Notes under the pieces: model-generated
Told to the model about the DNA's origin: nothing
Databases searched by the model: none
What the model saw: the letters and a program-made list of their open reading frames with translations, nothing else
Source: Opitutaceae bacterium
Lineage (GTDB): Bacteria > Verrucomicrobiota > Verrucomicrobiia > Opitutales > Opitutaceae
Assembly: GCA_035415285.1 (NCBI GenBank)
Contig: DAOOFR010000001.1
Coordinates: forward strand, 14,732-78,731
Reading direction: 5' to 3'
Length of the DNA: 64,000 nucleotides
Program-made: the position numbers and the translations under genes
Part shown: piece after piece, positions 1 to 64,000 of the stretch
Numbering within the stretch: position 1 is the stretch's first letter
Layout of the letters: the number at the start of each line of letters is the position of its first letter

Positions 1-1
1 G

Positions 2-199
2 CTGGCCTGTCGGCTGGGGGTGGTGTGCCCGAACTTCGGCGATGCGGCCGCGTCGGCTGTTGGGGCAAATCCGTTCGGGGGGCGGCGGCGCGCCCCGGAC
101 CGGATCATCGTGGCGGAGAAGATCCGGCGCGTGCTGGGCTGGCAGCCGGGGTTTGCGGATTATCGCGCGGGCTACGAAGCGATCCTGCGGAGCCGGTGA
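2..199 (+). CDS. 3' end of an upstream gene; C-terminus resembles an NAD-dependent sugar epimerase/dehydratase (partial, runs off the window start)
   Basis: Frame 2 is open from base 2 to TGA at 197-199. It is absent from the ORF track because it has no start in the window. The translation ...IIVAEKIRRVLGWQPGFADYRAGYEAILRSR resembles the conserved LGW.P tail of SDR-type epimerases. Confidence 0.4.
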   Translation: MACRLGVVCPNFGDAAASAVGANPFGGRRRAPDRIIVAEKIRRVLGWQPGFADYRAGYEAILRSR

Positions 200-312
200 A
201 CGGTGGGCGGTGGACGGTGGGCGGTGGACTGTAGACGGTGGACGGTGGGCGGTGGGCAGTAGGCGGTGGGCGGTGAACGGTGGACGGTGGGCGGTGGACT
301 GTGGGCGGTGGC
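194..312 (+). repeat. Tandem heptamer array (CGGTGGR)n, about 17 units
   Basis: Read directly: cggtgaa cggtggg cggtgga cggtggg cggtgga ctgtaga cggtgga cggtggg cggtggg cagtagg ... The first unit contains the TGA stop of the upstream gene. Confidence 0.9.
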
Positions 313-385
313 CCGGGCGGACTGAGCGCAACAGTGGTGAAGCCGAGCGCTTGAATACCGGTCGCGCGCGACCGTTGAGGACGGT

Positions 386-916
386 ATGCATACACAGCTC
401 ATCGTCCGCCGCGCAGGGCCGCGCGACCTGCCGGGTGTGACCCACCTGGTCGCGGGTTTTCGCGACCTGCTCGGGCGCGAGCGGCCGACGCGCAGCGAGA
501 TCGCGCGCCGGCTGGAGCGACTCCATGCCGACCCGGCCGTGACGCTCGGGGTCGCGGCGGCGGGCCCGGAACTGCTCGGTTACGCGCTGCAGCGGCGGCA
601 TCTCTCTCTGTGGGCGGGCGGTGGCGCCGCGGTGCTGGAGGATCTCTTCGTCGCGGAACCGGCGCGGCGGCGCGGCATCGGGCGGCGGTTGCTCGAGCAT
701 GCGATCGGTGAGGCCCGGTCGGCGGGGAGCACGGCGTTGTCGCTCGACACGAGCGAGTCCGATGCGGCCTCGACGGCGCTGTATTCCGGGCTCGGATTCT
801 CGTGCGAACGGGCGGGGCGGACGGTCGGGCGCCGGCTCCGCTACGATCTGCGACTGGCGGACGAGCCGCCGCCGGACACCGGCATCCACTGGGGCCCGTG
901 GATGCTGAAGTGGTGA
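386..916 (+). CDS. GNAT family N-acetyltransferase
   Basis: 176-aa ORF with an acetyl-CoA binding motif region LFVAEPARRRGIGRRLLEHAI and YSGLGF typical of the GNAT fold. Confidence 0.85.
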   Translation: MHTQLIVRRAGPRDLPGVTHLVAGFRDLLGRERPTRSEIARRLERLHADPAVTLGVAAAGPELLGYALQRRHLSLWAGGGAAVLEDLFVAEPARRRGIGRRLLEHAIGEARSAGSTALSLDTSESDAASTALYSGLGFSCERAGRTVGRRLRYDLRLADEPPPDTGIHWGPWMLKW

Positions 917-1031
917 ACGGGCATGGCGGGGGCGAGGAGTTGACCGAAGTGTCCGGCGATGGAGTTTTCCGTTGCGTCGCGGCGTGGCGGTCCGGACGCT
1001 CGCGGGCTCAACCCAAAACCCATTTCGTACC

Positions 1032-1340
1032 ATGGCTGGACTCGGCAAAATGTTGAAACAGGCGGCGAAGATGCAGAAGCAGATCGAGGTTCTGCAGGCG
1101 GAGCTGGAGAAGAAGGAACTCGACATCTCCAGCGGCGGCGGCGCCGTGAAGATCAAGGTCAACGGCCAGGGAAAGTTCGTCGCGCTCGAGCTCGACCCGG
1201 AGTTCCTCAAGGAGGACGCGAAGGTCGTGTCCGAGACGGTGCTGGGCGCCGTGCAGGAGGCCGCCGCGAAGGCGAAGGCGCTCAACGAGGGCGAGATGCA
1301 GAAGATCACCGCGGCGTTCCAGATGCCGGGGATGTTCTGA
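1032..1340 (+). CDS. ybaB: YbaB/EbfC nucleoid-associated DNA-binding protein
   Basis: MAGLGKMLKQAAKMQKQIEVLQAELEKKELDISSGGGAVKIKVNGQGKFVALELDPEFL... is a classic YbaB sequence. It sits immediately upstream of recR, the conserved ybaB-recR pair. Start moved to the in-frame ATG at 1032. Confidence 0.9.
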   Translation: MAGLGKMLKQAAKMQKQIEVLQAELEKKELDISSGGGAVKIKVNGQGKFVALELDPEFLKEDAKVVSETVLGAVQEAAAKAKALNEGEMQKITAAFQMPGMF

Positions 1341-1446
1341 TTGCGGATTTCGGAACGCGGATTGCGGATCGGCCGGCGGAAGCCGGTGCGGCCCGGTTCC
1401 TGTGTTCCGACAATTCCGCAATCCGAAATCCGCACTCCGAAATCCC

Positions 1447-2040
1447 ATGACTCCCGCGTTCGAGGCGCTGCAGCAGCAGCTCAAGCGGCTGCCGGGACTG
1501 GGCTTCCGCTCGGCCGAGCGCATCGCGCTGCACCTGCTCGTCGAGCGACCGGAGCGGCTGCCGCAGATCGTGGCCGCGCTGGAGGCGGCGGCGAAGGCGG
1601 TGGGACGGTGCGCGGTGTGCGGCAACCTCGCCGAGGGCGAGACCTGCGCGGTGTGCGCTGACGCCAAACGCGAGGCGGGGATCGTCTGCGTGGTCGAGCA
1701 GGTGCCCGACCTGGTGGCGATCGAGCGCAGCGGCGCCTACCGCGGGCGGTACCATGTGCTGCACGGCAAGTTGTCGCCGATCCATGGAGTCGGTCCGGAG
1801 CAGCTCAACCTCGGACCGCTCGTGCGCCGGCTGCAGGGCGGGGAGATCCGCGAGCTGATCCTGGCGCTCTCCAACGACATCGAGGGCGAGGCGACCTGCC
1901 ATTTCATCACCGAGAAGATCCCGGCGGGCGCGGTGAAGGTGTCGCGGATCGGCTTCGGCCTGCCCAGCGGCGGCGGCGTGCTCTATGCCGACTCCGTCAC
2001 GCTCAAGAGCGCGCTCGAGGCGCGGCGCGAGTACCGGTGA
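1447..2040 (+). CDS. recR: Recombination protein RecR
   Basis: LPGLGFRSAERIALHLL helix-hairpin-helix, a CAVCGNLAEGETCAVC zinc finger and a Toprim region VCVVEQVPDLVAIERSG. Start at the in-frame ATG 1447. Confidence 0.95.
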   Translation: MTPAFEALQQQLKRLPGLGFRSAERIALHLLVERPERLPQIVAALEAAAKAVGRCAVCGNLAEGETCAVCADAKREAGIVCVVEQVPDLVAIERSGAYRGRYHVLHGKLSPIHGVGPEQLNLGPLVRRLQGGEIRELILALSNDIEGEATCHFITEKIPAGAVKVSRIGFGLPSGGGVLYADSVTLKSALEARREYR

Positions 2041-2165
2041 GCGGTTGCCGGTGGGCGGTTTCCGGTAGCCGGTGGACGGTGGCCGGTGGACGGTGGCCGG
2101 GGGCGGTAGCCAGTGGCCAGTGGACTGTGGGCGGTGAACTGTCGCGGGTGGTGGGCGGTGCCGGG
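2034..2165 (+). repeat. Degenerate tandem heptamer array (NCGGTGG)n
   Basis: ccggtga gcggttg ccggtgg gcggttt ccggtag ccggtgg acggtgg ccggtgg acggtgg ... It begins at the recR stop codon (cggTGA). Same family as 194-312. Confidence 0.7.
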
Positions 2166-2294
2166 GGCCGCGGTGGCGGTTGCTCGAGAGCCGGGATGCG
2201 GCAGTGCCGGCCGGCGGGGGCTTAAGCACCCCGCCACGGCGGTCGGGGCCGAGGCCCGCGTCGTATCCGGGCTTGCGGTCTTGCTCGCCCGGCC

Positions 2295-4376
2295 ATGGCT
2301 CGTACCCTTCGTTCAATGACTCGCTCCGGCCCGGCTTCGCGGTTGATCTCCTGTGTGCTGGTGTTGCTTGCCGCGCCGATCCGGGCCGGCGAGGAGACCG
2401 TGGTGCTCGACGACTTCCCGGTTCGGGCGGAGCAGGCCGGCGGGGCTGCCGGTGCGGTGGGGCGCGAGCGCATCGCGGTCCACAAGCCGCTCGACCTGGC
2501 GGATGTGCTCGCGCGGGAAGTCGCGGCGGTGTCGCTCGTGCGCAAGGGTCCGCTGGGCGGAGATTTTCTCCTGCGGGGGCTGGGCCGCGACAACCTCCGC
2601 ATCTCGCTCGACGGGATCACGGTCCATGGGGCGTGTCCGAACCGGATGGATCCACCGGCGTTCCATGTGAGCTCGCAACAGGTCGCGGCGGTGGCGGTGC
2701 GGCGCGGGCCGTTCGATGTCGAGGACGGCGGCACCGTCGGCGGCACGATTCGTGTGGGTACTTTGCCGTGCTGCGACACGCCGCAGGCGCTGGCGGCATT
2801 CGTCGGCTCGTTCGGCTACCGTTCGGCCTCGGGCTCGATGCGGACGCATGCCGGGGAGACCACGCTTTCGGCGAGCGCGGCGTGGCAGCAGGGTGGCGTC
2901 TACGCGGATGGGATGGGACGGCGCTTCACCGAGTTGCTAGGACTCAACTACCGGGCCGGGGCGCGCGAGCGGACCGCCTTCGAGGTGATGCAGGCCGAGG
3001 GGAAGCTGAGCACGTTCCTCGGTGCAGGCATCCTCGATCTGCGCGGTGGCTATCATCGCGCCACGGATGTGCTCTATCCCGGGTTGCGCATGGACGCGCT
3101 GCTCGACGAGTCGTGGCGCACCGGGGCCACGTGGACATGGCAGCCCGCCGGCAACTCCGCCGTCCGCAAGCTGGTGGTCGAGGCGTCCGCCAGCGGCGTC
3201 TATCACGACATGCGCGACACCTGGCGGACGAGCGCGGCGGCGGCGACCTGGGCGGCGCGTGGCTGGATGATGCGCACCCAGGCGCGCACGACGGCGGCGA
3301 AGCTGCGCGCTACGGCCGAGACCGCGGTCGGGGACTGGACGGTGCGCTATGGGGCGAGTGTCGAGCGCCGCGGTTGGGATGCCGACAATCGCGTGGGCGC
3401 CCGTGCCAACGACATGTTGCCCGATGTGGTGGCCGACACCGCGGGGGCGTATGTGCTGGGGGCGCTGGATCGCGGCGCCTGGGGGCTCGAGATGGCGGCG
3501 CGGCTCGATGTCGCGAAGAGTCGTGCGCGGGGCGATCTCGCGTTCGTGCGGGCTGCGCACGGACTTGGCGACGAGAGGGGGAGGAACGATACGCTGCCGG
3601 CCGCCTACGTACTTGGCCACCGGATGCTCGGTGCGGCGAAGATCTATGCCGGGCTCGGGCATGCCGGGCGGGCGCCCGACCCGCAGGAACGTTACCAGAA
3701 TCTCGACCATCCTTCCGCGGGCGACTGGGTGGGCAATCCACGGCTCGGGCCGACGCGCGCCACCGAGGTGCAGGTCGGCGCCGCTGTGCCGGTCGGCGCC
3801 TGGACGGTGCGCGCGAGTGCGTTCCATTCGTGGTTGCACGACTACATCTACCTCGCGCGGTTGCTGCCGGCACCCGGATCGACGGCGAACCCGGCCAATA
3901 CGAAAACGTATGTCGGCCTCGACGCCCGTTTGCTGGGCGGCGATCTCACCGCCACCTGGCAGCCGACGTCGCGCTGGTCGCTCGATCTCGGAGTGGCGGC
4001 GCAGCGTGGGGTGAAACGGGATCCCGCCGCGGGCAACGCGAGTCGCGTGCTCGGCGAAGTCCCCGCCGTGCAAGCGCGGTTGGCGGTGCAGTGGAGCCCC
4101 GCGCCGTGGGCGGTGCGGGTGCAGTGGCAGGGAGCCCCACGGCAGGGGCGCGTCGATCCGGGAATCGGGGAGCGGCCGGTGGCGGGGTGGGGTACGGTCG
4201 CCGTGACGTTGGCCTGGAAACCGCGCGAGTCGGTCGAACTCTTGGTCGGGGCGGAGAACCTCTTCGATCGCGCCTACACGCTGCACAACGCCTACACCCG
4301 CGATCCGTTCGCGGCCGGCGTCGCGGTGCCGGAGCCGGGGCGCTTCCTGTTCGCCCGTGTTTCCTGGCGGCGGTGA
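2295..4376 (+). CDS. TonB-dependent outer-membrane receptor
   Basis: 693 aa. Signal peptide LISCVLVLLAAPIRAGEE, a plug-like N-terminus (VVLDDFPV...) and a C-terminal beta-barrel ending NLFDRAYTLHNAY...EPGRFLFARVSWRR. Confidence 0.85.
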   Translation: MARTLRSMTRSGPASRLISCVLVLLAAPIRAGEETVVLDDFPVRAEQAGGAAGAVGRERIAVHKPLDLADVLAREVAAVSLVRKGPLGGDFLLRGLGRDNLRISLDGITVHGACPNRMDPPAFHVSSQQVAAVAVRRGPFDVEDGGTVGGTIRVGTLPCCDTPQALAAFVGSFGYRSASGSMRTHAGETTLSASAAWQQGGVYADGMGRRFTELLGLNYRAGARERTAFEVMQAEGKLSTFLGAGILDLRGGYHRATDVLYPGLRMDALLDESWRTGATWTWQPAGNSAVRKLVVEASASGVYHDMRDTWRTSAAAATWAARGWMMRTQARTTAAKLRATAETAVGDWTVRYGASVERRGWDADNRVGARANDMLPDVVADTAGAYVLGALDRGAWGLEMAARLDVAKSRARGDLAFVRAAHGLGDERGRNDTLPAAYVLGHRMLGAAKIYAGLGHAGRAPDPQERYQNLDHPSAGDWVGNPRLGPTRATEVQVGAAVPVGAWTVRASAFHSWLHDYIYLARLLPAPGSTANPANTKTYVGLDARLLGGDLTATWQPTSRWSLDLGVAAQRGVKRDPAAGNASRVLGEVPAVQARLAVQWSPAPWAVRVQWQGAPRQGRVDPGIGERPVAGWGTVAVTLAWKPRESVELLVGAENLFDRAYTLHNAYTRDPFAAGVAVPEPGRFLFARVSWRR

Positions 4377-4513
4377 GGCGTGTGCCGGAGGCCGGTGGCG
4401 GGGCGAGTGGTTTGGGGCATAGTACGGGCGCTTCGCGTCGGGCAGTTCCTCCGGTCGGGTTCCGGACGCGTTCTCCATCCGGGCCGGAGAATCATCGTAT
4501 CAGGAGGCTCATC

Positions 4514-4996
4514 ATGACCAAGTTATCGCAACGCCTTGTCTTGTTCTCCGTCGCCCTGCTTGTGGCGACCGTCGGCTTTGCCCGGGGCGGCGGCGGTGGT
4601 GGGGGCGGTGGACACGGGGGAGGTGGCGGACAGGGTGGCGGCGGCTTTGGTGGTGGCGACCAGCGGCAACAGCGCTGGGATCGCCAGTATCAGCAGGAAC
4701 AGCGCGACCAAGCCGCGGACCAGGACCGGCAGCAGGACCGGCAGCGCGAGGCGGTCGATCCCGCGGTGCTCGCCCAGGCTCAGACCCGCGTGCAGGAGAT
4801 GCAGCAGCAGTGCACCGATGCCGATGCCCAGTGCAGCCAGCTGCGAGAACGAATCCGCACGACGACAGAGAAACAGACCAAGACCCAGCTCAAGCAGCAG
4901 CTCAAGGAACAGGAGCGAGTCGCCAAACAGCTCAAGAAGGAGTTGCGCGCGCGGGAGCGCGAAATGAAACGGTTGGGACAATCCTCCTCGCAGTAG
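4514..4996 (+). CDS. Small secreted Gly-rich / Gln-Lys-rich coiled-coil protein, function unknown
   Basis: ATG at 4514 preceded by aggagg (4503-4508). Signal peptide MTKLSQRLVLFSVALLVATVGFA, a poly-Gly tract, then a charged Q/K/R/E-rich helix. This is the real part of the 938-aa track ORF 2180-4996. A partial paralog lies at 20062-20280. Confidence 0.6.
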   Translation: MTKLSQRLVLFSVALLVATVGFARGGGGGGGGGHGGGGGQGGGGFGGGDQRQQRWDRQYQQEQRDQAADQDRQQDRQREAVDPAVLAQAQTRVQEMQQQCTDADAQCSQLRERIRTTTEKQTKTQLKQQLKEQERVAKQLKKELRAREREMKRLGQSSSQ

Positions 4997-5040
4997 GGGC
5001 GAAGCGTTGCGGCTGCGGGCTCGTCATCGCCGCCCGGGCA

Positions 5041-5346
5041 TTACTCCTTCCGGGCGGGCACGGCCGGCGCCGGGGCGAGCACGCGCAACGCGCGGCCGCG
5101 CACCAGCGCCTCGGCGACCTTCATGCGGGCGCGGCGCACGATGCGATCGAAGGTCTGGCGCGACACCCGCATGCGTTTCGCCGCCTCGGTGTGGTAGAGG
5201 TCCTCCACATCGGCCAGTCGCAGCGCCTCCAGTTCGTCGGCGGCCAGCTCGATCTCCTGGAGTTCGCACAGCGGGATGCCGGCCGGCTTGAAGTACGAGG
5301 CCGGCGGACGGTGGGCGATGTGGCGAGGGCAGCAGGGACGGGGCAT
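5041..5346 (-). CDS. DUF134 (UPF0251) family predicted DNA-binding protein
   Basis: YFKPAGIPLCELQEIELAADELEALRLADVEDLYHTEAAKRMRVSRQTFDRIVRRARMKVAEAL matches the DUF134 pattern (FKP.GIP, a sigma-70 region-4-like HTH). N-terminal Cys pair MPRPCCPR. Divergent from the NifX-like gene. Confidence 0.8.
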   Translation of the reverse strand: MPRPCCPRHIAHRPPASYFKPAGIPLCELQEIELAADELEALRLADVEDLYHTEAAKRMRVSRQTFDRIVRRARMKVAEALVRGRALRVLAPAPAVPARKE

Positions 5347-5350
5347 GGTG

Positions 5351-5392
5351 GAAAAGCGGGCTTGTGTGCGGCGCGGTTATGGGCATAAGCCC
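5351..5392 (+). promoter_or_regulatory. Conserved promoter/operator block; core GTTATGGGCATAAGCCC at 5376-5392
   Basis: The exact 12-mer GTTATGGGCATA recurs at 13041 and, on the reverse strand, at 33856. The upstream part GAAAAGCGGGCTTGTGTGCGGC is shared with 13015-13040. It lies between divergent genes 5041-5346(-) and 5499-5933(+). Confidence 0.6.
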
Positions 5393-5498
5393 ATTACCGC
5401 ATGAACTGCAATCCGCAACGTCCCGACTCTCGGCGCGGCCCGCGCCGCGGGCGAGCGTTTTGCGGGGGCCTGAGCACCTTCAACCCGCACCGCTTCCC

Positions 5499-5933
5499 AT
5501 GATCATCGCTCTTCCGCTCACCGAGAACGACGAGTTCTCCCCTCATTTCGGCGCCGCCGCCAAGGCGGCCCTGTTCGAGGTCGATCCCACCGCCCGGATG
5601 ATCCTGCGCACGACGCCCGTTGTGCCACCCGACCCCGAACCCTGTGGCTGGGCCGCCTGGCTCGGCGCGCAAGGAGTCACGCACTTCCTCGCCGGCGGCA
5701 TGGGCCGCGGCGCCCAGCAGCGAATGGCCGCGGCCGGCATCCTGGTGACGGTCGGCGTCGCGCCGGCGGCTCCGGCCGACCTTGTGCAGGCGTATCTCGA
5801 CGGTTCGCTCGCCGCGGGCGCCAATGCCTGCGAGGGCGGCCACCACGAGCACGGCGAACACGGTCACCACCACCACCATCATGGCGAACACGGCCACGAA
5901 CACGGACACCACTGTGGTTGCGGCGCCCACTGA
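5499..5933 (+). CDS. NifX/NifB-C-terminal (dinitrogenase FeMo-cofactor biosynthesis) domain protein with a His-rich tail
   Basis: MIIALPLTENDEFSPHFGAAAKAALFEVD...HFLAGGMGRGAQQRMAAAGI fits the NifX/NifB-C fold pattern. The C-terminus is GGHHEHGEHGHHHHHHGEHGHEHGHHCGCGAH. Start moved to ATG 5499. Confidence 0.8.
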   Translation: MIIALPLTENDEFSPHFGAAAKAALFEVDPTARMILRTTPVVPPDPEPCGWAAWLGAQGVTHFLAGGMGRGAQQRMAAAGILVTVGVAPAAPADLVQAYLDGSLAAGANACEGGHHEHGEHGHHHHHHGEHGHEHGHHCGCGAH

Positions 5934-6375
5934 GGCCGCGCTGCGCGCCCATTGCGCGCAGCAGCATGCCGCCTGTTTCGCCTGCCGGCCCGCCGACCGC
6001 GGCGGGCTCGGGCTCGCTTTCGCCGTGCAGACGGACGGCTCCGTCTCCGCCGAATGGACCTGCCCGCCCGGCGGCGAAAGCTACGCGGGCATCGTGCACG
6101 GCGGCCTGCTCGCCACGGCGCTCGACAGCGCGATGGTGCACGCGCTGTTCGCGCGCGGCGTCGTCGCCCGCACCGGTGAACTTACCGTGCGCTACCGGCA
6201 GTCGGTGCGGTCGGGCAGCCCGGTCACCGTGACCGCGCGCCATCGCAGTGCCTACCCGCCGCTGCATCACCTCGAGGCCGAAATCCATCAGGCCGGCGTG
6301 CTCTGCGCCCGGGCTCGTGGCAAATTCATGGCGATCGAGAACGACTCCGGAGCCGAACCCAACCTCCCGCAATGA
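5881..6375 (+). CDS. PaaI/hotdog-fold acyl-CoA thioesterase (start uncertain)
   Basis: YAGIVHGGLLATALDSAMVHALF...GELTVRYRQSVRSGSPVTVTA is the typical PaaI-family core. Possible starts are ATG 5881 or GTG 5914/5917. The stop overlaps the panD start (ATGA at 6372). Confidence 0.7.
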   Translation: MANTATNTDTTVVAAPTEAALRAHCAQQHAACFACRPADRGGLGLAFAVQTDGSVSAEWTCPPGGESYAGIVHGGLLATALDSAMVHALFARGVVARTGELTVRYRQSVRSGSPVTVTARHRSAYPPLHHLEAEIHQAGVLCARARGKFMAIENDSGAEPNLPQ

Positions 6376-6737
6376 ACGCCCAACCGACCACCTTCCGCAC
6401 GCTGCTCAAGTCCAAGATCCACCGCGCCACGCTCACCGGCAAGGAGCTGAACTACGAGGGCAGCATCGCCATCGACCGCCTGCTGATGGACGCCGCCGAT
6501 CTTGTCGCCGGCGAACAGGTGCACGTGCTCAACCTCAACAACGGCTCGCGCCTGATCACCTACGTGATCGAGGCCCCCGCCGGCTCCGGCACCATGCTGC
6601 TCAACGGCCCGGCCGCGCGGCTGGGCGAGACGGGCGACCTGGTTGTCATCATCTCCTACGCACAGGTGGCGGAGCCCGCCGTCGCGGCGTACCGCGCCCG
6701 GATCGTGCAGGTCGATCCGGCCAACCGGCTGCGCTGA
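6372..6737 (+). CDS. panD: Aspartate 1-decarboxylase
   Basis: LLKSKIHRATLTGKELNYEGSIAIDRLLMDAADL contains the self-processing Gly-Ser site (YEGS). 121 aa, the typical PanD length. Confidence 0.95.
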   Translation: MNAQPTTFRTLLKSKIHRATLTGKELNYEGSIAIDRLLMDAADLVAGEQVHVLNLNNGSRLITYVIEAPAGSGTMLLNGPAARLGETGDLVVIISYAQVAEPAVAAYRARIVQVDPANRLR

Positions 6738-6758
6738 CTCCCGGCCGGGGCGATTGCG

Positions 6759-7613
6759 ATGAAGACCTCGCTCGACTGCCTGCCTTGCCTCCTGCGCCAG
6801 GCCACCGAAGCCATCCGGCTCGGCGCCAAGGACGAGAAGGTCGACGTCATGGTCGTGCGCGAACTGCTCCTGGCGAGCACGACGCTCGACTTCGATCAGC
6901 CGCCTCCCTCGCTCTCCGGGGCGTTGCAGGCGCAGTTGCGCGAGATCACCGGCTGCGCGGACCCGTACCGGGAGGCGAAGCAGCGCTTCAACCGGCTCGC
7001 GCTGGAGCTCCTGCCGCCGCTGGCCGCGGCCGTCGCGCGCAGCGAGGATCCGTTCGGCGCGGCGGTGCGGCTGGCGATCGCCGGCAACATCATCGACCTC
7101 GGGGCCAAGAGCGGGCTCACGGAGGCCGAAGCGCGTAGTGCCGCCTCCGGTGCACTCGCCCAGCCGTTGGTCGGGCCGCTGGCCGCGCTCCACCGCGCCT
7201 CGCGGCACGCCCACCGCATCCTCTACCTCTGCGACAACGCCGGCGAAATCGTCTTCGACCGCGTCCTGATCGAGCAACTGCCGCGCGGGCGCGTCACCGT
7301 GGCCGTGCGCGGGCAGGCCGTGATCAACGACGCCACCCGCGAAGACGCCCTCGTCGCCGGGCTGCCGGAGGTCGCCGAGGTGATCGACAACGGTTCGGCG
7401 TTGCCCGGCACCGTGCTGGTCGACTGCTCACCGGAGTTCCGGCGCCGCTTCGCCGAGTCCGATCTCGTGATCGCGAAAGGACAGGGGAACTTCGAGTCGC
7501 TTCACACCGAGAGCGCGCCGCTGTTCTGTCTGTTCCGCGTGAAATGCCCGACCGTGGCCGACCGCTGCGGTCACCCCGTCGGCAGCCACGTCATCTGGCA
7601 GGCGTCGCGATAA
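6759..7613 (+). CDS. DUF89 (ARMT1-like) metal-dependent damage-control phosphatase family protein
   Basis: N-terminal DCLPCLLRQA, internal CDNAGEIVFDRVLIE and AKGQGNFESL motifs characteristic of DUF89. Confidence 0.85.
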   Translation: MKTSLDCLPCLLRQATEAIRLGAKDEKVDVMVVRELLLASTTLDFDQPPPSLSGALQAQLREITGCADPYREAKQRFNRLALELLPPLAAAVARSEDPFGAAVRLAIAGNIIDLGAKSGLTEAEARSAASGALAQPLVGPLAALHRASRHAHRILYLCDNAGEIVFDRVLIEQLPRGRVTVAVRGQAVINDATREDALVAGLPEVAEVIDNGSALPGTVLVDCSPEFRRRFAESDLVIAKGQGNFESLHTESAPLFCLFRVKCPTVADRCGHPVGSHVIWQASR

Positions 7614-7645
7614 GCCCCGTTGCGGTCGACTGAGTCCGAACCGAC

Positions 7646-7846
7646 ATGCCCACAACTCGTCAATCAACGCGTGTCGACCAAGCGTTGGCGGAAGTCTGCC
7701 GGAACTGCCCGGTGTGCCGGCGCGCCCGAGCGCGACAACGCGGCGCGGCCTTCCAGTTCGTCCAGAAGATCGAAGGGCGAGCCTGCCCGTTTTGCCGGGC
7801 CTACGAGCGAGTCACCGGACACAAAGCCCACGAGCGGGTCTCCTAA
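7646..7846 (+). CDS. Small Cys-rich (zinc-ribbon-like) protein, hypothetical
   Basis: 66-aa ORF with CRNCPVC ... CPFC. Third-position G/C is enriched and it is co-directional with its neighbours. No recognised family. Confidence 0.4.
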   Translation: MPTTRQSTRVDQALAEVCRNCPVCRRARARQRGAAFQFVQKIEGRACPFCRAYERVTGHKAHERVS

Positions 7847-7981
7847 ATTTCCACCATCATTCTTTTCCATCCCCGCGCGCCGATCCACCGCGCGCACGCG
7901 AAGCCAAGGCCACGCCGATCCGGCCCCTGCATGCCGCGGATTGGCTTGGAACAGCGCCCCCCCTGAATCAAACCGCTTCCG

Positions 7982-8353
7982 ATGCCCATCCAGACCCACG
8001 CCAAACTCGTCTTTCGTCGCCCGCCGCACCGGCTCAACTGCGCCCAGGCGGTGCTCGACGCCTATCAGACAGTCACCGGGCACAGCGTCGCCCCGGTCGC
8101 GGACTTCAAGCCTTTCGGCGGGGGCCGCGCCGCCGGGGGCGAGTGCGGCGCGCTCTATGCCGCCTGCCAGGCCGCGCCGTCCTCCGCCGCGGCCATCCGC
8201 GCGGCCTTCGCCGCACGCACCGGCACCACGCTCTGCCGCGAACTCGATGCGTTGCCCTGCGAGGAGTGCGTGGCGCTGGCCGCGCGGTTGCTCGCGCAGC
8301 TCCACTCCGACGTTCGGACCGCCCCCTCCTCTCCTACCCCAACCAAACCATGA
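7982..8353 (+). CDS. C_GCAxxG_C_C family putative redox-active protein
   Basis: NCAQAVLDAY ... GGGRAAGGECGALYAA resembles the C-GCAxxG-C-C signature. The stop overlaps the next start (ATGA at 8350). Confidence 0.6.
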   Translation: MPIQTHAKLVFRRPPHRLNCAQAVLDAYQTVTGHSVAPVADFKPFGGGRAAGGECGALYAACQAAPSSAAAIRAAFAARTGTTLCRELDALPCEECVALAARLLAQLHSDVRTAPSSPTPTKP

Positions 8354-8727
8354 CGAACATCCCCGATACTGTACGCGCCGCGTGGACCGACCACGACGGC
8401 CCCATCGTGCTCACCACCATCGACGGCGCCGGCGTGCCCAACTCCATCTACGCGACTTGTGTGCGTGAATACGACGCCGCGACCATCGTCGTCGCCGACA
8501 ACTACTTCAAGAAGACCCGCGCCAACATCCTGGCCGGCTGCCGCGGCGCCTTGTTGTTCATCACGAAGGAGGGGAAGTCCTACCAGCTCAAGGGCCGCAT
8601 CGAGTACCACACCACCGGTCCGGTTTTCGACGACATGAAGACGTGGAATCCCGCCAAGCATCCCGGAGTCGCGGCGGCGGCGCTCAAGGTCGAGCAGGTC
8701 TACTCCGGCGGGGAGCAACTGGCGTAA
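8350..8727 (+). CDS. Pyridoxamine 5'-phosphate oxidase-like FMN-binding split-barrel protein
   Basis: GPIVLTTIDGAGVPNSIYATCV...VVADNYFKKTRANILAG...ALLFITKEGKSYQLKG fits the PNPOx-like fold pattern. A paralog lies at 16200-16577. Confidence 0.7.
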   Translation: MTNIPDTVRAAWTDHDGPIVLTTIDGAGVPNSIYATCVREYDAATIVVADNYFKKTRANILAGCRGALLFITKEGKSYQLKGRIEYHTTGPVFDDMKTWNPAKHPGVAAAALKVEQVYSGGEQLA

Positions 8728-8780
8728 CCACCGCAGCGCAGCCCATCGTCGCGCCCAAACCAGGCTGTTCCTTGTCGCCC

Positions 8781-9422
8781 ATGCCCTCGCTGGAAGAAAT
8801 GATCCGCGCCAACCGCCGGGCGATGAAGGCCCGGGAAGTCGTGTTTCGACGTCACGGTTACGATTCGCCCGCCAGTCTGGCGTTTGCCGTCGGCCGGATC
8901 TTGCCGCTGCCCGGGCGGGTGCTGGAGATCGGAACCGGGCGGGGGCGCTTCCTCGGGGCGCTCGCCGACTATGTCGACCGGTTGACCACGCTCGACGCCG
9001 ACGCGGCGCAGCAACGAACTGCACGGCTCCATGTCCGGCGGAGCGCGGGTGGCCGGCCGATCCGCTTCGTCGTCGGCGATGCGGCGAGGCTGCCCTGGTC
9101 GGCGGCGAGCTTCGATGGCGTCGTCACCATGAACACCTTCCATCATCTGGCGTGCCCGCTCGCGGTGCTGCGGGAGATGATGCGGGTGCTGAAGCCCGGC
9201 GGCAAACTCGCGCTCTGCGACTTCTCCCCGCGCGGATTCCAGATCTTCGACCGGATCCACCGGGCCGAGGGCCGCGTGCATCCGCGGCTCGAAAAGGGAC
9301 TGGTCGAGTTTCGCCGGCACCTGCGCGAGGCCGGTTGGCGAACTTCGCACTGCAAGGGATGCAACCAGGAGTTGCTGATCGCGGTCGCGCCACTTGCGGC
9401 TGTTCGCCGCCGGACGGCGTAG
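8781..9422 (+). CDS. Class I SAM-dependent methyltransferase
   Basis: Motif I VLEIGTGRGRF, then DAARLPWSAASFDGVV and LKPGGKLAL (Methyltransf_11-like). Start moved to ATG 8781. Confidence 0.85.
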   Translation: MPSLEEMIRANRRAMKAREVVFRRHGYDSPASLAFAVGRILPLPGRVLEIGTGRGRFLGALADYVDRLTTLDADAAQQRTARLHVRRSAGGRPIRFVVGDAARLPWSAASFDGVVTMNTFHHLACPLAVLREMMRVLKPGGKLALCDFSPRGFQIFDRIHRAEGRVHPRLEKGLVEFRRHLREAGWRTSHCKGCNQELLIAVAPLAAVRRRTA

Positions 9423-9446
9423 CGGTGGGACCTCTGTGATCGGATC

Positions 9447-9770
9447 ATGGGGCGGTTTCAGTTCCAGTGTGCCGCAGCCGAGCGCGCGGTCGTGTATGTC
9501 GACCGCTTGCGTGTGCACCGCAGCCGCACCGAACCGGCGCGCACCGCCGGCGAGCGGTTCGGCCACCGCTGGTGCCATCTGTGGATCGAGGATCTCGCGG
9601 CGCTGCATGCGATGGCCGAACGACTCGGGATGCGGCGCGAGTGGTTTCAGGACCGCCCTGGCTTTCCGCATTACGATCTGCCCCCGTTCCGGCGCGAACG
9701 CGCGCTCGAGTTGGGGGCGGTCGAGCATTCGCTGAAGGCTTGGCTGCGTGGCCAGCGGGTCCTTGGGTAG
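9447..9770 (+). CDS. DUF4031 family protein
   Basis: VYVDRLRVHRS...FGHRWCHLWIEDLAALHAMAERLGMRREWFQDRPGFPHYDLPPFRRERALELGA matches my recollection of DUF4031. A decayed copy lies at 16725-16928. Confidence 0.65.
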   Translation: MGRFQFQCAAAERAVVYVDRLRVHRSRTEPARTAGERFGHRWCHLWIEDLAALHAMAERLGMRREWFQDRPGFPHYDLPPFRRERALELGAVEHSLKAWLRGQRVLG

Positions 9771-9857
9771 CCCGACCGCCGGGCGTGCGTAGTTATTCGC
9801 GACAAACAGCCGGAGCCGTTCGCGGACGACGGCGCCGGCGTGCGGCGTCGCTTCAGC

Positions 9858-10032
9858 CTGAAAAGCGCAGTTGGAACCGACAGAAGGAAACGAAGAGAAC
9901 GAAGTGTGAACGAGTTGGATAACAAAATCCGGGGTCTCGGTCTTCATCTGGCAGGTGAAGGGGGATTTCGCGGAGCTGTGAGCACTGGTTTCCCTTGGTC
10001 CGGAGTTCCTTTGTTTCCTTCGTTACCTTCTG
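9858..10032 (+). repeat. Intergenic inverted-repeat element, copy 1 (MITE-like or structured RNA)
   Basis: Alignable over its length with 40567-40730. A near-identical core aatccggggtctcgg.cttca.ctggcaggtgaa is present. Terminal inverted repeat cagaaggaaacgaag (9881-9895) pairs with cttcgttaccttctg (10018-10032). Confidence 0.7.
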
Positions 10033-10193
10033 TCGTCTGCGGAATTTAGGTTCAGGCACGGTTCCTTCCGCACGGCGTTTGACGGCTCGTGCAACCCGGG
10101 CGGGGCGGGTCCGCGTCGGTTCGGAGCAGCGGGCGCCGAGAAAAGATGCAGCGCCTGTAAGTTTCCCCCGCCGCCGGGCTTCTACCCGGTGCC

Positions 10194-10568
10194 ATGAACA
10201 ACTCCTCCAAAATCATCATTCCCGCCCTTGTCCTCGCCCTCTTCGCCGTGCCGGTCTTCGCCCGCGGCAACGGTAATGGCAATGGTGGCGGTCGCGGCAA
10301 CGGCGGCCAACAGCGCAGCCAGACAACCGCCAAGCAATGCGACGGCTCCGGTCCGCGTCACGGTGATCGCGCTTTGTGCGACGGTTCCGGTCCCGGCCAG
10401 GGCACGCCCCGCCGCGATGGCTCCGGCAAAGCGCTGAACGACCGCGGCAACCCCAACTCCACCGGCACCCCGCTGCGCGACGGTTCCGGCCGGTCCTCCG
10501 CCCCGGGCCAGGGGGCGAAAGACGGCTCCGGCAACAATCCGGACTGCCCGCTGGCCTCCGGCTCCTGA
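10194..10568 (+). CDS. Small secreted repeat protein with DGSG(P) motifs
   Basis: Signal peptide IIIPALVLALFAVPVFA, then a GNGNGNGGGRGNGG tract and five DGSG repeats (CDGSGPRHGD, CDGSGPGQG, RRDGSGKA, RDGSGRS, KDGSGNN). Confidence 0.55.
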   Translation: MNNSSKIIIPALVLALFAVPVFARGNGNGNGGGRGNGGQQRSQTTAKQCDGSGPRHGDRALCDGSGPGQGTPRRDGSGKALNDRGNPNSTGTPLRDGSGRSSAPGQGAKDGSGNNPDCPLASGS

Positions 10569-10656
10569 ACCACGCGCCGTTCCGTTCGCACGACTCAGCG
10601 TCCATCTGTTGGGCCGTGTCCCTCCTTTGTTCGGTCATCGGTCCGTTCCCCCTGTC

Positions 10657-11139
10657 ATGAATAAGATCCTCCTTCTCGTCCTCGCCGCCCTCGTCCCGAC
10701 GGCGTTCGCCCTCACGACCGCCGACACCGCCAATCTGGTCTTCCTCAAACAGGAGGAGAAGATGGCCCGCGACGTCTACCAGGTCCTCCACGCGAAATGG
10801 GGCCACCCCGCCTTCGCCAACATCAGCTTGTCCGAACAGCGTCACATGGATTCCGTTACTGCGCTGCTCGCACGCTATGGCATCGCGGATCCGACTCCGG
10901 TCCAACCCGGGGTCTTCACGATCCCCGCGCTGCAGGCGCTGTACGACCAGCTCGTCGCCGAAGGCGCCAAGTCCCTCCAGGACGCCCTCGCGGTCGGGGT
11001 GCTGATCGAGGAGACCGACATCGCCGACATCCAGCGCCTGCTCGACGCCACGCGCGAACGTCCGATCCGTCGTGTGCTGACCAACCTCCAGCGCGCATCC
11101 TACAACCACCGCGCCGCGTTCACCCGTTCCCTCGAATAG
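10657..11139 (+). CDS. DUF2202 ferritin-like domain protein (secreted)
   Basis: Signal peptide MNKILLLVLAALVPTAFA. LVFLKQEEKMARDVYQVL ... SEQRHMDSVTALL ... LIEETDIADIQ ... NLQRASYNH has the duplicated E..H-type ferritin-like helices seen in DUF2202. Confidence 0.7.
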   Translation: MNKILLLVLAALVPTAFALTTADTANLVFLKQEEKMARDVYQVLHAKWGHPAFANISLSEQRHMDSVTALLARYGIADPTPVQPGVFTIPALQALYDQLVAEGAKSLQDALAVGVLIEETDIADIQRLLDATRERPIRRVLTNLQRASYNHRAAFTRSLE

Positions 11140-11276
11140 GCCTTCGTGCGTCGGACCGTATCGGATCGGCCGTTTCCCAGCCGCCGGCCGGCCCGAACCG
11201 CGGCCCGACGCACGCCGCTCCGCCCGCCAATCCTCGTTCGCATCGCCGCACTTTTGTTCTTTGATACCACCCGCGA

Positions 11277-11930
11277 ATGTCCCTCGCCGCCGCCCTCGCT
11301 TCCGTTGTTTCGCCCGACCGGCTCCTGCACTGGCTCTGCGCCTTTGCCGCTCCGGCCGGAACCGACCGCGCCGGGGCCCAGGCACCGGAGGACGATGACC
11401 ATGCCTGCCTGCGTCGCGTGGCTGCGGGCGATCCCGATGCGTTGCAGCCGCTTTTCGACCGCTGGAAGCTGCCGCTGCTCAGCTTCTTCTATCGAGCGCT
11501 CGGCTCGCGTCCCGACGCCGAGGATCTCGCCCTCCAGACTTTCGACCGGGTCTATCGCGCCGCGGCCCGCTACCGGCCGGATGCGAAGTTCTCCGCCTGG
11601 CTGTTCACCATCGCGCGCCACGAACTGCGCCATGAACTACGGCGCCGCCGGCGCAAGCCCGTCGAGGCCGTGGCGCCCGAGGATCTTGCGTTGCTGGCGG
11701 TCGACGCGTCCCCCGCGGAGCGCCGCCGTGCCGCCGAGTTGGAGGAACAACTGCTTGCCGCGCTCCAGGAACTCCCCGAGCGCCAGCGCAGCGCGCTGCT
11801 CCTCACGGCCGCCGGGGACCTTTCCCACGCCGAGATCGCCGGCACGCTCGGTGTATCGGAGTCCAACCTCCACGTGATCCTGCACCGCGCCCGCCACGCG
11901 TTGCGTAGTCTGTTCCCTCTCCGTCCATGA
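11277..11930 (+). CDS. ECF-type RNA polymerase sigma factor (sigma-70 family)
   Basis: Region 2 DAEDLALQTFDRVY...FSAWLFTIARHEL and region 4 LPERQRSALLLTAAGDLSHAEIAGTLGVSESNLHVILHRAR. Confidence 0.9.
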   Translation: MSLAAALASVVSPDRLLHWLCAFAAPAGTDRAGAQAPEDDDHACLRRVAAGDPDALQPLFDRWKLPLLSFFYRALGSRPDAEDLALQTFDRVYRAAARYRPDAKFSAWLFTIARHELRHELRRRRRKPVEAVAPEDLALLAVDASPAERRRAAELEEQLLAALQELPERQRSALLLTAAGDLSHAEIAGTLGVSESNLHVILHRARHALRSLFPLRP

Positions 11931-12304
11931 AATCGCCCGACAATTCAGCTACGCCCCACGACCCGGAAGTGCTCCTGCGCTCCGGTCTGCGCGACACCAC
12001 GCCGGAGTTCGAACACCGGTGGACCACCCTGAAGCGACGGTTGCGCACCAAGCCGGTTCCACGGCGGAGCTACGCCCCCGGCTGGTGGTGGGGCTTGGTC
12101 TCCGCAGGGATCACCTTCGCCGTGATCCTGTTCGTGCTGCGCCCGCAGTACCCGGCGCCTCGTCCGATGCCTATCGCCGAGCTCGCCGCCTACGAGGAGT
12201 TGTTCCGGCTCGAGGACGAACTCCACCCCGCCCTTCCGCTCTCCGAGAACACCATGCTCGACGATCTGCTCGCCATGCCCACGCCGTCCCTTGATCCGTC
12301 ATGA
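11927..12304 (+). CDS. Single-pass membrane protein, candidate anti-sigma factor
   Basis: ATGA overlap with the sigma gene stop. One TM segment WWWGLVSAGITFAVILFVL. No zinc-binding anti-sigma motif, so the assignment rests on position only. Confidence 0.5.
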   Translation: MKSPDNSATPHDPEVLLRSGLRDTTPEFEHRWTTLKRRLRTKPVPRRSYAPGWWWGLVSAGITFAVILFVLRPQYPAPRPMPIAELAAYEELFRLEDELHPALPLSENTMLDDLLAMPTPSLDPS

Positions 12305-12774
12305 AACCACTTCGCCTGCTCTTTTCTTTCTGCCTTTTGTTGGCCGTCGCGGTTCTCGCCGCGCCGCCATTGACCGCTGCCCCGGCCGCCGTTGGTAACC
12401 AGAACAGGGTCGCCAGCTCCGGCGACGACTTTCCGGCGCTGGAGCGTTTCCTCACCCTCAGCGACGAGCAACTCGACCGCATCCAACAAGCGGTGGCAAA
12501 AGTGCGCGCGATGAGCCCGGCCGAACGCGCCGCGCTCCACGCGCAGTTGCACGCCTTCCGCCAGTTGCCCGAGTCCAAGCGCGCACAGGTTCGCGCCGGC
12601 TGGGGGTGGCAGACCGAACAGGACCGCGTCGATTGGCCGCCGATGATGCGTTCGCTGCCGGAGGCGGAACGAGTCCGGATTCAGCGGGAGCTCCAGTCGC
12701 TGCCGCCGGAGACCCGCGCGGCGCACAAGCACGCGCTGCTCGAAAAGTGGCGGCAGCTGGGTACGGGGGAATAA
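12301..12774 (+). CDS. Secreted DUF3106-like helical repeat protein
   Basis: ATGA overlap with the previous gene. Signal peptide LLFSFCLLLAVAVLAAPPLTA. Repeated LS/P..ER motifs (MSPAERAAL, LPESKRAQV, LPEAERVRI, LPPETRAAH). Confidence 0.55.
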   Translation: MKPLRLLFSFCLLLAVAVLAAPPLTAAPAAVGNQNRVASSGDDFPALERFLTLSDEQLDRIQQAVAKVRAMSPAERAALHAQLHAFRQLPESKRAQVRAGWGWQTEQDRVDWPPMMRSLPEAERVRIQRELQSLPPETRAAHKHALLEKWRQLGTGE

Positions 12775-13014
12775 CGTCGCACAAGCGGCACCTGGCGGCC
12801 GCTCCGTTCGGGGGCCAAGCGCGCCCACCTGCGGGGCGGGCGGCAATCGCACCAAGCGAATCAGGTCACCAGACCGCTGCACCAACGCCGACGGCCCGTG
12901 AGCGCCGCAGCGGGACTTCCTCCGCACCGCGAAGGGGGGGGGACACAAACCGCGCCCCGCGCTTGGACGAAGCGCGCTGGGCGCCGTGGGCGGAGGACGG
13001 GGTCTCCAGTTCGC

Positions 13015-13057
13015 GAAAAGCAAGGCTTGTGTGTGGCTCTGTTATGGGCATATGCTC
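13015..13057 (+). promoter_or_regulatory. Conserved promoter/operator block; core GTTATGGGCATATGCTC at 13041-13057
   Basis: About 43 nt alignable with 5351-5392 (GAAAAGCAAGGCTTGTGTGTGGCTCTGTTATGGGCATATGCTC). Located upstream of the NifX-like operon that starts at 13356. Confidence 0.6.
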
Positions 13058-13355
13058 ACAACAAGATGGATCCTACTCCACAACTGTCGCGGTGCCAGCC
13101 GACCGGGACCGGGGATCGAGCGTATTGCTCGGCGCCGGCCGCGGAAGCGGGGTTCGTCCGCGTTGGGCCCACCCGGGCGGGTCCCCGGACGAGCCGGCGC
13201 GCCCGCCCCCGTGAACCGTTCCTTTCGCACCACCATCCCGAACCCGAGGGGCGGCAGGACAGGCCCCGCGGGCGCCTGGGCCCCGGGCCGGCTTGCCTTT
13301 TGCTAAACCGTCAACCGCGGTCGAACGGCCGCCTCTCCCATACTTGTATCCACCC

Positions 13356-13721
13356 ATGAAGATCGCCATTCCACTCACCGCCGGTCGCCTGAGTTCCCAT
13401 TTCGGACATTGCGAGCAGTTCGCCCTCGTCGAGGTCGACCGGATCGCCGGGAAAATCTCCGGTCAGTCCCTTGTCGTTCCGCCTCCGCACGAGCCCGGGT
13501 TGTTGCCGCGCTGGCTCAAGGAGCGAGGCGTGCAGGTCGTCATCGCGGGTGGCATGGGGCGCCGGGCCCTCGATTTGTTCGCGGAGAACGGGATCGCCGT
13601 GCATGCCGCCGGCGCGGACTCGGCCCTCGAGGGGCTCGTGCCGGCTCTTCTCCAGGGAGCCCTCGGCGACGAGAAGCCAACCTGCGGGCACGACCACGAG
13701 CACACGCACTGCACCTCATGA
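13356..13721 (+). CDS. NifX/NifB-C-terminal domain protein with a His/Cys tail
   Basis: MKIAIPLTAGRLSSHFGHCEQFALVEVD...VVIAGGMGRRALDLFAENGI. The tail is CGHDHEHTHC. Paralog of 5499-5933. Confidence 0.8.
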   Translation: MKIAIPLTAGRLSSHFGHCEQFALVEVDRIAGKISGQSLVVPPPHEPGLLPRWLKERGVQVVIAGGMGRRALDLFAENGIAVHAAGADSALEGLVPALLQGALGDEKPTCGHDHEHTHCTS

Positions 13722-14077
13722 AGATCGCCCTAACCATGGAGGGGCCGGAAGCCGACGCGGCGCTCGACCTGCGCTTCGGCCGCGCCCGTTGTTTCAGAAT
13801 CATGGATTCGTCCACCGGGAAACAGACCTGTGTCGGGAATTCCGCCGGGGTGGACGCCGCGCAGGGCGCCGGCACGCAGGCCGTGCAAACGTTGGCGCGC
13901 CTCGGCGTTCAGGTCGTCATCACCGGGCATGTCGGTCCCAAAGCGTGGACCGCGCTCCAGGCCGCCGGCATCCGCGCCTATTCGGCGGCACAGGGCACCC
14001 CCGCCGAGCTCGTGGAGGACTTCACGGCCGGGCGACTTGTCGAGATCGGAGGGGCCGACCGGCCGGGCCACGGTTGA
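13718..14077 (+). CDS. NifX/NifB-C-terminal domain protein
   Basis: MKIALTMEGPEADAALDLRFGRARCFRIMD...VVITGHVGPKAWTALQAAGI. The start overlaps the previous stop (ATGA). Confidence 0.8.
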   Translation: MKIALTMEGPEADAALDLRFGRARCFRIMDSSTGKQTCVGNSAGVDAAQGAGTQAVQTLARLGVQVVITGHVGPKAWTALQAAGIRAYSAAQGTPAELVEDFTAGRLVEIGGADRPGHG

Positions 14078-14183
14078 GCACCGCCACCTCGCCTTGCGGC
14101 GTCAGGCCACCGGTGCGGCGGTGCCCCTGTGGTTGCCCCGACTCCGCGGCCGGCTTCAGCGCCGAAACCCGAAATCTGATACC

Positions 14184-14351
14184 ATGACACTCCAGAGAGA
14201 GCGAACCGGTCTGCTCGAACAAGGCCCGGTGGGCCGGGGCCGGTGGACCGGCGGCATGAGGCCGGGAGTGGACCGCGGTCGGGGCCGTGCCCTGGCGCGG
14301 CGCGGCGCCTGGCCCGCCCACCCGACGAAACCACAGCGGACCTGCCCATGA
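14184..14351 (+). CDS. Tiny Gly/Arg-rich protein, possibly DUF5320-like
   Basis: 55 codons, MTLQRERTGLLEQGPVGRGRWTGGMRPGVDRGRGRALARRG... Its stop overlaps the ATG of the next gene (ATGA at 14348), which suggests translational coupling. The DUF5320 similarity is from memory and is weak. Confidence 0.35.
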   Translation: MTLQRERTGLLEQGPVGRGRWTGGMRPGVDRGRGRALARRGAWPAHPTKPQRTCP

Positions 14352-15226
14352 AGATTGTGATCGCCAGCGGCAAGGGCGGCACGGGCAAGACCACCGTCGC
14401 GACCAATCTGGCCGCGACCATCGCCGGTCGCGGTTGGACCGTGACCTATGTGGATTGCGACGCCGAAGCGCCCAACGGGCATCTTTTCCTGCACCCAAGG
14501 ATCGAGGACACCGAGGCGGTCGATCGTCGCGTCCCCCTGGTCGATCCCAACCTCTGCCTGCATTGCGGCGCATGCGCCGAACTGTGCCGTTTCAACGCCA
14601 TCCTCTGTCTGCCCACCCACACGGTGATCTACGCCGAGTTGTGCCACAGTTGCGGCGGTTGCGCTCTGGTCTGCCCGGCGAACGCGATTCGCGAGGAGGC
14701 CCGCCCGATGGGACGGGTGAGCCGCGGCGCAGCGGGGCCGGTGCGGTTCGTATCCGGCACGCTCGACGTGGGCGAGGCCAACAGCCCCCCGGTGGTGCGC
14801 GCGGCGAAGTGCGCCGCTCCGGCTACGCAATGGACCATCCTCGACGCCCCGCCCGGCACCAGTTGCCCGATGATCGAGACCGTGCGCGATTGCGACTATG
14901 TCGTGCTGGTGACGGAGCCAACGCCGTTCGGGCTGCACGATCTGCGCCTGGCGATCGCCGTGGCCCGTTCGCTCGGCCGCCCCTGCGGTGTCGTAGTGAA
15001 CCGGGCACGGCCCGAGGCGGGCGAAGCGCGGACGCTTTGCGCCGAGGAAGGCGTGCCGCTTCTGGCGGAGATCCCCGAGGACATCGCCATCGCCCGGGCC
15101 TACGCGCGCGGGCGGCTTGCGGTGGAGTGCGTGGACGGCCTGCGGGCGCTCTTCGAGAACTTGTACCGGAGCTTGGAGACAGCCGGCGGCGTGCCGGCGG
15201 CCGGCGAACCGGAAGGACGGCCATGA
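14348..15226 (+). CDS. MinD/ParA-superfamily P-loop ATPase with a 2x[4Fe-4S] ferredoxin insert (COG1149-type)
   Basis: Deviant Walker A SGKGGTGKTT. Ferredoxin motifs CLHCGACAELC and CHSCGGCALVCP. Start at ATG 14348. Confidence 0.9.
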   Translation: MKIVIASGKGGTGKTTVATNLAATIAGRGWTVTYVDCDAEAPNGHLFLHPRIEDTEAVDRRVPLVDPNLCLHCGACAELCRFNAILCLPTHTVIYAELCHSCGGCALVCPANAIREEARPMGRVSRGAAGPVRFVSGTLDVGEANSPPVVRAAKCAAPATQWTILDAPPGTSCPMIETVRDCDYVVLVTEPTPFGLHDLRLAIAVARSLGRPCGVVVNRARPEAGEARTLCAEEGVPLLAEIPEDIAIARAYARGRLAVECVDGLRALFENLYRSLETAGGVPAAGEPEGRP

Positions 15227-16146
15227 ACGACAAATTTCCGCTTTACGAACTGGTCGTGCTCAGCGGCAAGGGCGGCACGGGCAAGACCTCGGTCACGGCG
15301 TCGCTCGCGGTGCTGTCCGGCGGTCGGGCGGTTTTTGCCGACTGCGATGTCGACGCCGCCAACCTCGAGTTGGTCCTGGGGCCGACGCTGCGCGAGCGCG
15401 CCTCGTTTTCGGGAGGCGAGCGGGCGGTCGTCGATCCCGGGCGCTGCACGGGCTGCGGCAGGTGTGTCGAGTTGTGCCGGTTCGGCGCCATCGAGTTCGC
15501 CGCCGGGCCGGACGGGCGGCGGGTCGCCCGGATCGATCCGCCCGCCTGCGAGGGCTGTGGCGTGTGCGAACGGCTCTGCGCGGAGCGGGCGATCTCGATG
15601 CAGCCGGTGGACGGCGGTGCGTGGTTCGTCTCCGACACGCGGCATGGTCCGCTGGTCCATGCGCGGCTGACGCCCGGGCTGGGAAACTCCGGGAAACTGG
15701 CGACGCAGGTGCGCGAGCGGGCGCGACGCGAGGCGCGCGCGCTGGGGCGGCCGCTGGTGCTGGTCGACGGCCCTCCCGGGGTGGGCTGCCCGGTGATCGC
15801 CACGCTCACCGGCGCCAGCCAGGTGCTGGCCGTCACGGAGCCGACCCCCTCGGGCGAACACGATCTCAGGCGCCTGCTCGAGCTGTGCCGGCATTTCCGG
15901 ATACCGGTTTGGGTGTGTCTGAACAAGGGCGACCTGTTCCCGGAGCTGGCGGTCCGGATCGAGGCGCTGGCCGCCGAGTTCGACGCGAGGTGCGTGGGCT
16001 CGATCCCGTTCGATCCGGCGGTGACGGCGGCGCAGCGTGCGGCCTTGGCGACGGTCGAGCACGGCGACGGCCCGGCGGCGCGCGCGCTCGTGGAACTGTG
16101 GGGGCGATTGTCCCCCTTGTTGCCCGGCGGTCGGCCGCCCGGTTGA
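15223..16146 (+). CDS. MinD/ParA-superfamily P-loop ATPase with a 2x[4Fe-4S] ferredoxin insert (second copy)
   Basis: SGKGGTGKTS, CTGCGRCVELC and CEGCGVCERLC. The start overlaps the previous stop (ATGA at 15223). This is the real part of track ORF 14287-16146. Confidence 0.9.
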   Translation: MNDKFPLYELVVLSGKGGTGKTSVTASLAVLSGGRAVFADCDVDAANLELVLGPTLRERASFSGGERAVVDPGRCTGCGRCVELCRFGAIEFAAGPDGRRVARIDPPACEGCGVCERLCAERAISMQPVDGGAWFVSDTRHGPLVHARLTPGLGNSGKLATQVRERARREARALGRPLVLVDGPPGVGCPVIATLTGASQVLAVTEPTPSGEHDLRRLLELCRHFRIPVWVCLNKGDLFPELAVRIEALAAEFDARCVGSIPFDPAVTAAQRAALATVEHGDGPAARALVELWGRLSPLLPGGRPPG

Positions 16147-16199
16147 GCGGGCGGTGCTGGCGCGTTGCCTCCCTCCCCCCATTTATCCAGAATAAAACC

Positions 16200-16577
16200 A
16201 TGACCTGCATCCCTCCTCCCGTCCTCGCCGCGTGGGCCAACCGCGACGGCTACGCTGTGCTCACCACGGTCGACCCGCACGGCATGCCCAACGCGATCTA
16301 CGTCGGCTCGTTCCAGCTGCTCGGCGACGACACCATCGTCATTGCCGACAACTACTTCGCCAAGACGCGGGCGAACATCGGGGCCGGCAGCCGCGGGGCG
16401 TTCGTGTTCCTCACGAAGGAGCGAAAATCCTACCAGTTGAAGGGGCATTTCGAGTACATCACGTCCGGCCCGGTCTTCGACGAGATGAAGCGATGGAACC
16501 CGTCCCGGCATCCCGGCGTGGCGGCGGCCGTGCTGCGGGTGGACGAGGTCTACAGCGGCGCGGAGCGGCTGGCGTGA
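16200..16577 (+). CDS. PNPOx-like FMN-binding split-barrel protein (paralog of 8350-8727)
   Basis: MTCIPPPVLAAWANRDGYAVLTTVDPHGMPNAIYVGS...IADNYFAKTRANIGAG...FLTKERKSYQLKG aligns end to end with the 8350 protein. Confidence 0.7.
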   Translation: MTCIPPPVLAAWANRDGYAVLTTVDPHGMPNAIYVGSFQLLGDDTIVIADNYFAKTRANIGAGSRGAFVFLTKERKSYQLKGHFEYITSGPVFDEMKRWNPSRHPGVAAAVLRVDEVYSGAERLA

Positions 16578-16684
16578 GTAGCGAGTTGGCTGCTTGGGGG
16601 GCGCCGCCGCCCGGGGCGCAGGCGTCCCTGCCTGCGGCCTTCGGCTCGACCGCACCCACGCCGGGAGTCGGTCTTGCCGGTTTA

Positions 16685-16724
16685 CCGCCCACGGACCACT
16701 GCCCACCGTCGACGGTCCACCGGG
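16685..16724 (-). repeat. Short heptamer array, reverse orientation (YCCACCG on the plus strand)
   Basis: cccacgg accactg cccaccg tcgacgg tccaccg. This is the reverse complement of the CGGTGGR family, and it abuts the DUF4031 remnant. Confidence 0.55.
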
Positions 16725-16928
16725 CATCCATCTACGTCGATCGACTGCGCGTGCACCGCAGCCGCACCGAACCGGCGCGCACGGCCGGGGAACAGTTCGG
16801 CCACCGGTGGTGCCACCTCTGGTGCGACGACCTTGCCGCCTTTCGGTCGCGAACGCGCACTCGCACTCGGCGCGGTGGAGCATTCGCTGAAGACGTGGCT
16901 GCGCCAGCGGAGTAATCCTCCCGCGTGA
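16725..16928 (+). pseudogene. Decayed DUF4031 paralog
   Basis: IYVDRLRVHRSRTEPARTAGEQFGHRWCHLWCDDLAA is in one frame and LPPFGRERALALGAVEHSLKTWLR is in another. Relative to 9447-9770, the N-terminus is replaced by the heptamer array and about 85 nt are deleted, with a frameshift. Confidence 0.65.
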
Positions 16929-17270
16929 GAGCGGAGCGTTTCCTCGCCTGGCGCGATGCGCACCAACGGCGCCGCCGAGCCGTGCGCACTCTTTTGTTCT
17001 TGATGAGGTGGTCCTGGGGGGCGTTCGGGCTGTGTTCGCGCCCGCCGGGGTGATACGTGCTCGAGTCGTCGACGGGTTCGTGCTGGCGGTCGCACGCGCT
17101 GGTCTCTACGCGCGGGGGCAGGGCCTGCGTGAGTTGGCGATGCTCCGGTTGTTCGGATGCCCCAAGCGCCTGCGCAGACGGTTCAAGTTCGCGACGGGGC
17201 GGCCGATGGACCGGGCGCGGGTTGTCCTCACACAACCGCATGGCGGGGGGATTCTACTCAAACCGAGTTC

Positions 17271-19196
17271 ATGAGACGTTCGACAATGACTATTGGCCGG
17301 CGGGTTTCCGTCGGCTTTGCGCTGATCATCGGCGTGCTGGTGGCGGTGAGCGTGACCAACTGGTACTTCGAAAAGGGCGTGCAGCGGGAGGTGGACTTCG
17401 TGGATCACTCGGTGATCCCGGCCAACATCGCCGCCGCTGCGCTGCTCGCGGAGATGGACGAGTTCCGGCTCAACGCACGCGTCTTCGGGGTGACGGGCAA
17501 AGCGGCGGATATCGATCGCACCCGCCAGGCGCTGGTGCGCGTGAAGGAGGCGGCCTCGAAGGTGACCACGTTGGTTTCGGCCGATGCCCGCCTGGCTGCG
17601 GAGTTGGGTGGGCCGTTACGGGCCTTCGACGAAGCGCTCGTCGCCTACGAGCCCATTCTGGAACGCACTGTCGCCGGCCACGCGGCGATGCAGGAACGCT
17701 TTCGCACTCTTGCGACCGAAGGGGGCAAGGCGCTCGCCGCCTCGTGCGAAATGCTCGACGGCATGCTCGCGGCCTCGGCCAAGGACCACGCCTCCGGCAA
17801 CGACGCCGAAGCGGCCCGCCGTCTGGCTCGCATCGATGGGATGATCAAGACCGCCAATGGCGTGCAGGGGCTGGTGGAGGCGGCCTGGCGCTCGGCTTCG
17901 GAGCAGGACGCCACGCCGCTCGCCGAGGCGCGCGCCTCCGTGCCCAAGCTGCTGGCGACCATCGCCGAGATCCGCTCGACCCAGGTCAACGCCGCGAACA
18001 TCGCGCGGCTCGAAGCCGTCGGGAGCGCGCTGAAGGCGCTCGACGCCGCGGGGGAGTCCTACCTTTCCGAGCACGCCCGGCTGTTGCAGACCAACGACGC
18101 CCGCGCCCGTGCGGGCGAAGTCGCCGCGAAGGCCACCTTGGATTTCATCGGCGCGGCGGGGAAACTCTCGGACGGTAGCATGGTGTCCGTCGAGCGTGCG
18201 ATGGCCCGCCTCGGCTACACGCTCTTCATCGGCGTGGGGCTGGGGCTGTTGTTGGGCACCGCGGCCGCCTTTCTCATCATCCGCGGGGTCAACCGCGCGC
18301 TCGCCGCGACCGCCGAGACCCTCTCCGGCAGCGCGCAGCTGGTCGCCAGTGCCGCCGGCCAAGTCTCCGCTTCGAGCCAGTCGCTGGCCGAGGGCTCGAG
18401 CGAACAGGCCGCGTCGCTGGAGGAGATCGGCTCCTCGATCGAGGAGTTGACGAGCATGACCAAGCTCAACGCCGGCCACGCCGACTCCGGCAAACAGGCC
18501 TCGCACGAGGCCCGCAGCGCCGCCGAGTCGGGGGCCCAGCACATGGCCCGCATGCAGGAGGCGATGGGCGCCATCGCGCACTCGTCGGACGAGATCTCGA
18601 AGATCATCAAGACCATCGACGAGATCGCCTTCCAGACCAACCTGCTCGCCCTCAACGCCGCCGTCGAAGCGGCCCGCGCGGGCGAGGCCGGCGCCGGTTT
18701 CGCCGTCGTCGCCGAGGAGGTGCGCTCCCTCGCGCAGCGCTCGGCCGTGGCCGCCAAGGAGACCGCCGCCAAGATCGAGGACTCGACCCGCAAGTCCGCC
18801 CAGGGCGCGGAGATCTCCGCCCTCGTTGCCAAGGAGCTGAATACGATCGTCGAGAAGGCGCGCGAGGTGGACCGGCTGGTCAACGAGGTCGCTTCCGCCT
18901 CCCGGGAGCAGTCCGAGGGGCTCGTCCAGATCAACGGCGCCATCTCCCAGCTCGACAAGGTCACGCAGGGCAACGCCGCCGGCGCCGAGGAGACCGCCTC
19001 CGCCGCCGAGCACCTCAACGCCCAGTCGACCGAGCTGCTCCAGGCGGCTTCCGGCCTGGCTGCGTTGGTCGGCCTGGATACCGCCGGCGGCCCCACGTCC
19101 GCCACGGCCCACCCCGCGCCTGCGGCGCTATCCTCCGCCGCTCCGGCGTCGCGCTCGCCCAAGCCTGCGGCACCCGCCACGGCCCACTTCCGCTAG
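17271..19196 (+). CDS. Methyl-accepting chemotaxis protein
   Basis: N-terminal TM segment, a roughly 300-aa helical sensor region, a second TM segment, and the highly conserved signalling hairpin [47 protein letters not shown]. Confidence 0.9.
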
Positions 19197-19370
19197 GCCG
19201 TGTCAGTCCCTTCTGGCGTCGGGTCCGAGCCCGCCGTTTCGACCGGTCCGACAACCCGAACCGATCAAGGAGCGCGCGCCGGCCCGGCCCAAGCGCCTTC
19301 CCTTGCGGTCATGGCTGGGCCGCTCGTCCCCCGGTCCGTGGCGCGGCCCGGAGTCCGGAGCCAGGCCTGC

Positions 19371-19600
19371 TCACCAGCTGTAGCTGAGGCTTGTGTACAT
19401 GAAGCGACCGGGTTCGTTGGCGACGATCGGAGTCGCGGCCGTGCCGGCCACGACCTCCGGCCCGCAGAAATCGGCGACCGCGTAGGTCTCGTCGAAGAGG
19501 TTGTCGGTGCCGGCGGCGAGGCTCCACGCGCCGATGTGGCAGCCCACGCGGAGGGAACGGGGGCGTCCGTGGCCAATCCATCCATCGGGTACGACGGCCC
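19371..19600 (-). pseudogene. C-terminal fragment of a TonB-dependent receptor
   Basis: Translation ...RVGCHIGAWSLAAGTDNLFDETYAV...ANEPGRFMYTSLSYSW is a TBDR C-terminal barrel end. The ORF is only 93 aa with an upstream in-frame stop and has no plug or barrel body. Confidence 0.55.
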
Positions 19601-19756
19601 ATGGGGCGTGAGTCCTGAGTGCCGGCCGAAGGCGGCAATGAGCAACTTTCACTAACTCCCCGACTGCTTGCGCCGATAGAGAACGGCATCAGCCGGGGGG
19701 ATGCGACTGCGTTCGCCTCGGACGCCCCGATTCGAACCACCACCCCATCCCTCGCC

Positions 19757-19984
19757 ATGGCACAATGTGAATGCCTCCCCGGTTGCCCGTTCTTCAACGA
19801 CCGTATGCCCGACACCTCGGGGCTCGGGAAGATCTACAAGGACAAGTATTGCCTGGGCGATAACGCCAACTGTGCCCGGCATATGGTGATGAAGGCGCTC
19901 GGCAAGCCGGCGGTGCCGGCGAACCTCTACCCGAACATGAGGGATGTCGCGCAGAGCCTGATCGCCCAAGTCAAGGCCGCCTGA
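19757..19984 (+). CDS. Small conserved-looking Cys-rich protein, function unknown
   Basis: MAQCECLPGCPFFNDRMPDTSGLGKIYKDKYCLGDNANCARHMV... has six Cys in 75 aa. Start at the in-frame ATG 19757. Confidence 0.5.
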   Translation: MAQCECLPGCPFFNDRMPDTSGLGKIYKDKYCLGDNANCARHMVMKALGKPAVPANLYPNMRDVAQSLIAQVKAA

Positions 19985-20013
19985 CCGCGCGGTCCCTCTT
20001 GCGCCCGCGCGGC

Positions 20014-20075
20014 TCAGTGCCACAGCGAGTGGACAATCAGGATGGTGGCGATGCTGGCTCCGATCCGCCGATGCT
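20014..20075 (-). pseudogene. Remnant of a ZIP transporter 3' end
   Basis: tcagtgccacagcgagtggacaatcaggatggtggcgatgctgg aligns with the 3' end of the intact ZIP gene at 26629 (tcagtgccgcagcgagtggaccagaacgatggttccgatgccgg). It encodes ...IATILIVHSLWH versus ...IGTIVLVHSLRH. Confidence 0.5.
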
Positions 20076-20280
20076 CGCCCATGCCCAGACGCGCGTGCAG
20101 GAGATGCAGCAGCAATACGCCAATGCCGATCGCCAGTGCGCCCAGCTGCGCGAACGAATCCGGACCACGACGGAGAAAGAGACCAGGCCCCAGCTCAAGG
20201 AGCAGCAGAAGGTCGCCAAGCAGTTGAAGAAGGCGCTGCGCACGCGCGAGCGGGAGCTGAAGCAGCTTTCGCAGAATTGA
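20062..20280 (+). pseudogene. Truncated paralog of the secreted Gln/Lys-rich protein (4514-4996)
   Basis: DPPMLAHAQTRVQEMQQQYANADRQCAQLRERIRTTTEKETRPQLKEQQKVAKQLKKALRTRERELKQL aligns with the C-terminal half of the 4514 protein. It lacks the signal peptide and the Gly tract. Confidence 0.5.
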
Positions 20281-20415
20281 ACCCGGCAGGCCCAAAACCG
20301 GGGCCGTGGTTTCCATGACAGAACTCCACTGCGGGCTCGCGTCCTCAACATTCGGGCGGACGGGCCGGCTGCGCGGTCGCAACGTGCGGCCCACCGGGGA
20401 GGAGACTTCCCCTGT

Positions 20416-22086
20416 TTACGGTGCGGGCAGTTTTGCCGGAGAACGCGGATCGATGGTGGCGCGAAGGCCGCCGGTGAGCGATTGCACGAGGAAACCGCGC
20501 TGGGCGAGAATGCGCGCGGCGAAGTAGGAGGTCTTGCCGAGGGCGCAGACGGTCACAACCGGGCGGCCCTTGTCGAGTTCGCCGCAGCGCTGGCGCAGGA
20601 CGGCGAGCGGGATGTTGATCGTGCCGCGGCGCGGGATGGGGTGCTTAGAGGCGAGGTCGGCCGGGCGGATGTCGACGATCTGCACGGCGGGATCGTCGGG
20701 CAGCGAGTCCACGGGATCGAGCAGGCCGTCGCGGGTGTTGCAGGCGGCCAGACCGGCGAGGTTCACGGGATCCTTCGCGGAGCCGAAGGGCGGGGCGTAG
20801 GCGAGCTCGAGTTCGGCGAGGTCGTCGATCGCGAGCCCGCCCGCGATCGCTGTCGCCATGACATCGAGACGCTTGTCGACGCCGGCCAAGCCCGTGGCCT
20901 GGGCACCGAGCACCCGGCCGTCCGCCGGGTCCCAGAGCAGCTTGAGCATGAGCGGCTGCGCGCCGGGATAGTAGCCGGCGTGGTGGTTGTCGTTCACCGT
21001 CACCGTGCAGTAGTTACGGCCGGCGACACGGAGCCGCTTCTCGGACCAGCCGGTGAGGCCGGCGGTGACGCCGAAGGCGCGCACGATCGCGGTGCCGAGC
21101 GCGCCGGGGAGCGGCTTCATCGCGGCGGGGCGGAAGATGTGGTCGGCGACGGCGCGCCCCTGGCGGTTGGCGGGGCCGCCGAGCGGCACCGCGCAGGTGT
21201 CGCCGGTGACGAGATCGCGAACCTCGATGGCGTCGCCCGCGGCGTAGATGTCGGGGTCATTGGTGCGGAGGTATTCGTCGGTGCGAATGTGGCCGCGCGG
21301 GCCGAGCTCGAGGCCGGCCGCCTTGGCCAGCGCGGTGTCGGGCCGTACCCCGATGGCGAGCACGACAAGGTCGGCGGCGAGGGAGCGGCCGGACTTGAGC
21401 TGGCAGGCGAGTGCGCCGCAGGCGGGGGCGAAACCGGCGATGGCGTCGCCGAGGTGGAGCTGCACGCCGTGGCGTCTGAACTCGTCCTCCATGAGCAGTG
21501 TCATGGGCCGGTCGAGCGGCGGCAGGAGCTGGTCGAGCAGTTCGACGAGGGCGACCTCCTTCTTGAGGTGCACGAACTGCTCGGCCATTTCGAGGCCGAT
21601 GAAGCCGGCGCCGATGACGACGACTTTCTGGGCTTCGGTGACGGCGGTCTTGATGCGGTCCATGTCGCCAAGGGAGCGGAGCGTGTGGATGCGTGGGTCG
21701 TCGATGCCGGGGAGCGACGGGCGCAGCGGCGCGGCGCCGGGTGCGAGCACGAGCTTGTCGTAGGGCAGCCACTCCTCGGCGCCGGTGGCGAGGGTGCGGA
21801 GCTGCACGCGTTTGCCTGCGCGGTCGATGGCGACGGCCTCGGTGCCGGTGCGGGCGTCGACGTTGAGCAGCGCCCGCAGCGACTGCGGCGTGTGGATGGC
21901 CAATGCGTTGCGTTCGGGGATCTCTCCGCCGACGTGGTAGGGCAGGCCGCAGTTGGCGAACGACACGTCGGGTCCGCGCTCGATCAGGGTGATCTGGGCG
22001 GCTTCGGAGAGGCGACGGGCACGGGCGGCGGCGGTGGCGCCGGCGGCGACACCGCCGATGATGACAAGACGGAGCGGGTTGGACAT
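20416..22086 (-). CDS. CoA-disulfide reductase / NADH-dependent persulfide reductase-like flavoprotein fused to a rhodanese domain
   Basis: FAD motif IIGGVAAGATAAARA, redox Cys SFANCGLPYHVGG, NAD motif VVIGAGFIGLEMAE and a C-terminal rhodanese active-site loop VVTVCALGKTS. Confidence 0.9.
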   Translation of the reverse strand: MSNPLRLVIIGGVAAGATAAARARRLSEAAQITLIERGPDVSFANCGLPYHVGGEIPERNALAIHTPQSLRALLNVDARTGTEAVAIDRAGKRVQLRTLATGAEEWLPYDKLVLAPGAAPLRPSLPGIDDPRIHTLRSLGDMDRIKTAVTEAQKVVVIGAGFIGLEMAEQFVHLKKEVALVELLDQLLPPLDRPMTLLMEDEFRRHGVQLHLGDAIAGFAPACGALACQLKSGRSLAADLVVLAIGVRPDTALAKAAGLELGPRGHIRTDEYLRTNDPDIYAAGDAIEVRDLVTGDTCAVPLGGPANRQGRAVADHIFRPAAMKPLPGALGTAIVRAFGVTAGLTGWSEKRLRVAGRNYCTVTVNDNHHAGYYPGAQPLMLKLLWDPADGRVLGAQATGLAGVDKRLDVMATAIAGGLAIDDLAELELAYAPPFGSAKDPVNLAGLAACNTRDGLLDPVDSLPDDPAVQIVDIRPADLASKHPIPRRGTINIPLAVLRQRCGELDKGRPVVTVCALGKTSYFAARILAQRGFLVQSLTGGLRATIDPRSPAKLPAP

Positions 22087-22095
22087 GGGGGAGAT

Positions 22096-22130
22096 CGGTA
22101 GGCGGTGGGCGGTGAACTGTGGACCGTAGG
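22096..22130 (+). repeat. Short heptamer array (CGGTGGR family), 5 units
   Basis: cggtagg cggtggg cggtgaa ctgtgga ccgtagg. It starts 10 nt from the start codon of the reductase gene (22086, minus strand). Confidence 0.6.
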
Positions 22131-22195
22131 TCGGTTTGAGACCGGATGCGTGGGGTGAATGATAGGACTGCGGAGAGCCGGGCTGAAGCGCCGCG

Positions 22196-22519
22196 CTATT
22201 TGGGCAGGTTCGAGCCGAGCCAGGTGCGCACGGAGCCTTCGGGCATGGAGCCGCTGAACTCCGCCGCGATCTGACCGGCGTGGAAGAGCTTCACGTTCGG
22301 GATGCCGCGGATGCCGAACTGCTCGGCCAGCTCGGGGTGGAGATCGACGTTGACCGTGACCAGCGACCAACGGCTGGCCGCCTCGCCGGCGAGCTTCTCG
22401 AGGACGGGTTTGAGCGAGCGGCACGGGCCGCACCAGGGCGCCCAGAAGTCGACCAGCACCGGCACGGTGCGGCTGCGCTCAAGGACATCGGCGGAGAAAT
22501 CGGATACTTCGTGGTTCAT
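22196..22519 (-). CDS. trxA: Thioredoxin
   Basis: 107 aa with VLVDFWAPWCGPCRSLKP, the canonical WCGPC active site. Confidence 0.9.
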   Translation of the reverse strand: MNHEVSDFSADVLERSRTVPVLVDFWAPWCGPCRSLKPVLEKLAGEAASRWSLVTVNVDLHPELAEQFGIRGIPNVKLFHAGQIAAEFSGSMPEGSVRTWLGSNLPK

Positions 22520-22607
22520 GGCAATGGAGTGATAGAATAGGAGTTAAGTTGTGGACGTTGGCGGAAGTGGAAAGGCGAACGGACTGGAGGCGAAGCGGAA
22601 CCGGGCT

Positions 22608-23087
22608 TCAGCGGATCGAGGCGCGAAGGTTGATCGCTTGGGCGACCGGTGCGCCCACGGCGTCGTTTTCCGGCAGTTGCGGGCAGGTGGCCCGGCAGCC
22701 GGTCAGCGCATATCGGCCGGCCGGAAGCACGAACTCGCAGACTCCGTCGTTAGTCGGGAGCCGTTGGGCGCGATCGCCGGCGGCCGACTCGGTGACCAGC
22801 GTGCCGCCGCTGGCCAGGTAACGGCTGCGCAACGACGCGACGACATGGCCCGCGCCGTCGCGCAGCGTGACCTGCGCGCGGCCGTTCCAGTCGCCGGCGG
22901 CGGAGACGCGGTATTCGACGACCACGCGGCCGCCGGGGTGGTCGACATAGCCGGCGGCGATCTCTTCCGGCCAGTCGGCGAATTTGCGGTAGTTGGCCTG
23001 GGCCGGGCCGAGGTCGATCGTGCCGGCCGCGAATGCGGCGGTGGCGAGGGCGGCCGAGGCCGCCAATGCGAGGATGCAGGTATTCAT
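22608..23087 (-). CDS. Secreted hypothetical protein
   Basis: Signal peptide MNTCILALAASAALATAAFAAG. 159 aa with no recognised domain. Sits in the same-strand array between the transporter and trxA. Confidence 0.45.
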   Translation of the reverse strand: MNTCILALAASAALATAAFAAGTIDLGPAQANYRKFADWPEEIAAGYVDHPGGRVVVEYRVSAAGDWNGRAQVTLRDGAGHVVASLRSRYLASGGTLVTESAAGDRAQRLPTNDGVCEFVLPAGRYALTGCRATCPQLPENDAVGAPVAQAINLRASIR

Positions 23088-23136
23088 GATTCGTGAGGTC
23101 GTGCTTCAGCGGACACGTGGCGTGGCGGCCGACCGT

Positions 23137-24699
23137 TCAGGATGGGCGCGCGGCTTCGACGTGCAGATCGTCGACCCACTGGCGCATGGCCTCGTTGGCC
23201 GCCGGCGCCGGCGCGTCGAGGAAGGAGACGACGAAATGGTCGGCGTACTCCGCCACGCCGAAGGCGCGCGGGCGGACGGCCAGGACCTTCGGGTCGTCGA
23301 TCTTCGGCCCGAAGCAGAAGACGACGTTACGGGCATCGACAAGTCCGGCCGCCATCTCCCCGCCCAGCCCGCGGGTGTGCGTGTAGTGGTCGAAATCGCC
23401 GATGTGGCTGGCCGTGCCGTGGGCGGCGATCCGGCGCTTCAGCTCCGCGACGAGCTCGCCGGCGTTGCTCCGCCCGGGGCGTTTGGCCACGCGCGAGCTG
23501 TGGACCGGATACTTGTCCTGGAGCCGATGCGTCTCGATCCGGCCGGAAGCCGTGCCGGTGGCCGGCAGGATTTCGCGAAACGACGGCGGCAGCGCGAACA
23601 CGCGCCGGTTGAACACGCCGCGCAGCGTGAGCGCGGCCACGAGCATCCAGCCGAGCGCGACCGCGCCTGCGAGAATCTGGCCGGCCGTCGTGAGCCATGC
23701 CCAGCCGACCGCCTGCGCGAGCAGCAGCGTCGCCAGCGCGTACGCGGCCGGCGGGAAGACGAACGCCCAGTAGCCGAGCGAGAACGGGATGCCCTTGGTC
23801 CGGGCGGCGCGCACGACGACCAGCGCGACGACGGCCAGCCACCACAGGCCGAAGCCCCAGAGCAGCAGCGCGCCCGCGAGCGCCACCGGCGCCAGCGTGC
23901 CGAGCGCGAGCAGGCCGGGCAGCGCCACGGCCTTGAGCACGGCGAGATGGCTCAACACCGCGATGATCGACACGCCCACCGGCGCGAGGCCGATGGTGAA
24001 GCTCGGCACGACGTCGGCCGCAGGGAACGGGTACGCCAGCCCGCGGAACAGCACCAGTGCGAACAGGATCGCCGCCTGCACGGCGGCGCCGCCGATCAGC
24101 ACCGTGTTGATCGCCAGCATCGCCCGGAGCCAGGCCGGATCGGCCAGCCGCAGCGCGAGGAAGTTGCCCGCGAAGGCGACGACGAACAGGCCCACCGGCG
24201 GCAGAAACCAGAAGCCGAGCAGGCGGCGCGGCTCGCCGTGGTCGAGCGTGATGATCCGCCACGGCACGAGCACGGCGGTCGCCACGGAGCCGACCAGCGC
24301 GAAGCCCCACAGAATTTTTGCCAGCGCCACCGGCCAATCCGGGGCGCCGAGCGCGGGCAGCGGGATCTTCACCAGTCCGGCCACGAGGATGGCGGCGGCG
24401 ATGAACACCGCCGCGTAGAACTGCACGAGGCTGGAGTGCGCCCACTCCTTGAGGAGCAGCCCGCGGTCGATCCACCAGCGGGCGCCGAGCAGCGCGAGCG
24501 CCACGGGGAAGCCGGCCAACGCGAGGCCGAGCAGCGCGACGGCGGCGCCGTGCAGCCCGCCGGACGGACCGCCGGCCAGGACTTGCAGGATGTTGGCGAG
24601 CGCGCCGGTGCCCATCAGTGCGATGAACCAGCGCGGCGAGAAGAAACGGAGGATGTCGCGGACGGAGAGTGGCCGGATTTCGGCGGTGGGAGTTTTCAT
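23137..24699 (-). CDS. TDT (TehA/Mae1/SSU1-like) family anion transporter with an extra cytoplasmic C-terminal domain of about 170 aa
   Basis: N-terminus RFFSPRWFIALMGTGALANIL followed by about 10 TM segments, typical of the tellurite-resistance/dicarboxylate transporter family. The soluble tail (from about ...FREILPATGTAS to the end) has no family I recognise. Confidence 0.75.
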   Translation of the reverse strand: MKTPTAEIRPLSVRDILRFFSPRWFIALMGTGALANILQVLAGGPSGGLHGAAVALLGLALAGFPVALALLGARWWIDRGLLLKEWAHSSLVQFYAAVFIAAAILVAGLVKIPLPALGAPDWPVALAKILWGFALVGSVATAVLVPWRIITLDHGEPRRLLGFWFLPPVGLFVVAFAGNFLALRLADPAWLRAMLAINTVLIGGAAVQAAILFALVLFRGLAYPFPAADVVPSFTIGLAPVGVSIIAVLSHLAVLKAVALPGLLALGTLAPVALAGALLLWGFGLWWLAVVALVVVRAARTKGIPFSLGYWAFVFPPAAYALATLLLAQAVGWAWLTTAGQILAGAVALGWMLVAALTLRGVFNRRVFALPPSFREILPATGTASGRIETHRLQDKYPVHSSRVAKRPGRSNAGELVAELKRRIAAHGTASHIGDFDHYTHTRGLGGEMAAGLVDARNVVFCFGPKIDDPKVLAVRPRAFGVAEYADHFVVSFLDAPAPAANEAMRQWVDDLHVEAARPS

Positions 24700-24712
24700 A
24701 CGAGGAGACGGG

Positions 24713-26209
24713 TCAGAATTGGCAGGTCAGTTCGAGGGAGCCGAAGCCGGCGTCGGCGTTGCCGTACACGGCCTCGATCACGCGGCTGCCCCAGGCGCGG
24801 GCGTAGAACGCCTCCAGTCGCAGCCGCTTGTTCAGTTGGTAGGCGGCGGTGAGGGCGACCTCCTGGCCGAGATCGCGCGTGCCGCCCGTGGGGCGGGCGA
24901 CGTAGCCGAACACGCCGTCGTCCTGCGTGGGGCCGGAGCCCATGTACCAGCGGTCCGCCGCCTCGGTGAGGCGGTTGGCCGCGAGATCGATGCGCAGGCT
25001 CAGGCGCGCGGTGGGCGCGAGCAGGAGCTGCACGAAGGCGCCCTGCGTGTTCTGGAAGTTGTAGTACGGGTAGAGCTGGTACTTGCGGGTGCCGGGGGCG
25101 AGCTGGAAGAAGGTGCCGTGGCGGTCGTCGCCGGGATCGCCGTCGCCGGAGGCGCGGTGCGCGCCGAAGCGCAGCCAGGGCTTGGCGGGGAGCCCGGTCC
25201 ATTGGTAGCCGGTTTCCAACGCCACCAGCGAGGCGCGGTGGCGTTGCTCGTACCAGTCGCCGGTCTGCACCGCGCCCCAGGCGAGGTAGTCCCACTGGCC
25301 GGAGCCGAGCGGGCGCAGCCCGACGAGGTGCGCGCCGAAGGTGGCGATGTCGAGGTCGGCGCGCGTGGCGGTGCGGCCGGAGTTGTCGATGCGCTGGGCG
25401 GTGTGGCGCGTGTCGCGATAGTGGTATCCGAAGAAGGCCAGCTCGCCGCCGGGGACGAGACGGTCCTTGGGCAGCGTGAGCGTGGCCGCGGCGATGCGGA
25501 CCTCTGGCATCGGGCGGTTGAAGTCGCGATCCCAGCCGCCCTCGGTGGGCATCATCCACGTGGCGGTGAGCGCCGGGCCGCGCGACGCGGCGTAGCGCAC
25601 TTGGGCGCCGTCGAAGGAGCGGCCGAAGGCGGACCAGTCGAAGGTGCTGATCAGGCGGTCGGCGAGCCGGAGCTGCTTGAGCTTGTTGAACTTCTCGCCG
25701 TCGGCCGGGGCGATGTATTCGACGCCGCTGGCGTAGGCGAAGCGTCCGAGTTGCGCCCGCCAGTCGCCGCCGGGCGGCGCCCAGCGCACGAACGCCTCGC
25801 GCAGTCCGGCGCTCTCGGGCGAGGTGGTGCCATTGTGCTGGTAATACAAGGCGCCCATGCCGGACGGTCCCTGCGGGGCGGGGTGGAAGGCGTCGTCGGG
25901 CAGGCCGGTGAACGCCACGAACTGGGGTTGGAGCACCGCCTCCCAGTCGCCGAGTCGGTAGCGGGCGGAGACGCGCAGCCGGCTGAACGCGTAAGTGGAG
26001 GACGCGTCGGCGTCGCCGAACCAGTTCCAGGTCTCGACGCGGCCCAGCAGCTCGCTCTGGACGGCGAATCCTTCGGGGGCGGCCGAGGCCACCGGCGCGG
26101 CGCAGGTCGCCGCAAGCAACGCAAGGGCGAGCAGGGGGCGCCGGTGGGGATTGAACAACTTCGAGTATTCGGAGTTAGTCGTATTAGAAAAAGAGAAAGT
26201 GTAGCACAT
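24713..26209 (-). CDS. Outer-membrane beta-barrel porin-like protein
   Basis: Signal peptide LLALALLAATCAAPVASA, alternating beta-strand pattern throughout and a C-terminal aromatic residue (...SLELTCQF). Family assignment (alginate-export-like?) is uncertain. Confidence 0.55.
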   Translation of the reverse strand: MCYTFSFSNTTNSEYSKLFNPHRRPLLALALLAATCAAPVASAAPEGFAVQSELLGRVETWNWFGDADASSTYAFSRLRVSARYRLGDWEAVLQPQFVAFTGLPDDAFHPAPQGPSGMGALYYQHNGTTSPESAGLREAFVRWAPPGGDWRAQLGRFAYASGVEYIAPADGEKFNKLKQLRLADRLISTFDWSAFGRSFDGAQVRYAASRGPALTATWMMPTEGGWDRDFNRPMPEVRIAAATLTLPKDRLVPGGELAFFGYHYRDTRHTAQRIDNSGRTATRADLDIATFGAHLVGLRPLGSGQWDYLAWGAVQTGDWYEQRHRASLVALETGYQWTGLPAKPWLRFGAHRASGDGDPGDDRHGTFFQLAPGTRKYQLYPYYNFQNTQGAFVQLLLAPTARLSLRIDLAANRLTEAADRWYMGSGPTQDDGVFGYVARPTGGTRDLGQEVALTAAYQLNKRLRLEAFYARAWGSRVIEAVYGNADAGFGSLELTCQF

Positions 26210-26216
26210 GAAGAAA

Positions 26217-26555
26217 TCACTCCTCGTCCTGCGTGGCCTCCGCTTCGACGACGCCCTGCCGCACGAGGCGGATGGCTTGGAGGAAAAGCGGGCTGGTGAT
26301 GCGGTAGAAGACCATCTTGCCCTCCTTGCGGCAACGCAGGGCGCGGCGGTCCTTCATGAGGCGGAAGTGCTGGGACAGGTTGGCCTGGGAGACGCCGAGT
26401 GTCTCGGCCAGCTCGCCGGCGCTCTTTTCGGTGTCGCCCAGCTCCAGCATGACGCGGATGCGCAGCGGATGGCCGAAGAGGGAGCAGAACTCCGCCTGCC
26501 GCTGGCAGAGCGTCTTGGAGTTGGCCATGGTCTTGAGTGCGTCCACGACCGCCAC
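26217..26555 (-). CDS. ArsR/SmtB family transcriptional regulator
   Basis: FCSLFGHPLRIRVMLELGDTEKSAGELAETLGVSQANLSQHFRLMKDRRAL is a winged-HTH ArsR signature. The track start is GTG; an alternative ATG at 26528 gives MANSK... Confidence 0.85.
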   Translation of the reverse strand: MAVVDALKTMANSKTLCQRQAEFCSLFGHPLRIRVMLELGDTEKSAGELAETLGVSQANLSQHFRLMKDRRALRCRKEGKMVFYRITSPLFLQAIRLVRQGVVEAEATQDEE

Positions 26556-26628
26556 GTTTTCACAGTTTCGGAGTTTAGCAAGGGTATTTTCCGGCGTTCC
26601 CTCCTGCTCACGGGGAGCGGCGAGGCGT

Positions 26629-27387
26629 TCAGTGCCGCAGCGAGTGGACCAGAACGATGGTTCCGATGCCGGCGCCGATTCCCGCCAGTTGGAGAACCGT
26701 CGCGGCGAGACGTGGGTGGGTGCGGTGGTCGGGCGTGAGATCGGCGAGCGCGATGTAGAGGAAACTCGCGGCGGAAACCGACAACGCGTAAGGGGCGAGA
26801 TCGTCGATACGGCTGCCGGCCCAATAGGCCACCAGTGCGCCGGGGATTGTCGTGAGGCTCGCCAGCAGGTTGTAGAGCATGGCCCGCTTCCGCGGCCAGC
26901 CGTGATGGACGAGGATCATGATATCCCCGATCTCCTGGGGGATCTCATGGGCGATCACGGCGAAAGCCGTGCCGATGCCCAGCGCCCAGGATTGCTGGAA
27001 GGCCAACGCGATGGCCATGCCGTCGATCGCGTTGTGCACGGCGTCGCCGACCAGGATGAGCGGACCGGTCTGGGCGTGCGCCCGGCAGTCGTGTTCGTGG
27101 CAATGGCGCCACACCAGCAGTTTCTCGAGCACGAAGAACCCGACGATGCCGGCGAGCACGGTGCCGAGAACGCGCGGCGCCGGAAGCTCCGCCAAGGCAT
27201 GGGGAATCATCCCGAGAAACGCGGCCCCGAGCAGGGAGCCGGTGGCATAGCTGAGCACCGCGGTCTTTAGACGGGTCGAAAACTCGCGCCTCACCCGAAA
27301 CAGGACGCCGGCGACGAGCACGGCGCCAACGCTGCCGAGCAGGGAAAAGATGAGGATAAGCGCGAGGGTCATGGGCGAGCGCGCCAC
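26629..27387 (-). CDS. ZIP family divalent-metal transporter (ZupT-like)
   Basis: HNAIDGMAIA and the signature AHEIPQEIGD. About 8 TM segments and a His-rich loop HCHEHDCRAH. Confidence 0.9.
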   Translation of the reverse strand: MARSPMTLALILIFSLLGSVGAVLVAGVLFRVRREFSTRLKTAVLSYATGSLLGAAFLGMIPHALAELPAPRVLGTVLAGIVGFFVLEKLLVWRHCHEHDCRAHAQTGPLILVGDAVHNAIDGMAIALAFQQSWALGIGTAFAVIAHEIPQEIGDIMILVHHGWPRKRAMLYNLLASLTTIPGALVAYWAGSRIDDLAPYALSVSAASFLYIALADLTPDHRTHPRLAATVLQLAGIGAGIGTIVLVHSLRH

Positions 27388-27426
27388 TAGTTGTTGCAGA
27401 CGGTAAAGGACTGCTGCGTTCGCCGG

Positions 27427-29319
27427 TCAGAATTGCGACAACAGACCGACGCGGACGCGCCGGCCGGGGGCGGTGAAGCCGATGGCCTCCGCGTAGCGCT
27501 GGTCGAGCGCGTTGTCGAGGGCGGCGGTAAGCGCGCAGTGCTTGGTCATCCTCCAGCGGGCGGAGAGGTCCGCCCGCGCCCAGCCGCCGACCAAGCGAGC
27601 CCCGGTCGGCTTCGCGGAATCCGGGAGGTCGCTGCTGGCCGTGAGCCGGGCTTCGAGCACGAAGGTGGGCACCGGTGTCCACGTGGCGGAGACTCCGCCG
27701 CGCCACTCCGGGCGGCAACGCAGGCGTTCGCGGCCGGGCGTGCTGTGTCCGTTCGTGTAGGTGAGCGTGCCGCCGACCGCGAGGGTGTCGCAGGGCCGCC
27801 AAGTCGTGGTGAGCTCGGCTCCCCGGCTGTGGATGCCGCTGCGGTTGACGAGACGCCCGAGCACCGGGTCGTAGTCGACGCCGTCGCGGATACGGGAGGC
27901 GAAGCCGGTGAGATCGACGAGCAGGCGCCCCTCGGCGAAGGCCTGCCGCAGGCCGGCATCAAGCGAGCGCGCGCGCTCGGGTTTCAGCTCCGGATCGCCG
28001 ACGAGCGGGTTGGCGAGGGCGTAGAAGCTGGCGGGCTTGAAGGACGTGCCGGCGTTGACGCGCCACTGGGTGGCGGACCCAATCAGGCCGAACAGGCCGG
28101 CGCGGTAGGTGCCGCGGGTTGCGCCGGTGTCGTAATGATCGACGCGGGCTCCACCGACCAGGGTCACGGACGGGAGGAGCTTGCCGCTGGTCTCGGCGTA
28201 GGCACCTAGCCGATCCCGGTCGGTGGCGTAGGCGGTGGGCAGGATCATCGCACCGTAGTCGATTGAGCCGTTGCTGGTCCCCTGTTCGCGCTGGGCGTCG
28301 ACACCCACGGCGGTGGCCCAGCCTGAAAGGTTGTGTTCGTACCCGAGCGAGGCGCGATAGCGGCGCAGGCGGGTGTCGTCGGTGCTGGGGGGCACGGCGT
28401 CGTAGGGGTTGTCGGCGGGCGCGAGGACGCCGGGCGAGCCGACCGTGGCCTCAAACTGGGCGGCATCGGCGCTGGCAGTCCAGCGCCCGGCACCGGCTTC
28501 GCCATCGAGGCGGACGGACCCGGCGGTCTGCCGGTTCTCGCGATGCTCGAGGTCGCGTAGCACGGCGTATTCGATCCCTCCGCTCTCGTCGGGAAACGAG
28601 TCGGCCTCATGCCGCAGGTGCCAGAGTGAAACCTGGAGATTGGTCGAGCCGAGTCGCGTGGCGAATGCGCCCCGGGCGACGCGGCGTTCGGCGCGGCTGC
28701 CGGCGGCCAAGGAACCGTCGTCGGCGCCGGCGACGCCGACGTGGAGGGAGGATGCTCCGTCGCCGAGCACACGGCTGGCCCCCAGAGCAGCCCGGCGGAA
28801 ATCGGTCCCGCCAGCATCGACCAGCATGGCGGCTTCGTTGGTCGGGGCGGATTGGCCGCCGAGGTGGAGTGCGCCGGCAAGGATGTCGGGGCCGTAGCGG
28901 ACGGAGGCGGCGCCGGAAACGACGGCGGCCGAGCGCAGCAGGGCCGGCTCAAGCGTCGCGAGATCGACGGCGCCGCCGCGGTTGTTGGTCGGATCGTTGA
29001 GCGGGATGCCATCGAGGAAGACGGCCGTGTGGTTCTCCTCGCCGCCGCGCAGGTAGAGAGTCGAACGGCCACCGGGACCACCGGGCTGGTCGACGACGAG
29101 ACCGGGGACCGAGTGGAGCAGGCCCGCGAGATCGGTGGCGGGCAGCGCCGCCGCGTCGGCGGTGACGATGCGCACGGAGGCGGCACGTTCGTCGGCGCCG
29201 GAGGGATGGGCGAGGACCGGGAACGGGTCCAGCAGCACGACCGGCGTGGCGGCGGACTGGGCCAGCGCGGAGCCGAGCGCGAGGACGGTGAGCGGGAGAA
29301 GGGGGCGTAATGAATTCAT
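27427..29319 (-). CDS. TonB-dependent outer-membrane receptor
   Basis: Signal peptide MNSLRPLLPLTVLALGSALAQS, a plug region (LLDPFPV...TLYLRGGEENHTAVFLDGIPLNDP) and a C-terminal ...VRVGLLSQF. Start moved to the in-frame ATG 29319. Confidence 0.85.
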   Translation of the reverse strand: MNSLRPLLPLTVLALGSALAQSAATPVVLLDPFPVLAHPSGADERAASVRIVTADAAALPATDLAGLLHSVPGLVVDQPGGPGGRSTLYLRGGEENHTAVFLDGIPLNDPTNNRGGAVDLATLEPALLRSAAVVSGAASVRYGPDILAGALHLGGQSAPTNEAAMLVDAGGTDFRRAALGASRVLGDGASSLHVGVAGADDGSLAAGSRAERRVARGAFATRLGSTNLQVSLWHLRHEADSFPDESGGIEYAVLRDLEHRENRQTAGSVRLDGEAGAGRWTASADAAQFEATVGSPGVLAPADNPYDAVPPSTDDTRLRRYRASLGYEHNLSGWATAVGVDAQREQGTSNGSIDYGAMILPTAYATDRDRLGAYAETSGKLLPSVTLVGGARVDHYDTGATRGTYRAGLFGLIGSATQWRVNAGTSFKPASFYALANPLVGDPELKPERARSLDAGLRQAFAEGRLLVDLTGFASRIRDGVDYDPVLGRLVNRSGIHSRGAELTTTWRPCDTLAVGGTLTYTNGHSTPGRERLRCRPEWRGGVSATWTPVPTFVLEARLTASSDLPDSAKPTGARLVGGWARADLSARWRMTKHCALTAALDNALDQRYAEAIGFTAPGRRVRVGLLSQF

Positions 29320-29419
29320 GGGACTTGGGTTGCGCCTCGCGGTGGTCGCGCCGCAGCCGTCGCCCGGGCCTCGGCCGGGGAGGAAGCGGCCGACGACCCC
29401 AGGCACGGCCCGGTGGCGT

Positions 29420-31330
29420 TCAGGGATTCGGCTTCCGGGAGGCCAGCGCGCGGGTCGAGATCTCCTCGCGTAGGCGCGTCAGGAACTCGGTCGCCGGGAG
29501 TTGCCCTTCGTCGCCCCGCGCCCGCGAACGCACGCTGATGGTCTGCGCCTCGGCCTCCTTGGCGCCGAAGACGAGCGAGTAGGGGACCTTCTCGATCTCG
29601 GCGCGACGAATCTTCGCCCCGAGTTTCTCGTTGTGCTCGTCGAGCGCGACCCGGATGCCGGCCTCGCGGAACCGGGCTAGGAGCGCACGTCCATAGTCCG
29701 CGACCTTGTCGGAGATCGGGATGAGGCGCACCTGCTCCGGGGCGAGCCAGACCGGGAAGTCGCCGGCGAAGTGCTCGATCAACACGCCGACGAAACGCTC
29801 CATCGAGCCGAACGGCGCGCGGTGGATCATCACGGGGCGGTGCGGCTGGTTGTCGGCGCCGTTGTAGGTGAGGTCGAAGCGGATCGGGAGGTTGTAGTCG
29901 ACCTGCACGGTGCCGAGTTGCCACTCGCGGCCGATCACGTCCTTCACGACGAAGTCGATCTTCGGCCCGTAGAAGGCGGCCTCGCCGGGCTCCTCGTTGA
30001 AGGGCACGCCGAGCGTCTTCGCTGCTTCGCGACACGCCGTCTCGGCCTTGTCCCAGTTCTCGGCGGTGCCGGTGTACTTGGCGGAGTTCGGGTCGCGCAG
30101 GCCCACGCGCACGCGGTAGTCGGTCAGGCCGAGGGTGGTGAACACGGTCTTCACCAGCGCAAGGCAGCCGAGCACTTCCGGGCCGACCTGGTCCTCGGTG
30201 CAGAAGAGGTGGGCGTCGTCCTGGGTGAAGCCGCGCACGCGCGTCATGCCGTTGAGCTCGCCGGACTGCTCCCAGCGGTAGACGGTGCCGAACTCGGCCA
30301 GGCGCACGGGGAGATCCCGGTAGCTGTGCGGCTGGGACGCATAGATCTTGATGTGGTGCGGGCAGTTCATCGGCCGCAGCAGGAAACCTTCGAGCAGGGT
30401 CTCGGGGTCTTTCGTGCGTTCGGCCGGGATGACCTCGCGGCCGGCGCGGCGGTTGATCTCCGCCCGGAAGCTTTCGGAGACGGCGTCGAGGCGCGCGCTC
30501 ATCTCGGCGCAGGAACAGCCCTCGTGCGCGATGTGCGCGAGCTGGTCGGGGTCGACGATGGCCGGGAACTGCGACTCCTTGTAGTAGGGAAAGTGCCCGG
30601 ACGTCTTGTAGAGCGCCAGTTTGCCGATGTGCGGGGTGAAGACCTGCGAGTAGCCCTGTTTCTGGAGCTCCTCCAGGATGAAGGTCTGCAACTCCTGCCG
30701 GATGACCGAGCCCGCGGGAGTCCAGAGGATGAGGCCTGGTCCGACGTCCTCGTCGACGACGAAGAGCTTAAGCTCCCGGCCGAGCTTACGGTGGTCGCGC
30801 TGCTTGGCCTGTTCGAGGCGTTCGAGGTGTTGCGCGAGCTCCTCCTTGGTCGGGAACGCCGTGCCGTAGATACGCTGGAGCTGCGCGTTCTTCTCGTCGC
30901 CGCGGTGGTAGGCGCCGGCGATGGAGAGCAGCTTGAACGCCTTCACCTGCTTGGTGTACCGCACGTGCGTGCCGGCGCATAGGTCGATGAACTCGCCGTT
31001 CTGGTAGAACGAGATCGCCTCGCCCTCGGGGATGTCGGCGAGGCGCCCGAGCTTGTAGCGCTCCTGTCCCATCTTCCCGATGATGTCGAAGGCCTCGGCG
31101 CGCGAGACCTCCTTCCGGAGGAACGGCTGGTTTTCGTCGATGACCTTCTTCATCTCCGCCTCGAGCGTGGCGAGGTCCTCGGCCGTGAGTTTGTGCTCGA
31201 GGTCGACGTCGTAGTAGAAGCCGCTTTCGGTCGGCGGGCCGATGTCGAGCTTGGCGTCGGGGAAGACGCGCAGCAGCGCCGTGGCCAGGATATGCGAACA
31301 CGAGTGGCGGATTTCTTCGAGCGGGGTCAT
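29420..31330 (-). CDS. thrS: Threonine--tRNA ligase (no N-terminal TGS domain)
   Basis: RHSCSHILATALL editing-domain motif, class II core (DHRKLGRELKLF, FRAEINRR..., GTVYRWEQSGEL, RGFTQDDAHLFC) and an anticodon-binding end. It begins at MTPLEEIRHS (ATG 31330). Confidence 0.95.
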   Translation of the reverse strand: MTPLEEIRHSCSHILATALLRVFPDAKLDIGPPTESGFYYDVDLEHKLTAEDLATLEAEMKKVIDENQPFLRKEVSRAEAFDIIGKMGQERYKLGRLADIPEGEAISFYQNGEFIDLCAGTHVRYTKQVKAFKLLSIAGAYHRGDEKNAQLQRIYGTAFPTKEELAQHLERLEQAKQRDHRKLGRELKLFVVDEDVGPGLILWTPAGSVIRQELQTFILEELQKQGYSQVFTPHIGKLALYKTSGHFPYYKESQFPAIVDPDQLAHIAHEGCSCAEMSARLDAVSESFRAEINRRAGREVIPAERTKDPETLLEGFLLRPMNCPHHIKIYASQPHSYRDLPVRLAEFGTVYRWEQSGELNGMTRVRGFTQDDAHLFCTEDQVGPEVLGCLALVKTVFTTLGLTDYRVRVGLRDPNSAKYTGTAENWDKAETACREAAKTLGVPFNEEPGEAAFYGPKIDFVVKDVIGREWQLGTVQVDYNLPIRFDLTYNGADNQPHRPVMIHRAPFGSMERFVGVLIEHFAGDFPVWLAPEQVRLIPISDKVADYGRALLARFREAGIRVALDEHNEKLGAKIRRAEIEKVPYSLVFGAKEAEAQTISVRSRARGDEGQLPATEFLTRLREEISTRALASRKPNP

Positions 31331-31395
31331 GGAGTTTGCGGTGATTGCAGAGCGGAAAAGGTGGGGCGCGAGGCGAGGCGCGCTCGCCGGCGGCG

Positions 31396-32808
31396 TCAGC
31401 CGACGGAGCCGGACATCTCCAGCTCGATGAGTTTGCGGATCTCCAGCGAGTACTGGAGGGGGAAACGCTGCACGAGGTCGTTGACGAAGCCGTTCACGCT
31501 CAGGCTGCGCGCGGTCTCCTCGGGCAGGCCGCGCTGGCGCATGTAGAAGATCTGCTCCTCGTCGAGCCGGGAGACGCTGGCCTCGTGCTGGGAGATGTTG
31601 CCGGTGCCGCGCACCTGGATCGCCGGATACGTGTCGGTGCGGCTGGCCTTGTCGAGCAGGAGGGCGTCGCATTCCGTGTGGTTGAAACAACCATGGACGG
31701 TGGTGGGCATGTCGACCCAACCGCGGTAGCCGGCGCGGCCGCTGCCCAGGCTCACGCTCTTCGAGGTGATCGTGCTGGAGGTGCGCGGCGCGCGGTGGAG
31801 CATCTTCGCCCCGGAGTCGTGGTGCTGGCCGCTGCGGGCGACCGAGATCGACACCGCCTCGGCGGAGGCGCCCTCGCCTTCGAGCAGCGCGCACGGGTAC
31901 TTCATCGTGAGCCGGCCGCCGACGTTGCAGTCGATCCACTGCACGGAGGCGCCGGCGGCGAGCCGGGCGCGCAGCAGCGCCAGATTGAAGACGTCGGGCT
32001 TCCAGTTCTGGAGCGCCACGTAGTTGAGCTTCGCATTCCGCCCGAGCACGAACTCGCCCACCGAGCAGTGCAGCGACGCCCCGGGCCGCGAGGCGGAGGT
32101 GCAGCTCTCGAAGAAGGTCACCTCCGCGCCCTCGCCGGCGACGATGAGCGTGCGGCCGAACTGGCTGCTGCCGCCGCCCTGCAGGTGCATGAAGCACTTC
32201 AGCGGCGCGGTGAGCTTCACCCCCGGCGGCACGTACACGAAGGAACCGCCGGAGAACACCGCGGCATTGAGGCGGGTGAAGGCGTTCTCGTCACGCCCGA
32301 TGACCGAGCCGAAGTGCGGCCGGAAAAGCTCGCCGTATTCGGTGAGTCCGCGCGTGGAGTCGACGAAGACCACGCCGGCCCGCGCCCACTCCTCGTGGAG
32401 CGAACCGTGCACGACCTCGCCGTCGATCTGCGCCTGCGCGCCGCCGAGAAACTCGTTCTCCTCACGCGTCACGCCGAGGGCGTCGAGCGCGGCGCCGGTG
32501 GCGTCGGCGCGGCCCGGGCCACTCCGGCGGGCCTTGGCCGGGGCGCGGTAGTAGTGGAGGGCGTCCCACGGCAGCTCCGCCAGCGCGGTGGGGGCCCAGA
32601 CGGGCGTGCGCTCGACGGCCTGGAAGGCGCGCAGCGCCTCCAAGCGCTGCGCGCGGATCCATGATGGCTCACCCTTGCAGTCGGAAAGGTACTCGATGGT
32701 GCGCTCGCGCAGGCCGGCACCGGCGTCGCGCTCGTCGGACAGGAGCGCCACGGGGGCGCCACTGGCGATCTCCGGGATCTCCTCGGCCGCGGTTGACGTA
32801 TCGCTCAT
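31396..32808 (-). CDS. sufB: Fe-S cluster assembly scaffold SufB
   Basis: FVYVPPGVKLTAPL..., HTECDALLLD, EASVSRLDEEQIFYMRQRGL and the terminal ELEMSGSVG are SufB hallmarks. The start ATG (32808) overlaps the stop of the upstream COG0523 gene. Confidence 0.9.
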   Translation of the reverse strand: MSDTSTAAEEIPEIASGAPVALLSDERDAGAGLRERTIEYLSDCKGEPSWIRAQRLEALRAFQAVERTPVWAPTALAELPWDALHYYRAPAKARRSGPGRADATGAALDALGVTREENEFLGGAQAQIDGEVVHGSLHEEWARAGVVFVDSTRGLTEYGELFRPHFGSVIGRDENAFTRLNAAVFSGGSFVYVPPGVKLTAPLKCFMHLQGGGSSQFGRTLIVAGEGAEVTFFESCTSASRPGASLHCSVGEFVLGRNAKLNYVALQNWKPDVFNLALLRARLAAGASVQWIDCNVGGRLTMKYPCALLEGEGASAEAVSISVARSGQHHDSGAKMLHRAPRTSSTITSKSVSLGSGRAGYRGWVDMPTTVHGCFNHTECDALLLDKASRTDTYPAIQVRGTGNISQHEASVSRLDEEQIFYMRQRGLPEETARSLSVNGFVNDLVQRFPLQYSLEIRKLIELEMSGSVG

Positions 32809-33821
32809 GAGCGCACCTCCTCGGCGCGACAGGCGACCAGACCGTCCTCGATGACGACCCGGTCGAGGTCGCACCCGATGAAGACCATACGCGATTCGCG
32901 CGGCTGGTCGCCCCACTTGCGGCCGAGACCGGCCTGGAAACGGCCGTGCACTCCGTGGAAGACCAGGCGTTCGTCGACTCCGGCGAGCGCCACCACGCCC
33001 TTCGCGCGGTAGAGCACCGTGGCGTGTTCCTCGATGAATCCCTCCAGCCAGGTGCGGAAGCGCGAGAAGTCATACGCGGCGTCGGTGCGCACGGCGACCG
33101 TCTCGATCTCATGCTCGTGGCGATGCTCCGCCGCGGGCGTCTTGCGCTCGGCCGGCGTGGTACCATGCGCGCAGCCCGTCACACCCTGCTCCACGCGTGC
33201 GAGATCGAAGCCGCCGAGGTCGAACAGTTCCGCCACGGGCGCCTGCGCGTTTTGCACGGTGTAGAGGCGGGCGGCGCCGTTGATGCGCCGGAGCCGCTCG
33301 GTGAGCTCCGCCAATACGGCCGGGCCGACCAGATCGCATTTGTTGACCACCAACGCGTCGGCGTAGGCGACCTGTTCGCGGGCGTGGCCGTCGCCGCCCT
33401 CATGCGCGGTGAAGTGTTCGGCGTCGACGACCGTCACGATGCCGTCGAGACGGAAGGACCGCTTCAGCACCGGATCGGCGAGGAAGGCGTGCGCCAGCAT
33501 GCCCGGATGGGCGACGCCGGTGGTCTCGATCACGAGCCGGTCGAACTCGCCGGTCGCCGCGGCGATGGAGCGCATCTGTTCGATGAACTCCGTGCGCGCC
33601 TCGCAGCAGGTGCGGCCCAGCACGGTGTCGAGCCGTGCGGCCCGGCTATCGGCGAGCAGCGTGTCGTCGACCGGCACGCCGCCGAGCTCGTTCTCAAGCA
33701 CCGCGATGCGGGCCCCGTCGGGCGCACCGTGGAGCAGGCGGTTGAGCAGCGTGGTCTTCCCCGCTCCGAGAAACCCGGAGAGGATCGTGACCGGAAAAGG
33801 AGTGGGCGACGGGTGGGACAT
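32805..33821 (-). CDS. COG0523 (CobW/YjiA/ZigA-type) metallochaperone GTPase
   Basis: Walker A SGFLGAGKTTLLNRLL, a metal-binding Cys motif GRTCCE and a C-terminal CobW_C-like region. The preferred start is ATG 33821, because the track start 33845 lies inside the operator palindrome. Confidence 0.85.
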   Translation of the reverse strand: MSHPSPTPFPVTILSGFLGAGKTTLLNRLLHGAPDGARIAVLENELGGVPVDDTLLADSRAARLDTVLGRTCCEARTEFIEQMRSIAAATGEFDRLVIETTGVAHPGMLAHAFLADPVLKRSFRLDGIVTVVDAEHFTAHEGGDGHAREQVAYADALVVNKCDLVGPAVLAELTERLRRINGAARLYTVQNAQAPVAELFDLGGFDLARVEQGVTGCAHGTTPAERKTPAAEHRHEHEIETVAVRTDAAYDFSRFRTWLEGFIEEHATVLYRAKGVVALAGVDERLVFHGVHGRFQAGLGRKWGDQPRESRMVFIGCDLDRVVIEDGLVACRAEEVRS

Positions 33822-33832
33822 TGACGCCGAGC

Positions 33833-33861
33833 GATAAACGGGCATATGCCCATAACGTCAA
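33833..33861 (-). promoter_or_regulatory. Operator/promoter: minus strand TTGACG-TTATGGGCATATGCCCG-TTTATC
   Basis: Contains the perfect palindrome GGGCATATGCCC (33840-33851) and the shared 12-mer GTTATGGGCATA. The palindrome fills a 17-nt spacer between -35-like and -10-like hexamers facing the COG0523 gene, and it lies between divergent operons. Confidence 0.6.
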
Positions 33862-33889
33862 CCCGAGATCCTCATCTGTCGCCACCGCC

Positions 33890-34393
33890 ATGCCTTCGCC
33901 TTCCCGCTCTCCCGGCTCGCTGCACCTGCGGGTGTTTCCGGCGGCGGTGTTGCGGCGGAAGTCAGAGGTATTCGACGACTTCGGCACCCCGGCGGAATCT
34001 CTCGCCACCGCGATGCTGTCCCTGATGCGCCGCAAACGTGGGATCGGACTGGCCGCCCCTCAGGTCGGCCTGTCAATCCGCCTGCTCGTCGCGGATATCG
34101 GCGAGGGGCCGGTGATCCTGGCCAACCCGGAGCTGGTGCCTTTGCCCGGAGGCGAGATCGCCGCGGAGGGGTGCCTGAGTCTGCCCGGGGTTTCCATCGA
34201 GGTGGAGCGGGCGCGTGCGGTCGAGGTCGCCGCGGTGGACCTCGCGGGCAAGCCGATCCGTTTCCTCGCCCGTGGCCTGCTCGCCCGGGTGCTCCAGCAT
34301 GAGACCGATCATCTCGACGGCATCCTGATCATCGACCGCACCCGCTCCACGGGCGTGGCCCCCGTACGCCGCGCGTCGCCGCCTTCCCTATGA
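33890..34393 (+). CDS. def: Peptide deformylase
   Basis: Three motifs: GIGLAAPQVG, EGCLSLPG and QHETDHLDG. Start moved to ATG 33890. Confidence 0.9.
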   Translation: MPSPSRSPGSLHLRVFPAAVLRRKSEVFDDFGTPAESLATAMLSLMRRKRGIGLAAPQVGLSIRLLVADIGEGPVILANPELVPLPGGEIAAEGCLSLPGVSIEVERARAVEVAAVDLAGKPIRFLARGLLARVLQHETDHLDGILIIDRTRSTGVAPVRRASPPSL

Positions 34394-35259
34394 ACCATGT
34401 CCCCACCCAGTCGCCGGAGTGTTCCGGTCCGCAATCGCAGCCCCACGCCGGCGCCCAACCGGCCGAGGACCACGTGTTGAGCGAGCGGATGCAGCGGATC
34501 GGCCGCCGCCTCTTCGTACTCTCGGGCAAAGGCGGGGTCGGCAAAAGCACCGTGGCCGTCAACCTCGCGGTCGCGCTGGCCCGGCGGGGCCGGCGTGTCG
34601 GGTTGCTCGACGTGGATGTGCACGGGCCGAGCATCCCCACGCTTCTGGGCCTGGCCGGGCGGCGCATGCTCGGCCGGGGCGAGACGCTGTTGCCCCTGGA
34701 GGCGATGGCGGGGCTCAAGGTGGTCTCGCTCGGGCTGCTGACCGACAGCCCGTCCGACGCCGTCGTCTGGCGCGGTCCGCGCAAGAACAGCGCGATCCGC
34801 CAGCTGTTGCGCGATGTCGACTGGGGCGACCTGGACGAACTCGTGGTGGATTGTCCGCCCGGCACCGGCGACGAGCCGCTGGGCGTGGTGCAACTGTCCG
34901 GCAGGCCCGGGCTCGCCGTGGTGGTGACAACACCACAGGAGGTCGCGGTGGCCGACGTGCGCCGCTGCCTCACCTTCTGCCGGCTGCTCGACCTGCCGAT
35001 CGCCGGCATCGTCGAGAACATGAGCGGCATGGTGTGCCCCCATTGCGGCCAAACCTTCGCCCTCTTCGGCGAAGGCGGTGGCGAGCGGCTCGCGCGCGAG
35101 GCCGGCGTGCCGCTGCTCGGTCGGATCCCCCTCGATCCGGCGATCGGGAAGGGCGGGGATGCCGGCCTGCCGTTCGCCAGCCAGGAGGGCGATTCCCCCA
35201 CCCACACCGCCTTCAAGGTGGTGCTGGATGCGCTCCTTTCCGTCCCGGCTTCGGCATGA
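34390..35259 (+). CDS. mrp: Mrp/NBP35/ApbC-type Fe-S cluster carrier ATPase
   Basis: SGKGGVGKSTVAVNLA, the DVDVHGPSIP and CPHCG motifs. The start overlaps the def stop (ATGA). Confidence 0.9.
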   Translation: MNHVPTQSPECSGPQSQPHAGAQPAEDHVLSERMQRIGRRLFVLSGKGGVGKSTVAVNLAVALARRGRRVGLLDVDVHGPSIPTLLGLAGRRMLGRGETLLPLEAMAGLKVVSLGLLTDSPSDAVVWRGPRKNSAIRQLLRDVDWGDLDELVVDCPPGTGDEPLGVVQLSGRPGLAVVVTTPQEVAVADVRRCLTFCRLLDLPIAGIVENMSGMVCPHCGQTFALFGEGGGERLAREAGVPLLGRIPLDPAIGKGGDAGLPFASQEGDSPTHTAFKVVLDALLSVPASA

Positions 35260-36434
35260 GCATCGCACAGACCGTCGCACAACAGATCCGGGAGTCGTCC
35301 TGGATCCGGCGCATGTTCGAGGAGGGGATCCGCCTTCGCGCGGAGCGCGGCGCCGAGAATGTCTTCGACTACAGCCTCGGCAACCCCGACCCGGAGCCGC
35401 CGGTCGCCGTCATGGCGGCGGCGAAGGCGCTCGTGCTGGAGAACAGGCCACGCAGCCACGCCTACATGCCCAACGCGGGATTCCCGGAGGTGCGGGCCGT
35501 TCTCGCGGCCCGGCTCGCCCAGGCCACCGGTCTGCCGTATTCGGCGGATCATGTGCTCATGACCGTGGGGGCGGCGGGCGCGCTGAACACCCTCCTCAAG
35601 GCCGTGCTCGACCCCGGCGACGAGGTCATCGTGCTAGCTCCCTTCTTCCCCGAATACCGGTTCTACATCGAGAACCACGGCGGGCGCATGGTGCTGGTGG
35701 AGACGAGGGAGGACTTCACGCTGGATCTGGATCGCATCGCGGCGGCGCTGGGCCCGCGCACCAAGGCCGTGCTGCTGAACTCCCCCAACAACCCCACCGG
35801 CGCGATCTATGCCGAGGGCCCGTTGCGCGCGCTGGCGGCGCTGCTGGCGCGGCAGGCCCCCGCGGCGCTGGTCATCAGCGACGAACCGTACAAGGCCATC
35901 CTCTACGACGGGAACGCGCAGCCCGAGCTCGCGCCGCTCATGCCGCGCACCGTGATCGCCAGCTCCTGGTCGAAACAGTGGGCGGTGCCCGGCGAGCGTA
36001 TCGGGTATCTGGCAATCTCGCCCACGATCGCGGAGGCAGGCGCCCTGGCGGCCGCCTGCACCTTCGCCCACCGGACCCTCGGCTTCGTGAACGCCCCGGC
36101 GCTCTGGCAACTGGTCGTCGCGCAGGTCCCCGACGCCTGCGTGGACGTGGCGCTCTACCAACAGAAGCTGGATCTGCTCTGCTCCGCCCTGCGGCGCATC
36201 GGCTATGAGTTCACGCGGCCCAAGGGCGCCTTCTACGTCTTTCCGCGGACTCCGCTGGCCGACGATGTGGTGTTCATCCAACTGCTCCGGGCCGAGGGAA
36301 TCCTGGCGGTCCCCGGCAGCGGGTTCGGGCGAGCCGGGCACATGCGCCTCTCGCTGACGCTGCCCTTCGGCGCGATCGAACGCTCGCTGACAGGCTTCGC
36401 GAATGCGTACCGGATCGCGAAGCAGCGCGCCTGA
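35256..36434 (+). CDS. PLP-dependent class I/II aminotransferase
   Basis: NSPNNPTGAIY, a SWSKQWAVPGERIGY lysine motif and GSGFGRAGHMRLS. The start overlaps the mrp stop (ATGA). Confidence 0.9.
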   Translation: MSIAQTVAQQIRESSWIRRMFEEGIRLRAERGAENVFDYSLGNPDPEPPVAVMAAAKALVLENRPRSHAYMPNAGFPEVRAVLAARLAQATGLPYSADHVLMTVGAAGALNTLLKAVLDPGDEVIVLAPFFPEYRFYIENHGGRMVLVETREDFTLDLDRIAAALGPRTKAVLLNSPNNPTGAIYAEGPLRALAALLARQAPAALVISDEPYKAILYDGNAQPELAPLMPRTVIASSWSKQWAVPGERIGYLAISPTIAEAGALAAACTFAHRTLGFVNAPALWQLVVAQVPDACVDVALYQQKLDLLCSALRRIGYEFTRPKGAFYVFPRTPLADDVVFIQLLRAEGILAVPGSGFGRAGHMRLSLTLPFGAIERSLTGFANAYRIAKQRA

Positions 36435-36482
36435 AGCCGCCACGAGCCCGCCCAGCCGTTTCACCCACCACACCTCGCCACC

Positions 36483-37469
36483 ATGAGCACCCGCCCCGCC
36501 TCGCCCCAGTATGTCTTCGGTCCGGTTCCCTCGCGCCGGCTCGGGCGTTCGCTCGGGGTCGACACCGTGCCGGCGAAGACCTGCAACTGGAACTGCGTGT
36601 ATTGCCAGCTCGGGCGCACCCATCCGCTCACCAACACGCGCAAGACCCACGTGCCGGCCGAGGTCATTCTCGCCGAGGTGGAGGCGCGCCTGGCGCAACT
36701 GCCCCCGGCCTCGCTCGATTGGATCACCCTCGTCAGCTCGGGCGAGGGGACCCTGTACCGGGACTTCGGAGCCGTGCTGCACGGGATCAAGCGGCTGACC
36801 GCCATCCCGGTCGCCGTCATCACCAACGGCTCGCTGCTCCACCTCCCCGAACTCCGCGAGGAGCTGCGTGCGGCCGACGCCGTGCTGCCCACGCTCGACG
36901 CCGGCAACGAGGCGTTGTTCCGCCGGCTGAACCGGCCGCATCGTCAGCTCACCTTCGCCCAGCATGTCGCCGGTATCGAGGCCTTCGCGCGGCTGAAACG
37001 GCGCGGCAAGCTCTGGATCGAGGTCATGCTCGTGGCCGGGCTCAACGACACCGAGCCGGCGCTGCGCGAACTGGCCGCGCTCCTCGCCCACATCCGCCCC
37101 GATGCGATCCACCTCACGCTGCCGTCCCGCTGCCCGGTCGAGCCGTGGGTGCGCGCACCGGATGCGGCAGGCCTGGCCCGCGCCCAGGCCATTCTCGGCG
37201 AGAAGGCGTCCATCGCACCGCCTCCAGTCGCCAAACACGCGACCGGCACCAAGGCCGGGGAGCCGCTCATCGCCTCGGTCGCCCTGCGCCATCCGCTGCG
37301 GATGGCGGACGTCGAGCGACTGCTCCCCAGTTGGTCGCACGCGCGGATCGAGGCCCACGTGGCCCAGTTGCTCGTCCACGGAACCATCCGCGTCATTGAG
37401 CGCGGCGGCGAACGCTTCTTCGTGCGCTCCGAACTGCGCTACCCCGGACCAAGGCCGGACTCCGACTGA
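36483..37469 (+). CDS. Radical SAM protein (COG0731-like)
   Basis: GPVPSRRLGRSLGVDTVPAKTCNWNCVYCQLG carries the CxxxCxxC cluster motif. SGEGTL is a glycine-rich SAM motif. Confidence 0.85.
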   Translation: MSTRPASPQYVFGPVPSRRLGRSLGVDTVPAKTCNWNCVYCQLGRTHPLTNTRKTHVPAEVILAEVEARLAQLPPASLDWITLVSSGEGTLYRDFGAVLHGIKRLTAIPVAVITNGSLLHLPELREELRAADAVLPTLDAGNEALFRRLNRPHRQLTFAQHVAGIEAFARLKRRGKLWIEVMLVAGLNDTEPALRELAALLAHIRPDAIHLTLPSRCPVEPWVRAPDAAGLARAQAILGEKASIAPPPVAKHATGTKAGEPLIASVALRHPLRMADVERLLPSWSHARIEAHVAQLLVHGTIRVIERGGERFFVRSELRYPGPRPDSD

Positions 37470-37544
37470 CGGCGCGGCCCGCTCCAGTTCGTTCCCGCTG
37501 TTTCGCAACGCGGCCCCCGTCCGCTTCAACCGTTTTTCCCCACC

Positions 37545-38516
37545 ATGCCCACCCTCAACGAACTCACGGAGCGCGAAATCCTCGCGCTCGCCATCACCAG
37601 CGAGGAGGAGGACTCCCGCATCTACGACACGTTCGCGGACCAATGCCGCGAGAATTTCCCCGCGTCCACGCAACTCTTCGCGGCGATGGCGGCCGAGGAA
37701 CGCGGCCATCGCGACAGCCTCTACGCGCTCTACCGGGAGCGGTTCGGCGAGACGCTGCCGGCGATCCGGCGCGAGGACGTGCGCGGTTTCCTGAAGCGCA
37801 AACCGGTCTGGCTCACCAAGCATCTGCCGCTGGAGCGCATGCGGCAGGAGGTGGCGGTCATGGAGTTGGAGACGACGCGCTTCTACGAACGCGCCGCCGC
37901 GCAGGCCACCGACCTCGGCGTCCGGCAGCTCTTCACCCATCTGGCCGAGGCCGAGCGGGGGCATGAGAAGATGGCGGCCCGGATCGAAGAGAAGCAGCTC
38001 GGGGCGAAGGAACGCGATGAGGAGAAGATGGCGCAGCATCGGCTCTTCGTCCTTCAGTATGTGCAGCCTGGACTCACGGGGCTGATCGACGGCTCGGTCT
38101 CCACGCTCGCCCCGCTCTTTGCCGCCGCCTTCGCCACCCATAGCAACAAGGACACCTTCCTTGTCGGCCTCGCCGCCTCGCTCGGCGCCGGCATCAGCAT
38201 GGGCATCTCCGAGGCCATGTCCGACGACGGCATCATCTCCGGCCGCGGCTCGCCGTGGCTGCGCGGCGTCGTCTGCGGGTTGATGACGGCCGTGGGCGGG
38301 CTCGGGCACACGATCCCGTACCTCGTGCCCGACAGTTGGGCCAACGCCTTCTGGGTCGCCACGATCCTGGCCGGCATCGTCGTGGCGATCGAGCTGGTGG
38401 CGATCGCCTGGGTCCGCACCCGCTACATGGAGACGCCGTTCTTCCGCTCGGTGATGCAGGTCATCGTCGGCGGCGCCCTGGTCCTTGCCGCCGGCGCCAT
38501 CATCGGCTCATCCTGA
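37545..38516 (+). CDS. Ferritin-like (erythrin) domain fused to a VIT1/CCC1 iron/manganese transporter (MbfA-like)
   Basis: The N-terminus has E..H pairs (AAEERGHRDS, AEAERGHEKM). The C-terminus has VIT1 motifs GLIDGSVSTLAPLFA and GISMGISEAMSDD plus TM helices. Confidence 0.85.
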   Translation: MPTLNELTEREILALAITSEEEDSRIYDTFADQCRENFPASTQLFAAMAAEERGHRDSLYALYRERFGETLPAIRREDVRGFLKRKPVWLTKHLPLERMRQEVAVMELETTRFYERAAAQATDLGVRQLFTHLAEAERGHEKMAARIEEKQLGAKERDEEKMAQHRLFVLQYVQPGLTGLIDGSVSTLAPLFAAAFATHSNKDTFLVGLAASLGAGISMGISEAMSDDGIISGRGSPWLRGVVCGLMTAVGGLGHTIPYLVPDSWANAFWVATILAGIVVAIELVAIAWVRTRYMETPFFRSVMQVIVGGALVLAAGAIIGSS

Positions 38517-38533
38517 ATCTCCGCGCTCTTCCC

Positions 38534-39367
38534 ATGACCACTATCACCATCCTGGCCGAAAACACCGCCCGTGGCCTGGGCGTGCTGGGCGAGCACGGGC
38601 TCGCGTGGTGGATCGACACCGGCACCCACCGCGTGCTCTTCGATACCGGCCAGGGCCTCGTGCTCGAATCCAACGCCCGCCGGCTCGGCGCCGACCTCGC
38701 CACGGCCGACGCCATCGCACTCAGCCACGGCCACTACGATCACGTCGGCGGGTTGCCCGCGGCACTCGCCGCCGCGCCGCGGGCCACGCTCCATCTGCAC
38801 CCGCGCGCCACCGAGCCGAAGTTCACCGGTTCCGACGGCAAGCCCCGCGGTCGCCGCATCAGCACCGATTTCATGGAGACAGAGGCGTTCCGGACGGCCG
38901 GGCGACGCGTGGTCGTGTCGCGCGAGCCGCAGGAGATCGCGCCCGGCGTGTGGGCGACCGGCGAGATCCCGCGCACGAACGACTTCGAGGACGTGGGCGG
39001 GCCGTTCTTCCTCGACGAACAGCTCACGCGGCCGGACCCGATCCTCGATGACCAGACGGTCTTTTTCGCCGGCAAGGAGGGCACGATGGTCGTGCTCGGC
39101 TGCGCGCATGCCGGTGTGATCAATACGCTCGAGCACATCCGCACGCTCACGCACGGCGCGCCGCTGCACACGGTCGTGGGCGGCATGCACCTGCTCAACG
39201 CCGACGAACGCCGCCTCACCGAGACCTTCGCCGCCCTGCGCCGCCTCGGCGTGCAGCGCTTCGGGCCCAACCACTGCACCGGCTTCTACGCGACCACGCT
39301 GTTTTGGCGCGAGTTTCCGGGACATTGCTTCCCGTGCTCCGCCGGCTCCCGGCTGGAGTTCGAGTGA
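38534..39367 (+). CDS. MBL-fold metallo-hydrolase (COG1237-like)
   Basis: ALSHGHYDHVGG (HxHxDH motif) and CAHAGVINTLEH. Start at ATG 38534. Confidence 0.8.
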   Translation: MTTITILAENTARGLGVLGEHGLAWWIDTGTHRVLFDTGQGLVLESNARRLGADLATADAIALSHGHYDHVGGLPAALAAAPRATLHLHPRATEPKFTGSDGKPRGRRISTDFMETEAFRTAGRRVVVSREPQEIAPGVWATGEIPRTNDFEDVGGPFFLDEQLTRPDPILDDQTVFFAGKEGTMVVLGCAHAGVINTLEHIRTLTHGAPLHTVVGGMHLLNADERRLTETFAALRRLGVQRFGPNHCTGFYATTLFWREFPGHCFPCSAGSRLEFE

Positions 39368-39462
39368 GGGGCCGGCCTTCCCTCTGTGGCGGGCCGCGGC
39401 CCCTTCCCGATGGGCCCGCGTCGCCGCCCGCCCGCACCGTCTTCAATCGCCTCATTCCCATC

Positions 39463-40557
39463 GTGCAACGGACTTCCGACCTCAATGTCATCGAAGCGCT
39501 TCCGCTCCCTTCCCCGGCGGAGTTGATCGGCGCTCTTCCCAAAACCGAGAAGCAGGACTCCTGCATCGTTCGTTCGCGCGAGGCCATTCATCGTGTCCTC
39601 TTCGGCGAGGACCCGCGCCTGCTCATGGTTGTCGGTCCCTGTTCGATCCACGACCTCGAAGCCGGTCGTGAATACGGACGCCGGCTCGCCCCGCTCGCCC
39701 ACGAGCTCGGCGACCGACTGGTTGTCGCCATGCGGGTCTATTTCGAGAAGCCCCGGTCCAGCGTCGGGTGGAAGGGGCTGATTCTCGATCCCCGGCTCGA
39801 TGGCAGCAGCGACATCCAGCAGGGGCTCCGCCTCGCCCGGCAGTTTCTCGGGGAGATGCTCGATCTCGGGCTGCCCACCGCGACCGAGTTTCTCGATCCG
39901 ATCACGCCCCAGTACATCGCCGACCTCGTCTGCTGGGGGGCGATCGGCGCACGAACCACTGAATCCCAAACGCACCGACAACTGGCCTCGGGTCTTTCGA
40001 TGCCCGTCGGCTTCAAGAACAACACCGACGGTTCCATCCAGGCAGCCATCAATGCCATCAAGGCGGCGCGCCAACCCCAGACCTTTCTGGGCATCACCAC
40101 CGACGGCCTCGCCGCCGCCGTGCGCACCAGCGGCAATCGGGCCTGCCACATCGTCCTGCGCGGCGGCGCCGCGGGCCCCAACTACTTCGCCGCCGCCGTC
40201 GCCAACGCGGCCGGCCTGCTCGTGAACGCGGGGTTGCCCCCCGCGATCGTCGTCGACTGCAGCCATGACAACTCCGGCAAACAGCCCGAACGCCAGCCCG
40301 GGGTTGTGCACGATGTGCTCGCGCAGATCGCCGCCGGGGCCGCCATCAAAGGCGTGATGATCGAGAGCAATTTGTCCGCGGGCAGCCAGCCTTTCCCGCG
40401 GCCGAAGAGCGAACTGCGTTATGGCGTCTCGATCACCGACGGTTGCATCGACTGGCCCACGACCGAGCGGGTTCTCCGCGGCGCTCATGCCGCGCTGAAT
40501 CCCGCCGCACAAGCGTCAAGCTTGCCTGTGGGACCCGCTCCATTCGCGGGGCGTTGA
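39463..40557 (+). CDS. Class I 3-deoxy-7-phosphoheptulonate (DAHP) synthase; start uncertain
   Basis: LMVVGPCSIHD, YFEKPRSSVGWKGL, GARTTESQTHRQLASGLSMPVGFKN and DCSHDNS are class I-alpha DAHP synthase motifs. GTG 39463 gives a typical length, whereas the track start 39304 would overlap the MBL gene. Confidence 0.9.
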   Translation: MQRTSDLNVIEALPLPSPAELIGALPKTEKQDSCIVRSREAIHRVLFGEDPRLLMVVGPCSIHDLEAGREYGRRLAPLAHELGDRLVVAMRVYFEKPRSSVGWKGLILDPRLDGSSDIQQGLRLARQFLGEMLDLGLPTATEFLDPITPQYIADLVCWGAIGARTTESQTHRQLASGLSMPVGFKNNTDGSIQAAINAIKAARQPQTFLGITTDGLAAAVRTSGNRACHIVLRGGAAGPNYFAAAVANAAGLLVNAGLPPAIVVDCSHDNSGKQPERQPGVVHDVLAQIAAGAAIKGVMIESNLSAGSQPFPRPKSELRYGVSITDGCIDWPTTERVLRGAHAALNPAAQASSLPVGPAPFAGR

Positions 40558-40566
40558 TAGTTCAAT

Positions 40567-40730
40567 CTGAAAAACGCAGTTGGTCCCGACAGAAGGGAAC
40601 GAGGTGTGAATGGGTTGGAGAACACAATCCGGGGTCTCGGCCTTCACCTGGCAGGTGAACAGAAATCCGCCGGGTCTGTGCGCACTCATATCCTTGGGGC
40701 CGCAGTGCCTTTGTTTCCATCGTTACCTCT
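40567..40730 (+). repeat. Intergenic inverted-repeat element, copy 2
   Basis: Aligns with 9858-10032 (ctgaaaaacgcagttgg...aatccggggtctcggccttcacctggcaggtgaa...cctttgtttccatcgttacctct). It is followed by a block of CACGGAT x2 / ATCCGTG x3 inverted heptamers at 40757-40821. Confidence 0.7.
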
Positions 40731-41000
40731 CAAGGGACTCGATTCATCGGAAGGGACCACGGATTTCGCAGATGGGCACGGATGACCGGAGCCAATCCGT
40801 GATGATCCGTGCAATCCGTGGTCTAGGCTCGCCGCGGAGGAGGGAGCTGCCGGGGAGTTTCTTCCCGCCATCCCCCGGCCCCGCCGGGTCCTGGGCTTCT
40901 GTCGTATTCGGAAATAGGGCGCGAATACCGGCGATGTGTTCCCCTCGATAGTTCGCGGGGCGAGCGGCGCTCGACTTTCGACGCTCGACCGCCCTCCGCG

Positions 41001-42440
41001 TCAGGCCGGCACGGCCAAGCCGAGGGCGCGGGTCATCACGCCGAAGAGGGCGTTGTTCTGGATGAGGCCACCGATCTCCTCGCTGCCGGGCCCGAAGGCG
41101 GCGAGCTCGGTGTAGTCGGTGGTGTGCTGCGTGCCGGTCCAGCCGACGGAGGTGTAGTTGGCGAGGATCTGGCCGTAGGCGACCAGCGGGGCGTTGCGCA
41201 CGCGATAGCCCTCGCGGTGCTCCTTGCGCAGGGCGTGCCGGAGCATCTCGATTTCGTCGTCCTCGAAATCCAACGCCGTGGCGGCGTGCACACGCTCGCG
41301 GATCTGCGCCGCGGTGCTGTCGGGCCCGAGACCGGCGAGCGCCCACACGTTGGTCTGGCGGAAACGCGCGACGCGGTCGAAGCAGTCTTGGGTGTCGCCG
41401 TAGCTGCCGCCGCGGCTGGTGAAGCTGCCGCCGGCGCCGTTGAGCCCGGGGTTGGAGTTGCCGTGATCGCTGGTGACGATGACGAGCGTGTCGTCGCGCC
41501 CCGCGGCGAACTCGAGCGCGGCGCCCACGGCGTCGTCGAAGGCGAGCTGATCGAAGAGCAGGCCGCCGATGTCGTTGGAGTGGGCGGCGTGGTCGATGCG
41601 GGCGCCTTCGATCTGCAGCACGAAGCCGCGCGGGTTGGCCGCGAGGCGCGCCAGCGCGACCCGCGCCATCGCGGCCAGCGTCGGCACCCGGGCCACGAGC
41701 GCCGGGTCGGCGCGGTGGTCGAGGCTGAAGGGGAGATGCTCGGGATCGAAGGTGCCGAGCAGGCGGCCGGCGGGCGCGGCGCGCAGGCCGGCGGCGTCGC
41801 GCACGACGGCGTAGCCGGCGCGGGCGTACTCGCCGAAGAGATCGCGGCGATCGGCCCGCAGGGCGGGATCGAAGAACTTGGCGCCGCCGCCCAGCAGCAC
41901 ATCGATGCCGACCTCGAGGTATTGTTCGGCGATGATGCCCTCGTCCGCGCGCGCTTCGACCTGCGCGGCGAAACCGGCCGGGGTGGCGTGGGTGATCGTG
42001 GCGGTGGTGACCAGCCCGGTGCCCTTGCCGGCGGCGCGGGCCAGGCGCAGGATCGGCGGGCGCGGGCGGCCGTCGGGGGCGTAGTTGATGGCGCCGTTCT
42101 TGACCTTGTGACCGCAGCCCCAGGCCGAGGAGGCCGCGGCGGAGTCGGTCACCGGCGAGTTGGCCGAGCAGGTATCCATGAGGGCGCGCCGCAGGTCGGG
42201 CCGGTCGTAGAGGCCGAGCCAGTGCGTGCCGCGGCCCTCCTGCCGGCGGAGGTGGCGCTCGGCCATGGTGAGCGTGCCCAGGCTCATGCCGTCGCTGACG
42301 AGGAAGATCACGTTGCGCGCGCGGCCCGGCTCGATGCGGGCGGTCGCGGTTGCGGCCGGTGCCGGCAGGCCGGAAGTGAAGAGCACGGCGCCGCCGGCCA
42401 GGCCGGTGCGCAGGAAGTCGCGGCGGGAGAAGGAGGGCAT
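41001..42440 (-). CDS. Alkaline phosphatase (PhoA family) with a Tat signal
   Basis: Tat motif SRRDFLRTG, nucleophile region LVSDGMSLG, DSAAASSAWGCG, and metal ligands HAAHSND and TSDHGNS. Start at ATG 42440. Confidence 0.9.
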   Translation of the reverse strand: MPSFSRRDFLRTGLAGGAVLFTSGLPAPAATATARIEPGRARNVIFLVSDGMSLGTLTMAERHLRRQEGRGTHWLGLYDRPDLRRALMDTCSANSPVTDSAAASSAWGCGHKVKNGAINYAPDGRPRPPILRLARAAGKGTGLVTTATITHATPAGFAAQVEARADEGIIAEQYLEVGIDVLLGGGAKFFDPALRADRRDLFGEYARAGYAVVRDAAGLRAAPAGRLLGTFDPEHLPFSLDHRADPALVARVPTLAAMARVALARLAANPRGFVLQIEGARIDHAAHSNDIGGLLFDQLAFDDAVGAALEFAAGRDDTLVIVTSDHGNSNPGLNGAGGSFTSRGGSYGDTQDCFDRVARFRQTNVWALAGLGPDSTAAQIRERVHAATALDFEDDEIEMLRHALRKEHREGYRVRNAPLVAYGQILANYTSVGWTGTQHTTDYTELAAFGPGSEEIGGLIQNNALFGVMTRALGLAVPA

Positions 42441-42623
42441 GGCGGTGTTTGTGCCGCGTTCCGGGGCGGAAGGCCATGCGCGAAATCCGGCGGGGCGGAG
42501 TATCCCGTGGCGGCGGCCCCGGCCGGGCGTTGCGAGCACCCGGGCCGGGGCCCCGCAGCGAAGTGATCGCCGCGGTTGACCCCCGGCGCCGAACGCCATA
42601 TCCAGTGGAGGGGCACAAACACC

Positions 42624-43331
42624 ATGCGTGATCCACGAATCAATCCCTTCACGAAGGAGCTGCTCGCCCAGGAGACCTTGGACGAGTGGCAACGGCTCAT
42701 CGACACCGCCGCCGAGATCTTCGAGGTGCCGGCCGGGCTGATCACGCGCGTCGATCGCGACCAGATCGAGATCCTCCTCACGAGCAAGACCGAGGGGAAT
42801 CCGTACCCCGCGGGCTATGTCTCCCAGTATCCGGACTCCGGTTGGTACTGCGAGCGCACGCTGCGCAGCCGCGGCCTCAACCAGATCCCGGATGCGGTCG
42901 CGGATCCCGAATGGAAGGATAACGGCGCGGTCACCGGGCTGCACATGGTCTCCTATGTCGGCATGCCCATCCGGCGGCCCGACGGCGGCGAGTTCGGCAC
43001 GGTGTGTTTCCTCGACAACAAGGCCAACCGCCACAACGAACTGCACATCAAGGTGCTCGGGATGATCCAGCGGATGATCGAGTTGTCGCTCCGGGTCATC
43101 TTCGACAAGCAGCAGCTCCTCCGGCACGAGCACCTGCTCGAGGATCTCAGCCGGATCTATCCGATCTGCAGCTACTGCAAGCGGGTCCGCGACGAGAAGG
43201 GCGACTGGGTCGGGGTCGAGGACTACATCCGCGACGTCACGGGCACGCACGCCTCGCACGGGATCTGCCCGGAGTGTTTCGCGAAGCAGGAGCACCAGTG
43301 GCCCGGGGCGGGCGCCCCGGCAACGTCCTGA
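42624..43331 (+). CDS. GAF-domain protein with a C-terminal Cys-rich motif
   Basis: GAF-like core (FEVPAGLITRVD...SYVGMPIRRPDGGEFGTVCFLD) and a tail YPICSYCKRVRDEKGDWVGVEDYI...HASHGICPECF. Confidence 0.7.
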   Translation: MRDPRINPFTKELLAQETLDEWQRLIDTAAEIFEVPAGLITRVDRDQIEILLTSKTEGNPYPAGYVSQYPDSGWYCERTLRSRGLNQIPDAVADPEWKDNGAVTGLHMVSYVGMPIRRPDGGEFGTVCFLDNKANRHNELHIKVLGMIQRMIELSLRVIFDKQQLLRHEHLLEDLSRIYPICSYCKRVRDEKGDWVGVEDYIRDVTGTHASHGICPECFAKQEHQWPGAGAPATS

Positions 43332-43362
43332 AACATTCGGGACCTTGCCTGCGCCGGCCCGC

Positions 43363-45021
43363 TCACGCGGCGTGGCGCAGGGACTGGAGGATGTTGAGCG
43401 AGTGGTCGCCGATCGCCTCGATGTTGTTGAGGATGTCGATGTAGAGCATCTCGGACTTGATCGCCTCGCTGTTGCCCTGCATGCGGCGCACGGAGTCCTT
43501 GCGCAGGTTCTTGCGGAGGGCGTCGATGGTGTTCTCCAGCTGGTAGGCCTTCTCCATCTCGGCCGCCGCCACGCCGCGCGTGAGATGGGCGGAGGCGAAG
43601 TCCATGAATTCGAGCAGGGTCCGGGAGAAGGCCTGGATCTGCTCGTTCACCTCGGCCGGCAGCTGCCGTTGCTTGCGGTGCTTACGCTCGGCGAGGATCA
43701 CCAAGCGGTAGCCGCGGTCGCACATGTCCTCGAACTCGGCCACGACGCGGATCATCGCGGTGACGCGGTTCATGCTGTCGGCGCCGATGCCGTCGGCCGC
43801 GCAACGCAGCAGGTACTGGGTCGTCTCGACCGCGCGGCGGTCGCTCTCCTTCTCGAGGCTCCTGAGCTCGGCGACACGCGCCTCGAGATCGGCGGGCGCC
43901 TGCTCGAACAGCTCGGTGAACCCGACCACCAGCTGGCGCGTGATGTCGCCCATGCGCTGGAGGTCGCGTTCGGCTTCGGCCAGGTTGAGCTCGCCGGTGT
44001 GGGGGAGCAGGGGCGAGTCGAGTTCGATGTGCTCCTTGGTTGTCCCCGGGGCGGAGCGCACGGCGTAACTGGCCAACCGCGCGAGCTGACCGGCGAAACC
44101 GATGAGCAGGGCGGTGTTCGCCACGTTGAAGATCGTGTGGAAGCCGGCCATGTGCAGCGGGATCTGCTCGGGGGCGAGCGGATCGCCGGGGATGACCCAG
44201 TCGATGAAGCGGACGAAGGGGGCGAAGACGACCAGGCACCACAGCACACCGATCAGGTTGAACAGGAGGTGAACGCGGGCGGCGCGCTTGGCCTCGAGGT
44301 TGCTCCCCAGCGCGGCCAGATTCGCGGTGATCGTGGTGCCGACGTTCTCGCCCAGGATGATCGCGCAGGCCGAAGGGTAGTCGATCCAGCCCTTGTAGGC
44401 CATGGTGAGGGTGATCGCTCCCGCCACCGACGACGATTGGACCACGATGGTGAGGATCGTGCCGAAGAGGAAGAACATCAGGGCCGAGCCGAGTCCGTGG
44501 CCCGTGAACCGTGTGATGAACTGGAGCACCTCCGGGTGGTTGTTGATGTCGGGCACCGAGTCCTTGAGGAACATCAGGCCGAGGAAGAGCAGGCCGAAGC
44601 CCATGCAGAACTCGCCGAGGTTGCGCAGCTTCTCCTTGCGGGCGAAGAGGGCGGGCAGCGCCAGTCCCATGATCGGCAATACGATCGAGCTGATGCTGAA
44701 CTTGAAGCCGAAGAACGACACCAGCCAGAACGTCGTGGTCGTGCCGATGTTGGCGCCCATGATCAGCCCCGTGGCCTCGATCAACGTCAGCAGGCTGGCG
44801 TTGACGAAGCTGACGATCATCACGGTCGTCGCCGAGGAGGACTGCACCAGGCAGGTGACGAAGAAGCCGGTGCCCACCCCCATGAAGCGGTTGCCCGCCA
44901 CCGTGCGCATCACCGAGCGCAGGCGTTCGCCCGCCAGTTTTTGGAGCGCCTCGGACATGATCTTCATGCCGAAAAGAAACAGACCGAGGCCGCCGAGGAT
45001 GGAGAGGATGGTCGAAATCAT
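43363..45021 (-). CDS. Na+/phosphate cotransporter family protein with a PhoU-like C-terminal domain
   Basis: LGGLGLFLFGMKIMSEALQ, the duplicated VQSSSATT / VQSSSVAG motifs and C-terminal helical PhoU-like repeats. Start is ATG 45021 (alternative 45063). Confidence 0.9.
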   Translation of the reverse strand: MISTILSILGGLGLFLFGMKIMSEALQKLAGERLRSVMRTVAGNRFMGVGTGFFVTCLVQSSSATTVMIVSFVNASLLTLIEATGLIMGANIGTTTTFWLVSFFGFKFSISSIVLPIMGLALPALFARKEKLRNLGEFCMGFGLLFLGLMFLKDSVPDINNHPEVLQFITRFTGHGLGSALMFFLFGTILTIVVQSSSVAGAITLTMAYKGWIDYPSACAIILGENVGTTITANLAALGSNLEAKRAARVHLLFNLIGVLWCLVVFAPFVRFIDWVIPGDPLAPEQIPLHMAGFHTIFNVANTALLIGFAGQLARLASYAVRSAPGTTKEHIELDSPLLPHTGELNLAEAERDLQRMGDITRQLVVGFTELFEQAPADLEARVAELRSLEKESDRRAVETTQYLLRCAADGIGADSMNRVTAMIRVVAEFEDMCDRGYRLVILAERKHRKQRQLPAEVNEQIQAFSRTLLEFMDFASAHLTRGVAAAEMEKAYQLENTIDALRKNLRKDSVRRMQGNSEAIKSEMLYIDILNNIEAIGDHSLNILQSLRHAA

Positions 45022-45242
45022 GGAGCCGGCGGGATGGTTGAGGGGCTGGCCGAGGGCGCGCAAGGCGGGAGTCCTGGGCCGCCCTCGGATTTCGAGAAAG
45101 GGGCCGGCCTGCCCGGGGCCGCCGAACTACGGGTGCGGCGCCAGCCGGCCTGGCGGGCGGACGATGCCCATGCGACGCCCACTCCCGCTACAGCCCGGGA
45201 GTGGCGCCGGCACCTGAACGCACAATCGGGGCGCGCGGGCGG

Positions 45243-46265
45243 TCACCGGATCCAGCCGAGTTTGAGCGCGGCGAGGGTGCCCGAGCCGACGAGCACCCAG
45301 AGGATCACGCCCTGCACGAACGGCCGCGCGCCCACCGCGCGCACCGAGGCGCGGTCGAGCCCGGCGCCGATGAGGAAGAGGGTGAGGGTGAGCGCCGCGC
45401 GGGCGGCGCGGACGATCCACGGCGCGGCCGGACCGAGCGCGGGCACGAAGGTGAACAGTGCCGAGAGCGCCACGAAACCGGCGATGAACAACGGCGGTTT
45501 CACGCCGCGGCGGGCGGTGGTGCCGGTGCCGTCGTTGCGCCGCGCGAACCACCAGCCGGCGGCGAGCGCGACGGGCACGACCCAGAGGGCTCGGGCGAGC
45601 TTCACGGTCGTGGCGGTGGCGAGCGCCTCGGCGCCGTGGGTCAGCGCCGCGCCGGTGACGGAGCTGGTATCGTGGATCGCGAGCGCGCACCAGAGCCCGA
45701 AGGCGTGCGGGTCGAGTCCGGCCAGCGTGCCCAGCGGCGGGAAGATCAGGAGTGCCACACCGTTGAGCAGAAACACGGTGGCGAGCGAGGCGGAGGTCTC
45801 GGCGGCGGTGGCGCCGATGGCCGGCGCGACGGCCGCGATGGCGCTGCCGCCGCAGATGCTTGTGCCGGCCGAGATCAGCGCCGCCAACCGGGGCGCAAGG
45901 TGCAGCCAGCGGGCGAGCAGCGCGCCGAGGACGAAGGTCGCGAGCAGTCCGGCGCAGGTGTAGCCGATCCCCTGCAGGCCGACGCGGCCGACGATCGCCA
46001 AGTTCACTCCGGCGCCGAGCCCGACGACGGCCAGTTGCAGCAGCGGCTTCGCGAGCTTGGCCGTGAGCTTGGCGAACGGGTTGCCCAGCGAGATGGCGAT
46101 GGCGGTGCCGGCGAGCAGCGCGGCCCAGGGAGGCGTCCACGGCAGCAGCGAAGCCGCCGCGCCGAGCGGCAGCAGCCAGCGGGCGAGGCGCTGGGCGGGA
46201 GTGGGGGCGACACTGCGGCCCTGCGGTGGGTGCGCGGCGGTGGTGGGTGTGGGTGGTGTTTTCAA
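45243..46265 (-). CDS. YeiH/UPF0324 family membrane protein (putative sulfate-exporter family); start uncertain
   Basis: SAGTSICGGSAIAA motif, about 10 TM segments and the classic divergent pairing with a LysR regulator. The track start is a TTG followed by a low-complexity Pro/Thr stretch. Confidence 0.8.
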   Translation of the reverse strand: MKTPPTPTTAAHPPQGRSVAPTPAQRLARWLLPLGAAASLLPWTPPWAALLAGTAIAISLGNPFAKLTAKLAKPLLQLAVVGLGAGVNLAIVGRVGLQGIGYTCAGLLATFVLGALLARWLHLAPRLAALISAGTSICGGSAIAAVAPAIGATAAETSASLATVFLLNGVALLIFPPLGTLAGLDPHAFGLWCALAIHDTSSVTGAALTHGAEALATATTVKLARALWVVPVALAAGWWFARRNDGTGTTARRGVKPPLFIAGFVALSALFTFVPALGPAAPWIVRAARAALTLTLFLIGAGLDRASVRAVGARPFVQGVILWVLVGSGTLAALKLGWIR

Positions 46266-46314
46266 GAGCCAGGTCCCGTGGTCGGGTGCCGTCGATCATG
46301 CCGGAAACCGGCCT

Positions 46315-46329
46315 ATGCCACAAAGGCAT
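46315..46329. promoter_or_regulatory. LysR-type T-N11-A box ATGCCACAAAGGCAT
   Basis: The dyad ATGCC-N5-GGCAT lies in the 98-nt divergent intergenic region between the YeiH-like and LysR genes. Confidence 0.55.
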
Positions 46330-46363
46330 TGTTTCTATGGGAAGCAGGCCGGATGGTTATGGC

Positions 46364-47254
46364 ATGAACCGGAACCATCTCGCCCTCTTCCATGCGGTGG
46401 CGCAGGCCGGCGGCATCAGCGCCGGCGCGGCGGCGGTGCGCGTGAGCCAGCCGGCCGTCTCCAAACAGATCGCGGAGCTGGAGAGCGCGCTGGGCGTGCA
46501 GCTGCTGGAGCGCCTGCCGCGCGGCTGCCGGCTCACCGAGGCGGGCGAGATCCTCGCCGACTACGCGCGGCGCTGGCGGGCGCTCGAGGCCGACGCGGAG
46601 CAGGCGATCGAGGAGTACCGCGGACTCAAACGCGGCCGGCTCAACCTCGGCGCCAGCCTCACGATCGCCGGCTACCTGTTGCCGCGCGTGCTGGCGGAGT
46701 TCCACCGGCGGTATCCGGAGATCGAGCTCCGGGTGCAGACGGCGAACACGCGGCAGGTCCAGGCGGGCCTGCTCGACGGCACGCTCGAGCTCGGCCTGAC
46801 GGAGGGCGTGCACGCGGCGCCCGAGCTGGAGTCGGAGGTGTTTTTCGAGGACGAGCTGGTGGCGATCGCCCCGGCCAAGCATCCGTTTCTGAAACGCGAC
46901 GCCGTGACCGCGCGCGAATTCTGCCGGGAGCCGCTGATCCTGCGCGAGCCCGGTTCGGGCACGCGGGCGGCGATCGAGCAGGCGCTTGCACGCAAGAAGC
47001 TGAAGGTCGAGCCGCTGCTCTCCCTCGCCAGTCCGGAGGCGGTCAAGGGCGCGGTGTTGAGCGGCATGGGGCTGGCGATCGTCTCGCGGCTCATCGTCGA
47101 GCAGGAGCTGACGAGCGGCGCGCTCGGCATCGTGGAGTTGAAGGATCTCGCGATCCGCCGGCCGTTGCGGCGCCAGCGACTGCGCGGCCGCAGCGAGAGC
47201 CCCGCCGCGGCAAAGTTCCGCGAATTGCTGGGCGCGATGGCGAAGCCGGCGTGA
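46364..47254 (+). CDS. LysR family transcriptional regulator
   Basis: N-terminal HTH LALFHAVAQAGGISAGAAAVRVSQPAVSKQIAELE and a LysR substrate-binding domain. Start at ATG 46364. Confidence 0.9.
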   Translation: MNRNHLALFHAVAQAGGISAGAAAVRVSQPAVSKQIAELESALGVQLLERLPRGCRLTEAGEILADYARRWRALEADAEQAIEEYRGLKRGRLNLGASLTIAGYLLPRVLAEFHRRYPEIELRVQTANTRQVQAGLLDGTLELGLTEGVHAAPELESEVFFEDELVAIAPAKHPFLKRDAVTAREFCREPLILREPGSGTRAAIEQALARKKLKVEPLLSLASPEAVKGAVLSGMGLAIVSRLIVEQELTSGALGIVELKDLAIRRPLRRQRLRGRSESPAAAKFRELLGAMAKPA

Positions 47255-47339
47255 TCGGGCGGCCGGGGCTGCGGCTGTGGTTTGTCTCTTGCCCGGCAGG
47301 GGCCGCGGCACTGTCGTTTGGACACAGTAAGCCCGCGCC

Positions 47340-48722
47340 ATGCCCCGCTCCAAACGCCTTCTCATTCTTCTACCGGGCGGGCAGCCCCATCTTCTCAAAC
47401 TCGGGCCGATCCGCACTTCGTTTCGCGAGGCGCCGCTCACCGGGACGTTGCTGGCGGCGCTGGTCCCGCCGGAGCTCGGGCTCGAGGTCACGTATGTGGA
47501 TGGCAGCGTCTCCCCGATCCCGCTGGATGACGACTTTGACTTGGTCTCGATCAGTCTGATCACGGGCATGGCACTGCGCGGTTACGAATTGGCGGAGCAT
47601 TTCCGGCGGCGGGGCGCGACCGTCGTGTTGGGCGGAGTCCATGTATCGCTCCTGCCCGAGGAGGCGCGACCGCACGCCCACTCGATCGTGATCGGTTTTG
47701 CCGAGCGTACCTGGCCGCAGTTGCTGCGCGATTGGTGCGCGGGGGCGTTGAAGCCGGAGTACCGCCACATCGGGCCGGCGGCGGTCGTTGGCCTGCCACA
47801 CCCGCGCCGCGATCTCCAGAAGCGGTTCGGCTATATGATGCCACGCACCGTGAACGCCACCCGCGGCTGCCGGCAGGCCTGTGACTTCTGCGTGGCGCCG
47901 GCTGTCCCCATGGGCTGGAACACGCGGCCGGTCGGCGAGGTGGTGGCGGAGGTGCGCGCGCTGCCCGGGCGCACGTTCGCTTTCCACGATCTCAACCTCA
48001 CGGACGACATCGGCTACGCCAAGGAGCTCTTCGCCGCGCTCCGCCCGCTGCGCAAACAATGGGGCGGTCTCGTCTCCACGAAGATCGCCCGCGACGCCGA
48101 GTTGCTCGATCTGATGGCTGCCTCCGGCTGCAGCTACCTGCTGATCGGTTTCGAGTCGGTCAGCCCGATGGCGCTGCGCGGCATGCGGAAACGGTTCAAC
48201 GCGCCCGACCACTATCGCGACGTGGTCGAGGCGCTGCACGACCGGCACATCGTGGTCCAGGGCTGCTTCATCTTCGGTCTCGACGACGACACGCCCGATG
48301 TGTTCGCCCAGACCGTGGCGGCGATCGACGAACTGCGGATCGATATCCCGCGCTTCGCCCTCTACACGCCGTTTCCCGGCACCGAATCCTACCGCCGTCT
48401 CAAGGCCGAGGGGCGCATCCTCCACGAGGACTGGCGCTACTACGACACCCAGCACGTCGTCATCCGGCCGCGACACATGTCGCCGGCCGAGCTCGACCGC
48501 GGGTTCATCTGGGCGTGGCGGGAGAGCTTCAAGCTCGGGATCGCCGCGAAACGCGTACGCCTCCATCGCAACACCCGCATCTCCGCCGTGGGCAATCTCG
48601 CCTACCGCCTCTACGGCCACCGCCTGAAGCGCGACGAGGACCGCTTTCCTTGCACGAACGAGGTCGTTGCAGCTTGGAACCGGCATGAACCGGCGCAGTC
48701 GCTCGCGGAGGTCTCCGCATGA
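47340..48722 (+). CDS. B12-binding-domain radical SAM protein
   Basis: N-terminal Rossmann-like cobalamin-binding region (DLVSISLITGMALRGYELAEHFRRRGATVVLGGVH), the cluster motif GCRQACDFC and a C-terminal DUF4070-like LYTPFPGTESYRRL. Confidence 0.85.
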   Translation: MPRSKRLLILLPGGQPHLLKLGPIRTSFREAPLTGTLLAALVPPELGLEVTYVDGSVSPIPLDDDFDLVSISLITGMALRGYELAEHFRRRGATVVLGGVHVSLLPEEARPHAHSIVIGFAERTWPQLLRDWCAGALKPEYRHIGPAAVVGLPHPRRDLQKRFGYMMPRTVNATRGCRQACDFCVAPAVPMGWNTRPVGEVVAEVRALPGRTFAFHDLNLTDDIGYAKELFAALRPLRKQWGGLVSTKIARDAELLDLMAASGCSYLLIGFESVSPMALRGMRKRFNAPDHYRDVVEALHDRHIVVQGCFIFGLDDDTPDVFAQTVAAIDELRIDIPRFALYTPFPGTESYRRLKAEGRILHEDWRYYDTQHVVIRPRHMSPAELDRGFIWAWRESFKLGIAAKRVRLHRNTRISAVGNLAYRLYGHRLKRDEDRFPCTNEVVAAWNRHEPAQSLAEVSA

Positions 48723-49138
48723 CCACGCTCTGCCGGATCTACCTAGCGGTGCTGTCGGGCTACCATGTGCTGACCGGCATCGTGTCGTTCGCTTTTCCGC
48801 AGTTCGCGTTCCGGTTCTACGCGGCGCTCTACGCCTGCAACCCCGCCGAACGCCGCCAGCTCGTGCTGGTGATGAAACCGTGGGGCGCGCTCGCGCTCTG
48901 CGCGGGTGTGGCCGGTCTGTTCGCAGCGGCGGACCCGGTGCGTTACTGGGGCGTGGTCGCCGCGCTCTGGTTGCTGCTGGTGCTGCGGATCGTTTTTCGT
49001 CTGGTCTGGCGCGCCGAACTGGCCGAGGTCGGCCGGATCCCCGCGCATCGCAATCTGCTCAGCACGGGCATCATCGCCGCAGGGGCGGTGATCCTCGGCG
49101 CATGGCTGGTCCGACACTTGTCTCTCAGTCTCGTCTGA
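48719..49138 (+). CDS. Small 4-TM membrane protein, unknown function
   Basis: ATGA overlap with the upstream gene. Four hydrophobic segments. Paralogous to 49166-49618 by eye (LSGYHVLTGIVSFAFP versus ICLYHIACGLLVVAAP). Confidence 0.6.
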   Translation: MTTLCRIYLAVLSGYHVLTGIVSFAFPQFAFRFYAALYACNPAERRQLVLVMKPWGALALCAGVAGLFAAADPVRYWGVVAALWLLLVLRIVFRLVWRAELAEVGRIPAHRNLLSTGIIAAGAVILGAWLVRHLSLSLV

Positions 49139-49165
49139 ATCCAACGATCAACGAAGGAACACACC

Positions 49166-49618
49166 ATGGAAATTCGTCGCCATCTCGCCCTGCGGGCGCT
49201 GCTCTGGGTCATCTGTCTTTACCATATCGCCTGCGGACTGCTGGTGGTCGCAGCGCCCGAGCAGATTCCGCTCGTGGCGGAGAAACTGGCGGGGCTCAAG
49301 GTGTCGGCGTCGCCGGAGTTCCTTTACCTCGCGAAACCGTTCGCCGTTTATGCGATGGTCTTCGGGGTCATGATGGGGGTGGCGGCCTGGAATCCGGTGA
49401 AGAATCGGGCGTTGATCAGCATCGGCGTGGTGCTGTTCGCGCTGCGGATCCTCCAGCGGTTGCTCAGTCTCGATGAGGTGGAGCGGACCTTCGGCGTCAC
49501 GCCGGCGCGTAGCTGGCAGACGATCGGACTCGTGGCCGTGTTCGGCTTCGCCCTCGCCTGGCTGCGCTTCCGCCTCTACCGCGAGATGCGCGCCGACGCG
49601 ACGGATCACTCCGTCTGA
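49166..49618 (+). CDS. Small 4-TM membrane protein, unknown function (paralog)
   Basis: 150 aa with four hydrophobic segments. Same strand, 27 nt after the previous gene. Confidence 0.6.
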   Translation: MEIRRHLALRALLWVICLYHIACGLLVVAAPEQIPLVAEKLAGLKVSASPEFLYLAKPFAVYAMVFGVMMGVAAWNPVKNRALISIGVVLFALRILQRLLSLDEVERTFGVTPARSWQTIGLVAVFGFALAWLRFRLYREMRADATDHSV

Positions 49619-49642
49619 ACCGCGAGCCAGCCCCCCCGCCCC

Positions 49643-50755
49643 ATGTTTGCCCTGCCCTGGACGCGCGACTCCGTGCCGCACGCGGTGATCGAACTCACCC
49701 GCGACTGCAACCTCGCTTGTCGCGCATGCTACCGGCAGAAGACGGCCGGATTTCGCCCGCTCGCCGCGATCCTCGAGGATGTCGCGGTCATCGAGCGTCA
49801 CCAACGCGTCCACACCGTGTCGCTCGCAGGCGGCGAACCAACCATGCACCCCGAACTGGTCGCGATCGTGCGCGCCGTGAAGCGCCGCGGCCATCGGGTT
49901 TCCCTCGTGACCAACGGGCTCGTGCTCACCGCCGAGCTGCTGGCCGAGCTCAAACGGGCCCGCCTCGACATCGTGATGATCCACGTCGACGAGGGGCAGA
50001 TCCGCCCGGATCTCTCCGATCCTGCGGACATCGGCGCGGTGAATCGCCTGCGCGAAACCATCGCCGCGCGGGTCCACGCGCATGGGATCGCCGTCGGCCT
50101 CTGCACGACCCTCTACCCGGATTCGCTCGCCCACCTGCCGGACCTCGTCGGCCTGTTTCTCCGGCATCCGCACATCAACTTCCTGTTTGCCACGCACGCC
50201 GTCGGCATCCGGGCGCTGGTGACGCAGGTGCAGTCCGGCGACGCGGCCGACGAGCCGACCGCCGGTACGACCAACGGGATGGTCATGCGCGAGATGCGGC
50301 GCCGTTTCGGTCTCGAGCCGTACGCTTTCATCCCGGCGACGAAGCCGACGAGCGACGGCGAGCTGCCCTGCATCACCTACACGATCCCGGTCGCCCACCG
50401 GCGCGAAGAAGACTTCCTCCGCATGCACTCCGGCCGGCTCGACCGCCAACTCGTGAAGTTTAGTCGGTTGCTCGCCGGGCGTTATCTGTACTTCACCCCG
50501 GACCGCTTGTTCGCGCACCTTGTGCAGATTGGCGTCAATGCGCTTGGCTCCGGCCGCTTCGCCACCGCCGTCCGTTTCCTCTGGCGAGCCCGCGGCGGTC
50601 CGCTGCGACTGAAGCGCCTTGTCTTCGAAAACGCGCCGCGCATCACGTCGGAGGGCACGGTCAACTGCTGCGACTTCTGCCCGAACTCCACCGTGCGCGA
50701 CGGCCGGGTTGTGCCCGTCTGTCTCGCCGATCACGCGCAAACGCTTCACTTGTGA
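49643..50755 (+). CDS. Radical SAM protein
   Basis: IELTRDCNLACRACY cluster motif, the SLAGGEPTMHPEL SAM motif and a C-terminal Cys cluster NCCDFCPNSTVRDGRVVPVC. Confidence 0.8.
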   Translation: MFALPWTRDSVPHAVIELTRDCNLACRACYRQKTAGFRPLAAILEDVAVIERHQRVHTVSLAGGEPTMHPELVAIVRAVKRRGHRVSLVTNGLVLTAELLAELKRARLDIVMIHVDEGQIRPDLSDPADIGAVNRLRETIAARVHAHGIAVGLCTTLYPDSLAHLPDLVGLFLRHPHINFLFATHAVGIRALVTQVQSGDAADEPTAGTTNGMVMREMRRRFGLEPYAFIPATKPTSDGELPCITYTIPVAHRREEDFLRMHSGRLDRQLVKFSRLLAGRYLYFTPDRLFAHLVQIGVNALGSGRFATAVRFLWRARGGPLRLKRLVFENAPRITSEGTVNCCDFCPNSTVRDGRVVPVCLADHAQTLHL

Positions 50756-52053
50756 TGGAGCTCGGGACAACTTCGGTCCACTGCCCGCGCTGCCGGTCGG
50801 TGCATGCGGCGCGGTTGGTGCGCGAGGGCGACCGCATCTTGGGTGTGAGCGACTGCCCGGCGGGAACGCCGCCGGTCGAGCTCACCGACGATGCGGATCT
50901 GTTCCTCCAGTTGCGCGCGCTTGATTGCGAAACAGAAGAACGCTGCCGCACGCCGGACGATCCGTTGCCGCGGGCGCAGTTGTACATCACGGAGGCGTGC
51001 AACTGGCGGTGCCCGGTCTGTTATGCCGCTTCGGGGCCGGACGAGGGTGGCGCACACCTGCCCGTCGCCGAGTGCCTCCGCCGGGCGCAAGACGCGAAAA
51101 GTCGCGGGCTGCGACGTCTGATTCTGCTCGGCGGCGAACCGACGGTGCACCCTGAACTCGAGGCGATCGTCTCCGGCCTGCACGGCCTCGGCATCACGGT
51201 GTCGTTGGGGACCAACGGCCAGCGGTTGGCCGACGAGCCGGCGCTGGCGCAGCGGCTGAAGGCGGCCGGGCTCGCGCACGTGAACCTCCAGTTCGACACC
51301 TTGGTTACCGAAACGCTGCGCCGCCTGCGCGGGCATGCCGAGGTGGAGCTGAAGCAGCGCGCGGTCCGGCATCTGGCCGCGGCGCGGCTGCCGTATTCGC
51401 TGACCGTTACGGTGACCCGGCTGAACCTGCCCGAGCTCGGCGCCATCGTGCGCTGGGCGGCAAGCCAACCGGTGCTGCCGTCGCTCGTGCTGTTTCAGGC
51501 AATGGTGCAGGCCGGGCGGTATCCGGAGGGGCTGGCCGGTGTGTCGCGCGAGGCGATGATCGGGGAGGTCTTGCGCGCCGGTGTGGTCACAGGCGCGACG
51601 GCCCGGCATCTCCACGTGGTGCCGCGGATTCCGGCAGGTGGGCTCGCGATCCACCCCGATTGCGGGGCGTTGCTCTTCGCGCTTCGCCGCGGCGAGGAAC
51701 TGGTGCCGGCCGAGAGCGCGCTGGACATCGCCCGTTTGGTTCAGGCCTTGACCGGCTACCGCGACAGCTGGCGCACGCGGCTGTACGCGGCAGGAGCGTT
51801 GCTGCGCAGCCCGCACCCGGGCCATGGGTACGAGTCGTTCGCGGCCTTGCTCGGACTCCTGCCCGGGCGCGTCAACCGCCGGTTGATGCTACTCGGCTTC
51901 AGCTCGTTTTGTTCGCCCGATTTCCTCGATGAGCGGCGGCTCGCCCGCTGTGCCGATCATGTACTGCTTGCCACCGGTACCGCGCCGGTGTGCCGGCACT
52001 TCGGGCTTCGCACCCCCAACCCCGAACCCGTTCCGCCACGCACCTCACCCTGA
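50755..52053 (+). CDS. Radical SAM protein with an N-terminal zinc-ribbon/rubredoxin-like Cys motif
   Basis: N-terminus HCPRCRS...SDCPAG, the cluster motif ITEACNWRCPVC and LLGGEPTVHPEL. ATG 50755 overlaps the upstream stop (TGATG); the track start is GTG 50752. Confidence 0.8.
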   Translation: MELGTTSVHCPRCRSVHAARLVREGDRILGVSDCPAGTPPVELTDDADLFLQLRALDCETEERCRTPDDPLPRAQLYITEACNWRCPVCYAASGPDEGGAHLPVAECLRRAQDAKSRGLRRLILLGGEPTVHPELEAIVSGLHGLGITVSLGTNGQRLADEPALAQRLKAAGLAHVNLQFDTLVTETLRRLRGHAEVELKQRAVRHLAAARLPYSLTVTVTRLNLPELGAIVRWAASQPVLPSLVLFQAMVQAGRYPEGLAGVSREAMIGEVLRAGVVTGATARHLHVVPRIPAGGLAIHPDCGALLFALRRGEELVPAESALDIARLVQALTGYRDSWRTRLYAAGALLRSPHPGHGYESFAALLGLLPGRVNRRLMLLGFSSFCSPDFLDERRLARCADHVLLATGTAPVCRHFGLRTPNPEPVPPRTSP

Positions 52054-53369
52054 TCCAGCCCAGTGTCGGTCGGAAGGCCGACGGTTCCCCGTATCCGACT
52101 TCCTGGCGCATGGAGCCGCTGGGCATCGCCGCGCTCGCCGGTCTCACCCCGCGGGAGGTGCGCCGCACGTTCTTCGACGACCGGCTCGAGGCGATCGACT
52201 ACGAGGCGTCGACCGATCTGGTGTGCCTCACCGTCGAGACTTACACCGCGCGCCGAGCCTACCAGATCGCCGCGCGCTACCGCTCGCGCGGCGTGCCCGT
52301 GGTGCTCGGCGGTTTCCATCCGACGCTCCTGCCGAAGGAAGCGGCTCGTCACGCCGATGCCGTGGTCGTCGGCGAGGCGGAGCCGGTGTGGTCCGAAGTG
52401 CTGGCTGATGCGGCCCAAGGGAAACTTCGCGCGCGCTACGAGGCGGCCCGGCCATCGCTGGACGGGCTGCGTCCGGATCGTTCGATCTTCGGTCAACGAC
52501 GTTACGGGATGGTGTCGCTCGTCGAGACCTCGCGCGGCTGCCGGTTTCGTTGCGAGTTCTGTTCAATCAGCGCGATGTTCCGGCACAGCTGCCGCGAGCG
52601 CCCGGTGGCCGAGGTCGTCGAGGAGGTCCGTCGGCTGCGCAAGCCGGTATTCTTCGTGGACGACAACGTCGGCTCCGATCCGGTGCGCCTGCGGCAGTTG
52701 TGCGAGGCTTTGATTCCGCTGCGCCGCTCGTGGATCGGGCAGGTGAGCCTGCACATCGCCGCCGACCGCGAGCTGCTCGCGCTCATGCGGCGCTCCGGTT
52801 GCGAAGGCGTGCTCATCGGCTTCGAATCGCTCGACGCGCCCACGCTCACCGCGATGGGCAAGACGGTGAACCTCGGCGCCCGCGACTACCCGCACGCCAT
52901 TCGCGCCTTCCGCGACCACGGGCTGGCGATCTACGCGACATTTGTTTTCGGCTACGACCACGACACGCCCGAGACGTTTCGCCGAGTGTACGAGTTCGCC
53001 CTCGAACAACGTTTCTTCTTCACGGCCTTCAACCACCTCGTGCCGTTTCCCGGCACGCCGCTGTACGAGCGGATGGCGGCGGAGGGGCGACTGCTTTCCC
53101 CGCACTGGTGGCTCGAACCCGAGGGGCGTTTCGGCGAAGTGGTTTTCCAACCGGCGCAACTGTCGCCGCGGCAGCTGGCCGACCTCTGCGAAGAACACCG
53201 TCGGCGCTTCTACGCGTTGGCGTCACTCGCGCGCCGCGCGACCGACTTCCGTGCCAACTGCCGCACGCCGTACAAGGCGCTCGTGTTCCTCGCCCAGAAT
53301 CTCCTGCACCAACGCGAGGTTGTGCGCCGGCAGGGTCTGCCCTTCGGCCTCACGGAGGGGGCGTCGTGA
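51990..53369 (+). CDS. B12-binding-domain radical SAM protein (start uncertain)
   Basis: DLVCLTVETYTARRAYQIAARYRSRGVPVVLGGFH, the cluster motif GCRFRCEFC and NHLVPFPGTPLYERM. Paralog of 47340-48722. The track start would overlap the previous gene by 64 nt. Confidence 0.85.
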   Translation: MPALRASHPQPRTRSATHLTLIQPSVGRKADGSPYPTSWRMEPLGIAALAGLTPREVRRTFFDDRLEAIDYEASTDLVCLTVETYTARRAYQIAARYRSRGVPVVLGGFHPTLLPKEAARHADAVVVGEAEPVWSEVLADAAQGKLRARYEAARPSLDGLRPDRSIFGQRRYGMVSLVETSRGCRFRCEFCSISAMFRHSCRERPVAEVVEEVRRLRKPVFFVDDNVGSDPVRLRQLCEALIPLRRSWIGQVSLHIAADRELLALMRRSGCEGVLIGFESLDAPTLTAMGKTVNLGARDYPHAIRAFRDHGLAIYATFVFGYDHDTPETFRRVYEFALEQRFFFTAFNHLVPFPGTPLYERMAAEGRLLSPHWWLEPEGRFGEVVFQPAQLSPRQLADLCEEHRRRFYALASLARRATDFRANCRTPYKALVFLAQNLLHQREVVRRQGLPFGLTEGAS

Positions 53370-54469
53370 GGTTCACGCTCGCCACCGCGGAGCACGACGC
53401 GGCGTTGCGCCGCCTCCAGCGCGCCCAGCCGATGCCGGGACGGATCCGCCTGGCGTTCGCTTCGGAACCGAGCTGGACCGCCGCCCACGCCGTGCTCGGC
53501 GACGTGAGTCAAACCCTCGTCGCAACCGATGCCACCGGGGCGGTCGCCGGCTGCGGTGTTCGCAGCGTGCGGCGACTCTACGTGAACGGCAGCCCGACCG
53601 AAATGGGCTACCTCTCCGGTCTGCGCTCGCTCCCGCGGGTGCGCCGTGCTCTCGGGTTGGCGCAGGGCTTCCGCTTCCTACGGCAGCTGCACGAGGCCGA
53701 CCGCCGAACGCCCGCGTACCTGACAACGATCATCGAGGGCAACGAGACCGCCGAGGTTGCGCTCACCAGTGCTCGCGCCCGACTGCCGGCATACGTCGAT
53801 CAGGGGCGGTTCATCACCAGTGCGGTGTTCCTCTCCCGCCGACGCAAGCCGGCGGCGCCCGCCGGTGGCGTCGAGATTCGCACGGGCGCCGAGATCGCGT
53901 GGCCGCTGCTCCTCGATTTTCTGCGATCGGAAGGGCCTCGGCGCCAGTTCTTCCCTGTAGTCGAAGCCGACGACTTCGACACGTCGCTCTGGCGGGGCCT
54001 CCGGCCGGCGGACTTCCGCGTCGCGCTCCGCGGCGGCAAGATCGTCGGTGCCGCCGCGGCTTGGGATCAGTCGGCGTATCGCCAAACCGTGGTGACAGGC
54101 TACGATCCGCTGCTGCGCCTGCTGCGGCCGCTCGCCAACCTCGGGCTCGCAGCGCTGGGCCGACCTGCGCTGCCGCCTCCGGGCGACGAGCTCCGATTCA
54201 TCCACCTCGCGCTGCCCTGCGTGCGCGGTGACGACGTTGGCGTCTTCGCCGCGTTGCTCGAGCGTGTCCACGCCGACTGGATTGACGGCCCCTACACCTG
54301 CTTCGTCGTCGGCTTACATGAGCGCGATCCACTGCGGGCGGCATTGGCGAGCTTCCCCACGTTCGCCTACGCCAGCCGGCTCTACCTAGTTAGCTGGGAG
54401 GACGGGGCCGCCTTTGTCGCCGGGCTCGATCCGCACCGGATTCCGCATCTCGAAACCGCCCTGCTGTAG
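53366..54469 (+). CDS. Hypothetical protein, possibly an acyl-CoA N-acyltransferase (GNAT/FemAB-like) fold
   Basis: GTG 53366 overlaps the upstream stop (GTGA). The 367-aa translation is continuous in the 52550-54469 track frame. The fold call rests on general appearance only. Confidence 0.5.
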   Translation: MRFTLATAEHDAALRRLQRAQPMPGRIRLAFASEPSWTAAHAVLGDVSQTLVATDATGAVAGCGVRSVRRLYVNGSPTEMGYLSGLRSLPRVRRALGLAQGFRFLRQLHEADRRTPAYLTTIIEGNETAEVALTSARARLPAYVDQGRFITSAVFLSRRRKPAAPAGGVEIRTGAEIAWPLLLDFLRSEGPRRQFFPVVEADDFDTSLWRGLRPADFRVALRGGKIVGAAAAWDQSAYRQTVVTGYDPLLRLLRPLANLGLAALGRPALPPPGDELRFIHLALPCVRGDDVGVFAALLERVHADWIDGPYTCFVVGLHERDPLRAALASFPTFAYASRLYLVSWEDGAAFVAGLDPHRIPHLETALL

Positions 54470-54470
54470 C

Positions 54471-55196
54471 ATGAGCCTCACCGCCCAGATCGTCGCGCGC
54501 TCGTTGCTGCCGGCCCAGACCGCCGAGGAGATGCTGGCGCTGCACCAGCGGCACTTCGACGGTGTTGAGCGCATGCGCTTCTTCACCGATCTCGAGGAAA
54601 AGGATTGGGTGATCCTCCTGCTCGCCGCCGACGGCCGGTTGGCGGGATTCTCCACGCAGAAGCTGCTGTCCCCGGTCGAAGAGCTTGGCGGCGCCCGGTT
54701 CCTGTTCAGCGGCGACACGATTGTCGAACGGGCGCATGCGAACACCCCGCTGCTGCCCGGTTGCTTCGGTCACCTCATGCTGCGATTGATGGAGCAGTAC
54801 GGCGAGGAGTCGCTCTATTGGTTCCTGATCTCGAAAGGATTCCGCACCTACCGGTTCCTGCCGGTGTTCTTCGAACGCTTCTGGCCGTCATCGGATCACG
54901 CCACGCCCCAGGCCGCGCAAAGGTTGATCGATGCCGTGGCCCGGCGGAAATTCGGCCCTGCGTACGACGCGACCAGCGGCTTGGTGCGCATCGCGGAGAC
55001 GGACCGGCTGGCACCCTCGCTGGCGCAGATTCCGCCCGGCCGGCTCGATGACCGGCACGTGGCGTTCTTCCTCGCGCGCAACCCCGGCTACGCCCGCGGC
55101 GACGAACTGGCCTGCCTCGCGCCGATCCGCCGCGACAACCTCAACAGCTATGGGCGACGCGTGATCCGCAGCACGCATCCGATCTGGGTATGCTGA
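54471..55196 (+). CDS. Hypothetical protein, possibly acyltransferase-like
   Basis: ATG 54471 lies 1 nt after the upstream stop. 241 aa, ...FLFSGDTIVERAHANTPLLPGCFGHLM...YWFLISKGFRTYRFLPVFF... No confident family. Confidence 0.5.
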   Translation: MSLTAQIVARSLLPAQTAEEMLALHQRHFDGVERMRFFTDLEEKDWVILLLAADGRLAGFSTQKLLSPVEELGGARFLFSGDTIVERAHANTPLLPGCFGHLMLRLMEQYGEESLYWFLISKGFRTYRFLPVFFERFWPSSDHATPQAAQRLIDAVARRKFGPAYDATSGLVRIAETDRLAPSLAQIPPGRLDDRHVAFFLARNPGYARGDELACLAPIRRDNLNSYGRRVIRSTHPIWVC

Positions 55197-56884
55197 GAGA
55201 CGCCGTGACCTTCGCCTGCCAGCTGCTCTGGCTGCTCGCCTCGCTCCCGGGCTGGCTGCGTTTCCAGTGGGCGCTGCGGCATCCGCGTCGCGCCCAAGAA
55301 CAGGTGCTGCGACGACTGATAAAGGCCAACCGCGGCACCGCGTTTGGACAAGCGCACGACTTTGCTGCAATCCGGACGCAGGAGGAGTTCTCCAGCCGAG
55401 TGCCGTTTGCGGAGTATGAGGCCTTCGCGGACTCGATCCGGCTCGCGCGCGAGGGCCACGCCTTCCCCCTGGCCGCCGAGCGTCCCGAACTGCTCGAACC
55501 CACCAGCGGTTCCTCGGGAGCTCCGAAACTGATTCCGGTCACGCCGCAACTTCGCCGCGAGTTCGCCGCAGCGGTGCAACCGTGGATCGCATGGCTCCTC
55601 CTCGCTCATCCCCGCCTGCTGCTTGGCCGCCACTATTGGGCGGTGAGCCCGAATACCCGGCCGCTTGCGGGGACGTCGCAGACCACGGACCGCGTGCCGA
55701 TCGGCTTCTCGGACGATGCGGACTACCTCGGTGTGTTCGGACGATTCGTGGCCCGCGGTATCCTCGCCAACCCCGCCGACCTCAGGAACGTCACCGATCC
55801 AGAGTCGTTCACCAAGCTCACGCTGCTCTTTCTGCTCGCGGAGCGAAACCTCCGCCTTGTCTCGGTCTGGCACCCGTCGTTCCTCACCGTGCTGCTGGCC
55901 GCTCTGCCGCGACATCTGCCGGAGGTTCTCGCTGCGCTGCGATGCGGGGAGCTTCCCGGAGGCGCGGCAGCCGACGCCACAGCCCGTGAGGCCATCGGGC
56001 AACGGTTCCGTGGTGACCGACGACGTGCCGACGAACTCGAGGCACTCGATCTCGCCCGAAACCCCGAACGCCTCGCGCAGGTATGGCCGAAATTGGAGAT
56101 CATCAGCTGTTGGGCCGGGCCGCGGTCCGAGCCGTGGCTGGGCGAGTTGCGTCGGCTCTTCCCCCGCGCGGCCATTCAACCGAAAGGCCTGCTGGCGACG
56201 GAGGGCTGCGTGTCCATCCCGACGGGCTGCGGACGAAAACGACCGTGCGCAGTGACCTCGCATTATTTCGAATTCGTCCGGTTTGAAGACGGAGTCGCTG
56301 TGCCGGTGTGGAAGCTGGTGCTCGGGCAGGAGTACTCGGTGGTGCTGACGACCGGCGGCGGGCTCTGGCGCTACCGCCTACATGATCGCGTGAAGGTGGT
56401 GGACTTCTGCCATGCCACGCCGTGTCTCGAGTTTCTCGGCAAGGACAATGCGGTCAGCGACATGGTCGGTGAGAAGCTCGACGAGAGGCATGTTGCGGAA
56501 GCGTTCGCGGAAGTGCTGGCTGGAGGCGACAATACTCCGATTTTCGCGATGTTGGTACCGGATCCCGGGTGGGCTGGGCGATCTGCTGCCGGCTACCTTC
56601 TTCTGTTCGAGGCCGGGCAAGTTGCGGTGGCGCAGGAAGCTTTGCCTCGCTGGTGCGAACGGGTTGAACGTTGCCTGCGGCGGAACTACCACTACGACCA
56701 CGCCTGCAATCGCGGGCAACTGGCGCCTCTACGTGGTGTGCTCGTTCGCGAGGGAGCCCGAAGCTATCGCGAGGCGGCGGTGCGGCGGGGCGCCCGAATC
56801 GGCACGATCAAGATACCGGCGCTGGACTGGCGTTCTGTTGATTCAGGCACCGTGTGGTGGCAGACGGTTTCCGACGGCGAGTGA
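55190..56884 (+). CDS. GH3 family (acyl-acid amido synthetase-like) adenylate-forming enzyme
   Basis: FGQAHDFAAIRTQEEFSSRVPFAEYEAF and the ATP motif EPTSGSSGAPKLIPVT match the GH3 pattern. The start overlaps the upstream gene by 7 nt. Confidence 0.8.
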   Translation: MLRDAVTFACQLLWLLASLPGWLRFQWALRHPRRAQEQVLRRLIKANRGTAFGQAHDFAAIRTQEEFSSRVPFAEYEAFADSIRLAREGHAFPLAAERPELLEPTSGSSGAPKLIPVTPQLRREFAAAVQPWIAWLLLAHPRLLLGRHYWAVSPNTRPLAGTSQTTDRVPIGFSDDADYLGVFGRFVARGILANPADLRNVTDPESFTKLTLLFLLAERNLRLVSVWHPSFLTVLLAALPRHLPEVLAALRCGELPGGAAADATAREAIGQRFRGDRRRADELEALDLARNPERLAQVWPKLEIISCWAGPRSEPWLGELRRLFPRAAIQPKGLLATEGCVSIPTGCGRKRPCAVTSHYFEFVRFEDGVAVPVWKLVLGQEYSVVLTTGGGLWRYRLHDRVKVVDFCHATPCLEFLGKDNAVSDMVGEKLDERHVAEAFAEVLAGGDNTPIFAMLVPDPGWAGRSAAGYLLLFEAGQVAVAQEALPRWCERVERCLRRNYHYDHACNRGQLAPLRGVLVREGARSYREAAVRRGARIGTIKIPALDWRSVDSGTVWWQTVSDGE

Positions 56885-56913
56885 TCTGGTTGGAGGGCGC
56901 GTGAAATCCACGC

Positions 56914-57333
56914 TCACCTTTGTCCGGTGGGCACGGAGACCGGAACGGGAGCGATCTTCTGCCCGGCGGCGAGCCAGTCGCGCAGGCCGCCGGCGTTGGC
57001 GGTGCGGTAGCCCTCGGCGGCGAGGAGGCGGGCGGCCTGGCCGGAACGGTTGCCGGTGCGGCAGTAGAGGATGAGCTCGCGGTTCTTGTTCGCGGCGAGG
57101 AACGGCTTCCAGTCGCGGCGTTCGCCGCGCAGATCGCTCAACGCGAGCGGGGTCGCGCCGGCGACGATTCCGGTCTGTGCCCACTCGCCGGATTCGCGCA
57201 CGTCGATCAGCACGGCGGTGCCGGCGGCGACGCGGGCCGCGGCCTCGGCGGGCGTGAGGCGGGCGACGTCGGCGCGGCAGGCGGTGAGGGCGAAGAGAAG
57301 GATGGCGAACGAGAGGGGGAGAGCGGAGCGCAT
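56914..57333 (-). CDS. Secreted rhodanese-domain sulfurtransferase
   Basis: Signal peptide MRSALPLSFAILLFALTACRA, and a rhodanese fold with the active-site loop LILYCRTGNRSG. Start at ATG 57333. Confidence 0.85.
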   Translation of the reverse strand: MRSALPLSFAILLFALTACRADVARLTPAEAAARVAAGTAVLIDVRESGEWAQTGIVAGATPLALSDLRGERRDWKPFLAANKNRELILYCRTGNRSGQAARLLAAEGYRTANAGGLRDWLAAGQKIAPVPVSVPTGQR

Positions 57334-57550
57334 TGGTTTCCGGTTTTGGGCGCGGCACGGTACGCGATCCCGCGGCCACACCAAACGCGAAACGCACCGG
57401 CCGGTCGCGCCAAAGTCGCTCGGCCGAGCGGCCGCTTGCCCTGCGCGGTGAAGCACTCAACATCCTGCTGCCCCGGCGACAGCCGCGACGACCGCTCCCC
57501 GCGGTCGATCTCCGCCCTGTCCGCACCCCAACGATCGAGACCACCGCCCC

Positions 57551-60500
57551 ATGCGCCGCTCCATCCTCTGGTTTCTCCTGCTTTGCCTCGGCCTCGCCGC
57601 CCGCGCGACCGATCTCGGCAAATTCACGATCCCCGACAATCAGCTGCCCTGGACCCGCGAGGCCGCGCTCGACGCCCGGTTCGGCGGGCAGGTGATCCGG
57701 GTGAACGACCCGCGCGCCGGCGAGTTGCTCGTGATCCTGCCCGCGGCGGGCATCGAGGCCGCGCCCGACGCCGTGATGGCGACGATCCGCGCGGAGTTGC
57801 AACGCGTCGATCCGGCCGCGACCCCCGCCGACGCGCTCCAGCTCGGTCTGGTCGACACCACGTGGTTCGGCGTCGGCCGGCCCGAGGAGGGCTTCGTGCT
57901 CTACCGCGGCGCCGCCGCCAAGGACGGGCTCGTCTATCCGATCGCGCTGCGGGTGCCCGTGCCCGGCACGGTGTCCGTGGAGCACCGGAAGTTTCTGCGC
58001 AACCTCAGAATCCAGCGTGTGGTGACGCGAACCACGGCCGCGGCGCCCATGGGCCGGGGCAATCTTCTGCTCAACAAGAAGGACCTGCCCGGGGCGCTCG
58101 CCGCCTTCGACGAGGCGGTTGCGAAGGATCCGCGGAGTCCGGAAGCCTACTACTTCCGTGGCATGTGCCACAAACGGATGAAGAACGTCGCCGCCGCCCG
58201 GAAGGACCTCGACCGCGCGCTCGCGCTGAAGCGCACCGCCGACTTCCTGGTCGAGCGGGCCGAGGTGGAGATGGCCGCCGGCGATCACGCGGCGGCGCTG
58301 CAATGGCTGGAGCAGGCCCGCGCCGCCGAGCCGGAGAACGAGGCGGTGCACCGCAACCTCGGCATGGTCCACCACAACCTCGGCCAGACCGAGCGCGCGA
58401 TCGCGGCGTTTACCCGGGCGCTGGAGCTCCACCCCGCCAACCGCGGCGGGCGCGCCTCGCTGGTCATGCTTCACTCCCTCGCCAAGAACCCGACGGCCGC
58501 CGCCGCGCAGTGGCACGCCTTCCGCCAGTTCCATCCGGGGGACGCCTACGCCGACGAACTCCGGCAGTTCGTCCTCAAGGAGAATCCCGGTGCGACCTTC
58601 GCCGCCGCGCCCGCCCCGGCCACCGGCCTCCGCGCCGCCACCCGGAGCGCGCCGGCGCCCGCGGTCGCCGCGAACCAGCCGAAACCCCGTGCGGCTGTCA
58701 CGAAGGACTCCGCACGTCCGCCGGCTCGCGCCGCCGCCACAGTGCTGCCGGACGACGATCCGGCGGCGCTGGCCGCGTTCAAGCAGCTGCCGCCGTTGCC
58801 CCCGCTCTCCACGATGCTCGCCCAGGCCCGCGCCACCCCGGTGGCGCCGCGCCTCGACCCGCGCGCGTTCAACTCGTTGCAGTACCTCGGCGCGGTCGCC
58901 GCGGTGCGCCAGGCCATGGCGGAACTCGCCGGACCGCTGAGCGACGAGGCGCGCAAGACCTTCGACGCCCGCTGGGCCGCGATCGAGGACTACCCGGCCG
59001 ACGCCTGTATCGAATACCTCAACGCCGCTTCGCCCCTGCTCGGCGAGATCCTCGCGTTGCGCGCCGCGCTCGTGAAGGCCATGCAGGGCTACGACAACCT
59101 GCTCGACCAGGCGCGCACCGCCCGGCTCTGCGGCAACCACGCCGCCGCCCACGAGGCGATGCGGCGCGCCGGGCAGCACGCCGCGCTGCTCAAGGGGCTC
59201 CAACGCAGTTGCGACCAGGCCGTGCAGGCGCTCGCCGCGCTCGGCGAACTGCCCGATGCCGCGCTGATCAAGGCGCGCGTCGCCGAGCAGTTCGCCGCCG
59301 CCAAGAGCCTGTTGCGCAATCTCGACCGGCCGCTGGCGCTCTCCGGCGAATACGAACCCTCCCGCCACCAGACGGTGCAGGACCCCTTCGACGTCGGCTT
59401 CCGCCAGCCGCCGAACCCCGCGGCGCTGAAGGTCGAATACGACACGGAGACGGGCCGGAGCGTCTACTACCAGCCGTTGAAGAGCATCGGCGGCAACCGC
59501 GTCCTCTTCTACGTCTGCGAGACCTTCCCGGCGGGGAACAGGAACTCCTGGACACAGGTGTTCGAGGAACGGGGCGACGGGGTCTTCGTCTGCTACGGCG
59601 GCGGCAGCGATCTCTCCCGCACCGAACTCCGCGTCACCGAGGACGGCTTCACCGAGACCGAGTACACGCTCGGCCCGCCGGGCATCAACCCGGCGAACAA
59701 CGACTTCTCCGAACGGGCGGCGGCCGCCGTCGCGAAGGGCCAGCGCCCGTCGGGCAAACTGGTCTATTCCGTGCGCAGTCGCACCCATTTTGCTACCGGC
59801 GTGCAGTACCAACGACCGCCCACCGACGACGAGTTCGACTGGCGCGGCTGGGAGTCCGACTTCCGCAAACAGGAGAAGGCGATCCTGGCCGAGTTCGAGG
59901 GCGAGCAGCGCGCGTTCGAGACGCTCGCGCCGTCGCTCCCGTTTCCGCGGCCGATCCCCGCCGAACACATCTTCTGGGTCCTGGAGCGCACCGCCGTCGT
60001 CCCGGCGAACGATCCCTGGGTGCCCCAATGGCAGCTCTCGGAGGTGAACCCCGCGGCCGACGCGGTCTTCCGCCGCCTGATCAAGCGCAACGACGGACTC
60101 GAGCCCTTCCCGCAGCTCGTCGCGGCCCGCACCACCGAGGTGGCGCCCAACGGCATCCGCTGCCGCGATGTGCAGAAGGTCGTCGATGCGCGTGGCGATC
60201 CCGACGTGGTCTACGACACGCTGAGCGTCGCCTACGAGCTCGCGTGGACTCCGCCGCCGCCCGTGCTCGCGCAGGTCGGCGGGCGTTTCGAGGTCGAGAT
60301 CACCGCCGCCCGCGAGGTGACGGCACCGCGCCAGAAGGCGCTGCTGCCGGCCGCATTCGCCGACTTGCTGGCCACCGCAACCCCATCCGCCGGTGACGAG
60401 CAACGGGAGCACCTGCTCACGCCGCACCTGCGCTCCGCCGCGGCCAAGGTCAAGGAGACGACCCCGCTCGCCTGCACCGCCGACCAGCTCAACGGCGAGG

Positions 60501-62800
60501 AGGCGACCATCTCGCTGCTGATCAACTCCGACACCAAGCCCGCCTCGCGCGGCGACGCCCTGAGCGACTCGATCGCCCGGCTTGCGGCGGTGGGCGGCCC
60601 CACCGCGCCGCTCGGCCTCGCGGGTGTGCGCTACCACTACAAGCGCCGGATCATGACGCCCGAGGAGGCCGCCGCGCTCGCGGCCAAGATGGGCGACGAG
60701 CTCGACCTGGCGGCGCGCCAGCCGGCGCCCGCGAAGGGCGCGAAGCCCGCCGCCGACGCCGCGGCCGACAAGGAGCGGCAGGCCGCCGAACGCCGGGCGA
60801 AGGCCGAGACCATCGCGTTCCACGAGACCACGATCCTCTACGAACAGAAGCGCGCGCAGCAGTACCAGCAGGACCTTGCGGCGTTGCAGGCCGAGGTCCG
60901 CAAGGGCGGCCAGCCGCCCTCCGCCGACCAGCAGAAGCGTCTCGCCGCGCTCCAGTTCAACCTCATCAACGCGAACTCGAACGCCATCGCCGCGCAGGAC
61001 ACCGTGCGCCAGCTCCGGACCGGCGAGTACCAGCGCACCGAGACTCCGTTCGACGTGATGGCCCGCGCGCAGTTCCGCCGCAACATCGAGGACAACATCC
61101 GCCACCTCGAGGCCGTGGAGTCGCAGCAGGAGCTGGCCGCGCGCTACCTCGAGCTGCTGCCCGCCGTCGAGCGCCCGCAGGCGCTCGACACCCTTCGGAA
61201 GATCCGCGACGAGGCGCCGCTGGCGCTCGACCGGTACCGGAAGCTCAACGACGCCCTGAAGCACAAATGGCAGGGCCACACCGAGGCCCGGCTGGCCAGG
61301 CTGGACGAGGATCTCGCGTGGAAGGAGGCGCAGGTCTCCGCCATCGAGAACATCAAGACCGGCGCCGACACCGGCATGATGGTCTGCAGCATGGTCGGCG
61401 GCCCGCAGGCGCTCGCGCTCACCTACCAGTTCGCCACCGGCTGGGCCGAGAAGGACCTGCTCACCGGCGTGAAACAGTCCGTCTCGACGTATTCCGATGC
61501 CGTCGACATCGCCTGGAGCACCTACGACGGCTACTGCCAGGGCGGCTGGTCCGGCGCCGCCAAGGCCGGCGGCACCTCGCTGCTCCTGAACAAGGGCGTG
61601 CCCTTCCTGCTCGGCAAGCTCGGTAAGGGCGGCGACCTGCCCGATGCCGGTGCGCTCAAACAGGCCGACTCGCTCGGCGGCGCGCTCAAGCAGGCGGACG
61701 CCCCGCCGGCGCTCGCCAAGCGCCCGGCCGGCGCGGGCGGCGCCGACGATGTCGCCCGCTACGAGGCGGAGCTGCGCGCGGCCGAGGCGCAGGTCGAGGG
61801 TTTCGTGGGCGAGTACCACGCCTGGCGCAAGGCCGTGCACGACGGCGCGCCCGAGGCGGAGGTGAAGCGATTGCACGAGAAGGTGCTCGGGACCACCGCC
61901 GCGCTCAACGGCAACCCCACAGCGAAGGGAGTCCTTAAATACAAGGCGCAGCCCGCGGTCGGCCGCTTCTACGACCAGGCGCTCGACCAGATCCACACCC
62001 GAGTCCGCGCCGACTACTACACGATCATGAAGGAGGCCGGCTACAGCGACCACGAGATCGTGGCCATGCGCAACGCCGCCAGCGCGGGCACCACCGGCAT
62101 GGACTTCGACCAGGCGCTCAAGGAGCAGCCCGACTGGATCCCCGTGAAAGACTCCGACGGCACCACCACGTTGCGCCGCAACGTCTGGTTGACCAAGAAC
62201 GGCCAGCCCGTGAGCCGGCACCAGTGGCAGCTCGACGCCCAGGAGGCGTGGAATCGCGCCTACCGCCGCGCCACCGGCGGCAGCGCCCCGCAGGCCTGGG
62301 AGAAGATGACCAGCCGCGTCGACCCCGAGGCGTACCGCATGATGTCGGTGCTCCACATCCGCAAGGACCTCTCGAATGTCGACGAGATCATGGACAGCCT
62401 CGATCCGCAGTGGGTGCGTCAGACTTCCGATGTGACGCTGTTCAAGGCCGGCGAGATGCTGCAGGACAAGAGCCTCTCGCGGTTGGCCGGCGTGCGCGAG
62501 GCCTGCCGCGGCACCGCCAAGGACCTGGAGGGCAAGTTCCTTCCGTTCATCGACGCCAAGCTCGCCGCGCTCCGGAAGATCCCCGCCGCGAAACTCACCG
62601 CGTCCGACAAACACAACCTCGCCCGCCTCGAGGCGGCCCGGGAGCGGTTCACGAAGGTGAAGGACAGCTTCGCCGCCATCGGCCGCGCCGACCTCCCGCC
62701 CAGCCAGTGGGACGACGCCGTGGCGCTCTCCACCGGCGGCAAGGGAATCATGGAGACGATCCAGGATCTCGGCGATCTCACCGACTCGCTCTTCAAATGA
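57551..62800 (+). CDS. Giant (1749 aa) secreted TPR and coiled-coil protein, function unknown
   Basis: Signal peptide MRRSILWFLLLCLGLAARA and TPR-like repeats (about aa 170-330: ALAAFDEAVAKDPRSPEAYYFRGMCH..., AIAAFTRALELHP). An Ala/Pro linker follows, then more than 1200 aa rich in predicted helices with no catalytic motif I recognise. Confidence 0.8.
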   Translation: MRRSILWFLLLCLGLAARATDLGKFTIPDNQLPWTREAALDARFGGQVIRVNDPRAGELLVILPAAGIEAAPDAVMATIRAELQRVDPAATPADALQLGLVDTTWFGVGRPEEGFVLYRGAAAKDGLVYPIALRVPVPGTVSVEHRKFLRNLRIQRVVTRTTAAAPMGRGNLLLNKKDLPGALAAFDEAVAKDPRSPEAYYFRGMCHKRMKNVAAARKDLDRALALKRTADFLVERAEVEMAAGDHAAALQWLEQARAAEPENEAVHRNLGMVHHNLGQTERAIAAFTRALELHPANRGGRASLVMLHSLAKNPTAAAAQWHAFRQFHPGDAYADELRQFVLKENPGATFAAAPAPATGLRAATRSAPAPAVAANQPKPRAAVTKDSARPPARAAATVLPDDDPAALAAFKQLPPLPPLSTMLAQARATPVAPRLDPRAFNSLQYLGAVAAVRQAMAELAGPLSDEARKTFDARWAAIEDYPADACIEYLNAASPLLGEILALRAALVKAMQGYDNLLDQARTARLCGNHAAAHEAMRRAGQHAALLKGLQRSCDQAVQALAALGELPDAALIKARVAEQFAAAKSLLRNLDRPLALSGEYEPSRHQTVQDPFDVGFRQPPNPAALKVEYDTETGRSVYYQPLKSIGGNRVLFYVCETFPAGNRNSWTQVFEERGDGVFVCYGGGSDLSRTELRVTEDGFTETEYTLGPPGINPANNDFSERAAAAVAKGQRPSGKLVYSVRSRTHFATGVQYQRPPTDDEFDWRGWESDFRKQEKAILAEFEGEQRAFETLAPSLPFPRPIPAEHIFWVLERTAVVPANDPWVPQWQLSEVNPAADAVFRRLIKRNDGLEPFPQLVAARTTEVAPNGIRCRDVQKVVDARGDPDVVYDTLSVAYELAWTPPPPVLAQVGGRFEVEITAAREVTAPRQKALLPAAFADLLATATPSAGDEQREHLLTPHLRSAAAKVKETTPLACTADQLNGEEATISLLINSDTKPASRGDALSDSIARLAAVGGPTAPLGLAGVRYHYKRRIMTPEEAAALAAKMGDELDLAARQPAPAKGAKPAADAAADKERQAAERRAKAETIAFHETTILYEQKRAQQYQQDLAALQAEVRKGGQPPSADQQKRLAALQFNLINANSNAIAAQDTVRQLRTGEYQRTETPFDVMARAQFRRNIEDNIRHLEAVESQQELAARYLELLPAVERPQALDTLRKIRDEAPLALDRYRKLNDALKHKWQGHTEARLARLDEDLAWKEAQVSAIENIKTGADTGMMVCSMVGGPQALALTYQFATGWAEKDLLTGVKQSVSTYSDAVDIAWSTYDGYCQGGWSGAAKAGGTSLLLNKGVPFLLGKLGKGGDLPDAGALKQADSLGGALKQADAPPALAKRPAGAGGADDVARYEAELRAAEAQVEGFVGEYHAWRKAVHDGAPEAEVKRLHEKVLGTTAALNGNPTAKGVLKYKAQPAVGRFYDQALDQIHTRVRADYYTIMKEAGYSDHEIVAMRNAASAGTTGMDFDQALKEQPDWIPVKDSDGTTTLRRNVWLTKNGQPVSRHQWQLDAQEAWNRAYRRATGGSAPQAWEKMTSRVDPEAYRMMSVLHIRKDLSNVDEIMDSLDPQWVRQTSDVTLFKAGEMLQDKSLSRLAGVREACRGTAKDLEGKFLPFIDAKLAALRKIPAAKLTASDKHNLARLEAARERFTKVKDSFAAIGRADLPPSQWDDAVALSTGGKGIMETIQDLGDLTDSLFK

Positions 62801-62852
62801 AACCACCGCGCGAGCCTTCCTCCCGGCCGGCCCGCAACGCCGGAGGCACGTC

Positions 62853-63296
62853 GTGAAACGCCTCGCCACGCGCCTGCTCCTGCTGCTGCTCGGTCTCGTG
62901 CTGGCCGGCTACGCGGTGCTGGCGCCGGCGCTGCGGCTCTGGGGCACGCGCACGCTCGGCACGGTCACCGAGGTCCGCCGGCAGGGCGGCGAGCGCAACA
63001 CCGCCGAGCGGAACCGTTACGACTACGGCGTCGGCTACCATTTCACGCTGCCCGACGGTCGCCGCATCGAGGGTTCTGCGACGGTGGTGGGCGACGCGGT
63101 CGGGGCCGGCGTCGCCAAGGGACCGGCACCGGTGCGTTACCTCGCCGCGTGGCCGCGCGTGAACCTGCTCGAGGCGCAGGCGCGATTCTCGGCGGGCCAC
63201 GCCATCCTGCTCGCGGTGGGCGCGGGGTTGCTCGTGCTGGCGTGCCGGCCGGGAAGGCCGGCCGTGCCCCGCCCACGCGGCAAGGCGCGGGCCTGA
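62853..63296 (+). CDS. DUF3592-like two-TM membrane protein
   Basis: N-terminal TM LLLLLLGLVLAGYAVLAP, a central beta-rich segment GTVTEVRRQGG...YDYGVGYHFTLPDGRRIEG and a C-terminal TM ILLAVGAGLLVLA. This topology is typical of DUF3592. Confidence 0.55.
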   Translation: MKRLATRLLLLLLGLVLAGYAVLAPALRLWGTRTLGTVTEVRRQGGERNTAERNRYDYGVGYHFTLPDGRRIEGSATVVGDAVGAGVAKGPAPVRYLAAWPRVNLLEAQARFSAGHAILLAVGAGLLVLACRPGRPAVPRPRGKARA

Positions 63297-63336
63297 GCGC
63301 GGGCGAGACCCGCGCGGGACCGGGCGGAGACCGGTC

Positions 63337-63756
63337 CTACTTGGGCAGGTTGGCGTCGAGCCAAGTGCGGAGCTGGGACTCCGATTTCACGCCGACGAAC
63401 TCGGCGACGACTTCGCCGCGGTGGAAGAGCTTCACGGCGGGAATGCTGCGGATGCCGTACTGCTGGGCGAGCGGGCCGTGGTTGTCGACGTTCACGGCGA
63501 CGAGTTTCCAGCGTTCGCCGGCCTCGGCGGCTGCTTTCTCGATGGTGGGCTTGAGCACGCGGCACGGGCCGCACCACGGGGCCCAGAAATCGACGACGAC
63601 GGGGACGGTGGCGCTGCGCGTGATGACATCGGCGGCGAAGTCGGCCACCTCGTGGCTGCCGGCGGTGGCCGAGGCGGCGGCGGGCGTATCGGAGGACTTG
63701 GCGCAGCCGGTGAGGGCGAACGTGAGGGCGAGGAGGGAGAGAAGACGAGTGATCAT
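63337..63756 (-). CDS. Lipoprotein-anchored (exported) thioredoxin
   Basis: Lipobox LLALTFALTGC, then VVVDFWAPWCGPCRVLKP. Clearly paralogous to trxA at 22196-22519. Start at ATG 63756. Confidence 0.9.
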   Translation of the reverse strand: MITRLLSLLALTFALTGCAKSSDTPAAASATAGSHEVADFAADVITRSATVPVVVDFWAPWCGPCRVLKPTIEKAAAEAGERWKLVAVNVDNHGPLAQQYGIRSIPAVKLFHRGEVVAEFVGVKSESQLRTWLDANLPK

Positions 63757-63857
63757 GGTGGTAGGTGGTGGACGGTGGACGGTGGACGGTGAACGGTGGG
63801 CGGTTGCCGGTGGGCAGTGGACGGTGGGCAGTGGACGGTGGACAGTGGGCGGTGGAG
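63757..63857 (+). repeat. Tandem heptamer array (CGGTGGR family), about 14 units
   Basis: ggtggta ggtggtg gacggtg gacggtg gacggtg aacggtg ggcggtt gccggtg ggcagtg gacggtg ... It begins at the base next to the start codon of the exported thioredoxin gene. Confidence 0.9.
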
Positions 63858-64000
63858 GGATGTTTGTTGCGGTGAGGGGGGCTGCGCGAGGGGGGGAGCG
63901 GTGCGACCAAGGTCGCACCCTACGGATTGTTGTTCGTTGGAGGGCGAGAGCGCGCTGGCGCCGCTTGCTCGAGTGAGCGGCTTTGCGCAATCGGGTATCG

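Follow-up and report, generated by a model that had tools for sequence, protein, structure and literature searches.

A palindrome conserved beside DUF134 genes as a candidate operator of this uncharacterised protein family

A short motif that recurs upstream of three groups of genes in an uncultured Opitutaceae bacterium (Verrucomicrobiota) raises the question whether its copies represent a common operator and, if so, which protein would bind to it and which genes would be controlled. We addressed this question for a contiguous stretch of 64,000 nucleotides (referred to as the window) with a G+C content of 69.5%. Based on the comparative analysis described below, we consider it probable that the motif is the operator of a transcription factor of the DUF134 family (UPF0251, PF02001), which is encoded at 5041-5346. 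This assignment rests on sequence comparison, and no binding data support it so far.

Results

Three palindromic sites in intergenic DNA

The 12-mer GTTATGGGCATA occurs in three exact copies in 64 kb, located at 5376-5387 and 13041-13052 on the plus strand and at 33845-33856 on the minus strand, compared to 0.00 copies expected from 100 dinucleotide-preserving shuffles. The count reported in a first-pass annotation of this sequence is thereby confirmed. The same annotation had proposed a search for the 17-mer GTTATGGGCATAWGCYC with mismatches allowed. Within the window, this search returned sites 1, 2 and 3 with 0 mismatches and, when 2 mismatches were tolerated, also sites 1 and 2 on the opposite strand. 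Since the 17-mer matches both strands at these two sites, the sites are palindromic, and each copy of the 12-mer turned out to constitute one half of an imperfect palindrome that spans 22 bp and has the consensus GTTATGGGCATATGCCCATAAC. As the site is a dyad, the orientation of the individual copies has little meaning, and the earlier proposal that each copy points toward its downstream gene was not retained.

These searches establish three sites, none of which is assigned to a strand: candidate operator site 1 at 5376-5397 (GTTATGGGCATAAGCCCATTAC, an imperfect palindrome of 22 bp), site 2 at 13041-13062 (GTTATGGGCATATGCTCACAAC) and site 3 at 33835-33856 (TAAACGGGCATATGCCCATAAC in plus-strand letters). 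Site 3 carries a perfect 12-bp core palindrome, and GGGCATATGCCC, previously noted at this copy as a perfect palindrome, is indeed present. In a scan of the whole window with a position weight matrix (PWM), the three sites scored 29.8-37.1 bits, while the next-best position reached 5.3 bits and the maximum over 20 shuffles was 17.1 bits. It should be considered that this matrix was built from the sites of relatives together with the three window sites and was thus partly trained on the sites scored. The scan revealed no fourth site in the 64-kb window and no copy of the palindrome within its coding DNA, which agrees with the initial observation that the 12-mer was seen only in intergenic DNA, where all three copies are found.

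Between 7 and 10 of the 11 possible pairs are symmetric in the window sites, and 3-11 of 11 across 17 aligned Opitutaceae-type sites, over which the core positions G6, G8 and C9 and their partners are invariant. Such a dyad symmetry of the 22-bp site fits binding by a homodimer, for which no binding data exist.

Gene context of the three sites

Gene context was derived from Pfam, NCBIfam, translation and gene calls on contigs of the identical strain (L002), and the gene labels previously assigned around the sites were confirmed and extended in this way. Site 1 is located in a 152-nt gap between the minus-strand DUF134/UPF0251 gene, the proposed regulator (5041-5346, 101 aa; Pfam PF02001, E = 3e-19), and a His-rich NifX-like gene on the plus strand, at distances of 30 nt to the DUF134 start codon and 102 nt to the start codon of the NifX-His gene. 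The latter opens candidate target operon 1 (5499-8727, plus strand; Pfam, gene calls on L002, translation), which comprises, all on the plus strand, the NifX-like gene with its His-rich tail (5499-5933), a 4HBT thioesterase (5881-6375), PanD (6372-6737), ARMT1/DUF89 (6759-7613), C_GCAxxG (7982-8353) and PNPOx (8350-8727).

Site 2 lies 294 nt upstream of candidate target operon 2 (13356-16146, plus strand; Pfam, NCBIfam, gene calls), an ORP-like operon with two NifX-like genes (13356-13721 and 13718-14077) and two MinD/CbiA-ferredoxin ATPase genes (14348-15226 and 15223-16146), all on the plus strand. Site 3 is centred in a 68-nt divergent gap between COG0523 (start 33821, minus strand) and def (start 33890, plus strand). 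On the COG0523 side, candidate target operon 3a (26629-33821, minus strand; Pfam, NCBIfam) contains the genes for the COG0523 GTPase (32805-33821), SufB (about 31396-32811), ThrRS (29420 to about 31330), a TonB-dependent receptor (27427-29406) and a ZIP transporter (26629-27387). These genes share a single strand and their order recurs in the related locus L011; the true extent of the operon is inferred, as are the extents of the other operons. On the opposite side, candidate target operon 3b (33890-36434, plus strand; Pfam, NCBIfam) encodes peptide deformylase (def, 33890-34393), an Mrp/NUBPL-type P-loop Fe-S carrier (34390-35259) and an aminotransferase (35256-36434). In the relative L140, the def-Mrp pair is likewise divergent from COG0523.

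In a comparison with NCBIfam MrpORP, the Mrp protein reached 345 bits against the P-loop half of the model, while its Di-Nase half was matched by all three NifX-like proteins; the MinD-ferredoxin ATPases resemble Orp3/Orp4. Based on these matches, the three loci encode the parts of an ORP-like system such as that of Desulfovibrio (PMC6345978), and the putative targets of the three sites are functionally coherent.

Site 2 lies in a duplicated regulatory region

A similarity of about 25 nt further upstream had initially been described for sites 1 and 2. This similarity is real; it extends over about 120-150 nt in a MAFFT alignment and reflects paralogy. The stretch at 13013-13130 (no strand assigned) aligns as a paralogue of the DUF134/NifX-His intergenic region (5350-5465), without a DUF134 gene, which accounts for the additional resemblance between the two sites. 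The site-2 region is most like the single regulatory region of L011. Judged by this alignment, the region harbouring site 2 is a duplicate of the DUF134 promoter region from which the DUF134 gene itself is missing. The DUF134-type promoter in this copy is directed away from the NifX genes. Control of the NifX operon from site 2 is the weakest link of the proposed regulon, because the site is 294 nt away and the promoter faces the other way.

Conservation at orthologous promoters

The closest named homologues of the DUF134 protein come from Opitutaceae and Lacunisphaera, and an identical protein is encoded in the MAG GCA_019136515.1 and in metagenome contigs. Orthologues were chosen by protein similarity only (L011, L013, L016, L018, L019 and the second strain L001); these Opitutaceae/Verrucomicrobiota proteins show 74-86% identity in the alignment. 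The palindrome was present upstream of DUF134 in 6/6 distinct orthologous loci, about 25-50 nt before the start codon, and its flanks are mostly divergent among these six loci. Overall, a palindrome at the position of site 1 was observed upstream of DUF134 in L001, L011, L013, L016, L018, L019, L020 and L031. It is kept in L013, even though the upstream neighbour is an alkaline phosphatase gene on the same strand, and in L019, even though the divergent neighbour is ARMT1.

A single 20-kb stretch of L011 combines the genes of all three window loci, with DUF134 divergent from 4HBT-PanD-NifX-NifX-x-MinD-MinD, and TonB receptor-ZIP-ThrRS-SufBD-COG0523 divergent from def. This stretch yielded two sites, located at DUF134 and at COG0523/def, respectively. 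Site 3 was followed through COG0523 orthologues chosen by protein similarity (L139-L145, 69-88% identity) and is kept upstream of COG0523 in L011 and in all of L139-L145. The hexamer abutting the site-3 dyad reads TTGACG in L011, L139, L140-L142 and L145, and TTGCCA in L143 and L144.

These alignments demonstrate that orthologous promoters retain the dyad despite diverging flanks, and they support the initial proposal of one operator common to three promoter regions. The paralogy of sites 1 and 2 over about 120-150 nt could instead suggest that the copies are non-functional leftovers of a dispersed repeat or of a segmental duplication. Site 3, however, has only the 22-bp dyad in common with the other two sites, the dyad remains at orthologous positions amid diverging flanks, and it recurs beside DUF134 in seven phyla among the matches listed (see below). 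With only 3 copies in 64 kb and none in the coding DNA of the window, we regard such an origin as extremely improbable.

At one operator position, L011-type genomes show GAGC/GCTC and the window GGGC/GCCC. Co-evolution of regulator and operator was considered for this difference and rejected, as the position is merely degenerate (R/Y) across phyla.

Promoter elements at the sites

The first-pass annotation had recognised the classic geometry of a repressor operator at site 3, with the palindrome filling the spacer between TTGACG and TTTATC. The layout itself is present: on the minus strand, the -35-like hexamer TTGACG (33857-33862) abuts the palindrome on the COG0523 side and is followed by a 17-nt spacer and TTTATC (33834-33839). 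The same register is found in relatives and in the Desulfobacterota loci L109 and L129 described below. A sigma-70 consensus scan, however, called no promoter at sites 1, 2 or 3, so that promoter overlap in this organism is proposed by analogy with relatives and other phyla; the promoter role of the hexamer, which was read from the sequence, is likewise inferred.

A second TTGACG (33821-33826, plus strand) faces def and is located 16 nt upstream of the site-3 centre CATATG (33843-33848). It was also read from the sequence, its -35-like function is an inference, and its GTCAATG context is kept in relatives. Near site 1, a TTGTGT element (5362-5367, plus strand) is placed 16 nt upstream of the centre CATAAG (5384-5389), and at site 2 the same distance of 16 nt separates its counterpart TTGTGT (13027-13032) from the downstream centre CATATG. 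All Verrucomicrobiota relatives share an invariant CTTG core in this element, among which the spacing between the element and the centre varies from 14 to 16 nt. We infer that TTGTGT is the -35 element of a divergent promoter. The conserved box GGCGAGCGTTTTGC was examined as a second operator, promoter or attenuator and discarded, as no consistent sigma-70, ECF-sigma or hairpin reading could be obtained.

The palindrome accompanies DUF134 genes in seven phyla

The pattern GRGCWYATGCCCATAAC, which fixes one half-site, was scanned in one genome per species (185,579 species) and matched at least 119 loci. Of the 118 scorable matches listed, those with at least 8 of 11 symmetric pairs were classified as palindromic and those with 7 or fewer as non-palindromic, and DUF134 was sought at the matched loci with phmmer and a purpose-built HMM. 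A DUF134 start adjoins the site in 21/31 palindromic matches listed, compared to 0/87 non-palindromic matches listed (Fisher p = 4.7e-16). The 21 matches listed that adjoin DUF134 belong to the Verrucomicrobiota, Chloroflexota, Desulfobacterota, Bacteroidota, Bacillota, Actinomycetota and Acidobacteriota. Further palindromic matches listed are located upstream of DUF5320, NifX-like and flavin-reductase genes. Within 2 kb of the palindromic sites listed, Pfam assigned DUF134 to 14 ORFs and Nitro_FeMo-Co to 11. Recurrent non-palindromic matches in Oscillospiraceae and Ruminococcus were rejected as sites because they fall into stop-free, apparently conserved coding sequence.

These counts establish the co-localisation of the palindrome with DUF134 genes across phyla. 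Based on this comparison, the site is deeply conserved and not restricted to the Opitutaceae lineage. The initial suggestion that the adjacent DUF134 protein is autoregulatory gains support from a motif that follows DUF134 genes across seven phyla, in the absence of binding data.

In two deltaproteobacterial-type loci of the Desulfobacterota (L109, L129), the DUF134 promoter is close to consensus and reads TTGACA-[TTATGGGCATATGCCCA]-TAACTA/TAACCT, and the operator forms the 17-nt spacer. Four loci of the Chloroflexota (L023, L062, L107, L131) and one of the Bacillota (L041) show a TTGACA-N17-TATAAT-like promoter with the dyad starting 1-6 nt past the -10 element. As the operator thus covers the spacer or the transcription start of strong promoters, repression is indicated; the choice between repression and activation remains an inference. 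A dyad between -35 and -10, as seen at site 3, L109 and L129, is also a feature of MerR-type promoters. In contrast to their spacers of 19-20 nt, the spacer at these three sites measures 17 nt, and a MerR domain is absent.

Regardless of the motif, we additionally picked five distant DUF134 loci by protein profile, four of which, all except L149, were evaluable. L147 showed two variant sites flanking a TTGACA...TATAAT promoter, and L150 a variant site with a half-operator in the promoter spacer. No recognisable site was detected within 4 kb of DUF134 in L146 (Thermoanaerobacter) and L148 (Sedimentisphaerales). Since these two loci lack a site, the motif is widespread in the DUF134 family but not universal.

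A perfect dyad could give a stem of 8-9 bp, and the palindrome might therefore function as an RNA or DNA structure, namely a hairpin in the 5' leader that serves as an attenuator, processing site or protein-binding stem-loop. Position 7/16, with four symmetric changes from G-C to A-T (L011, L016, L145), would be compatible with such a structure. Across 17 sites, however, we counted 46 one-sided changes but only 8 compensatory and 2 non-complementary double changes, a distribution that shows no conservation of base pairing. Many of the cross-phylum sites read GAGC...GCCC and are unable to pair, and the sites in L109 and L129, being located between -35 and -10, are upstream of the transcript. 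Moreover, no relevant Rfam match was obtained, either at gathering thresholds for the whole window or at permissive E-values for site 1, no T-run follows any of the three sites and no terminator was called there. Hence, a function as a hairpin appears highly unlikely, and we return to the palindrome as a DNA operator.

The DUF134 protein as the candidate binder

DUF134 contains a helix-turn-helix like that of sigma-70 region 4, with weak Pfam matches to Sigma70_r4/HTH_29. In the alignment of Opitutaceae DUF134 proteins, Cys6 and His12 in the N-terminal arm and the helix VSRQTFDRI are invariant. Across phyla, the recognition helix VSRxTFxR is nearly invariant (S62, R63, T65, R68), which matches, at the level of aligned residues, the invariance of the operator. 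In DUF134 proteins from other lineages, we observed a CxxC...CPxC motif at the C-terminus or a fusion to a NifX domain.

An AlphaFold2 model of the protein (mean pLDDT 74.5) gave its best Foldseek matches to region 4 of SigR/RpoE and to the DNA-binding domains of RcsB, DosR and EvgA, with E >= 0.6, 44-52 aligned columns and an rmsd of 1.5-4.9 A. Both these and the weak Pfam matches thus point to a resemblance to LuxR/GerE-type and sigma-70 region 4 helix-turn-helix domains, and GerE-type dimers bind dyads of about 20 bp, as proposed here for a DUF134 dimer. The fold matches of DUF134 are, however, not significant, and in contrast to both groups the protein has an additional N-terminal basic Cys/His arm and beta-strands; it has no receiver or ligand domain. 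Searching the PDB with the DUF134 sequence yielded neither a relative nor a solved structure for the family, and a DUF134 profile scan of viral contigs returned nothing. The family DUF134/UPF0251 (COG1342) comprises more than 7,800 proteins at E <= 1e-10. In the literature searched, which did not cover subscription journals, we found no functional study of DUF134, UPF0251, COG1342 or PF02001, or of the motif string.

The identity of the binder is inferred, and adjacency alone cannot separate autoregulation from the action of a trans-acting factor. The main residual alternative is that another, unidentified conserved regulator binds the palindrome and that DUF134 is its most conserved target. 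It could draw on the 10/31 palindromic matches listed that do not adjoin DUF134 and on the DUF134 genes without a site (L146, L148). Nevertheless, among the matches listed, DUF134 alone of all DNA-binding genes recurs beside the site in seven phyla with changing neighbourhoods, the Pfam tally around the sites listed shows no second recurrent regulator family, and the invariance of the operator has its counterpart in the near-invariant recognition helix of DUF134. We therefore judge an unidentified binder to be unlikely and favour DUF134 itself.

Comparison with Fur/Zur and orp regulation

The first-pass annotation had also named a Fur/Zur-type metalloregulator encoded elsewhere as a candidate binder, in which case the three loci would form a zinc or iron starvation regulon. 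COG0523, ZIP transporters, TonB-dependent receptors and His-rich proteins are typical members of Zur regulons, and the first three of these at site 3 together with the His-rich protein at site 1 are grouped here under one operator in a similar way. Beyond this gene content, the proposal gained no support. Fur/Zur boxes are AT-rich 7-1-7 or 9-1-9 inverted repeats, whereas the core TGGGCATATGCCCA is G+C-rich. A Fur-family domain was not detected in a non-exhaustive scan of about 50 window ORFs, and no Fur-family gene recurs near the sites listed in other phyla. In contrast to Zur regulons, neither the motif nor its candidate regulator is related to the Fur family, and elsewhere the motif accompanies DUF134/NifX genes instead of zinc-uptake genes among the matches listed, with NifX/MinD/DUF5320 as the core of the regulon. 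Binding by a Fur/Zur protein is thus very improbable in our assessment, and DUF134 remains the preferred candidate.

The orp operons of Desulfovibrio vulgaris Hildenborough, which encode the Orange Protein complex, are reported to be under the control of sigma-54, OrpR and IHF (PMC6345978, PMC8359166, PMC3897727). Similar to orp, the window encodes NifX-like proteins of the Di-Nase type, MinD-like ATPases containing two ferredoxin motifs, and an Fe-S carrier of the Mrp/NBP35 type (PMC6345978). Unlike in orp, the Mrp and Di-Nase domains of the window are separate proteins, and control apparently occurs via the DUF134 dyad at sigma-70-like promoters, which is inferred. Near the three sites, no match to the sigma-54 -24/-12 element (TGGCAC-N5-TTGC) was found within 2 mismatches, and in the window as a whole such matches are no commoner than in shuffles. 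No Sigma54_activat gene was detected among the window ORFs scanned, and no enhancer-binding protein is adjacent.

Discussion

The proposed regulation can be outlined as follows. A DUF134 homodimer would bind the 22-bp dyad composed of GTTATGGGCAT and ATGCCCATAAC, whose half-sites are 11 bp apart; this corresponds to one helical turn and would place the dimer on one face of the DNA. The dyad would be recognised via the invariant sigma-70 region 4-like helix-turn-helix (VSRxTFxRI), possibly with additional contacts between the basic N-terminal arm (MPRPxCPR) and the AT-rich flanks. As the sites overlap core promoter elements, which is itself inferred, binding would block RNA polymerase. At site 1, repression by DUF134 would affect its own gene as well as the divergently oriented NifX-His operon, and at site 2 the ORP-like NifX-NifX-MinD-MinD operon. 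At site 3, the COG0523-SufB-ThrRS-TonB receptor-ZIP string as well as def-Mrp-aminotransferase would be repressed; since -35-like hexamers are present on both sides, a single dimer could shut both divergent promoters.

The most speculative step concerns the signal, which would act via Cys6 and His12 or via a NifX-like partner. Cys6/His12, the CxxC...CPxC motif and the fused NifX domain suggest that it is probably a metal or an iron-sulfur/metal-sulfide cluster; this is inferred from residues and domains only and remains speculation.

HrcA-CIRCE, Rex-ROP and NrdR-NrdR box are widely conserved pairs of an autoregulated repressor and its operator. With these pairs, the putative DUF134 system has in common a palindromic operator of about 20 bp, whose sequence is nearly constant over several phyla and which overlies core promoters both of the operon encoding the regulator and of a small, functionally coherent regulon. 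It differs in the protein family and the operator, in the lack of biochemical or genetic evidence for DUF134 and in the fact that a site was not found at every DUF134 gene sampled. As an autoregulated repressor with its operator, the system would be of an ordinary kind; new are the uncharacterised, widespread family and the unusually deep conservation of its operator.

As a broader and only tentative hypothesis, which we would not yet back against its alternatives, DUF134 may be a widespread metal- or cluster-responsive sensor-repressor of anaerobes. With GTTATGGGCATATGCCCATAAC kept near-unchanged across at least seven phyla, it would control ORP-like NifX/MinD/Mrp/DUF5320 genes, and in Opitutaceae its regulon would have grown to include COG0523, SufB, ThrRS, the TonB-dependent receptor, ZIP and def-Mrp. 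Sensing would take place through variable Cys/His modules, i.e. the N-terminal arm, CxxC...CPxC, or a fused or partner NifX.

If our inference holds true, a DNA-binding specificity and a regulon could be assigned to the DUF134 family, together with a physiological theme that is open to testing: the supply of metals and Fe-S clusters in anaerobes. The ORP-like NifX/MinD/Mrp system, whose function is poorly understood even in Desulfovibrio, would then become accessible through its regulation. Given its degree of conservation, the operator could directly serve as a probe for DUF134 regulons across thousands of genomes.

Promoter regions carrying the proposed operator

The NifX-NifX-MinD-MinD operon has a promoter region (window 13013-13130) that contains the second copy of the proposed DUF134 operator and is a paralogue of the region upstream of the DUF134 gene (5350-5465), here without an attached DUF134 gene. 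This promoter region looks like a remnant from the splitting of an ancestral single cluster, of a kind still present in L011, where the genes of all three window loci lie within 20 kb. The relic DUF134-type promoter in this copy faces the 3' end of the DUF3106 gene, and a weak hairpin is found at 12951-12976.

Besides the operator, the DUF134/NifX intergenic region contains another conserved box (GGCGAGCGTTTTGC, window 5450-5463), whose counterpart in the NifX-NifX-MinD-MinD promoter region is GATCGAGCGTATTGC (13114-13128). In the relatives, comprising the sister strain (L001) and four loci of Opitutaceae-type orthologues (L011, L013, L016 and L018), this box is located approximately 85-100 nt upstream of DUF134, and L013 retains it despite the absence of a divergent NifX gene. 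Readings of the box as a sigma-70 promoter, an ECF-sigma promoter or a hairpin were considered, and none was consistent.

At the distant DUF134 locus L147, the NifX-DUF134 promoter region (L147:3126-3453) contains a 220-nt tandem duplication with two operator-like sites per copy. The left half of one, GTTATTGACATATGCTCAAAAT, also serves as a TTGACA -35 element, while the other, GATTTAAACATATGCTCAAAAC, lies immediately downstream of TATAAT.

DUF134 proteins and neighbouring genes

Fusion to a NifX/Di-Nase domain is seen in some DUF134 proteins (Desulfobulbales, L035:7234-7944 and L048:2267-2992), and a C-terminal CxxC...CPxC motif (Pfam PF27353, MJ0401) is present in many others. Both are missing from the Opitutaceae proteins, in which Cys6 and His12 are nevertheless invariant. 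Between operator and DUF134, Chloroflexota have a conserved ORF, roughly 85 aa long, that is apparently the operon's first gene (L023:1990-2170; L062, ~3770-3930, minus strand; also L085, L107 and L131) and follows the pattern M.KIFVRER..G.G.PRF.IV.VEG.DL...RK.ELE..A..GAEIVYLPRG.

The window's NifX-like protein has a long C-terminal tail rich in His (HHEHGEHGHHHHHHGEHGHEHGHHCGCGAH, 5830-5933), reminiscent of the metal-binding tails in HypB- and SlyD-type metallochaperones. Further along, the sister strain encodes a Lactamase_B gene between ARMT1 and C_GCAxxG (L001:6794-7666); the window strain, like L002 (an identical-strain contig) and L004, has none at the corresponding spot (window 7614-7981). 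For a 282-aa ORF at 7620-8468, Pfam gave no match.

Redox and metal genes and the COG0523 leader

The window also encodes several radical-SAM proteins (36483-37469, 47340-48722, 49643-50755 and 51990-53369), two with B12-binding domains, a rubrerythrin-VIT1 fusion (37545-38516) and a thioredoxin/pyridine-nucleotide-disulphide oxidoreductase-rhodanese pair (20416-22519). Together these constitute an anaerobe-type set of redox and metal genes, from which the DUF134 site is absent.

In the region of the third proposed operator (window 33821-33862), the start context of COG0523, GTCAATG, is kept in relatives. Should TTGACG-17 nt-TTTATC be a genuine promoter, transcripts of COG0523 would begin with a leader of roughly 5-8 nt at most and would be nearly leaderless.

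Follow-up and report, generated by a model that had tools for sequence, protein, structure and literature searches.

The window analysed here (64,000 nucleotides of DNA from an Opitutaceae bacterium) carries six plus-strand open reading frames, which occupy positions 13356-16577, at the coordinates given in the initial annotation:

13356-13721, plus strand: g1, 121 aa, Pfam Nitro_FeMo-Co (PF02579; E 3.9e-17)
13718-14077, plus strand: g2, 119 aa, Nitro_FeMo-Co (E 2e-21)
14184-14351, plus strand: g3, 55 codons, Gly/Arg-rich
14348-15226, plus strand: g4, 292 aa, MinD/Mrp-fold ATPase 'A'
15223-16146, plus strand: g5, 307 aa, ATPase 'B', a paralogue of g4
16200-16577, plus strand: g6, 125 aa, PNPOx_N (E 2.5e-12)

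The genes had been described as a chain joined by ATGA overlaps or short gaps, and all six, with three such overlaps (g1/g2, g3/g4 and g4/g5), were indeed found; g2 is separated from g3 by 106 nt, and g5 from g6 by 53 nt. The leader is long (294 nt), and no consensus sigma-70 promoter was found for the operon.

The product of g1 has the NifX ('Di-Nase') fold and belongs to the type represented by TM1290 and the C-terminus of MrpORP. It matches positions 265-364 of the NCBIfam MrpORP model (E 2.9e-32, 112 bits) as well as the structures PDB 1T3V/1O13 (E ~3e-13), and its motifs, i.e. SSHFGHCE, VPPPHEPGLLP and a C-terminal CGHDHEHTHC (the tail reads ...KPTCGHDHEHTHCTS), agree with the Di-Nase motifs described previously (PMC6345978). 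The family pattern ...LCxHFGHCE...PPPHEPG...ACDH is kept in relatives, and the homologous MrpORP domain binds a [3Fe-4S] cluster. The product of g2 is an orthologue of the orange protein (ORP/Orp8), a NifX-fold carrier; among solved structures it comes closest to the orange protein of D. gigas (2WFB; E 4.6e-20, 44% identity). The orange protein holds an anionic metal-sulfide cluster non-covalently (PMC6345978); the cluster found in D. gigas is Mo-Cu-sulfide, which may be an isolation artefact and not the natural ligand. A related gene is located outside the operon:

34390-35259, plus strand: Mrp/NBP35 Fe-S carrier, matching positions 1-249 of NCBIfam MrpORP with 345 bits, versus 211 bits for ApbC

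This Mrp, which has the CxxC bridging motif in the form CPHC, lies within a def-Mrp-aminotransferase-radical SAM-rubrerythrin/VIT1 string. Taken together, g1 and this unlinked gene correspond to an MrpORP (Orp9) in two pieces, Mrp being the detached P-loop half.

The paralogues g4 and g5 (34% identity) both contain the deviant Walker A motif SGKGGTGKT. The two CxxCxxCxxxC motifs reported for each ATPase were located at C70/73/76/80 and C99/102/105/109 of g4, and at C75/78/81/85 and C109/112/115/119 of g5. These Cys residues are 100% conserved in 7/8 positions of g4 (58 orthologues) and in 8/8 of g5 (54 orthologues). An extra invariant Cys, seven residues past the Walker-B Asp, is present in both proteins, as Cys173 in DAPPGTSCP of g4 and as Cys189 in DGPPGVGCP of g5 (100% kept in the 58 and 54 orthologues, respectively). 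The AF2 model of g4 (pLDDT 93.5) has a confident MinD/HypB/Cfd1/NifH-type fold, the nearest folds being archaeal MinD, ATPase-type HypB, Cfd1, ApbC and NifH. The g4 product is a MinD/Mrp-fold ATPase of the Orp3/Orp4 type into which a 2x[4Fe-4S] ferredoxin domain is inserted; g5 contains the same insert, which occurs in no solved structure (query-normalised TM-score <=0.60). Proteins in which A and B are naturally fused (~600 aa) are common among the top representatives; like the additional invariant Cys, they support a heterodimer. Both proteins fit the published Orp3/Orp4 by description, by synteny with ORP and by the MrpORP match, a comparison made at this level and not by direct alignment to the D. 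vulgaris proteins.

A profile built from ORP and g2 retrieved loci with the same neighbours as g2. Among the 80 ORP loci obtained, 39 offered a full 20-kb context; 31/39 of these contain both ATPases A and B, and all 39/39 contain an Mrp or g1-type gene. The order ORP-A-B-(Mrp)-X1 recurs in Desulfobacterota, Planctomycetota, Verrucomicrobiota, Lentisphaerota, Armatimonadota and Bathyarchaeia. The gene set, originally presented as experimentally undescribed, in fact corresponds to the genes for the ORP complex in Desulfovibrio vulgaris (PMC6345978, PMC8359166). Published work on homologues describes the complex, although its role is still called "unclear" by the Desulfovibrio authors, who favour a link with cell division. 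In Desulfovibrio, Orp3, Orp4 and Orp8 co-purify, and MrpORP/Orp9 transfers Fe-S clusters onto them (PMC6345978).

Two genes of the operon require a different description. The 55-codon g3, previously regarded as a miniprotein, appears to be a decaying, truncated and frameshifted DUF5320-like gene. By position it is orthologous to a DUF5320-like gene of 87 aa, from which it differs by a ~130-nt deletion, a frameshift at the 3' end and the loss of a conserved Cys. No Pfam or NCBIfam match was obtained for g3, which lies below every DUF5320 score and was called as a gene on none (0/6) of the metagenome contigs bearing the locus; its orthologues in close relatives match the uncharacterised family DUF5320 (PF17253) weakly (E 1.3e-4 and 1.8e-3). 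A DUF5320 gene occupies this position in 18/80 ORP loci, and also in L091/L092. The small split-barrel protein g6 is PNPOx/HupZ-like and 63% identical to a paralogue encoded at 8350-8727. Its nearest solved relative is the haem-binding HupZ, and the label 'flavoprotein' is an assumption. A PNPOx gene is found in two close relatives (loci L087 and L088) but in only 2/80 ORP loci, and in 1/39 of those with full context, so it falls outside the conserved gene set; g6 would seem to be a lineage-specific redox or haem accessory.

Comparison with the close relatives also revealed the probable history of the operon, which involves two upstream gene groups:

5499-9422, plus strand: putative proximal half of the ancestral operon (NifX3 at 5499-5933, 4HBT thioesterase, PanD-like, ARMT1/DUF89 phosphatase, C_GCAxxG_C_C, PNPOx2, SAM methyltransferase)
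9447-12774, plus strand: putative inserted module (DUF4031, 124-aa ORF, DUF2202, ECF sigma, anti-sigma, DUF3106)

In L087 and L088 most of the genes of the first group (not NifX3) continue directly into NifX-ORP-DUF5320like-A-B-PNPOx, forming one gene string, and the second group is missing from L087, L088 and L089. Judging from these arrangements, an ancestral operon divergent from DUF134 was apparently split by the ECF-sigma insertion, with duplication of the promoter region, and the present operon is its distal half.

The operon had been thought to have an operator in common with SufB/COG0523/Mrp genes, and three sites of a 22-bp palindrome, GTTATGGGCATATGCCCATAAC, do link it within the window to COG0523-SufB and def-Mrp:

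5041-5346, minus strand: DUF134 (UPF0251-type HTH; Pfam PF02001, E 3.1e-19), putative regulator
5376-5397: operator copy 1, 2 mismatches, between DUF134 (minus) and the NifX3 operon (plus)
13041-13062: operator copy 2, GTTATGGGCATATGCTCACAAC, 2 mismatches to the consensus, 294 nt upstream of g1
33835-33856: operator copy 3, 4 mismatches, 14 nt from the COG0523 start (minus) and 34 nt from the def start (plus)
31396-33821, minus strand: COG0523 GTPase (32805-33821), 112-aa ORF and SufB (31396-32473), divergent from operator copy 3

Shuffled sequences are expected to yield <=0.06 sites with up to 6 mismatches, against the three observed. Copy 2 falls within ~130 nt that duplicate the promoter region of DUF134, its flanks resembling, in alignment, both 5340-5505 and the regions upstream of DUF134 in L087 and L089. 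Copy 3 separates COG0523/SufB (minus) from def/Mrp (plus), and the identity of SufB was confirmed with TIGR01980 sufB (378 bits versus a cut-off of 346).

The palindrome, located 30 nt upstream of the DUF134 start in the window, is found 15-125 nt upstream of 9/20 DUF134 genes in ORP loci, compared with 2.5% of random windows. DUF134 adjoins the exact motif on 85-88/120 metagenome contigs, where the other adjoining genes are ARMT1, ORP, NifX, Mrp and DUF5320. The palindrome thus marks DUF134 genes across phyla, which is new here. By adjacency only, we infer that DUF134 would bind it, and the protein is probably an autoregulating repressor, because the palindrome overlaps a possible -10 region. 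DUF134/UPF0251 (PF02001) is an uncharacterised family, and no published operator or regulon for it was found in the literature searched.

The locus shares with the Desulfovibrio ORP complex an ORP orthologue (g2), two paralogous MinD-type ATPases with two [4Fe-4S] motifs each (g4, g5), extra single-domain NifX-fold proteins (g1, NifX3), an MrpORP-type Mrp and an anaerobic host. In contrast, the Desulfovibrio genes are under OrpR/sigma54 (PMC6345978, PMC8359166) and IHF control and form two divergent operons, whereas here a DUF134 gene and the 22-bp palindrome stand in place of these regulators and the genes form one co-directional string; MrpORP is split into g1 and Mrp (a separate locus with the same operator); the added genes comprise PNPOx, the remnant of a DUF5320-like gene and, further upstream, those for ARMT1, GCAxxG and a methyltransferase; and the host belongs to Verrucomicrobiota instead of Desulfobacterota. 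Members of the Mrp/NBP35/ApbC and ATPase-type HypB/CooC groups resemble g4 in fold, Walker-B context (D-x-PPGT) and its proposed role in metal or Fe-S delivery, but neither g4 nor g5 has the CxxC bridging motif, and both contain the two-cluster ferredoxin insert. As in NifH/NifX-NafY-NifB(C-terminal) maturation, a SIMIBI-class Fe-S ATPase, here a predicted dimer, is combined with small proteins of the PF02579 family as carriers for complex metal-sulfide clusters, and the Walker-B Asp and invariant Cys of g4/g5 presumably parallel Asp125 and Cys132 of NifH. However, no nitrogenase or NifEN genes were seen in the annotated stretches of the window, the clusters of g4/g5 reside in an inserted ferredoxin domain and not only at the dimer interface, g2 belongs with ORP and not with NifX/NafY, and the NifH Pfam match covers the P-loop only.

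We consider it likely that the operon encodes the ORP complex, a system specific to anaerobes, in the form found in Opitutaceae (Verrucomicrobiota), acting as follows. The g4 and g5 proteins would form an ATP-dependent heterodimer with four [4Fe-4S] clusters, in which the two invariant Cys residues possibly provide an interface metal or cluster site. Mrp would load Fe-S clusters, as MrpORP does in vitro for Desulfovibrio, and the dimer would dock the small NifX-fold carriers g2 and g1. By a logic resembling that of NifH acting on NifEN/NifX, the complex would draw on ATP and low-potential electrons; with these it would assemble metal-sulfide clusters, pass them on or sequester them under sulfidic/reducing conditions, and DUF134 at the palindrome would co-regulate it with Fe-S and metal-chaperone genes. 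The general reading of Fe-S ATPases with NifX-fold cluster carriers and no known client holds.

An unlikely alternative, published for D. vulgaris, is a function in cell division or spatial positioning, in which the MinD-like ATPases would position the septum, or some cargo at the membrane or pole, and the only task of the Fe-S clusters would be redox sensing. Archaeal and bacterial MinD are the nearest solved folds of g4, which has the deviant Walker A motif and, in its model, a terminal helix (265-279); in the Desulfovibrio literature, OrpR inactivation causes morphological defects, MrpORP is polar and Orp3/Orp4 have a C-terminal amphipathic helix. Nevertheless, g4 scores 41.5 bits against TIGR01968 minD_bact (cut-off 212.9), the window gene tables contain no MinC, MinE or division genes, the co-regulated or co-conserved genes are all related to metals or Fe-S (ORP, NifX-fold, Mrp, SufB, COG0523, ARMT1), and the authors of this proposal themselves call the role unclear. 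Quite improbable, too, is Fe-S (thioferrate-like) or thiometallate storage and detoxification, with NifX-fold proteins and the cationic Gly/Arg-rich DUF5320 sequestering anionic metal-sulfide polymers, as proposed for IssA of Pyrococcus furiosus, and the ATPases loading and unloading them. IssA is a PF02579 protein whose cationic Gly/aromatic-rich tail is a proposed thioferrate binder (PMC5524996). The counterpart of this tail in relatives of the operon is a separate DUF5320-type ORF (GRGWRNxFYATGLxGW, Gly/Arg-rich), which in many ORP loci immediately precedes ATPase A; the non-covalent anionic cluster of the orange protein and a CoA-disulfide-reductase-like plus rhodanese gene recurring near the cluster are also compatible with storage. 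However, the DUF5320-like gene of the window is truncated and degraded, DUF5320 occurs in just ~1/5 of ORP loci, g1 and g2 have no IssA-type tail, ATPases are outside the IssA system as described, and biochemical support for storage is lacking for every ORP protein. Maturation of a nitrogenase(-like) enzyme encoded elsewhere in the genome, with g1, g2 and the ATPases as true NifX/NifH-type accessories, is suggested by the Pfam family name ('dinitrogenase iron-molybdenum cofactor'), a weak TIGR01290 nifB match (E 0.0036) and P-loop similarity to NifH, yet is very improbable: as initially claimed, nitrogenase genes turned up nowhere in the annotated portions of the window (gene/Pfam tables for ~4.3-44.7 kb and ten large ORFs at 43-61 kb), the gene tables of several related loci likewise showed none (the 80 ORP loci having been screened with window proteins and not with nitrogenase queries), g2 falls in with ORP, only residues 5-55 of g4/g5 are covered by the NifH match, and published accounts present the ORP system as widespread in anaerobes and independent of diazotrophy.

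Beyond the assignment of the operon to the ORP complex, the new elements are the palindrome, the origin of g3, the history of the operon, the support for a heterodimer and the recognition of PNPOx as a lineage-specific accessory. The operon would thus represent a known system with an unclear role, placed in this bacterium under a different candidate regulator, DUF134.

All six genes chained into an operon by the initial annotation were confirmed, the reading frames and the ATGA overlaps or gaps having been verified throughout. Mechanical ORFs are plentiful in the window, whose G+C content is approximately 70%, yet g1–g6 are real reading frames, five of the six with family support:

g1: 13356-13721, + strand, 121 aa, PF02579 (Nitro_FeMo-Co), E 3.9e-17
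g2: 13718-14077, + strand, 119 aa, PF02579, E 2e-21
g3: 14184-14351, + strand, 55 codons, without family match
g4 (ATPase A): 14348-15226, + strand, 292 aa, CbiA/ParA and Fer4
g5 (ATPase B): 15223-16146, + strand, 307 aa, NCBIfam minD_arch and ferredoxin-type matches (CbiA and Fer4 in the gene table)
g6: 16200-16577, + strand, 125 aa, PNPOx_N, E 2.5e-12

ATGA overlaps are found at g1/g2, g3/g4 and g4/g5, and the remaining two junctions are gaps of 106 and 53 nt. Six anaerobic-digester contigs carry identical copies of the locus.

The gene set had been described as experimentally undescribed. This proved wrong, since it matches the published orange protein (ORP) complex of Desulfovibrio vulgaris (PMC6345978), in which Orp3 and Orp4 are a similar pair with two [4Fe-4S] ferredoxin motifs each, Orp5 and Orp8 (the orange protein) are small Di-Nase proteins, and Orp9 is MrpORP (PMC6345978). 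Orp3, Orp4 and Orp8 co-purify, and MrpORP transfers Fe-S clusters to them in vitro (PMC6345978). The best PDB match of g2 is the D. gigas orange protein (2WFB; E 4.6e-20, 44% identity over 110 residues), and g2 is the Orp8 orthologue within the PF02579 family. The other PF02579 protein, g1, gave no match to 2WFB in the PDB sequence search and belongs to a different subgroup (TM1290, 1T3V/1O13). Among curated families it fits best to NCBIfam MrpORP, in the C-terminal Di-Nase domain of that model (positions 265-364, E 2.9e-32, 112 bits), and the Di-Nase motifs of Pardoux et al., i.e. (C)xHFGHCE, TPPPHxPGxxP and a C-terminal Cys/His motif (PMC6345978), appear in g1 as SSHFGHCE, VPPPHEPGLLP and a C-terminal CGHDHEHTHC. 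The Mrp gene of the window (34390-35259) matches positions 1-249 of the same model at 345 bits, compared with only 211 bits on ApbC; neither protein alone reaches the MrpORP cut-off of 450 bits. Because Mrp corresponds to the N-terminal part of the model and g1 to its Di-Nase domain, MrpORP (Orp9) is present but split, with the P-loop and Di-Nase domains encoded by separate genes, whereas the Desulfovibrio protein is fused. Among Mrp ORFs of ORP loci, 21 of 44 are fused and the remainder are separate. The locus is a form of the known ORP system that is probably DUF134-controlled, has a split MrpORP and extra accessories, and resides in a Verrucomicrobiota host.

The two ATPases are 34% identical, and each contains SGKGGTGKT and two CxxCxxCxxxC motifs. 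Judging from the published description and from ORP synteny, they would be the counterparts of the paralogous Orp3/Orp4 pair. Outside the ferredoxin motifs, each paralogue has a single invariant Cys (Cys173 of A, in DAPPGTSCP, and Cys189 of B, in DGPPGVGCP), seven residues past the Walker-B Asp. The ATPase A family comprises 786 clusters (50% identity) at E <= 1e-30, and many of the top-scoring representatives are natural A-B fusions of ~600 aa with all motifs kept in each half, which supports an A-B heterodimer. Together with the conserved synteny, these fusions point indirectly to a putative physical complex of the Orp3-Orp4-Orp8(-Orp5-Orp9) type. In the AF2 model of g4 (pLDDT 93.5), which has a terminal helix at residues 265-279, the nearest folds are archaeal MinD, ATPase-type HypB, Cfd1, ApbC and NifH; in this fold comparison the ferredoxin insert was covered by no solved structure.

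Other assignments of the ATPases were rejected: (i) as MinD, g4 stays below the cut-offs of both TIGR01968 (41.5 against 212.9 bits) and TIGR01969 (71.3 against 201.75 bits); (ii) as a NifH/BchL-type Fe protein, its PF00142 match spans residues 5-55 only, and each subunit has one invariant non-ferredoxin Cys, not two; and (iii) as Mrp/NBP35/ApbC carriers, g4 and g5 contain, apart from the ferredoxin insert, no CxxC motif but just the single Cys (PPGTSCP, PPGVGCP), the true Mrp of the window carrying CPHC. The gene tables of the window contain no minC or minE. An apparent conserved N-terminal domain on three ATPase homologues (P0002, P0028, P0087) was a gene-calling artefact: the 80-100-aa extensions arise when the DUF5320-type gene that precedes A is translated in the frame of the ATPase. 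A different Verrucomicrobiota lineage from digesters encodes ATPase A and a class I SAM methyltransferase as one fusion protein (P0071, 490 aa; locus L091, 8001-9473). As a separate methyltransferase (8781-9422) lies within the same regulon in the window, a functional link between the two is suggested.

When one genome per species was scanned with an ORP plus g2 profile, 80 ORP loci were obtained, from Desulfobacterota, Planctomycetota, Verrucomicrobiota, Lentisphaerota, Armatimonadota, Bathyarchaeia and others; the D. vulgaris and D. gigas loci are not among them. Neighbours were identified by BLAST with the window proteins, and 39 of the loci had 20-kb context. The recurrent gene order is ORP, ATPase A, ATPase B, (Mrp), g1-type NifX.

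Genes accompanying ORP (all loci; full-context loci)
Both A and B: 55/80; 31/39
Mrp or g1-type gene: 67/80; 39/39
DUF134: 17/80; 9/39
DUF5320: 18/80; 7/39
PNPOx: 2/80; 1/39

With 2 of 80 loci, PNPOx was rejected as a core member and is thus an accessory of the Opitutaceae lineage; it is present in the window and in the related loci L087/L088. The g6 protein (PNPOx-like split barrel, PF01243, 47.7 bits, cut-off 28.1) has a 63% identical paralogue in the window at 8350-8727. Among solved structures it is closest to HupZ, which binds haem (E 1.5e-7), and to a protein that binds FMN (E 9e-4).

The small gene g3 has no Pfam match even at E 10 and none in NCBIfam. At the same position, between ORP and A, L087 and the related locus L089 have an 87-aa ORF starting MTP(M/N)GDGTGPFGQGPMGKGMGPCGGGQRRGMGQG..., followed by GQGRGM repeats, which matches DUF5320 weakly, without reaching the gathering threshold (E 1.3e-4 and 1.8e-3). 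Loci from Planctomycetota, NC10, Verrucomicrobiota and elsewhere have canonical DUF5320 genes (E 7.9e-28) in this place. The hallmarks of this family (PF17253) are an N-terminal MPRGDGTGPxGxGPxTGRGxGxCxG, a Gly/Arg-rich region, WRNxFxATGLxGW and a C-terminal coiled coil. Because the family searches were empty and BLASTP against the 87-aa orthologue aligned just the first 16 residues (E 0.04), homology of g3 rests on position and on the in-frame DNA alignment with the 87-aa ORFs, which covers its first ~41 codons only. Downstream, the repeats have been lost in a ~130-nt deletion and the frame has shifted at the 3' end; with the ancestral TGA changed to CGA, g3 now stops at the TGA of the ATGA overlap. 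It lacks the conserved Cys, the WRN motif and the coiled coil and does not belong to DUF5320 proper. By position and descent this predicted ORF is a genuine homologue, although it may be a decaying remnant. A second type of small protein, with the DUF5320 N-terminal motif (MPRG(D/N)GTGP...) and a CxxC...CPxC zinc-ribbon-like C-terminus, is encoded in or beside ORP clusters (L053 1522-1896, L064 10828-11076, L066 5791-6120, L072 2923-3180).

The regulation of the locus differs from that in Desulfovibrio, where transcription depends on sigma54 and on OrpR, an activator of the PAS-AAA+ type; here there is a DUF134 gene and a 22-bp palindrome (consensus GTTATGGGCATATGCCCATAAC) instead. No OrpR-type enhancer-binding protein was found in the window gene tables, and a sigma54 -24/-12 scan gave chance-level matches only (the sole such site, at 13289, with 3 mismatches, is at chance frequency). 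OrpR is said to be restricted to delta-proteobacteria; a PAS plus sigma54-activator gene of OrpR-like architecture (L091 1-942) adjoins a Verrucomicrobiota ORP cluster with ZnuA/ABC-3 transporter genes. The palindrome occurs three times in the window, compared with at most 0.06 sites expected in shuffles:

5376-5397: 2 mismatches; 30 nt upstream of the DUF134 gene (5041-5346, - strand) and 102 nt upstream of NifX3, a third NifX-fold gene (5499-5933, + strand)
13041-13062: 2 mismatches; 294 nt upstream of g1
33835-33856: 4 mismatches; between COG0523-112aa-SufB (- strand) and def-Mrp-aminotransferase-radical SAM-rubrerythrin/VIT1 (+ strand)

The second and third sites bear out the proposal that the g1 operon shares an operator with the SufB/COG0523/Mrp genes. 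The regulator candidate belongs to DUF134/UPF0251 (PF02001, 69.8 bits, cut-off 27, with HTH_29 and Sigma70_r4-like matches). In many loci the ORP operon begins with DUF134. Of the 20 DUF134 genes in ORP loci, 9 have the palindrome at a distance of 15-125 nt upstream, compared with 2.5% of random windows. Exact matches to TTATGRGCATATGCYCATAA were found in at least 120 metagenome contigs; in 85-88 of 120 among the matches listed, a DUF134 gene directly adjoins the motif, and the other neighbours in this set are ARMT1/DUF89 (13-14), a dehydrogenase family (9) and DUF5320 (4), as well as ORP, NifX and Mrp genes. DUF134 and the palindrome are thus associated across loci, and DUF134 probably binds it and autoregulates. 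Since a possible -35/-10 pair (TTGTGT, 16 nt, CATAAG or CATATG) overlaps the palindrome in our own reading of the sequence, DUF134 would be a repressor. A literature search found no published account of a DUF134 operator or regulon, and nothing relevant to function or regulon under DUF134, UPF0251, COG1342, COG1149 or DUF5320 (the mention of DUF134 in PMC10434189 is an unrelated table entry); a PDB sequence search with DUF134 gave 0 relatives.

Several features accompany the palindrome. A block with a short inverted repeat, CGAGCGT(A/T)TTGC(T/G)CGG, lies ~50-70 nt downstream of it in both window copies (13116-13131, 5452-5467) and in L087 (~5650). The ARMT1/DUF89 'damage-control phosphatase' recurs as a neighbour of the palindrome (metagenome loci L108, L113, L134, L143, L153, L172, L175, L181, L185, L191, L208, L212) and is encoded inside the ORP operons of L031, L032, L086, L091 and L178; in the window (5499-9422) it is accompanied by a PanD-like gene, 4HBT thioesterase, C_GCAxxG_C_C, PNPOx and methyltransferase. 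The - strand string at 26218-33821 (COG0523, 112-aa ORF, SufB, ThrRS, TonB-dependent receptor, ZIP transporter, ArsR-type regulator) looks like a zinc- or metal-starvation set, and its 5' end has the DUF134 palindrome and no recognisable Zur box. SufB starts there at TIGR01980 model position 103, with the separate 112-aa ORF upstream.

Comparison with related loci revealed the history of the operon. In L087/L088 (ATPase 79% identical) there is a single gene string divergent from DUF134, and L089 (88% identity) has a shorter one:

L087/L088: 4HBT, PanD-like, ARMT1, 127-aa ORF, PNPOx, methyltransferase, NifX, ORP, 87-aa ORF, A, B, PNPOx
L089: 4HBT, PanD, NifX, ORP, small ORF, A, B

In the window, DUF4031, a 124-aa ORF, DUF2202, an ECF sigma, an anti-sigma and DUF3106 lie at 9447-12774, between the methyltransferase and g1, and ~130 nt of the DUF134 promoter/operator region are repeated upstream of g1. 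The insertion and the repeat argue that the g1 operator, which the initial annotation had called dedicated, is indeed present but is a duplicate that restored control of the operon's distal half once the module had been inserted. Three + strand genes, two of the inserted module (124-aa ORF, DUF2202) and g1 itself, are preceded at 80-140 nt by the motif CCGTTCC(N)TTCGCAC (10058-10073, 10576-10591, 13215-13230); it may be a promoter element placing g1–g6 under the ECF sigma too. No sigma-70 promoter was found in a scan of 12700-17200, where terminator-like sites were at chance level, with 0 between genes. Rfam gave 0 matches (whole window at gathering thresholds; 12700-14400 at E <= 1), and folding of the 294-nt leader and the g2-g3 spacer showed no special structure (z-scores +0.8). 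A Pyr_redox_2 plus rhodanese gene (CoA-disulfide or persulfide reductase type; 20416-22086, - strand), adjoined by a thioredoxin gene (22196-22519, - strand), is found within a few kb of the ORP genes, as is its counterpart in L091/L092 (L091 13429-15105), adjoined by a peroxiredoxin gene; a link of ORP genes to sulfide/persulfide metabolism is possible.

The best-supported model is an ORP-type complex, in which an ATP-dependent A-B heterodimer would hold four [4Fe-4S] clusters, loaded by Mrp. Its partners in work on a metal-sulfide cluster would be g2 and g1 as NifX-fold carriers, and DUF134 would control the system. A role in cell division, to which MinD similarity and the Desulfovibrio phenotypes point, is less favoured than this metal-cluster model, because every co-regulated or co-conserved partner belongs to metal or Fe-S metabolism. 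IssA-like storage, with DUF5320 as the cationic partner (PMC5524996), is an attractive, weakly supported variant. A nitrogenase link is unlikely; as the initial annotation had it, no nitrogenase gene was found where the window was annotated (~4.3-44.7 kb, and ten large ORFs at 43-61 kb), nor any nif context for the PF02579 genes there, and none was noted in the gene tables of close relatives.

It is possible, though rather doubtful, that DUF134, via TATG(R)GCATATGC(Y)CATA, governs an 'ORP regulon' spanning several phyla, as a master regulator that has gone unrecognised; the regulon would unite the ATPases and carriers of the ORP complex with Mrp, SufB, COG0523, ARMT1/DUF89 and DUF5320. This would be an ATP-/redox-driven pathway for pre-formed anionic metal-sulfide species (Fe-S, thiomolybdate, thiotungstate) in sulfidic anaerobes, with A-B acting like NifH on NifX-fold carriers and the Gly/Arg-rich DUF5320 like the IssA tail.

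The ORP complex is widespread among anaerobes, and this locus supplies context that is absent from the Desulfovibrio model. Here the predicted regulon places SufB, a COG0523 metallochaperone and Mrp alongside the complex, which argues for a metal/Fe-S rather than a cell-division role. The A-B and A-methyltransferase fusions, with the recurrent ARMT1/DUF89 and DUF5320 neighbours, provide concrete candidate partners, and the simple palindromic operator tied to DUF134 makes the regulon readable straight from sequence. The main new value lies in this DUF134 operator and regulon, together with the list of partners.

Follow-up and report, generated by a model that had tools for sequence, protein, structure and literature searches.

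Nine open reading frames occupy positions 47340 to 56884 of the window, a 64,000-nucleotide stretch of DNA from an Opitutaceae bacterium. All nine lie on the plus strand, at the coordinates given by an earlier note on the sequence, and are denoted g1 to g9:

g1, 47340..48722, plus strand: 460 aa, B12-domain radical SAM enzyme; core; paralog of g6
g2, 48719..49138, plus strand: 139 aa, small 4-TM protein; accessory
g3, 49166..49618, plus strand: 150 aa, small 4-TM protein, weakly DUF4345-like; accessory
g4, 49643..50755, plus strand: 370 aa, radical SAM enzyme with a Cys-rich C-terminus; accessory
g5, 50755..52053, plus strand: 432 aa, radical SAM enzyme with an N-terminal rubredoxin-like knuckle; accessory
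g6, 51990..53369, plus strand: 459 aa from GTG 51990, B12-domain radical SAM enzyme; core
g7, 53366..54469, plus strand: 367 aa, tandem-repeat GNAT-fold acyltransferase (predicted fold); core
g8, 54471..55196, plus strand: 241 aa, GNAT-fold domain with a C-terminal helical domain (predicted fold); core
g9, 55190..56884, plus strand: 564 aa, GH3-family ATP-dependent acyl-acid amido synthetase (by family); core

Neighbouring genes overlap or nearly abut. The overlaps read from the sequence are ATGA between g1 and g2 (48719), TGATG between g4 and g5 (1 nt, 50755), GTGA between g6 and g7 (53366) and 7 nt between g8 and g9 (55190), and gaps of 27, 24 and 1 nt separate g2 from g3, g3 from g4, and g7 from g8, respectively. 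The nine genes are a genuine operon, as tightly packed as the earlier note had described, and we agree with it that the cluster holds no PKS/NRPS, glycosyltransferase or precursor-peptide gene. Public gene callers place the start of g6 at ATG 52110. However, the strand M-x-[IL]-T-[FL]-I-x-P-x-V-G-R-K is conserved at the N-terminus of g6 homologs, and in the window its coding sequence lies upstream of this ATG; GTG 51990, the start chosen in the note, is therefore the better one. From this start, g6 overlaps g5 by 64 nt.

Enzymes encoded by the operon

The proteins of g1 and g6 are paralogous B12-domain radical SAM enzymes, as had been proposed (39% identity, E 5e-67). Pfam Radical_SAM scored 49.7 bits in g1 and 53.1 bits in g6, and the B12-binding domain scored 36.6 bits in g6, exceeding the cutoff of 32.1, and 27.0 bits in g1, under the cutoff. 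The CxxxCxxC motif, located at C177 in g1, is found in all four radical SAM proteins (g1, g4, g5, and g6), whose Radical_SAM scores range from 49.7 to 81.5 bits. No NCBIfam model reached its cutoff for g1, the best being HpnJ (81.7 bits vs 577.6). For g6, ApyD (59 bits) and the methyl-coenzyme M reductase (MCR) glutamine C-methyltransferase (54.5 bits) were matched far under their cutoffs, and the best PDB sequence match was AprD4 (6fd2, E 2e-13), annotated in NCBIfam as a radical SAM diol-dehydratase, not a methylase. C-methylation, which the note offers for such enzymes alongside ring and C-C bond formation, is thus one precedented chemistry among several.

The last gene, g9, encodes an intact GH3 ligase, as first read, with the Pfam domains GH3 (144 bits), GH3_M (64 bits), and GH3_C (35 bits) each over cutoff. 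Its best PDB matches are plant GH3 enzymes, which join small acids to amino acids. The nucleotide-binding motifs, defined as in PMC12493201, are kept as TSGSSGAPK, KGLLATEG, and GLWRYRLHD, and their core residues do not vary among 23 members of the clade. Against the model of the bacterial GH3 enzyme OlsH, g9 scored 67.7 bits (cutoff 620).

Neither g7 nor g8 is covered by a Pfam or NCBIfam model, yet homologs number in the thousands for both: a profile search with g7 gave 3227 cluster representatives at E<=1e-10, and g8 had 3808 homologs at E<=1e-3, none of them named. The nearest Pfam signal was Acetyltransf_9 at 17 bits for g7, and there was none for g8. Their reported acyltransferase-like character has almost no support at the sequence level but is borne out by structure prediction and Foldseek, which assign a GNAT fold to both. 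For the AlphaFold2 model of g7 (pLDDT 92.7, pTM 0.90), Foldseek gave TM-scores of up to 0.59, with matches to Eis-like 2i00 (E 4e-12), to N-myristoyltransferases, and to the tandem GNAT MAB_4324 (7q3a). These proteins share the two-GNAT-domain fold predicted for g7 (Foldseek probability 1.0), but at identities of 8-16%, and g7 falls outside any sequence family. N-myristoyltransferases use long-chain acyl-CoA as donor and protein N-termini as targets. The model of g8 (pLDDT 95.3) matched the GNATs NatD, AAC(2'), and YhbS over ~130 residues (E ~1e-4, TM-score 0.37-0.46). Given the invariant GH3 motifs, the CxxxCxxC motif in every radical SAM protein and the confidently predicted GNAT folds, the enzymes look functional.

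Between g1 and g6 lie the paralogous 4-TM proteins g2 and g3 and two further radical SAM enzymes, g4 and g5, all as previously recognised. The g2 and g3 proteins share 26% identity (E 3e-6) and have four hydrophobic segments each; g2 has no family match in Pfam or NCBIfam, and g3 scored 21.1 bits with DUF4345, below the cutoff of 26.5. Radical_SAM scored 72.9 bits in g4 and 81.5 bits in g5. The best PDB sequence match of g4 was the archaeal tetraether synthase GDGT-MAS, at a weak E of 1.4e-5, and a C-terminal CCDFCP...PVCLAD motif was present in the window protein and in the one homolog inspected (locus L006). In NCBIfam, g5 scored 116 bits with TrsS (cutoff 490) and 88 bits with Tes (cutoff 450), and its best PDB match was GDGT-MAS (7tol, E 2.3e-14), with the alignment covering the radical SAM core. 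The CPRC...C rubredoxin-like motif pointed out earlier is present in g5 as C10-X2-C13-X20-C34, in register with C9X2C12X20C33X2H36 of GDGT-MAS, with Gly in place of the fourth ligand.

A conserved five-gene core and an accessory insert

Synteny was anchored on g7, which had 176 matches in the genome search, and counted over the 55 genome loci with sufficient flanking DNA. The genes g7, g8, and g9 were kept in 50 of these loci, with g8 adjoining g7 and g9, and at least two B12-radical SAM genes were present in 45; linked loci carried two to five. The exact order g1-g6-g7-g8-g9, with the g1 ortholog directly upstream of the g6 ortholog, occurred in 30/55 loci. The core was found in a dozen or more phylum-level lineages, including Verrucomicrobiota/Lentisphaerae, Planctomycetota, Acidobacteriota, Chloroflexota, Desulfobacterota, Gemmatimonadota, Proteobacteria, and Elusimicrobia. 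Among its carriers are Desulfuromonas sp. CSMB_57 (L078) and Roseateles sp. NT4 (L052). The association was kept where the order was rearranged to g8-g9-g7 (L046, L052, L063, and L065) and in a divergent layout (L086), and natural fusions join g7 to a B12-radical SAM protein (P0290) and to a GH3 protein (P0424). Its recurrence in dozens of unrelated genomes puts the association far beyond chance.

The nine genes, read earlier as one operon, did not evolve as a single unit. The conserved module consists of g1, g6, g7, g8, and g9 alone, and g2-g5 are a lineage-specific accessory insert placed between g1 and g6. All four insert genes occurred together only in the closest relative (~89% identity at g7), and related g4/g5/g3 modules were found in a minority of other loci. 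Genes of the g4 type were present in 16/55 loci and g5 in 5/55; g2 was confined to near-identical loci and L005, and g3 homologs adjoined the core or the g4/g5 module in six loci (L018, L021, L027, L030, L035, and L071). Full-text literature searches found no published description of the cluster, in agreement with the earlier view that the combination matches no described pathway. The five-gene core is an uncharacterised pathway shared across a dozen or more bacterial phyla.

Possible products of the pathway

We tentatively interpret the module as a pathway for an N-acyl amino-acid-type lipid whose alkyl chains are tailored by radical SAM enzymes. In such a pathway, g9 would adenylate a carboxylic acid with ATP and couple it to an amine. 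Judging from OlsH, this acid would most likely be a fatty acid or an N-acyl amino acid reacting through its free carboxyl. The g7 and g8 proteins would then attach one or two more acyl groups from acyl-CoA or acyl-ACP, giving a membrane-resident N-acylated amino-acid (aminolipid-type) amphiphile, and g1 and g6 would alter unactivated sp3 carbons of its alkyl part, most likely by C-methylation, with ring formation or desaturation as precedented alternatives. In this organism, the g4/g5 pair may act on the tails in an extra radical reaction, perhaps C-C coupling, since g5 shares the radical SAM core and rubredoxin-like knuckle with GDGT-MAS, and the 4-TM proteins g2 and g3 would hold or present the membrane substrate.

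Several features hint at a lipid substrate. Recurrent accessory genes in variant loci are membrane-embedded or lipid-type, comprising FA_desaturase, a PAP2-FA_desaturase fusion, PAP2, FA_hydroxylase, a TM-anchored hexapeptide transferase, and 4-TM proteins; Rieske and diiron oxygenase genes are also among the additions. The structural matches of g7 include N-myristoyltransferases, users of long-chain acyl-CoA, and the best solved relative of g5, with matching C-X2-C-X20-C spacing, couples lipid carbons. The bacterial GH3 enzyme OlsH makes N-acyl ornithine (PMC12493201), and in archaea, plain and B12-type radical SAM enzymes together tailor the lipid tails (bioRxiv 10.1101/2025.10.20.683597). 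Of the two readings offered in the note, membrane-lipid tailoring and a small-molecule pathway, the first is favoured by the accessory enzymes embedded in the membrane, by the likeness of g5 to GDGT-MAS and by the precedent of OlsH, but none of these is decisive. The core has no linked gene for an acyl carrier protein, fatty-acid synthesis, glycerolipids or a flippase, the OlsI partner of OlsH is absent and g9 falls far under the OlsH cutoff, g5 falls below the Tes cutoff and has neither the fourth rubredoxin ligand of GDGT-MAS nor its N-terminal cysteines for the auxiliary cluster, and no TM segment is predicted in g1 or g4-g9. Furthermore, the PAP2-FA_desaturase fusion finds its closest curated match in GntB, a hydroxylase of free arginine, and the best solved match of g6 is the diol-dehydratase AprD4, so family membership is not proof of a lipid substrate.

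A serious but less favoured rival is a soluble small molecule, an amino acid or dipeptide-type compound bearing acetyl or acyl groups, for example an osmolyte, signal, cofactor or antibiotic. In that case, g9 would link two small building blocks through an amide bond, N-acetylation would fall to the GNATs and side-chain C-methylation to the B12-radical SAM enzymes, and the membrane proteins would be exporters or incidental. Most of the structurally matched GNATs (Eis, AAC(2'), glucosamine N-acetyltransferase, and NatD) take acetyl-CoA and small amines or peptides, the plant GH3 matches of g9 use small acids and amino acids, and the closest curated matches of linked Rieske, desaturase-like, and B12-domain proteins include GntB (arginine), GbcA (glycine betaine), and AprD4; the lack of linked fatty-acid and ACP genes also suits this scheme. 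However, no dedicated exporter was seen (an ABC ATPase occurs in only 8/80 loci), integral-membrane accessories such as PAP2, FA_desaturase, FA_hydroxylase, the TM-hexapeptide transferase, and g2/g3 would be unusual in it, g5 fits it poorly, and the one bacterial GH3 enzyme characterised so far works on lipids (PMC12493201).

It is improbable that the module modifies a peptide or protein, with B12-radical SAM side-chain methylation of the kind known from polytheonamide-type RiPPs and methyl-coenzyme M reductase, N-terminal acylation by the NMT-like tandem GNAT, and ligation of a group to a carboxylate or amine by the GH3 enzyme. The resemblance of g7 to N-myristoyltransferases, which acylate protein N-termini, and the weak ApyD and MCR matches of g6 point this way, but every RiPP or MCR match is far under cutoff, the packed core leaves no space for a precursor gene, no small ORF conserved beside the core across lineages was found, and protease, leader-recognition (RRE), and transporter genes are not recurrent. 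That the genes are chance neighbours with unrelated functions, as the failure of g2-g5 to be conserved with the other genes and the absence of a curated family linking the genes might suggest, is effectively refuted by a core with stop/start overlaps that stays together in 45-50/55 loci and survives rearrangements and fusions, at identities (30-60%) that speak against one recently spread mobile element.

Comparison with known systems

Among known counterparts of the amino-acid-linked lipid pathway that we favour, the archaeal B12-radical SAM lipid-tailoring enzymes, namely the GDGT ring synthase, GDGT/GMGT methylases, and the tetraether desaturase Ted (bioRxiv 10.1101/2025.10.20.683597), likewise combine several B12-domain paralogs with plain radical SAM enzymes and modify saturated alkyl chains in anoxic settings. 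The likeness lies in this enzyme mix; the archaeal enzymes have isoprenoid ether lipids as substrates, and no GH3 or GNAT genes are linked to them. GDGT-MAS/Tes is a precedent for radical chemistry on inert lipid tails (PMC9433317). Its N-terminal knuckle is in register with that of g5, but its fourth rubredoxin ligand is His, its C73/C77/C80 auxiliary-cluster motif is missing from g5, its C-terminal domain is unmatched, and g5 is an accessory gene.

The N- and O-acyltransferase routes to ornithine and related aminolipids, OlsB/OlsA and OlsF (PMC12493201, PMC12971839), share with our scheme a two-step acylation logic, from amino acid to acyloxyacyl amino lipid. Later tailoring there is by the fatty-acid hydroxylase superfamily, and an FA_hydroxylase gene is linked to the core in L085; however, g7 and g8 match no curated acyltransferase family.

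OlsH of Singulisphaera acidiphila, a GH3 enzyme, forms N-acyl ornithine from free fatty acid and ATP (PMC12493201). In the OlsH/OlsI operon, the GH3 enzyme is the committed ligase, N-acylating an amino acid to which a second enzyme adds an acyl chain, and its three nucleotide-binding motifs are also kept in g9. However, OlsI is an alpha/beta-hydrolase, whereas the partners here are two predicted GNAT-fold proteins, and B12-domain radical SAM genes have not been reported in OlsH operons. The proposed pathway is related in logic to OlsH/OlsI, yet stands outside that system.

A nine-gene operon with a conserved five-gene core

ORF analysis and direct reading of the sequence confirmed the plus-strand cluster of nine ORFs at 47340-56884 that the earlier note had reported. 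Numbered g1 to g9 in order, the genes encode two B12-domain radical SAM enzymes (g1 and g6), two four-transmembrane (4-TM) proteins (g2 and g3), two further radical SAM enzymes (g4 and g5), a tandem GNAT protein (g7), a GNAT protein with a helical domain (g8) and a GH3 ligase (g9). The window has a G+C content of ~70%, and identical copies are present in four metagenome assemblies. The proteins are deposited as HQF37543-HQF37551 under an 'Opitutaceae bacterium' MAG, and identical proteins carry only the public names 'radical SAM protein', 'hypothetical protein' or 'GH3 auxin-responsive promoter family protein'. The closest genome locus (L005, a Verrucomicrobia MAG) shows ~89% identity.

Features of the cluster and its boundaries
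45243-46265, minus strand: YeiH-type 'Cons_hypoth698' membrane protein gene, divergent from the LysR gene, back to back
46226-47254, plus strand: LysR-family regulator gene, 5' of the cluster
47259-47278: terminator-like hairpin between the LysR gene and g1 (weak evidence)
47340-56884, plus strand: cluster genes g1 to g9
g1/g2 junction: ATGA overlap
g2-g3 junction: gap of 27 nt
g3-g4 junction: gap of 24 nt
g4/g5 junction: TGATG
g6/g7 junction: GTGA
g7-g8 junction: gap of 1 nt
g8/g9 junction: 7-nt overlap
56914-57456: rhodanese gene on the 3' side, convergent on the cluster

The LysR gene and hairpin bound the cluster on the 5' side and the convergent rhodanese gene bounds it on the 3' side, so the unit runs from 47340 to 56884. 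We considered the LysR gene as a member of the cluster and rejected it: it pairs with the YeiH-family gene in what looks like a divergent regulator-target pair, and it is probably not the regulator of the cluster because it adjoins the cluster only in near-identical genomes. No promoter-like site was found, and the whole window gave zero Rfam matches to riboswitches or other RNAs.

A scan with an alignment of 11 g7 sequences, covering each GTDB species by a single genome, returned 176 hits. Eighty loci were fetched and searched by tblastn with all proteins of the window, and counts were restricted to the 55 whose flanks reached 3 kb or more upstream and 3.5 kb or more downstream. Genes g7, g8 and g9 occurred together in 50 of these 55 loci, 45 had two or more B12-domain radical SAM genes, and the contiguous exact order g1-g6-g7-g8-g9 was seen in 30. 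A g4-type radical SAM gene was found in 16 loci, g5 and g3 in five each, and g2 in a single close relative. The nine-gene cluster is therefore a conserved five-gene core (g1, g6, g7, g8 and g9) in which four inserted genes, g2-g5, separate g1 from g6. The earlier view of one nine-gene unit stands for the tightly packed operon; it does not extend to an evolutionary unit, since the insert is rarely kept (5/55 for g5, 1/55 for g2).

By record title, the loci came from Verrucomicrobiota, Kiritimatiellia, Lentisphaerae, Planctomycetota, Acidobacteriota, Chloroflexota, Desulfobacterota (including Geobacter and Desulfuromonas), Gemmatimonadota, Gamma- and Betaproteobacteria, Elusimicrobia, Melainabacteria, Omnitrophota, Symbiobacteriaceae and Rhodothermales, with proteins 30-60% identical to those of the window. 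Synteny of g7 and g8 with GH3 and B12-type radical SAM genes spans a dozen or more phylum-level lineages, mostly of uncultured anaerobes, and a chance neighbourhood is very improbable. The order is rearranged to g8-g9-g7 in four loci (L046, L052, L063 and L065), and in L086 the association is kept in a divergent gene layout. In two representative proteins from the g7 profile search, g7 appears naturally fused to a partner: a B12-domain radical SAM enzyme in P0290 (817 aa) and GH3 in P0424 (874 aa). As separate genes, the partners normally share a few overlapping bases read in different frames, so either fusion could have arisen from a frameshift or an assembly error, and both count as supporting evidence only. 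No plasmid carriage of g7 was found. The core also lies on short contigs binned as Woesearchaeota (L027), Nanoarchaeota (L069), Nealsonbacteria (L030) and a 'Mycobacterium leprae' MAG (L049, an implausible assignment); these are either mis-binned or, if real, point to carriage by ultra-small symbionts unable to make their own lipids.

Several neighbouring genes of the window should also be noted. Phosphate-acquisition genes lie 2-6 kb 5' of the cluster (41001-45063), a neighbourhood that is unconserved in other loci. They comprise a TAT-signal alkaline phosphatase in a long minus-strand ORF (41001-43646), whose true start is probably much later, near the TAT motif, and a Na/Pi cotransporter-PhoU fusion (43363-45063, minus strand). 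Phosphate limitation often induces phosphorus-free aminolipids. Outside the conserved module, a stand-alone radical SAM gene (36435-37469, plus strand) is followed by a rubrerythrin-VIT1 fusion (37470-38516, plus strand). The region 27427-35259 is a metal and Fe-S neighbourhood (TonB-dependent receptor, ZIP transporter, SufBD-like protein, CobW-family GTPase and Mrp/NUBPL Fe-S carrier ATPase) that could be relevant to supplying the four Fe-S enzymes of the cluster. Beyond the rhodanese gene lies a gene for a 1749-aa protein (57551-62800) with TPR repeats in its first ~300 residues only and the rest unannotated; in L001, a longer metagenome copy, it is followed by thioredoxin and second rhodanese genes.

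Enzymes encoded by the core and the insert

Scans of the nine proteins against Pfam, NCBIfam and PADLOC gave superfamily-level matches only, below every equivalog cutoff. PADLOC returned no defence-system match: g4 and g5 matched only viperin-type radical SAM cores, g1 had one marginal match (PDC-M51A, 18.3 bits), and g2, g3 and g6-g9 matched nothing.

The assignment of g9 to the GH3 family was borne out by three domains above the Pfam gathering score of 23.6 for each (GH3, 144.3 bits; GH3_M, 63.6 bits; GH3_C, 34.8 bits) and by retained nucleotide-binding motifs. These motifs, defined for GH3 enzymes as SSGTSxGxxK, YGSSE and GLYRYRLGD (PMC12493201), correspond in g9 to TSGSSGAPK (T105-K113), KGLLATEG (K332-G339) and GLWRYRLHD (G391-D399), and their core residues are invariant among 23 clade members. 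Identification of g9 as the lyso-ornithine lipid synthetase OlsH was rejected, as it scored 67.7 bits against an NCBIfam equivalog cutoff of 620 and the OlsI partner is missing.

Proteins g7 and g8, previously described as acyltransferase-like, have a GNAT fold by predicted structure and Foldseek comparison, without sequence-family support. No Pfam or NCBIfam model exceeded threshold for either: g7 scored 17.2 bits on Acetyltransf_9 (cutoff 25), and g8 had zero Pfam GNAT matches. The AlphaFold2 model of g7 (pLDDT 92.7, pTM 0.90) is a tandem-repeat GNAT (Foldseek E 4e-12, probability 1.0), with an Eis-like acetyltransferase (2i00, E 4e-12), MAB_4324, a tandem glucosamine N-acetyltransferase and N-myristoyltransferases as closest structures, at TM-scores of up to 0.59. 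The g8 model (pLDDT 95.3) combines a GNAT-like domain in the N-terminal ~130 residues with a helical C-terminal half; its closest structures, NatD, AAC(2') and YhbS, are weaker matches than those of g7 (E ~1e-4, TM-score 0.37-0.46). We rejected g8 as a half-copy of g7 (profile-profile probability just 8.8%), and the two families have no detectable relationship beyond their common fold. With 3227 representatives of 50%-identity clusters in the g7 profile search (E<=1e-10) and 3808 homologs of g8 (E<=1e-3), both are families of thousands of members that lack a Pfam or NCBIfam model.

The Radical_SAM domain of Pfam was found in g1, g4, g5 and g6. The proposal that g1 and g6 are paralogous B12-domain enzymes agrees with the CxxxCxxC motif in both, with 39% identity that includes the B12-binding region, and with Pfam B12-binding scores (cutoff 32.1) of 36.6 bits for g6 and a sub-threshold 27.0 bits for g1. 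Both are thus predicted members of class B, the cobalamin-dependent radical SAM enzymes, whose features their sequences fit. Methylation by g1 and g6 is probable without being certain, because they scored similarly weakly (54-82 bits) on the models for HpnJ, BchE, PhpK and the 'ladderane' lipid B12-radical SAM enzyme, and the solved structure that g6 matches best, AprD4, is a radical SAM diol-dehydratase in the NCBIfam description and not a methylase. Public gene callers start g6 at ATG 52110. Its homologs open with a conserved strand, M-x-[IL]-T-[FL]-I-x-P-x-V-G-R-K, and the window encodes HLTLIQPSVGRK 5' of that ATG, so GTG 51990, the start in the earlier note, is the better one.

Among solved structures, g5 is closest to the tetraether synthase GDGT-MAS (E 2.3e-14), with only the radical SAM core aligned, and it scored 88.3 bits on the NCBIfam Tes model (cutoff 450). 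GDGT-MAS carries a rubredoxin motif, C9X2C12X20C33X2H36, and an N-terminal auxiliary cluster bound by C73, C77, C80 and a conserved His (PMC9433317). In g5, C10-X2-C13-X20-C34 aligns with three of the four rubredoxin ligands, in register and at identical spacing; the fourth ligand, His in GDGT-MAS, is Gly in g5, which also lacks the auxiliary-cluster Cys triad. The paralogy suggested for the 4-TM proteins g2 and g3 is consistent with their 26% identity and four hydrophobic segments apiece.

Accessory genes in other loci

Clustering of the ORFs of 80 loci and scanning of the representatives distinguished three recurrent accessory modules. Module (a), as in the window, contains g4-type and g5-type radical SAM enzymes with a g3-like 4-TM protein. 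Module (b), found in Lentisphaerae and Victivallales, contains a SnoaL-like protein, a TM-anchored hexapeptide transferase, an amidohydrolase, a g4-type radical SAM enzyme and two more B12-radical SAM enzymes. Module (c) contains a fatty-acid desaturase (FA_desaturase, sometimes fused to PAP2), AurF-like diiron and Rieske proteins, SnoaL, a TM-hexapeptide transferase and PAP2, optionally with FA_hydroxylase and a large RnfD-like/FG-GAP/ASPIC membrane protein, and is typical where the B12-radical SAM pair is absent (Roseateles and other Proteobacteria, an Acidobacteriota MAG and a Methylomirabilota MAG). Oxygen-dependent enzymes may partly replace radical SAM steps; we infer this and do not offer it as a rule because module (c) occurs together with the pair in L053, L068 and L080.

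A ~920-aa protein combines an N-terminal RnfD/NqrB-like polytopic membrane domain with FG-GAP repeats and an ASPIC/UnbV domain. Its gene directly adjoins g7 or g8 in six loci (L046, L052, L063, L065, L084 and L085) and is tightly linked to cluster variants free of radical SAM genes, together with that of an unannotated ~200-250-aa TM protein.

Possible products and comparison with known systems

In the most economical model, the module would make an N-acylated amino-acid-type amphiphile: the GH3 enzyme would form an amide in an ATP-dependent step, the GNAT proteins would add one or two acyl groups, and the radical SAM enzymes would tailor inert carbons. A lipid or amphiphile pathway is the reading we favour, at slightly less than an even chance. 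In favour of a membrane lipid are the OlsH precedent, the N-myristoyltransferase-like fold of g7, the accessory genes, the GDGT-MAS-like g5 and an archaeal precedent. Many accessory enzymes in the 80-locus survey are integral-membrane or lipid-family proteins, and archaeal lipid tails are tailored by B12 and plain radical SAM enzymes (bioRxiv 10.1101/2025.10.20.683597). Against a lipid, no ACP, Fab or glycerolipid genes are linked to the module, the core enzymes have no TM segments, and some 'lipid-type' families include enzymes acting on free amino acids, such as GntB. A soluble acylated amino-acid or dipeptide metabolite is a less likely but serious alternative. Modification of a peptide or protein is improbable: the core has neither a precursor gene nor intergenic room for one, in keeping with the earlier report of no precursor-peptide ORF, and among ORFs of 20-110 aa within 700 nt on each side of the core in all loci, small ORFs were shared among close relatives only, with none conserved across lineages.

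Within the favoured lipid or amphiphile reading, we tentatively speculate that the core may make amino-acid-linked membrane lipids of a bacterial class not recognised until now, with alkyl chains that radical SAM enzymes tailor without oxygen. The B12-type and Tes-like enzymes would methylate, cyclise, desaturate or cross-link these chains, which would give bacteria an equivalent of the toolkit of radical SAM enzymes that tailors archaeal lipids. Certain lineages would use enzymes that need O2 (the fatty-acid desaturase or hydroxylase and the AurF-like diiron and Rieske proteins) in addition to the radical SAM steps or in their place. Such lipids could belong to the unassigned biomarker-lipid pool of anoxic sediments, digesters and soils.

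A lipid product would make the module a fourth, radical-SAM-tailored route to bacterial aminolipids, extend a lipid-tail radical chemistry that has so far been mainly archaeal to many bacteria, and give geochemists a gene marker of orphan lipids. A soluble product would reveal a widespread, unexplored natural-product family. Both are testable in two cultured carriers, a Desulfuromonas and a Roseateles, and an OlsH-type GH3 assay is directly applicable. Desulfuromonas sp. CSMB_57 (NZ_JAFCIY020000039, L078) has the five-gene core, and Roseateles sp. NT4 (NZ_JBPZGZ010000001, L052) has a variant free of radical SAM genes.

Curated models, public annotations and the searchable full-text literature, where 'GH3' also denotes glycoside hydrolase family 3, gave no description of the cluster, in line with the earlier judgement that the combination matches no described pathway. 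The literature search returned papers on OlsH, GDGT-MAS and archaeal radical SAM lipid enzymes. OlsH acts with OlsI, an alpha/beta-hydrolase O-acyltransferase, whereas the module here is without such a gene, none being found in the window cluster or among recurrent neighbours. Every enzyme of the module comes from a known superfamily, and the GH3-initiated acylation logic has a characterised relative in the OlsH system.
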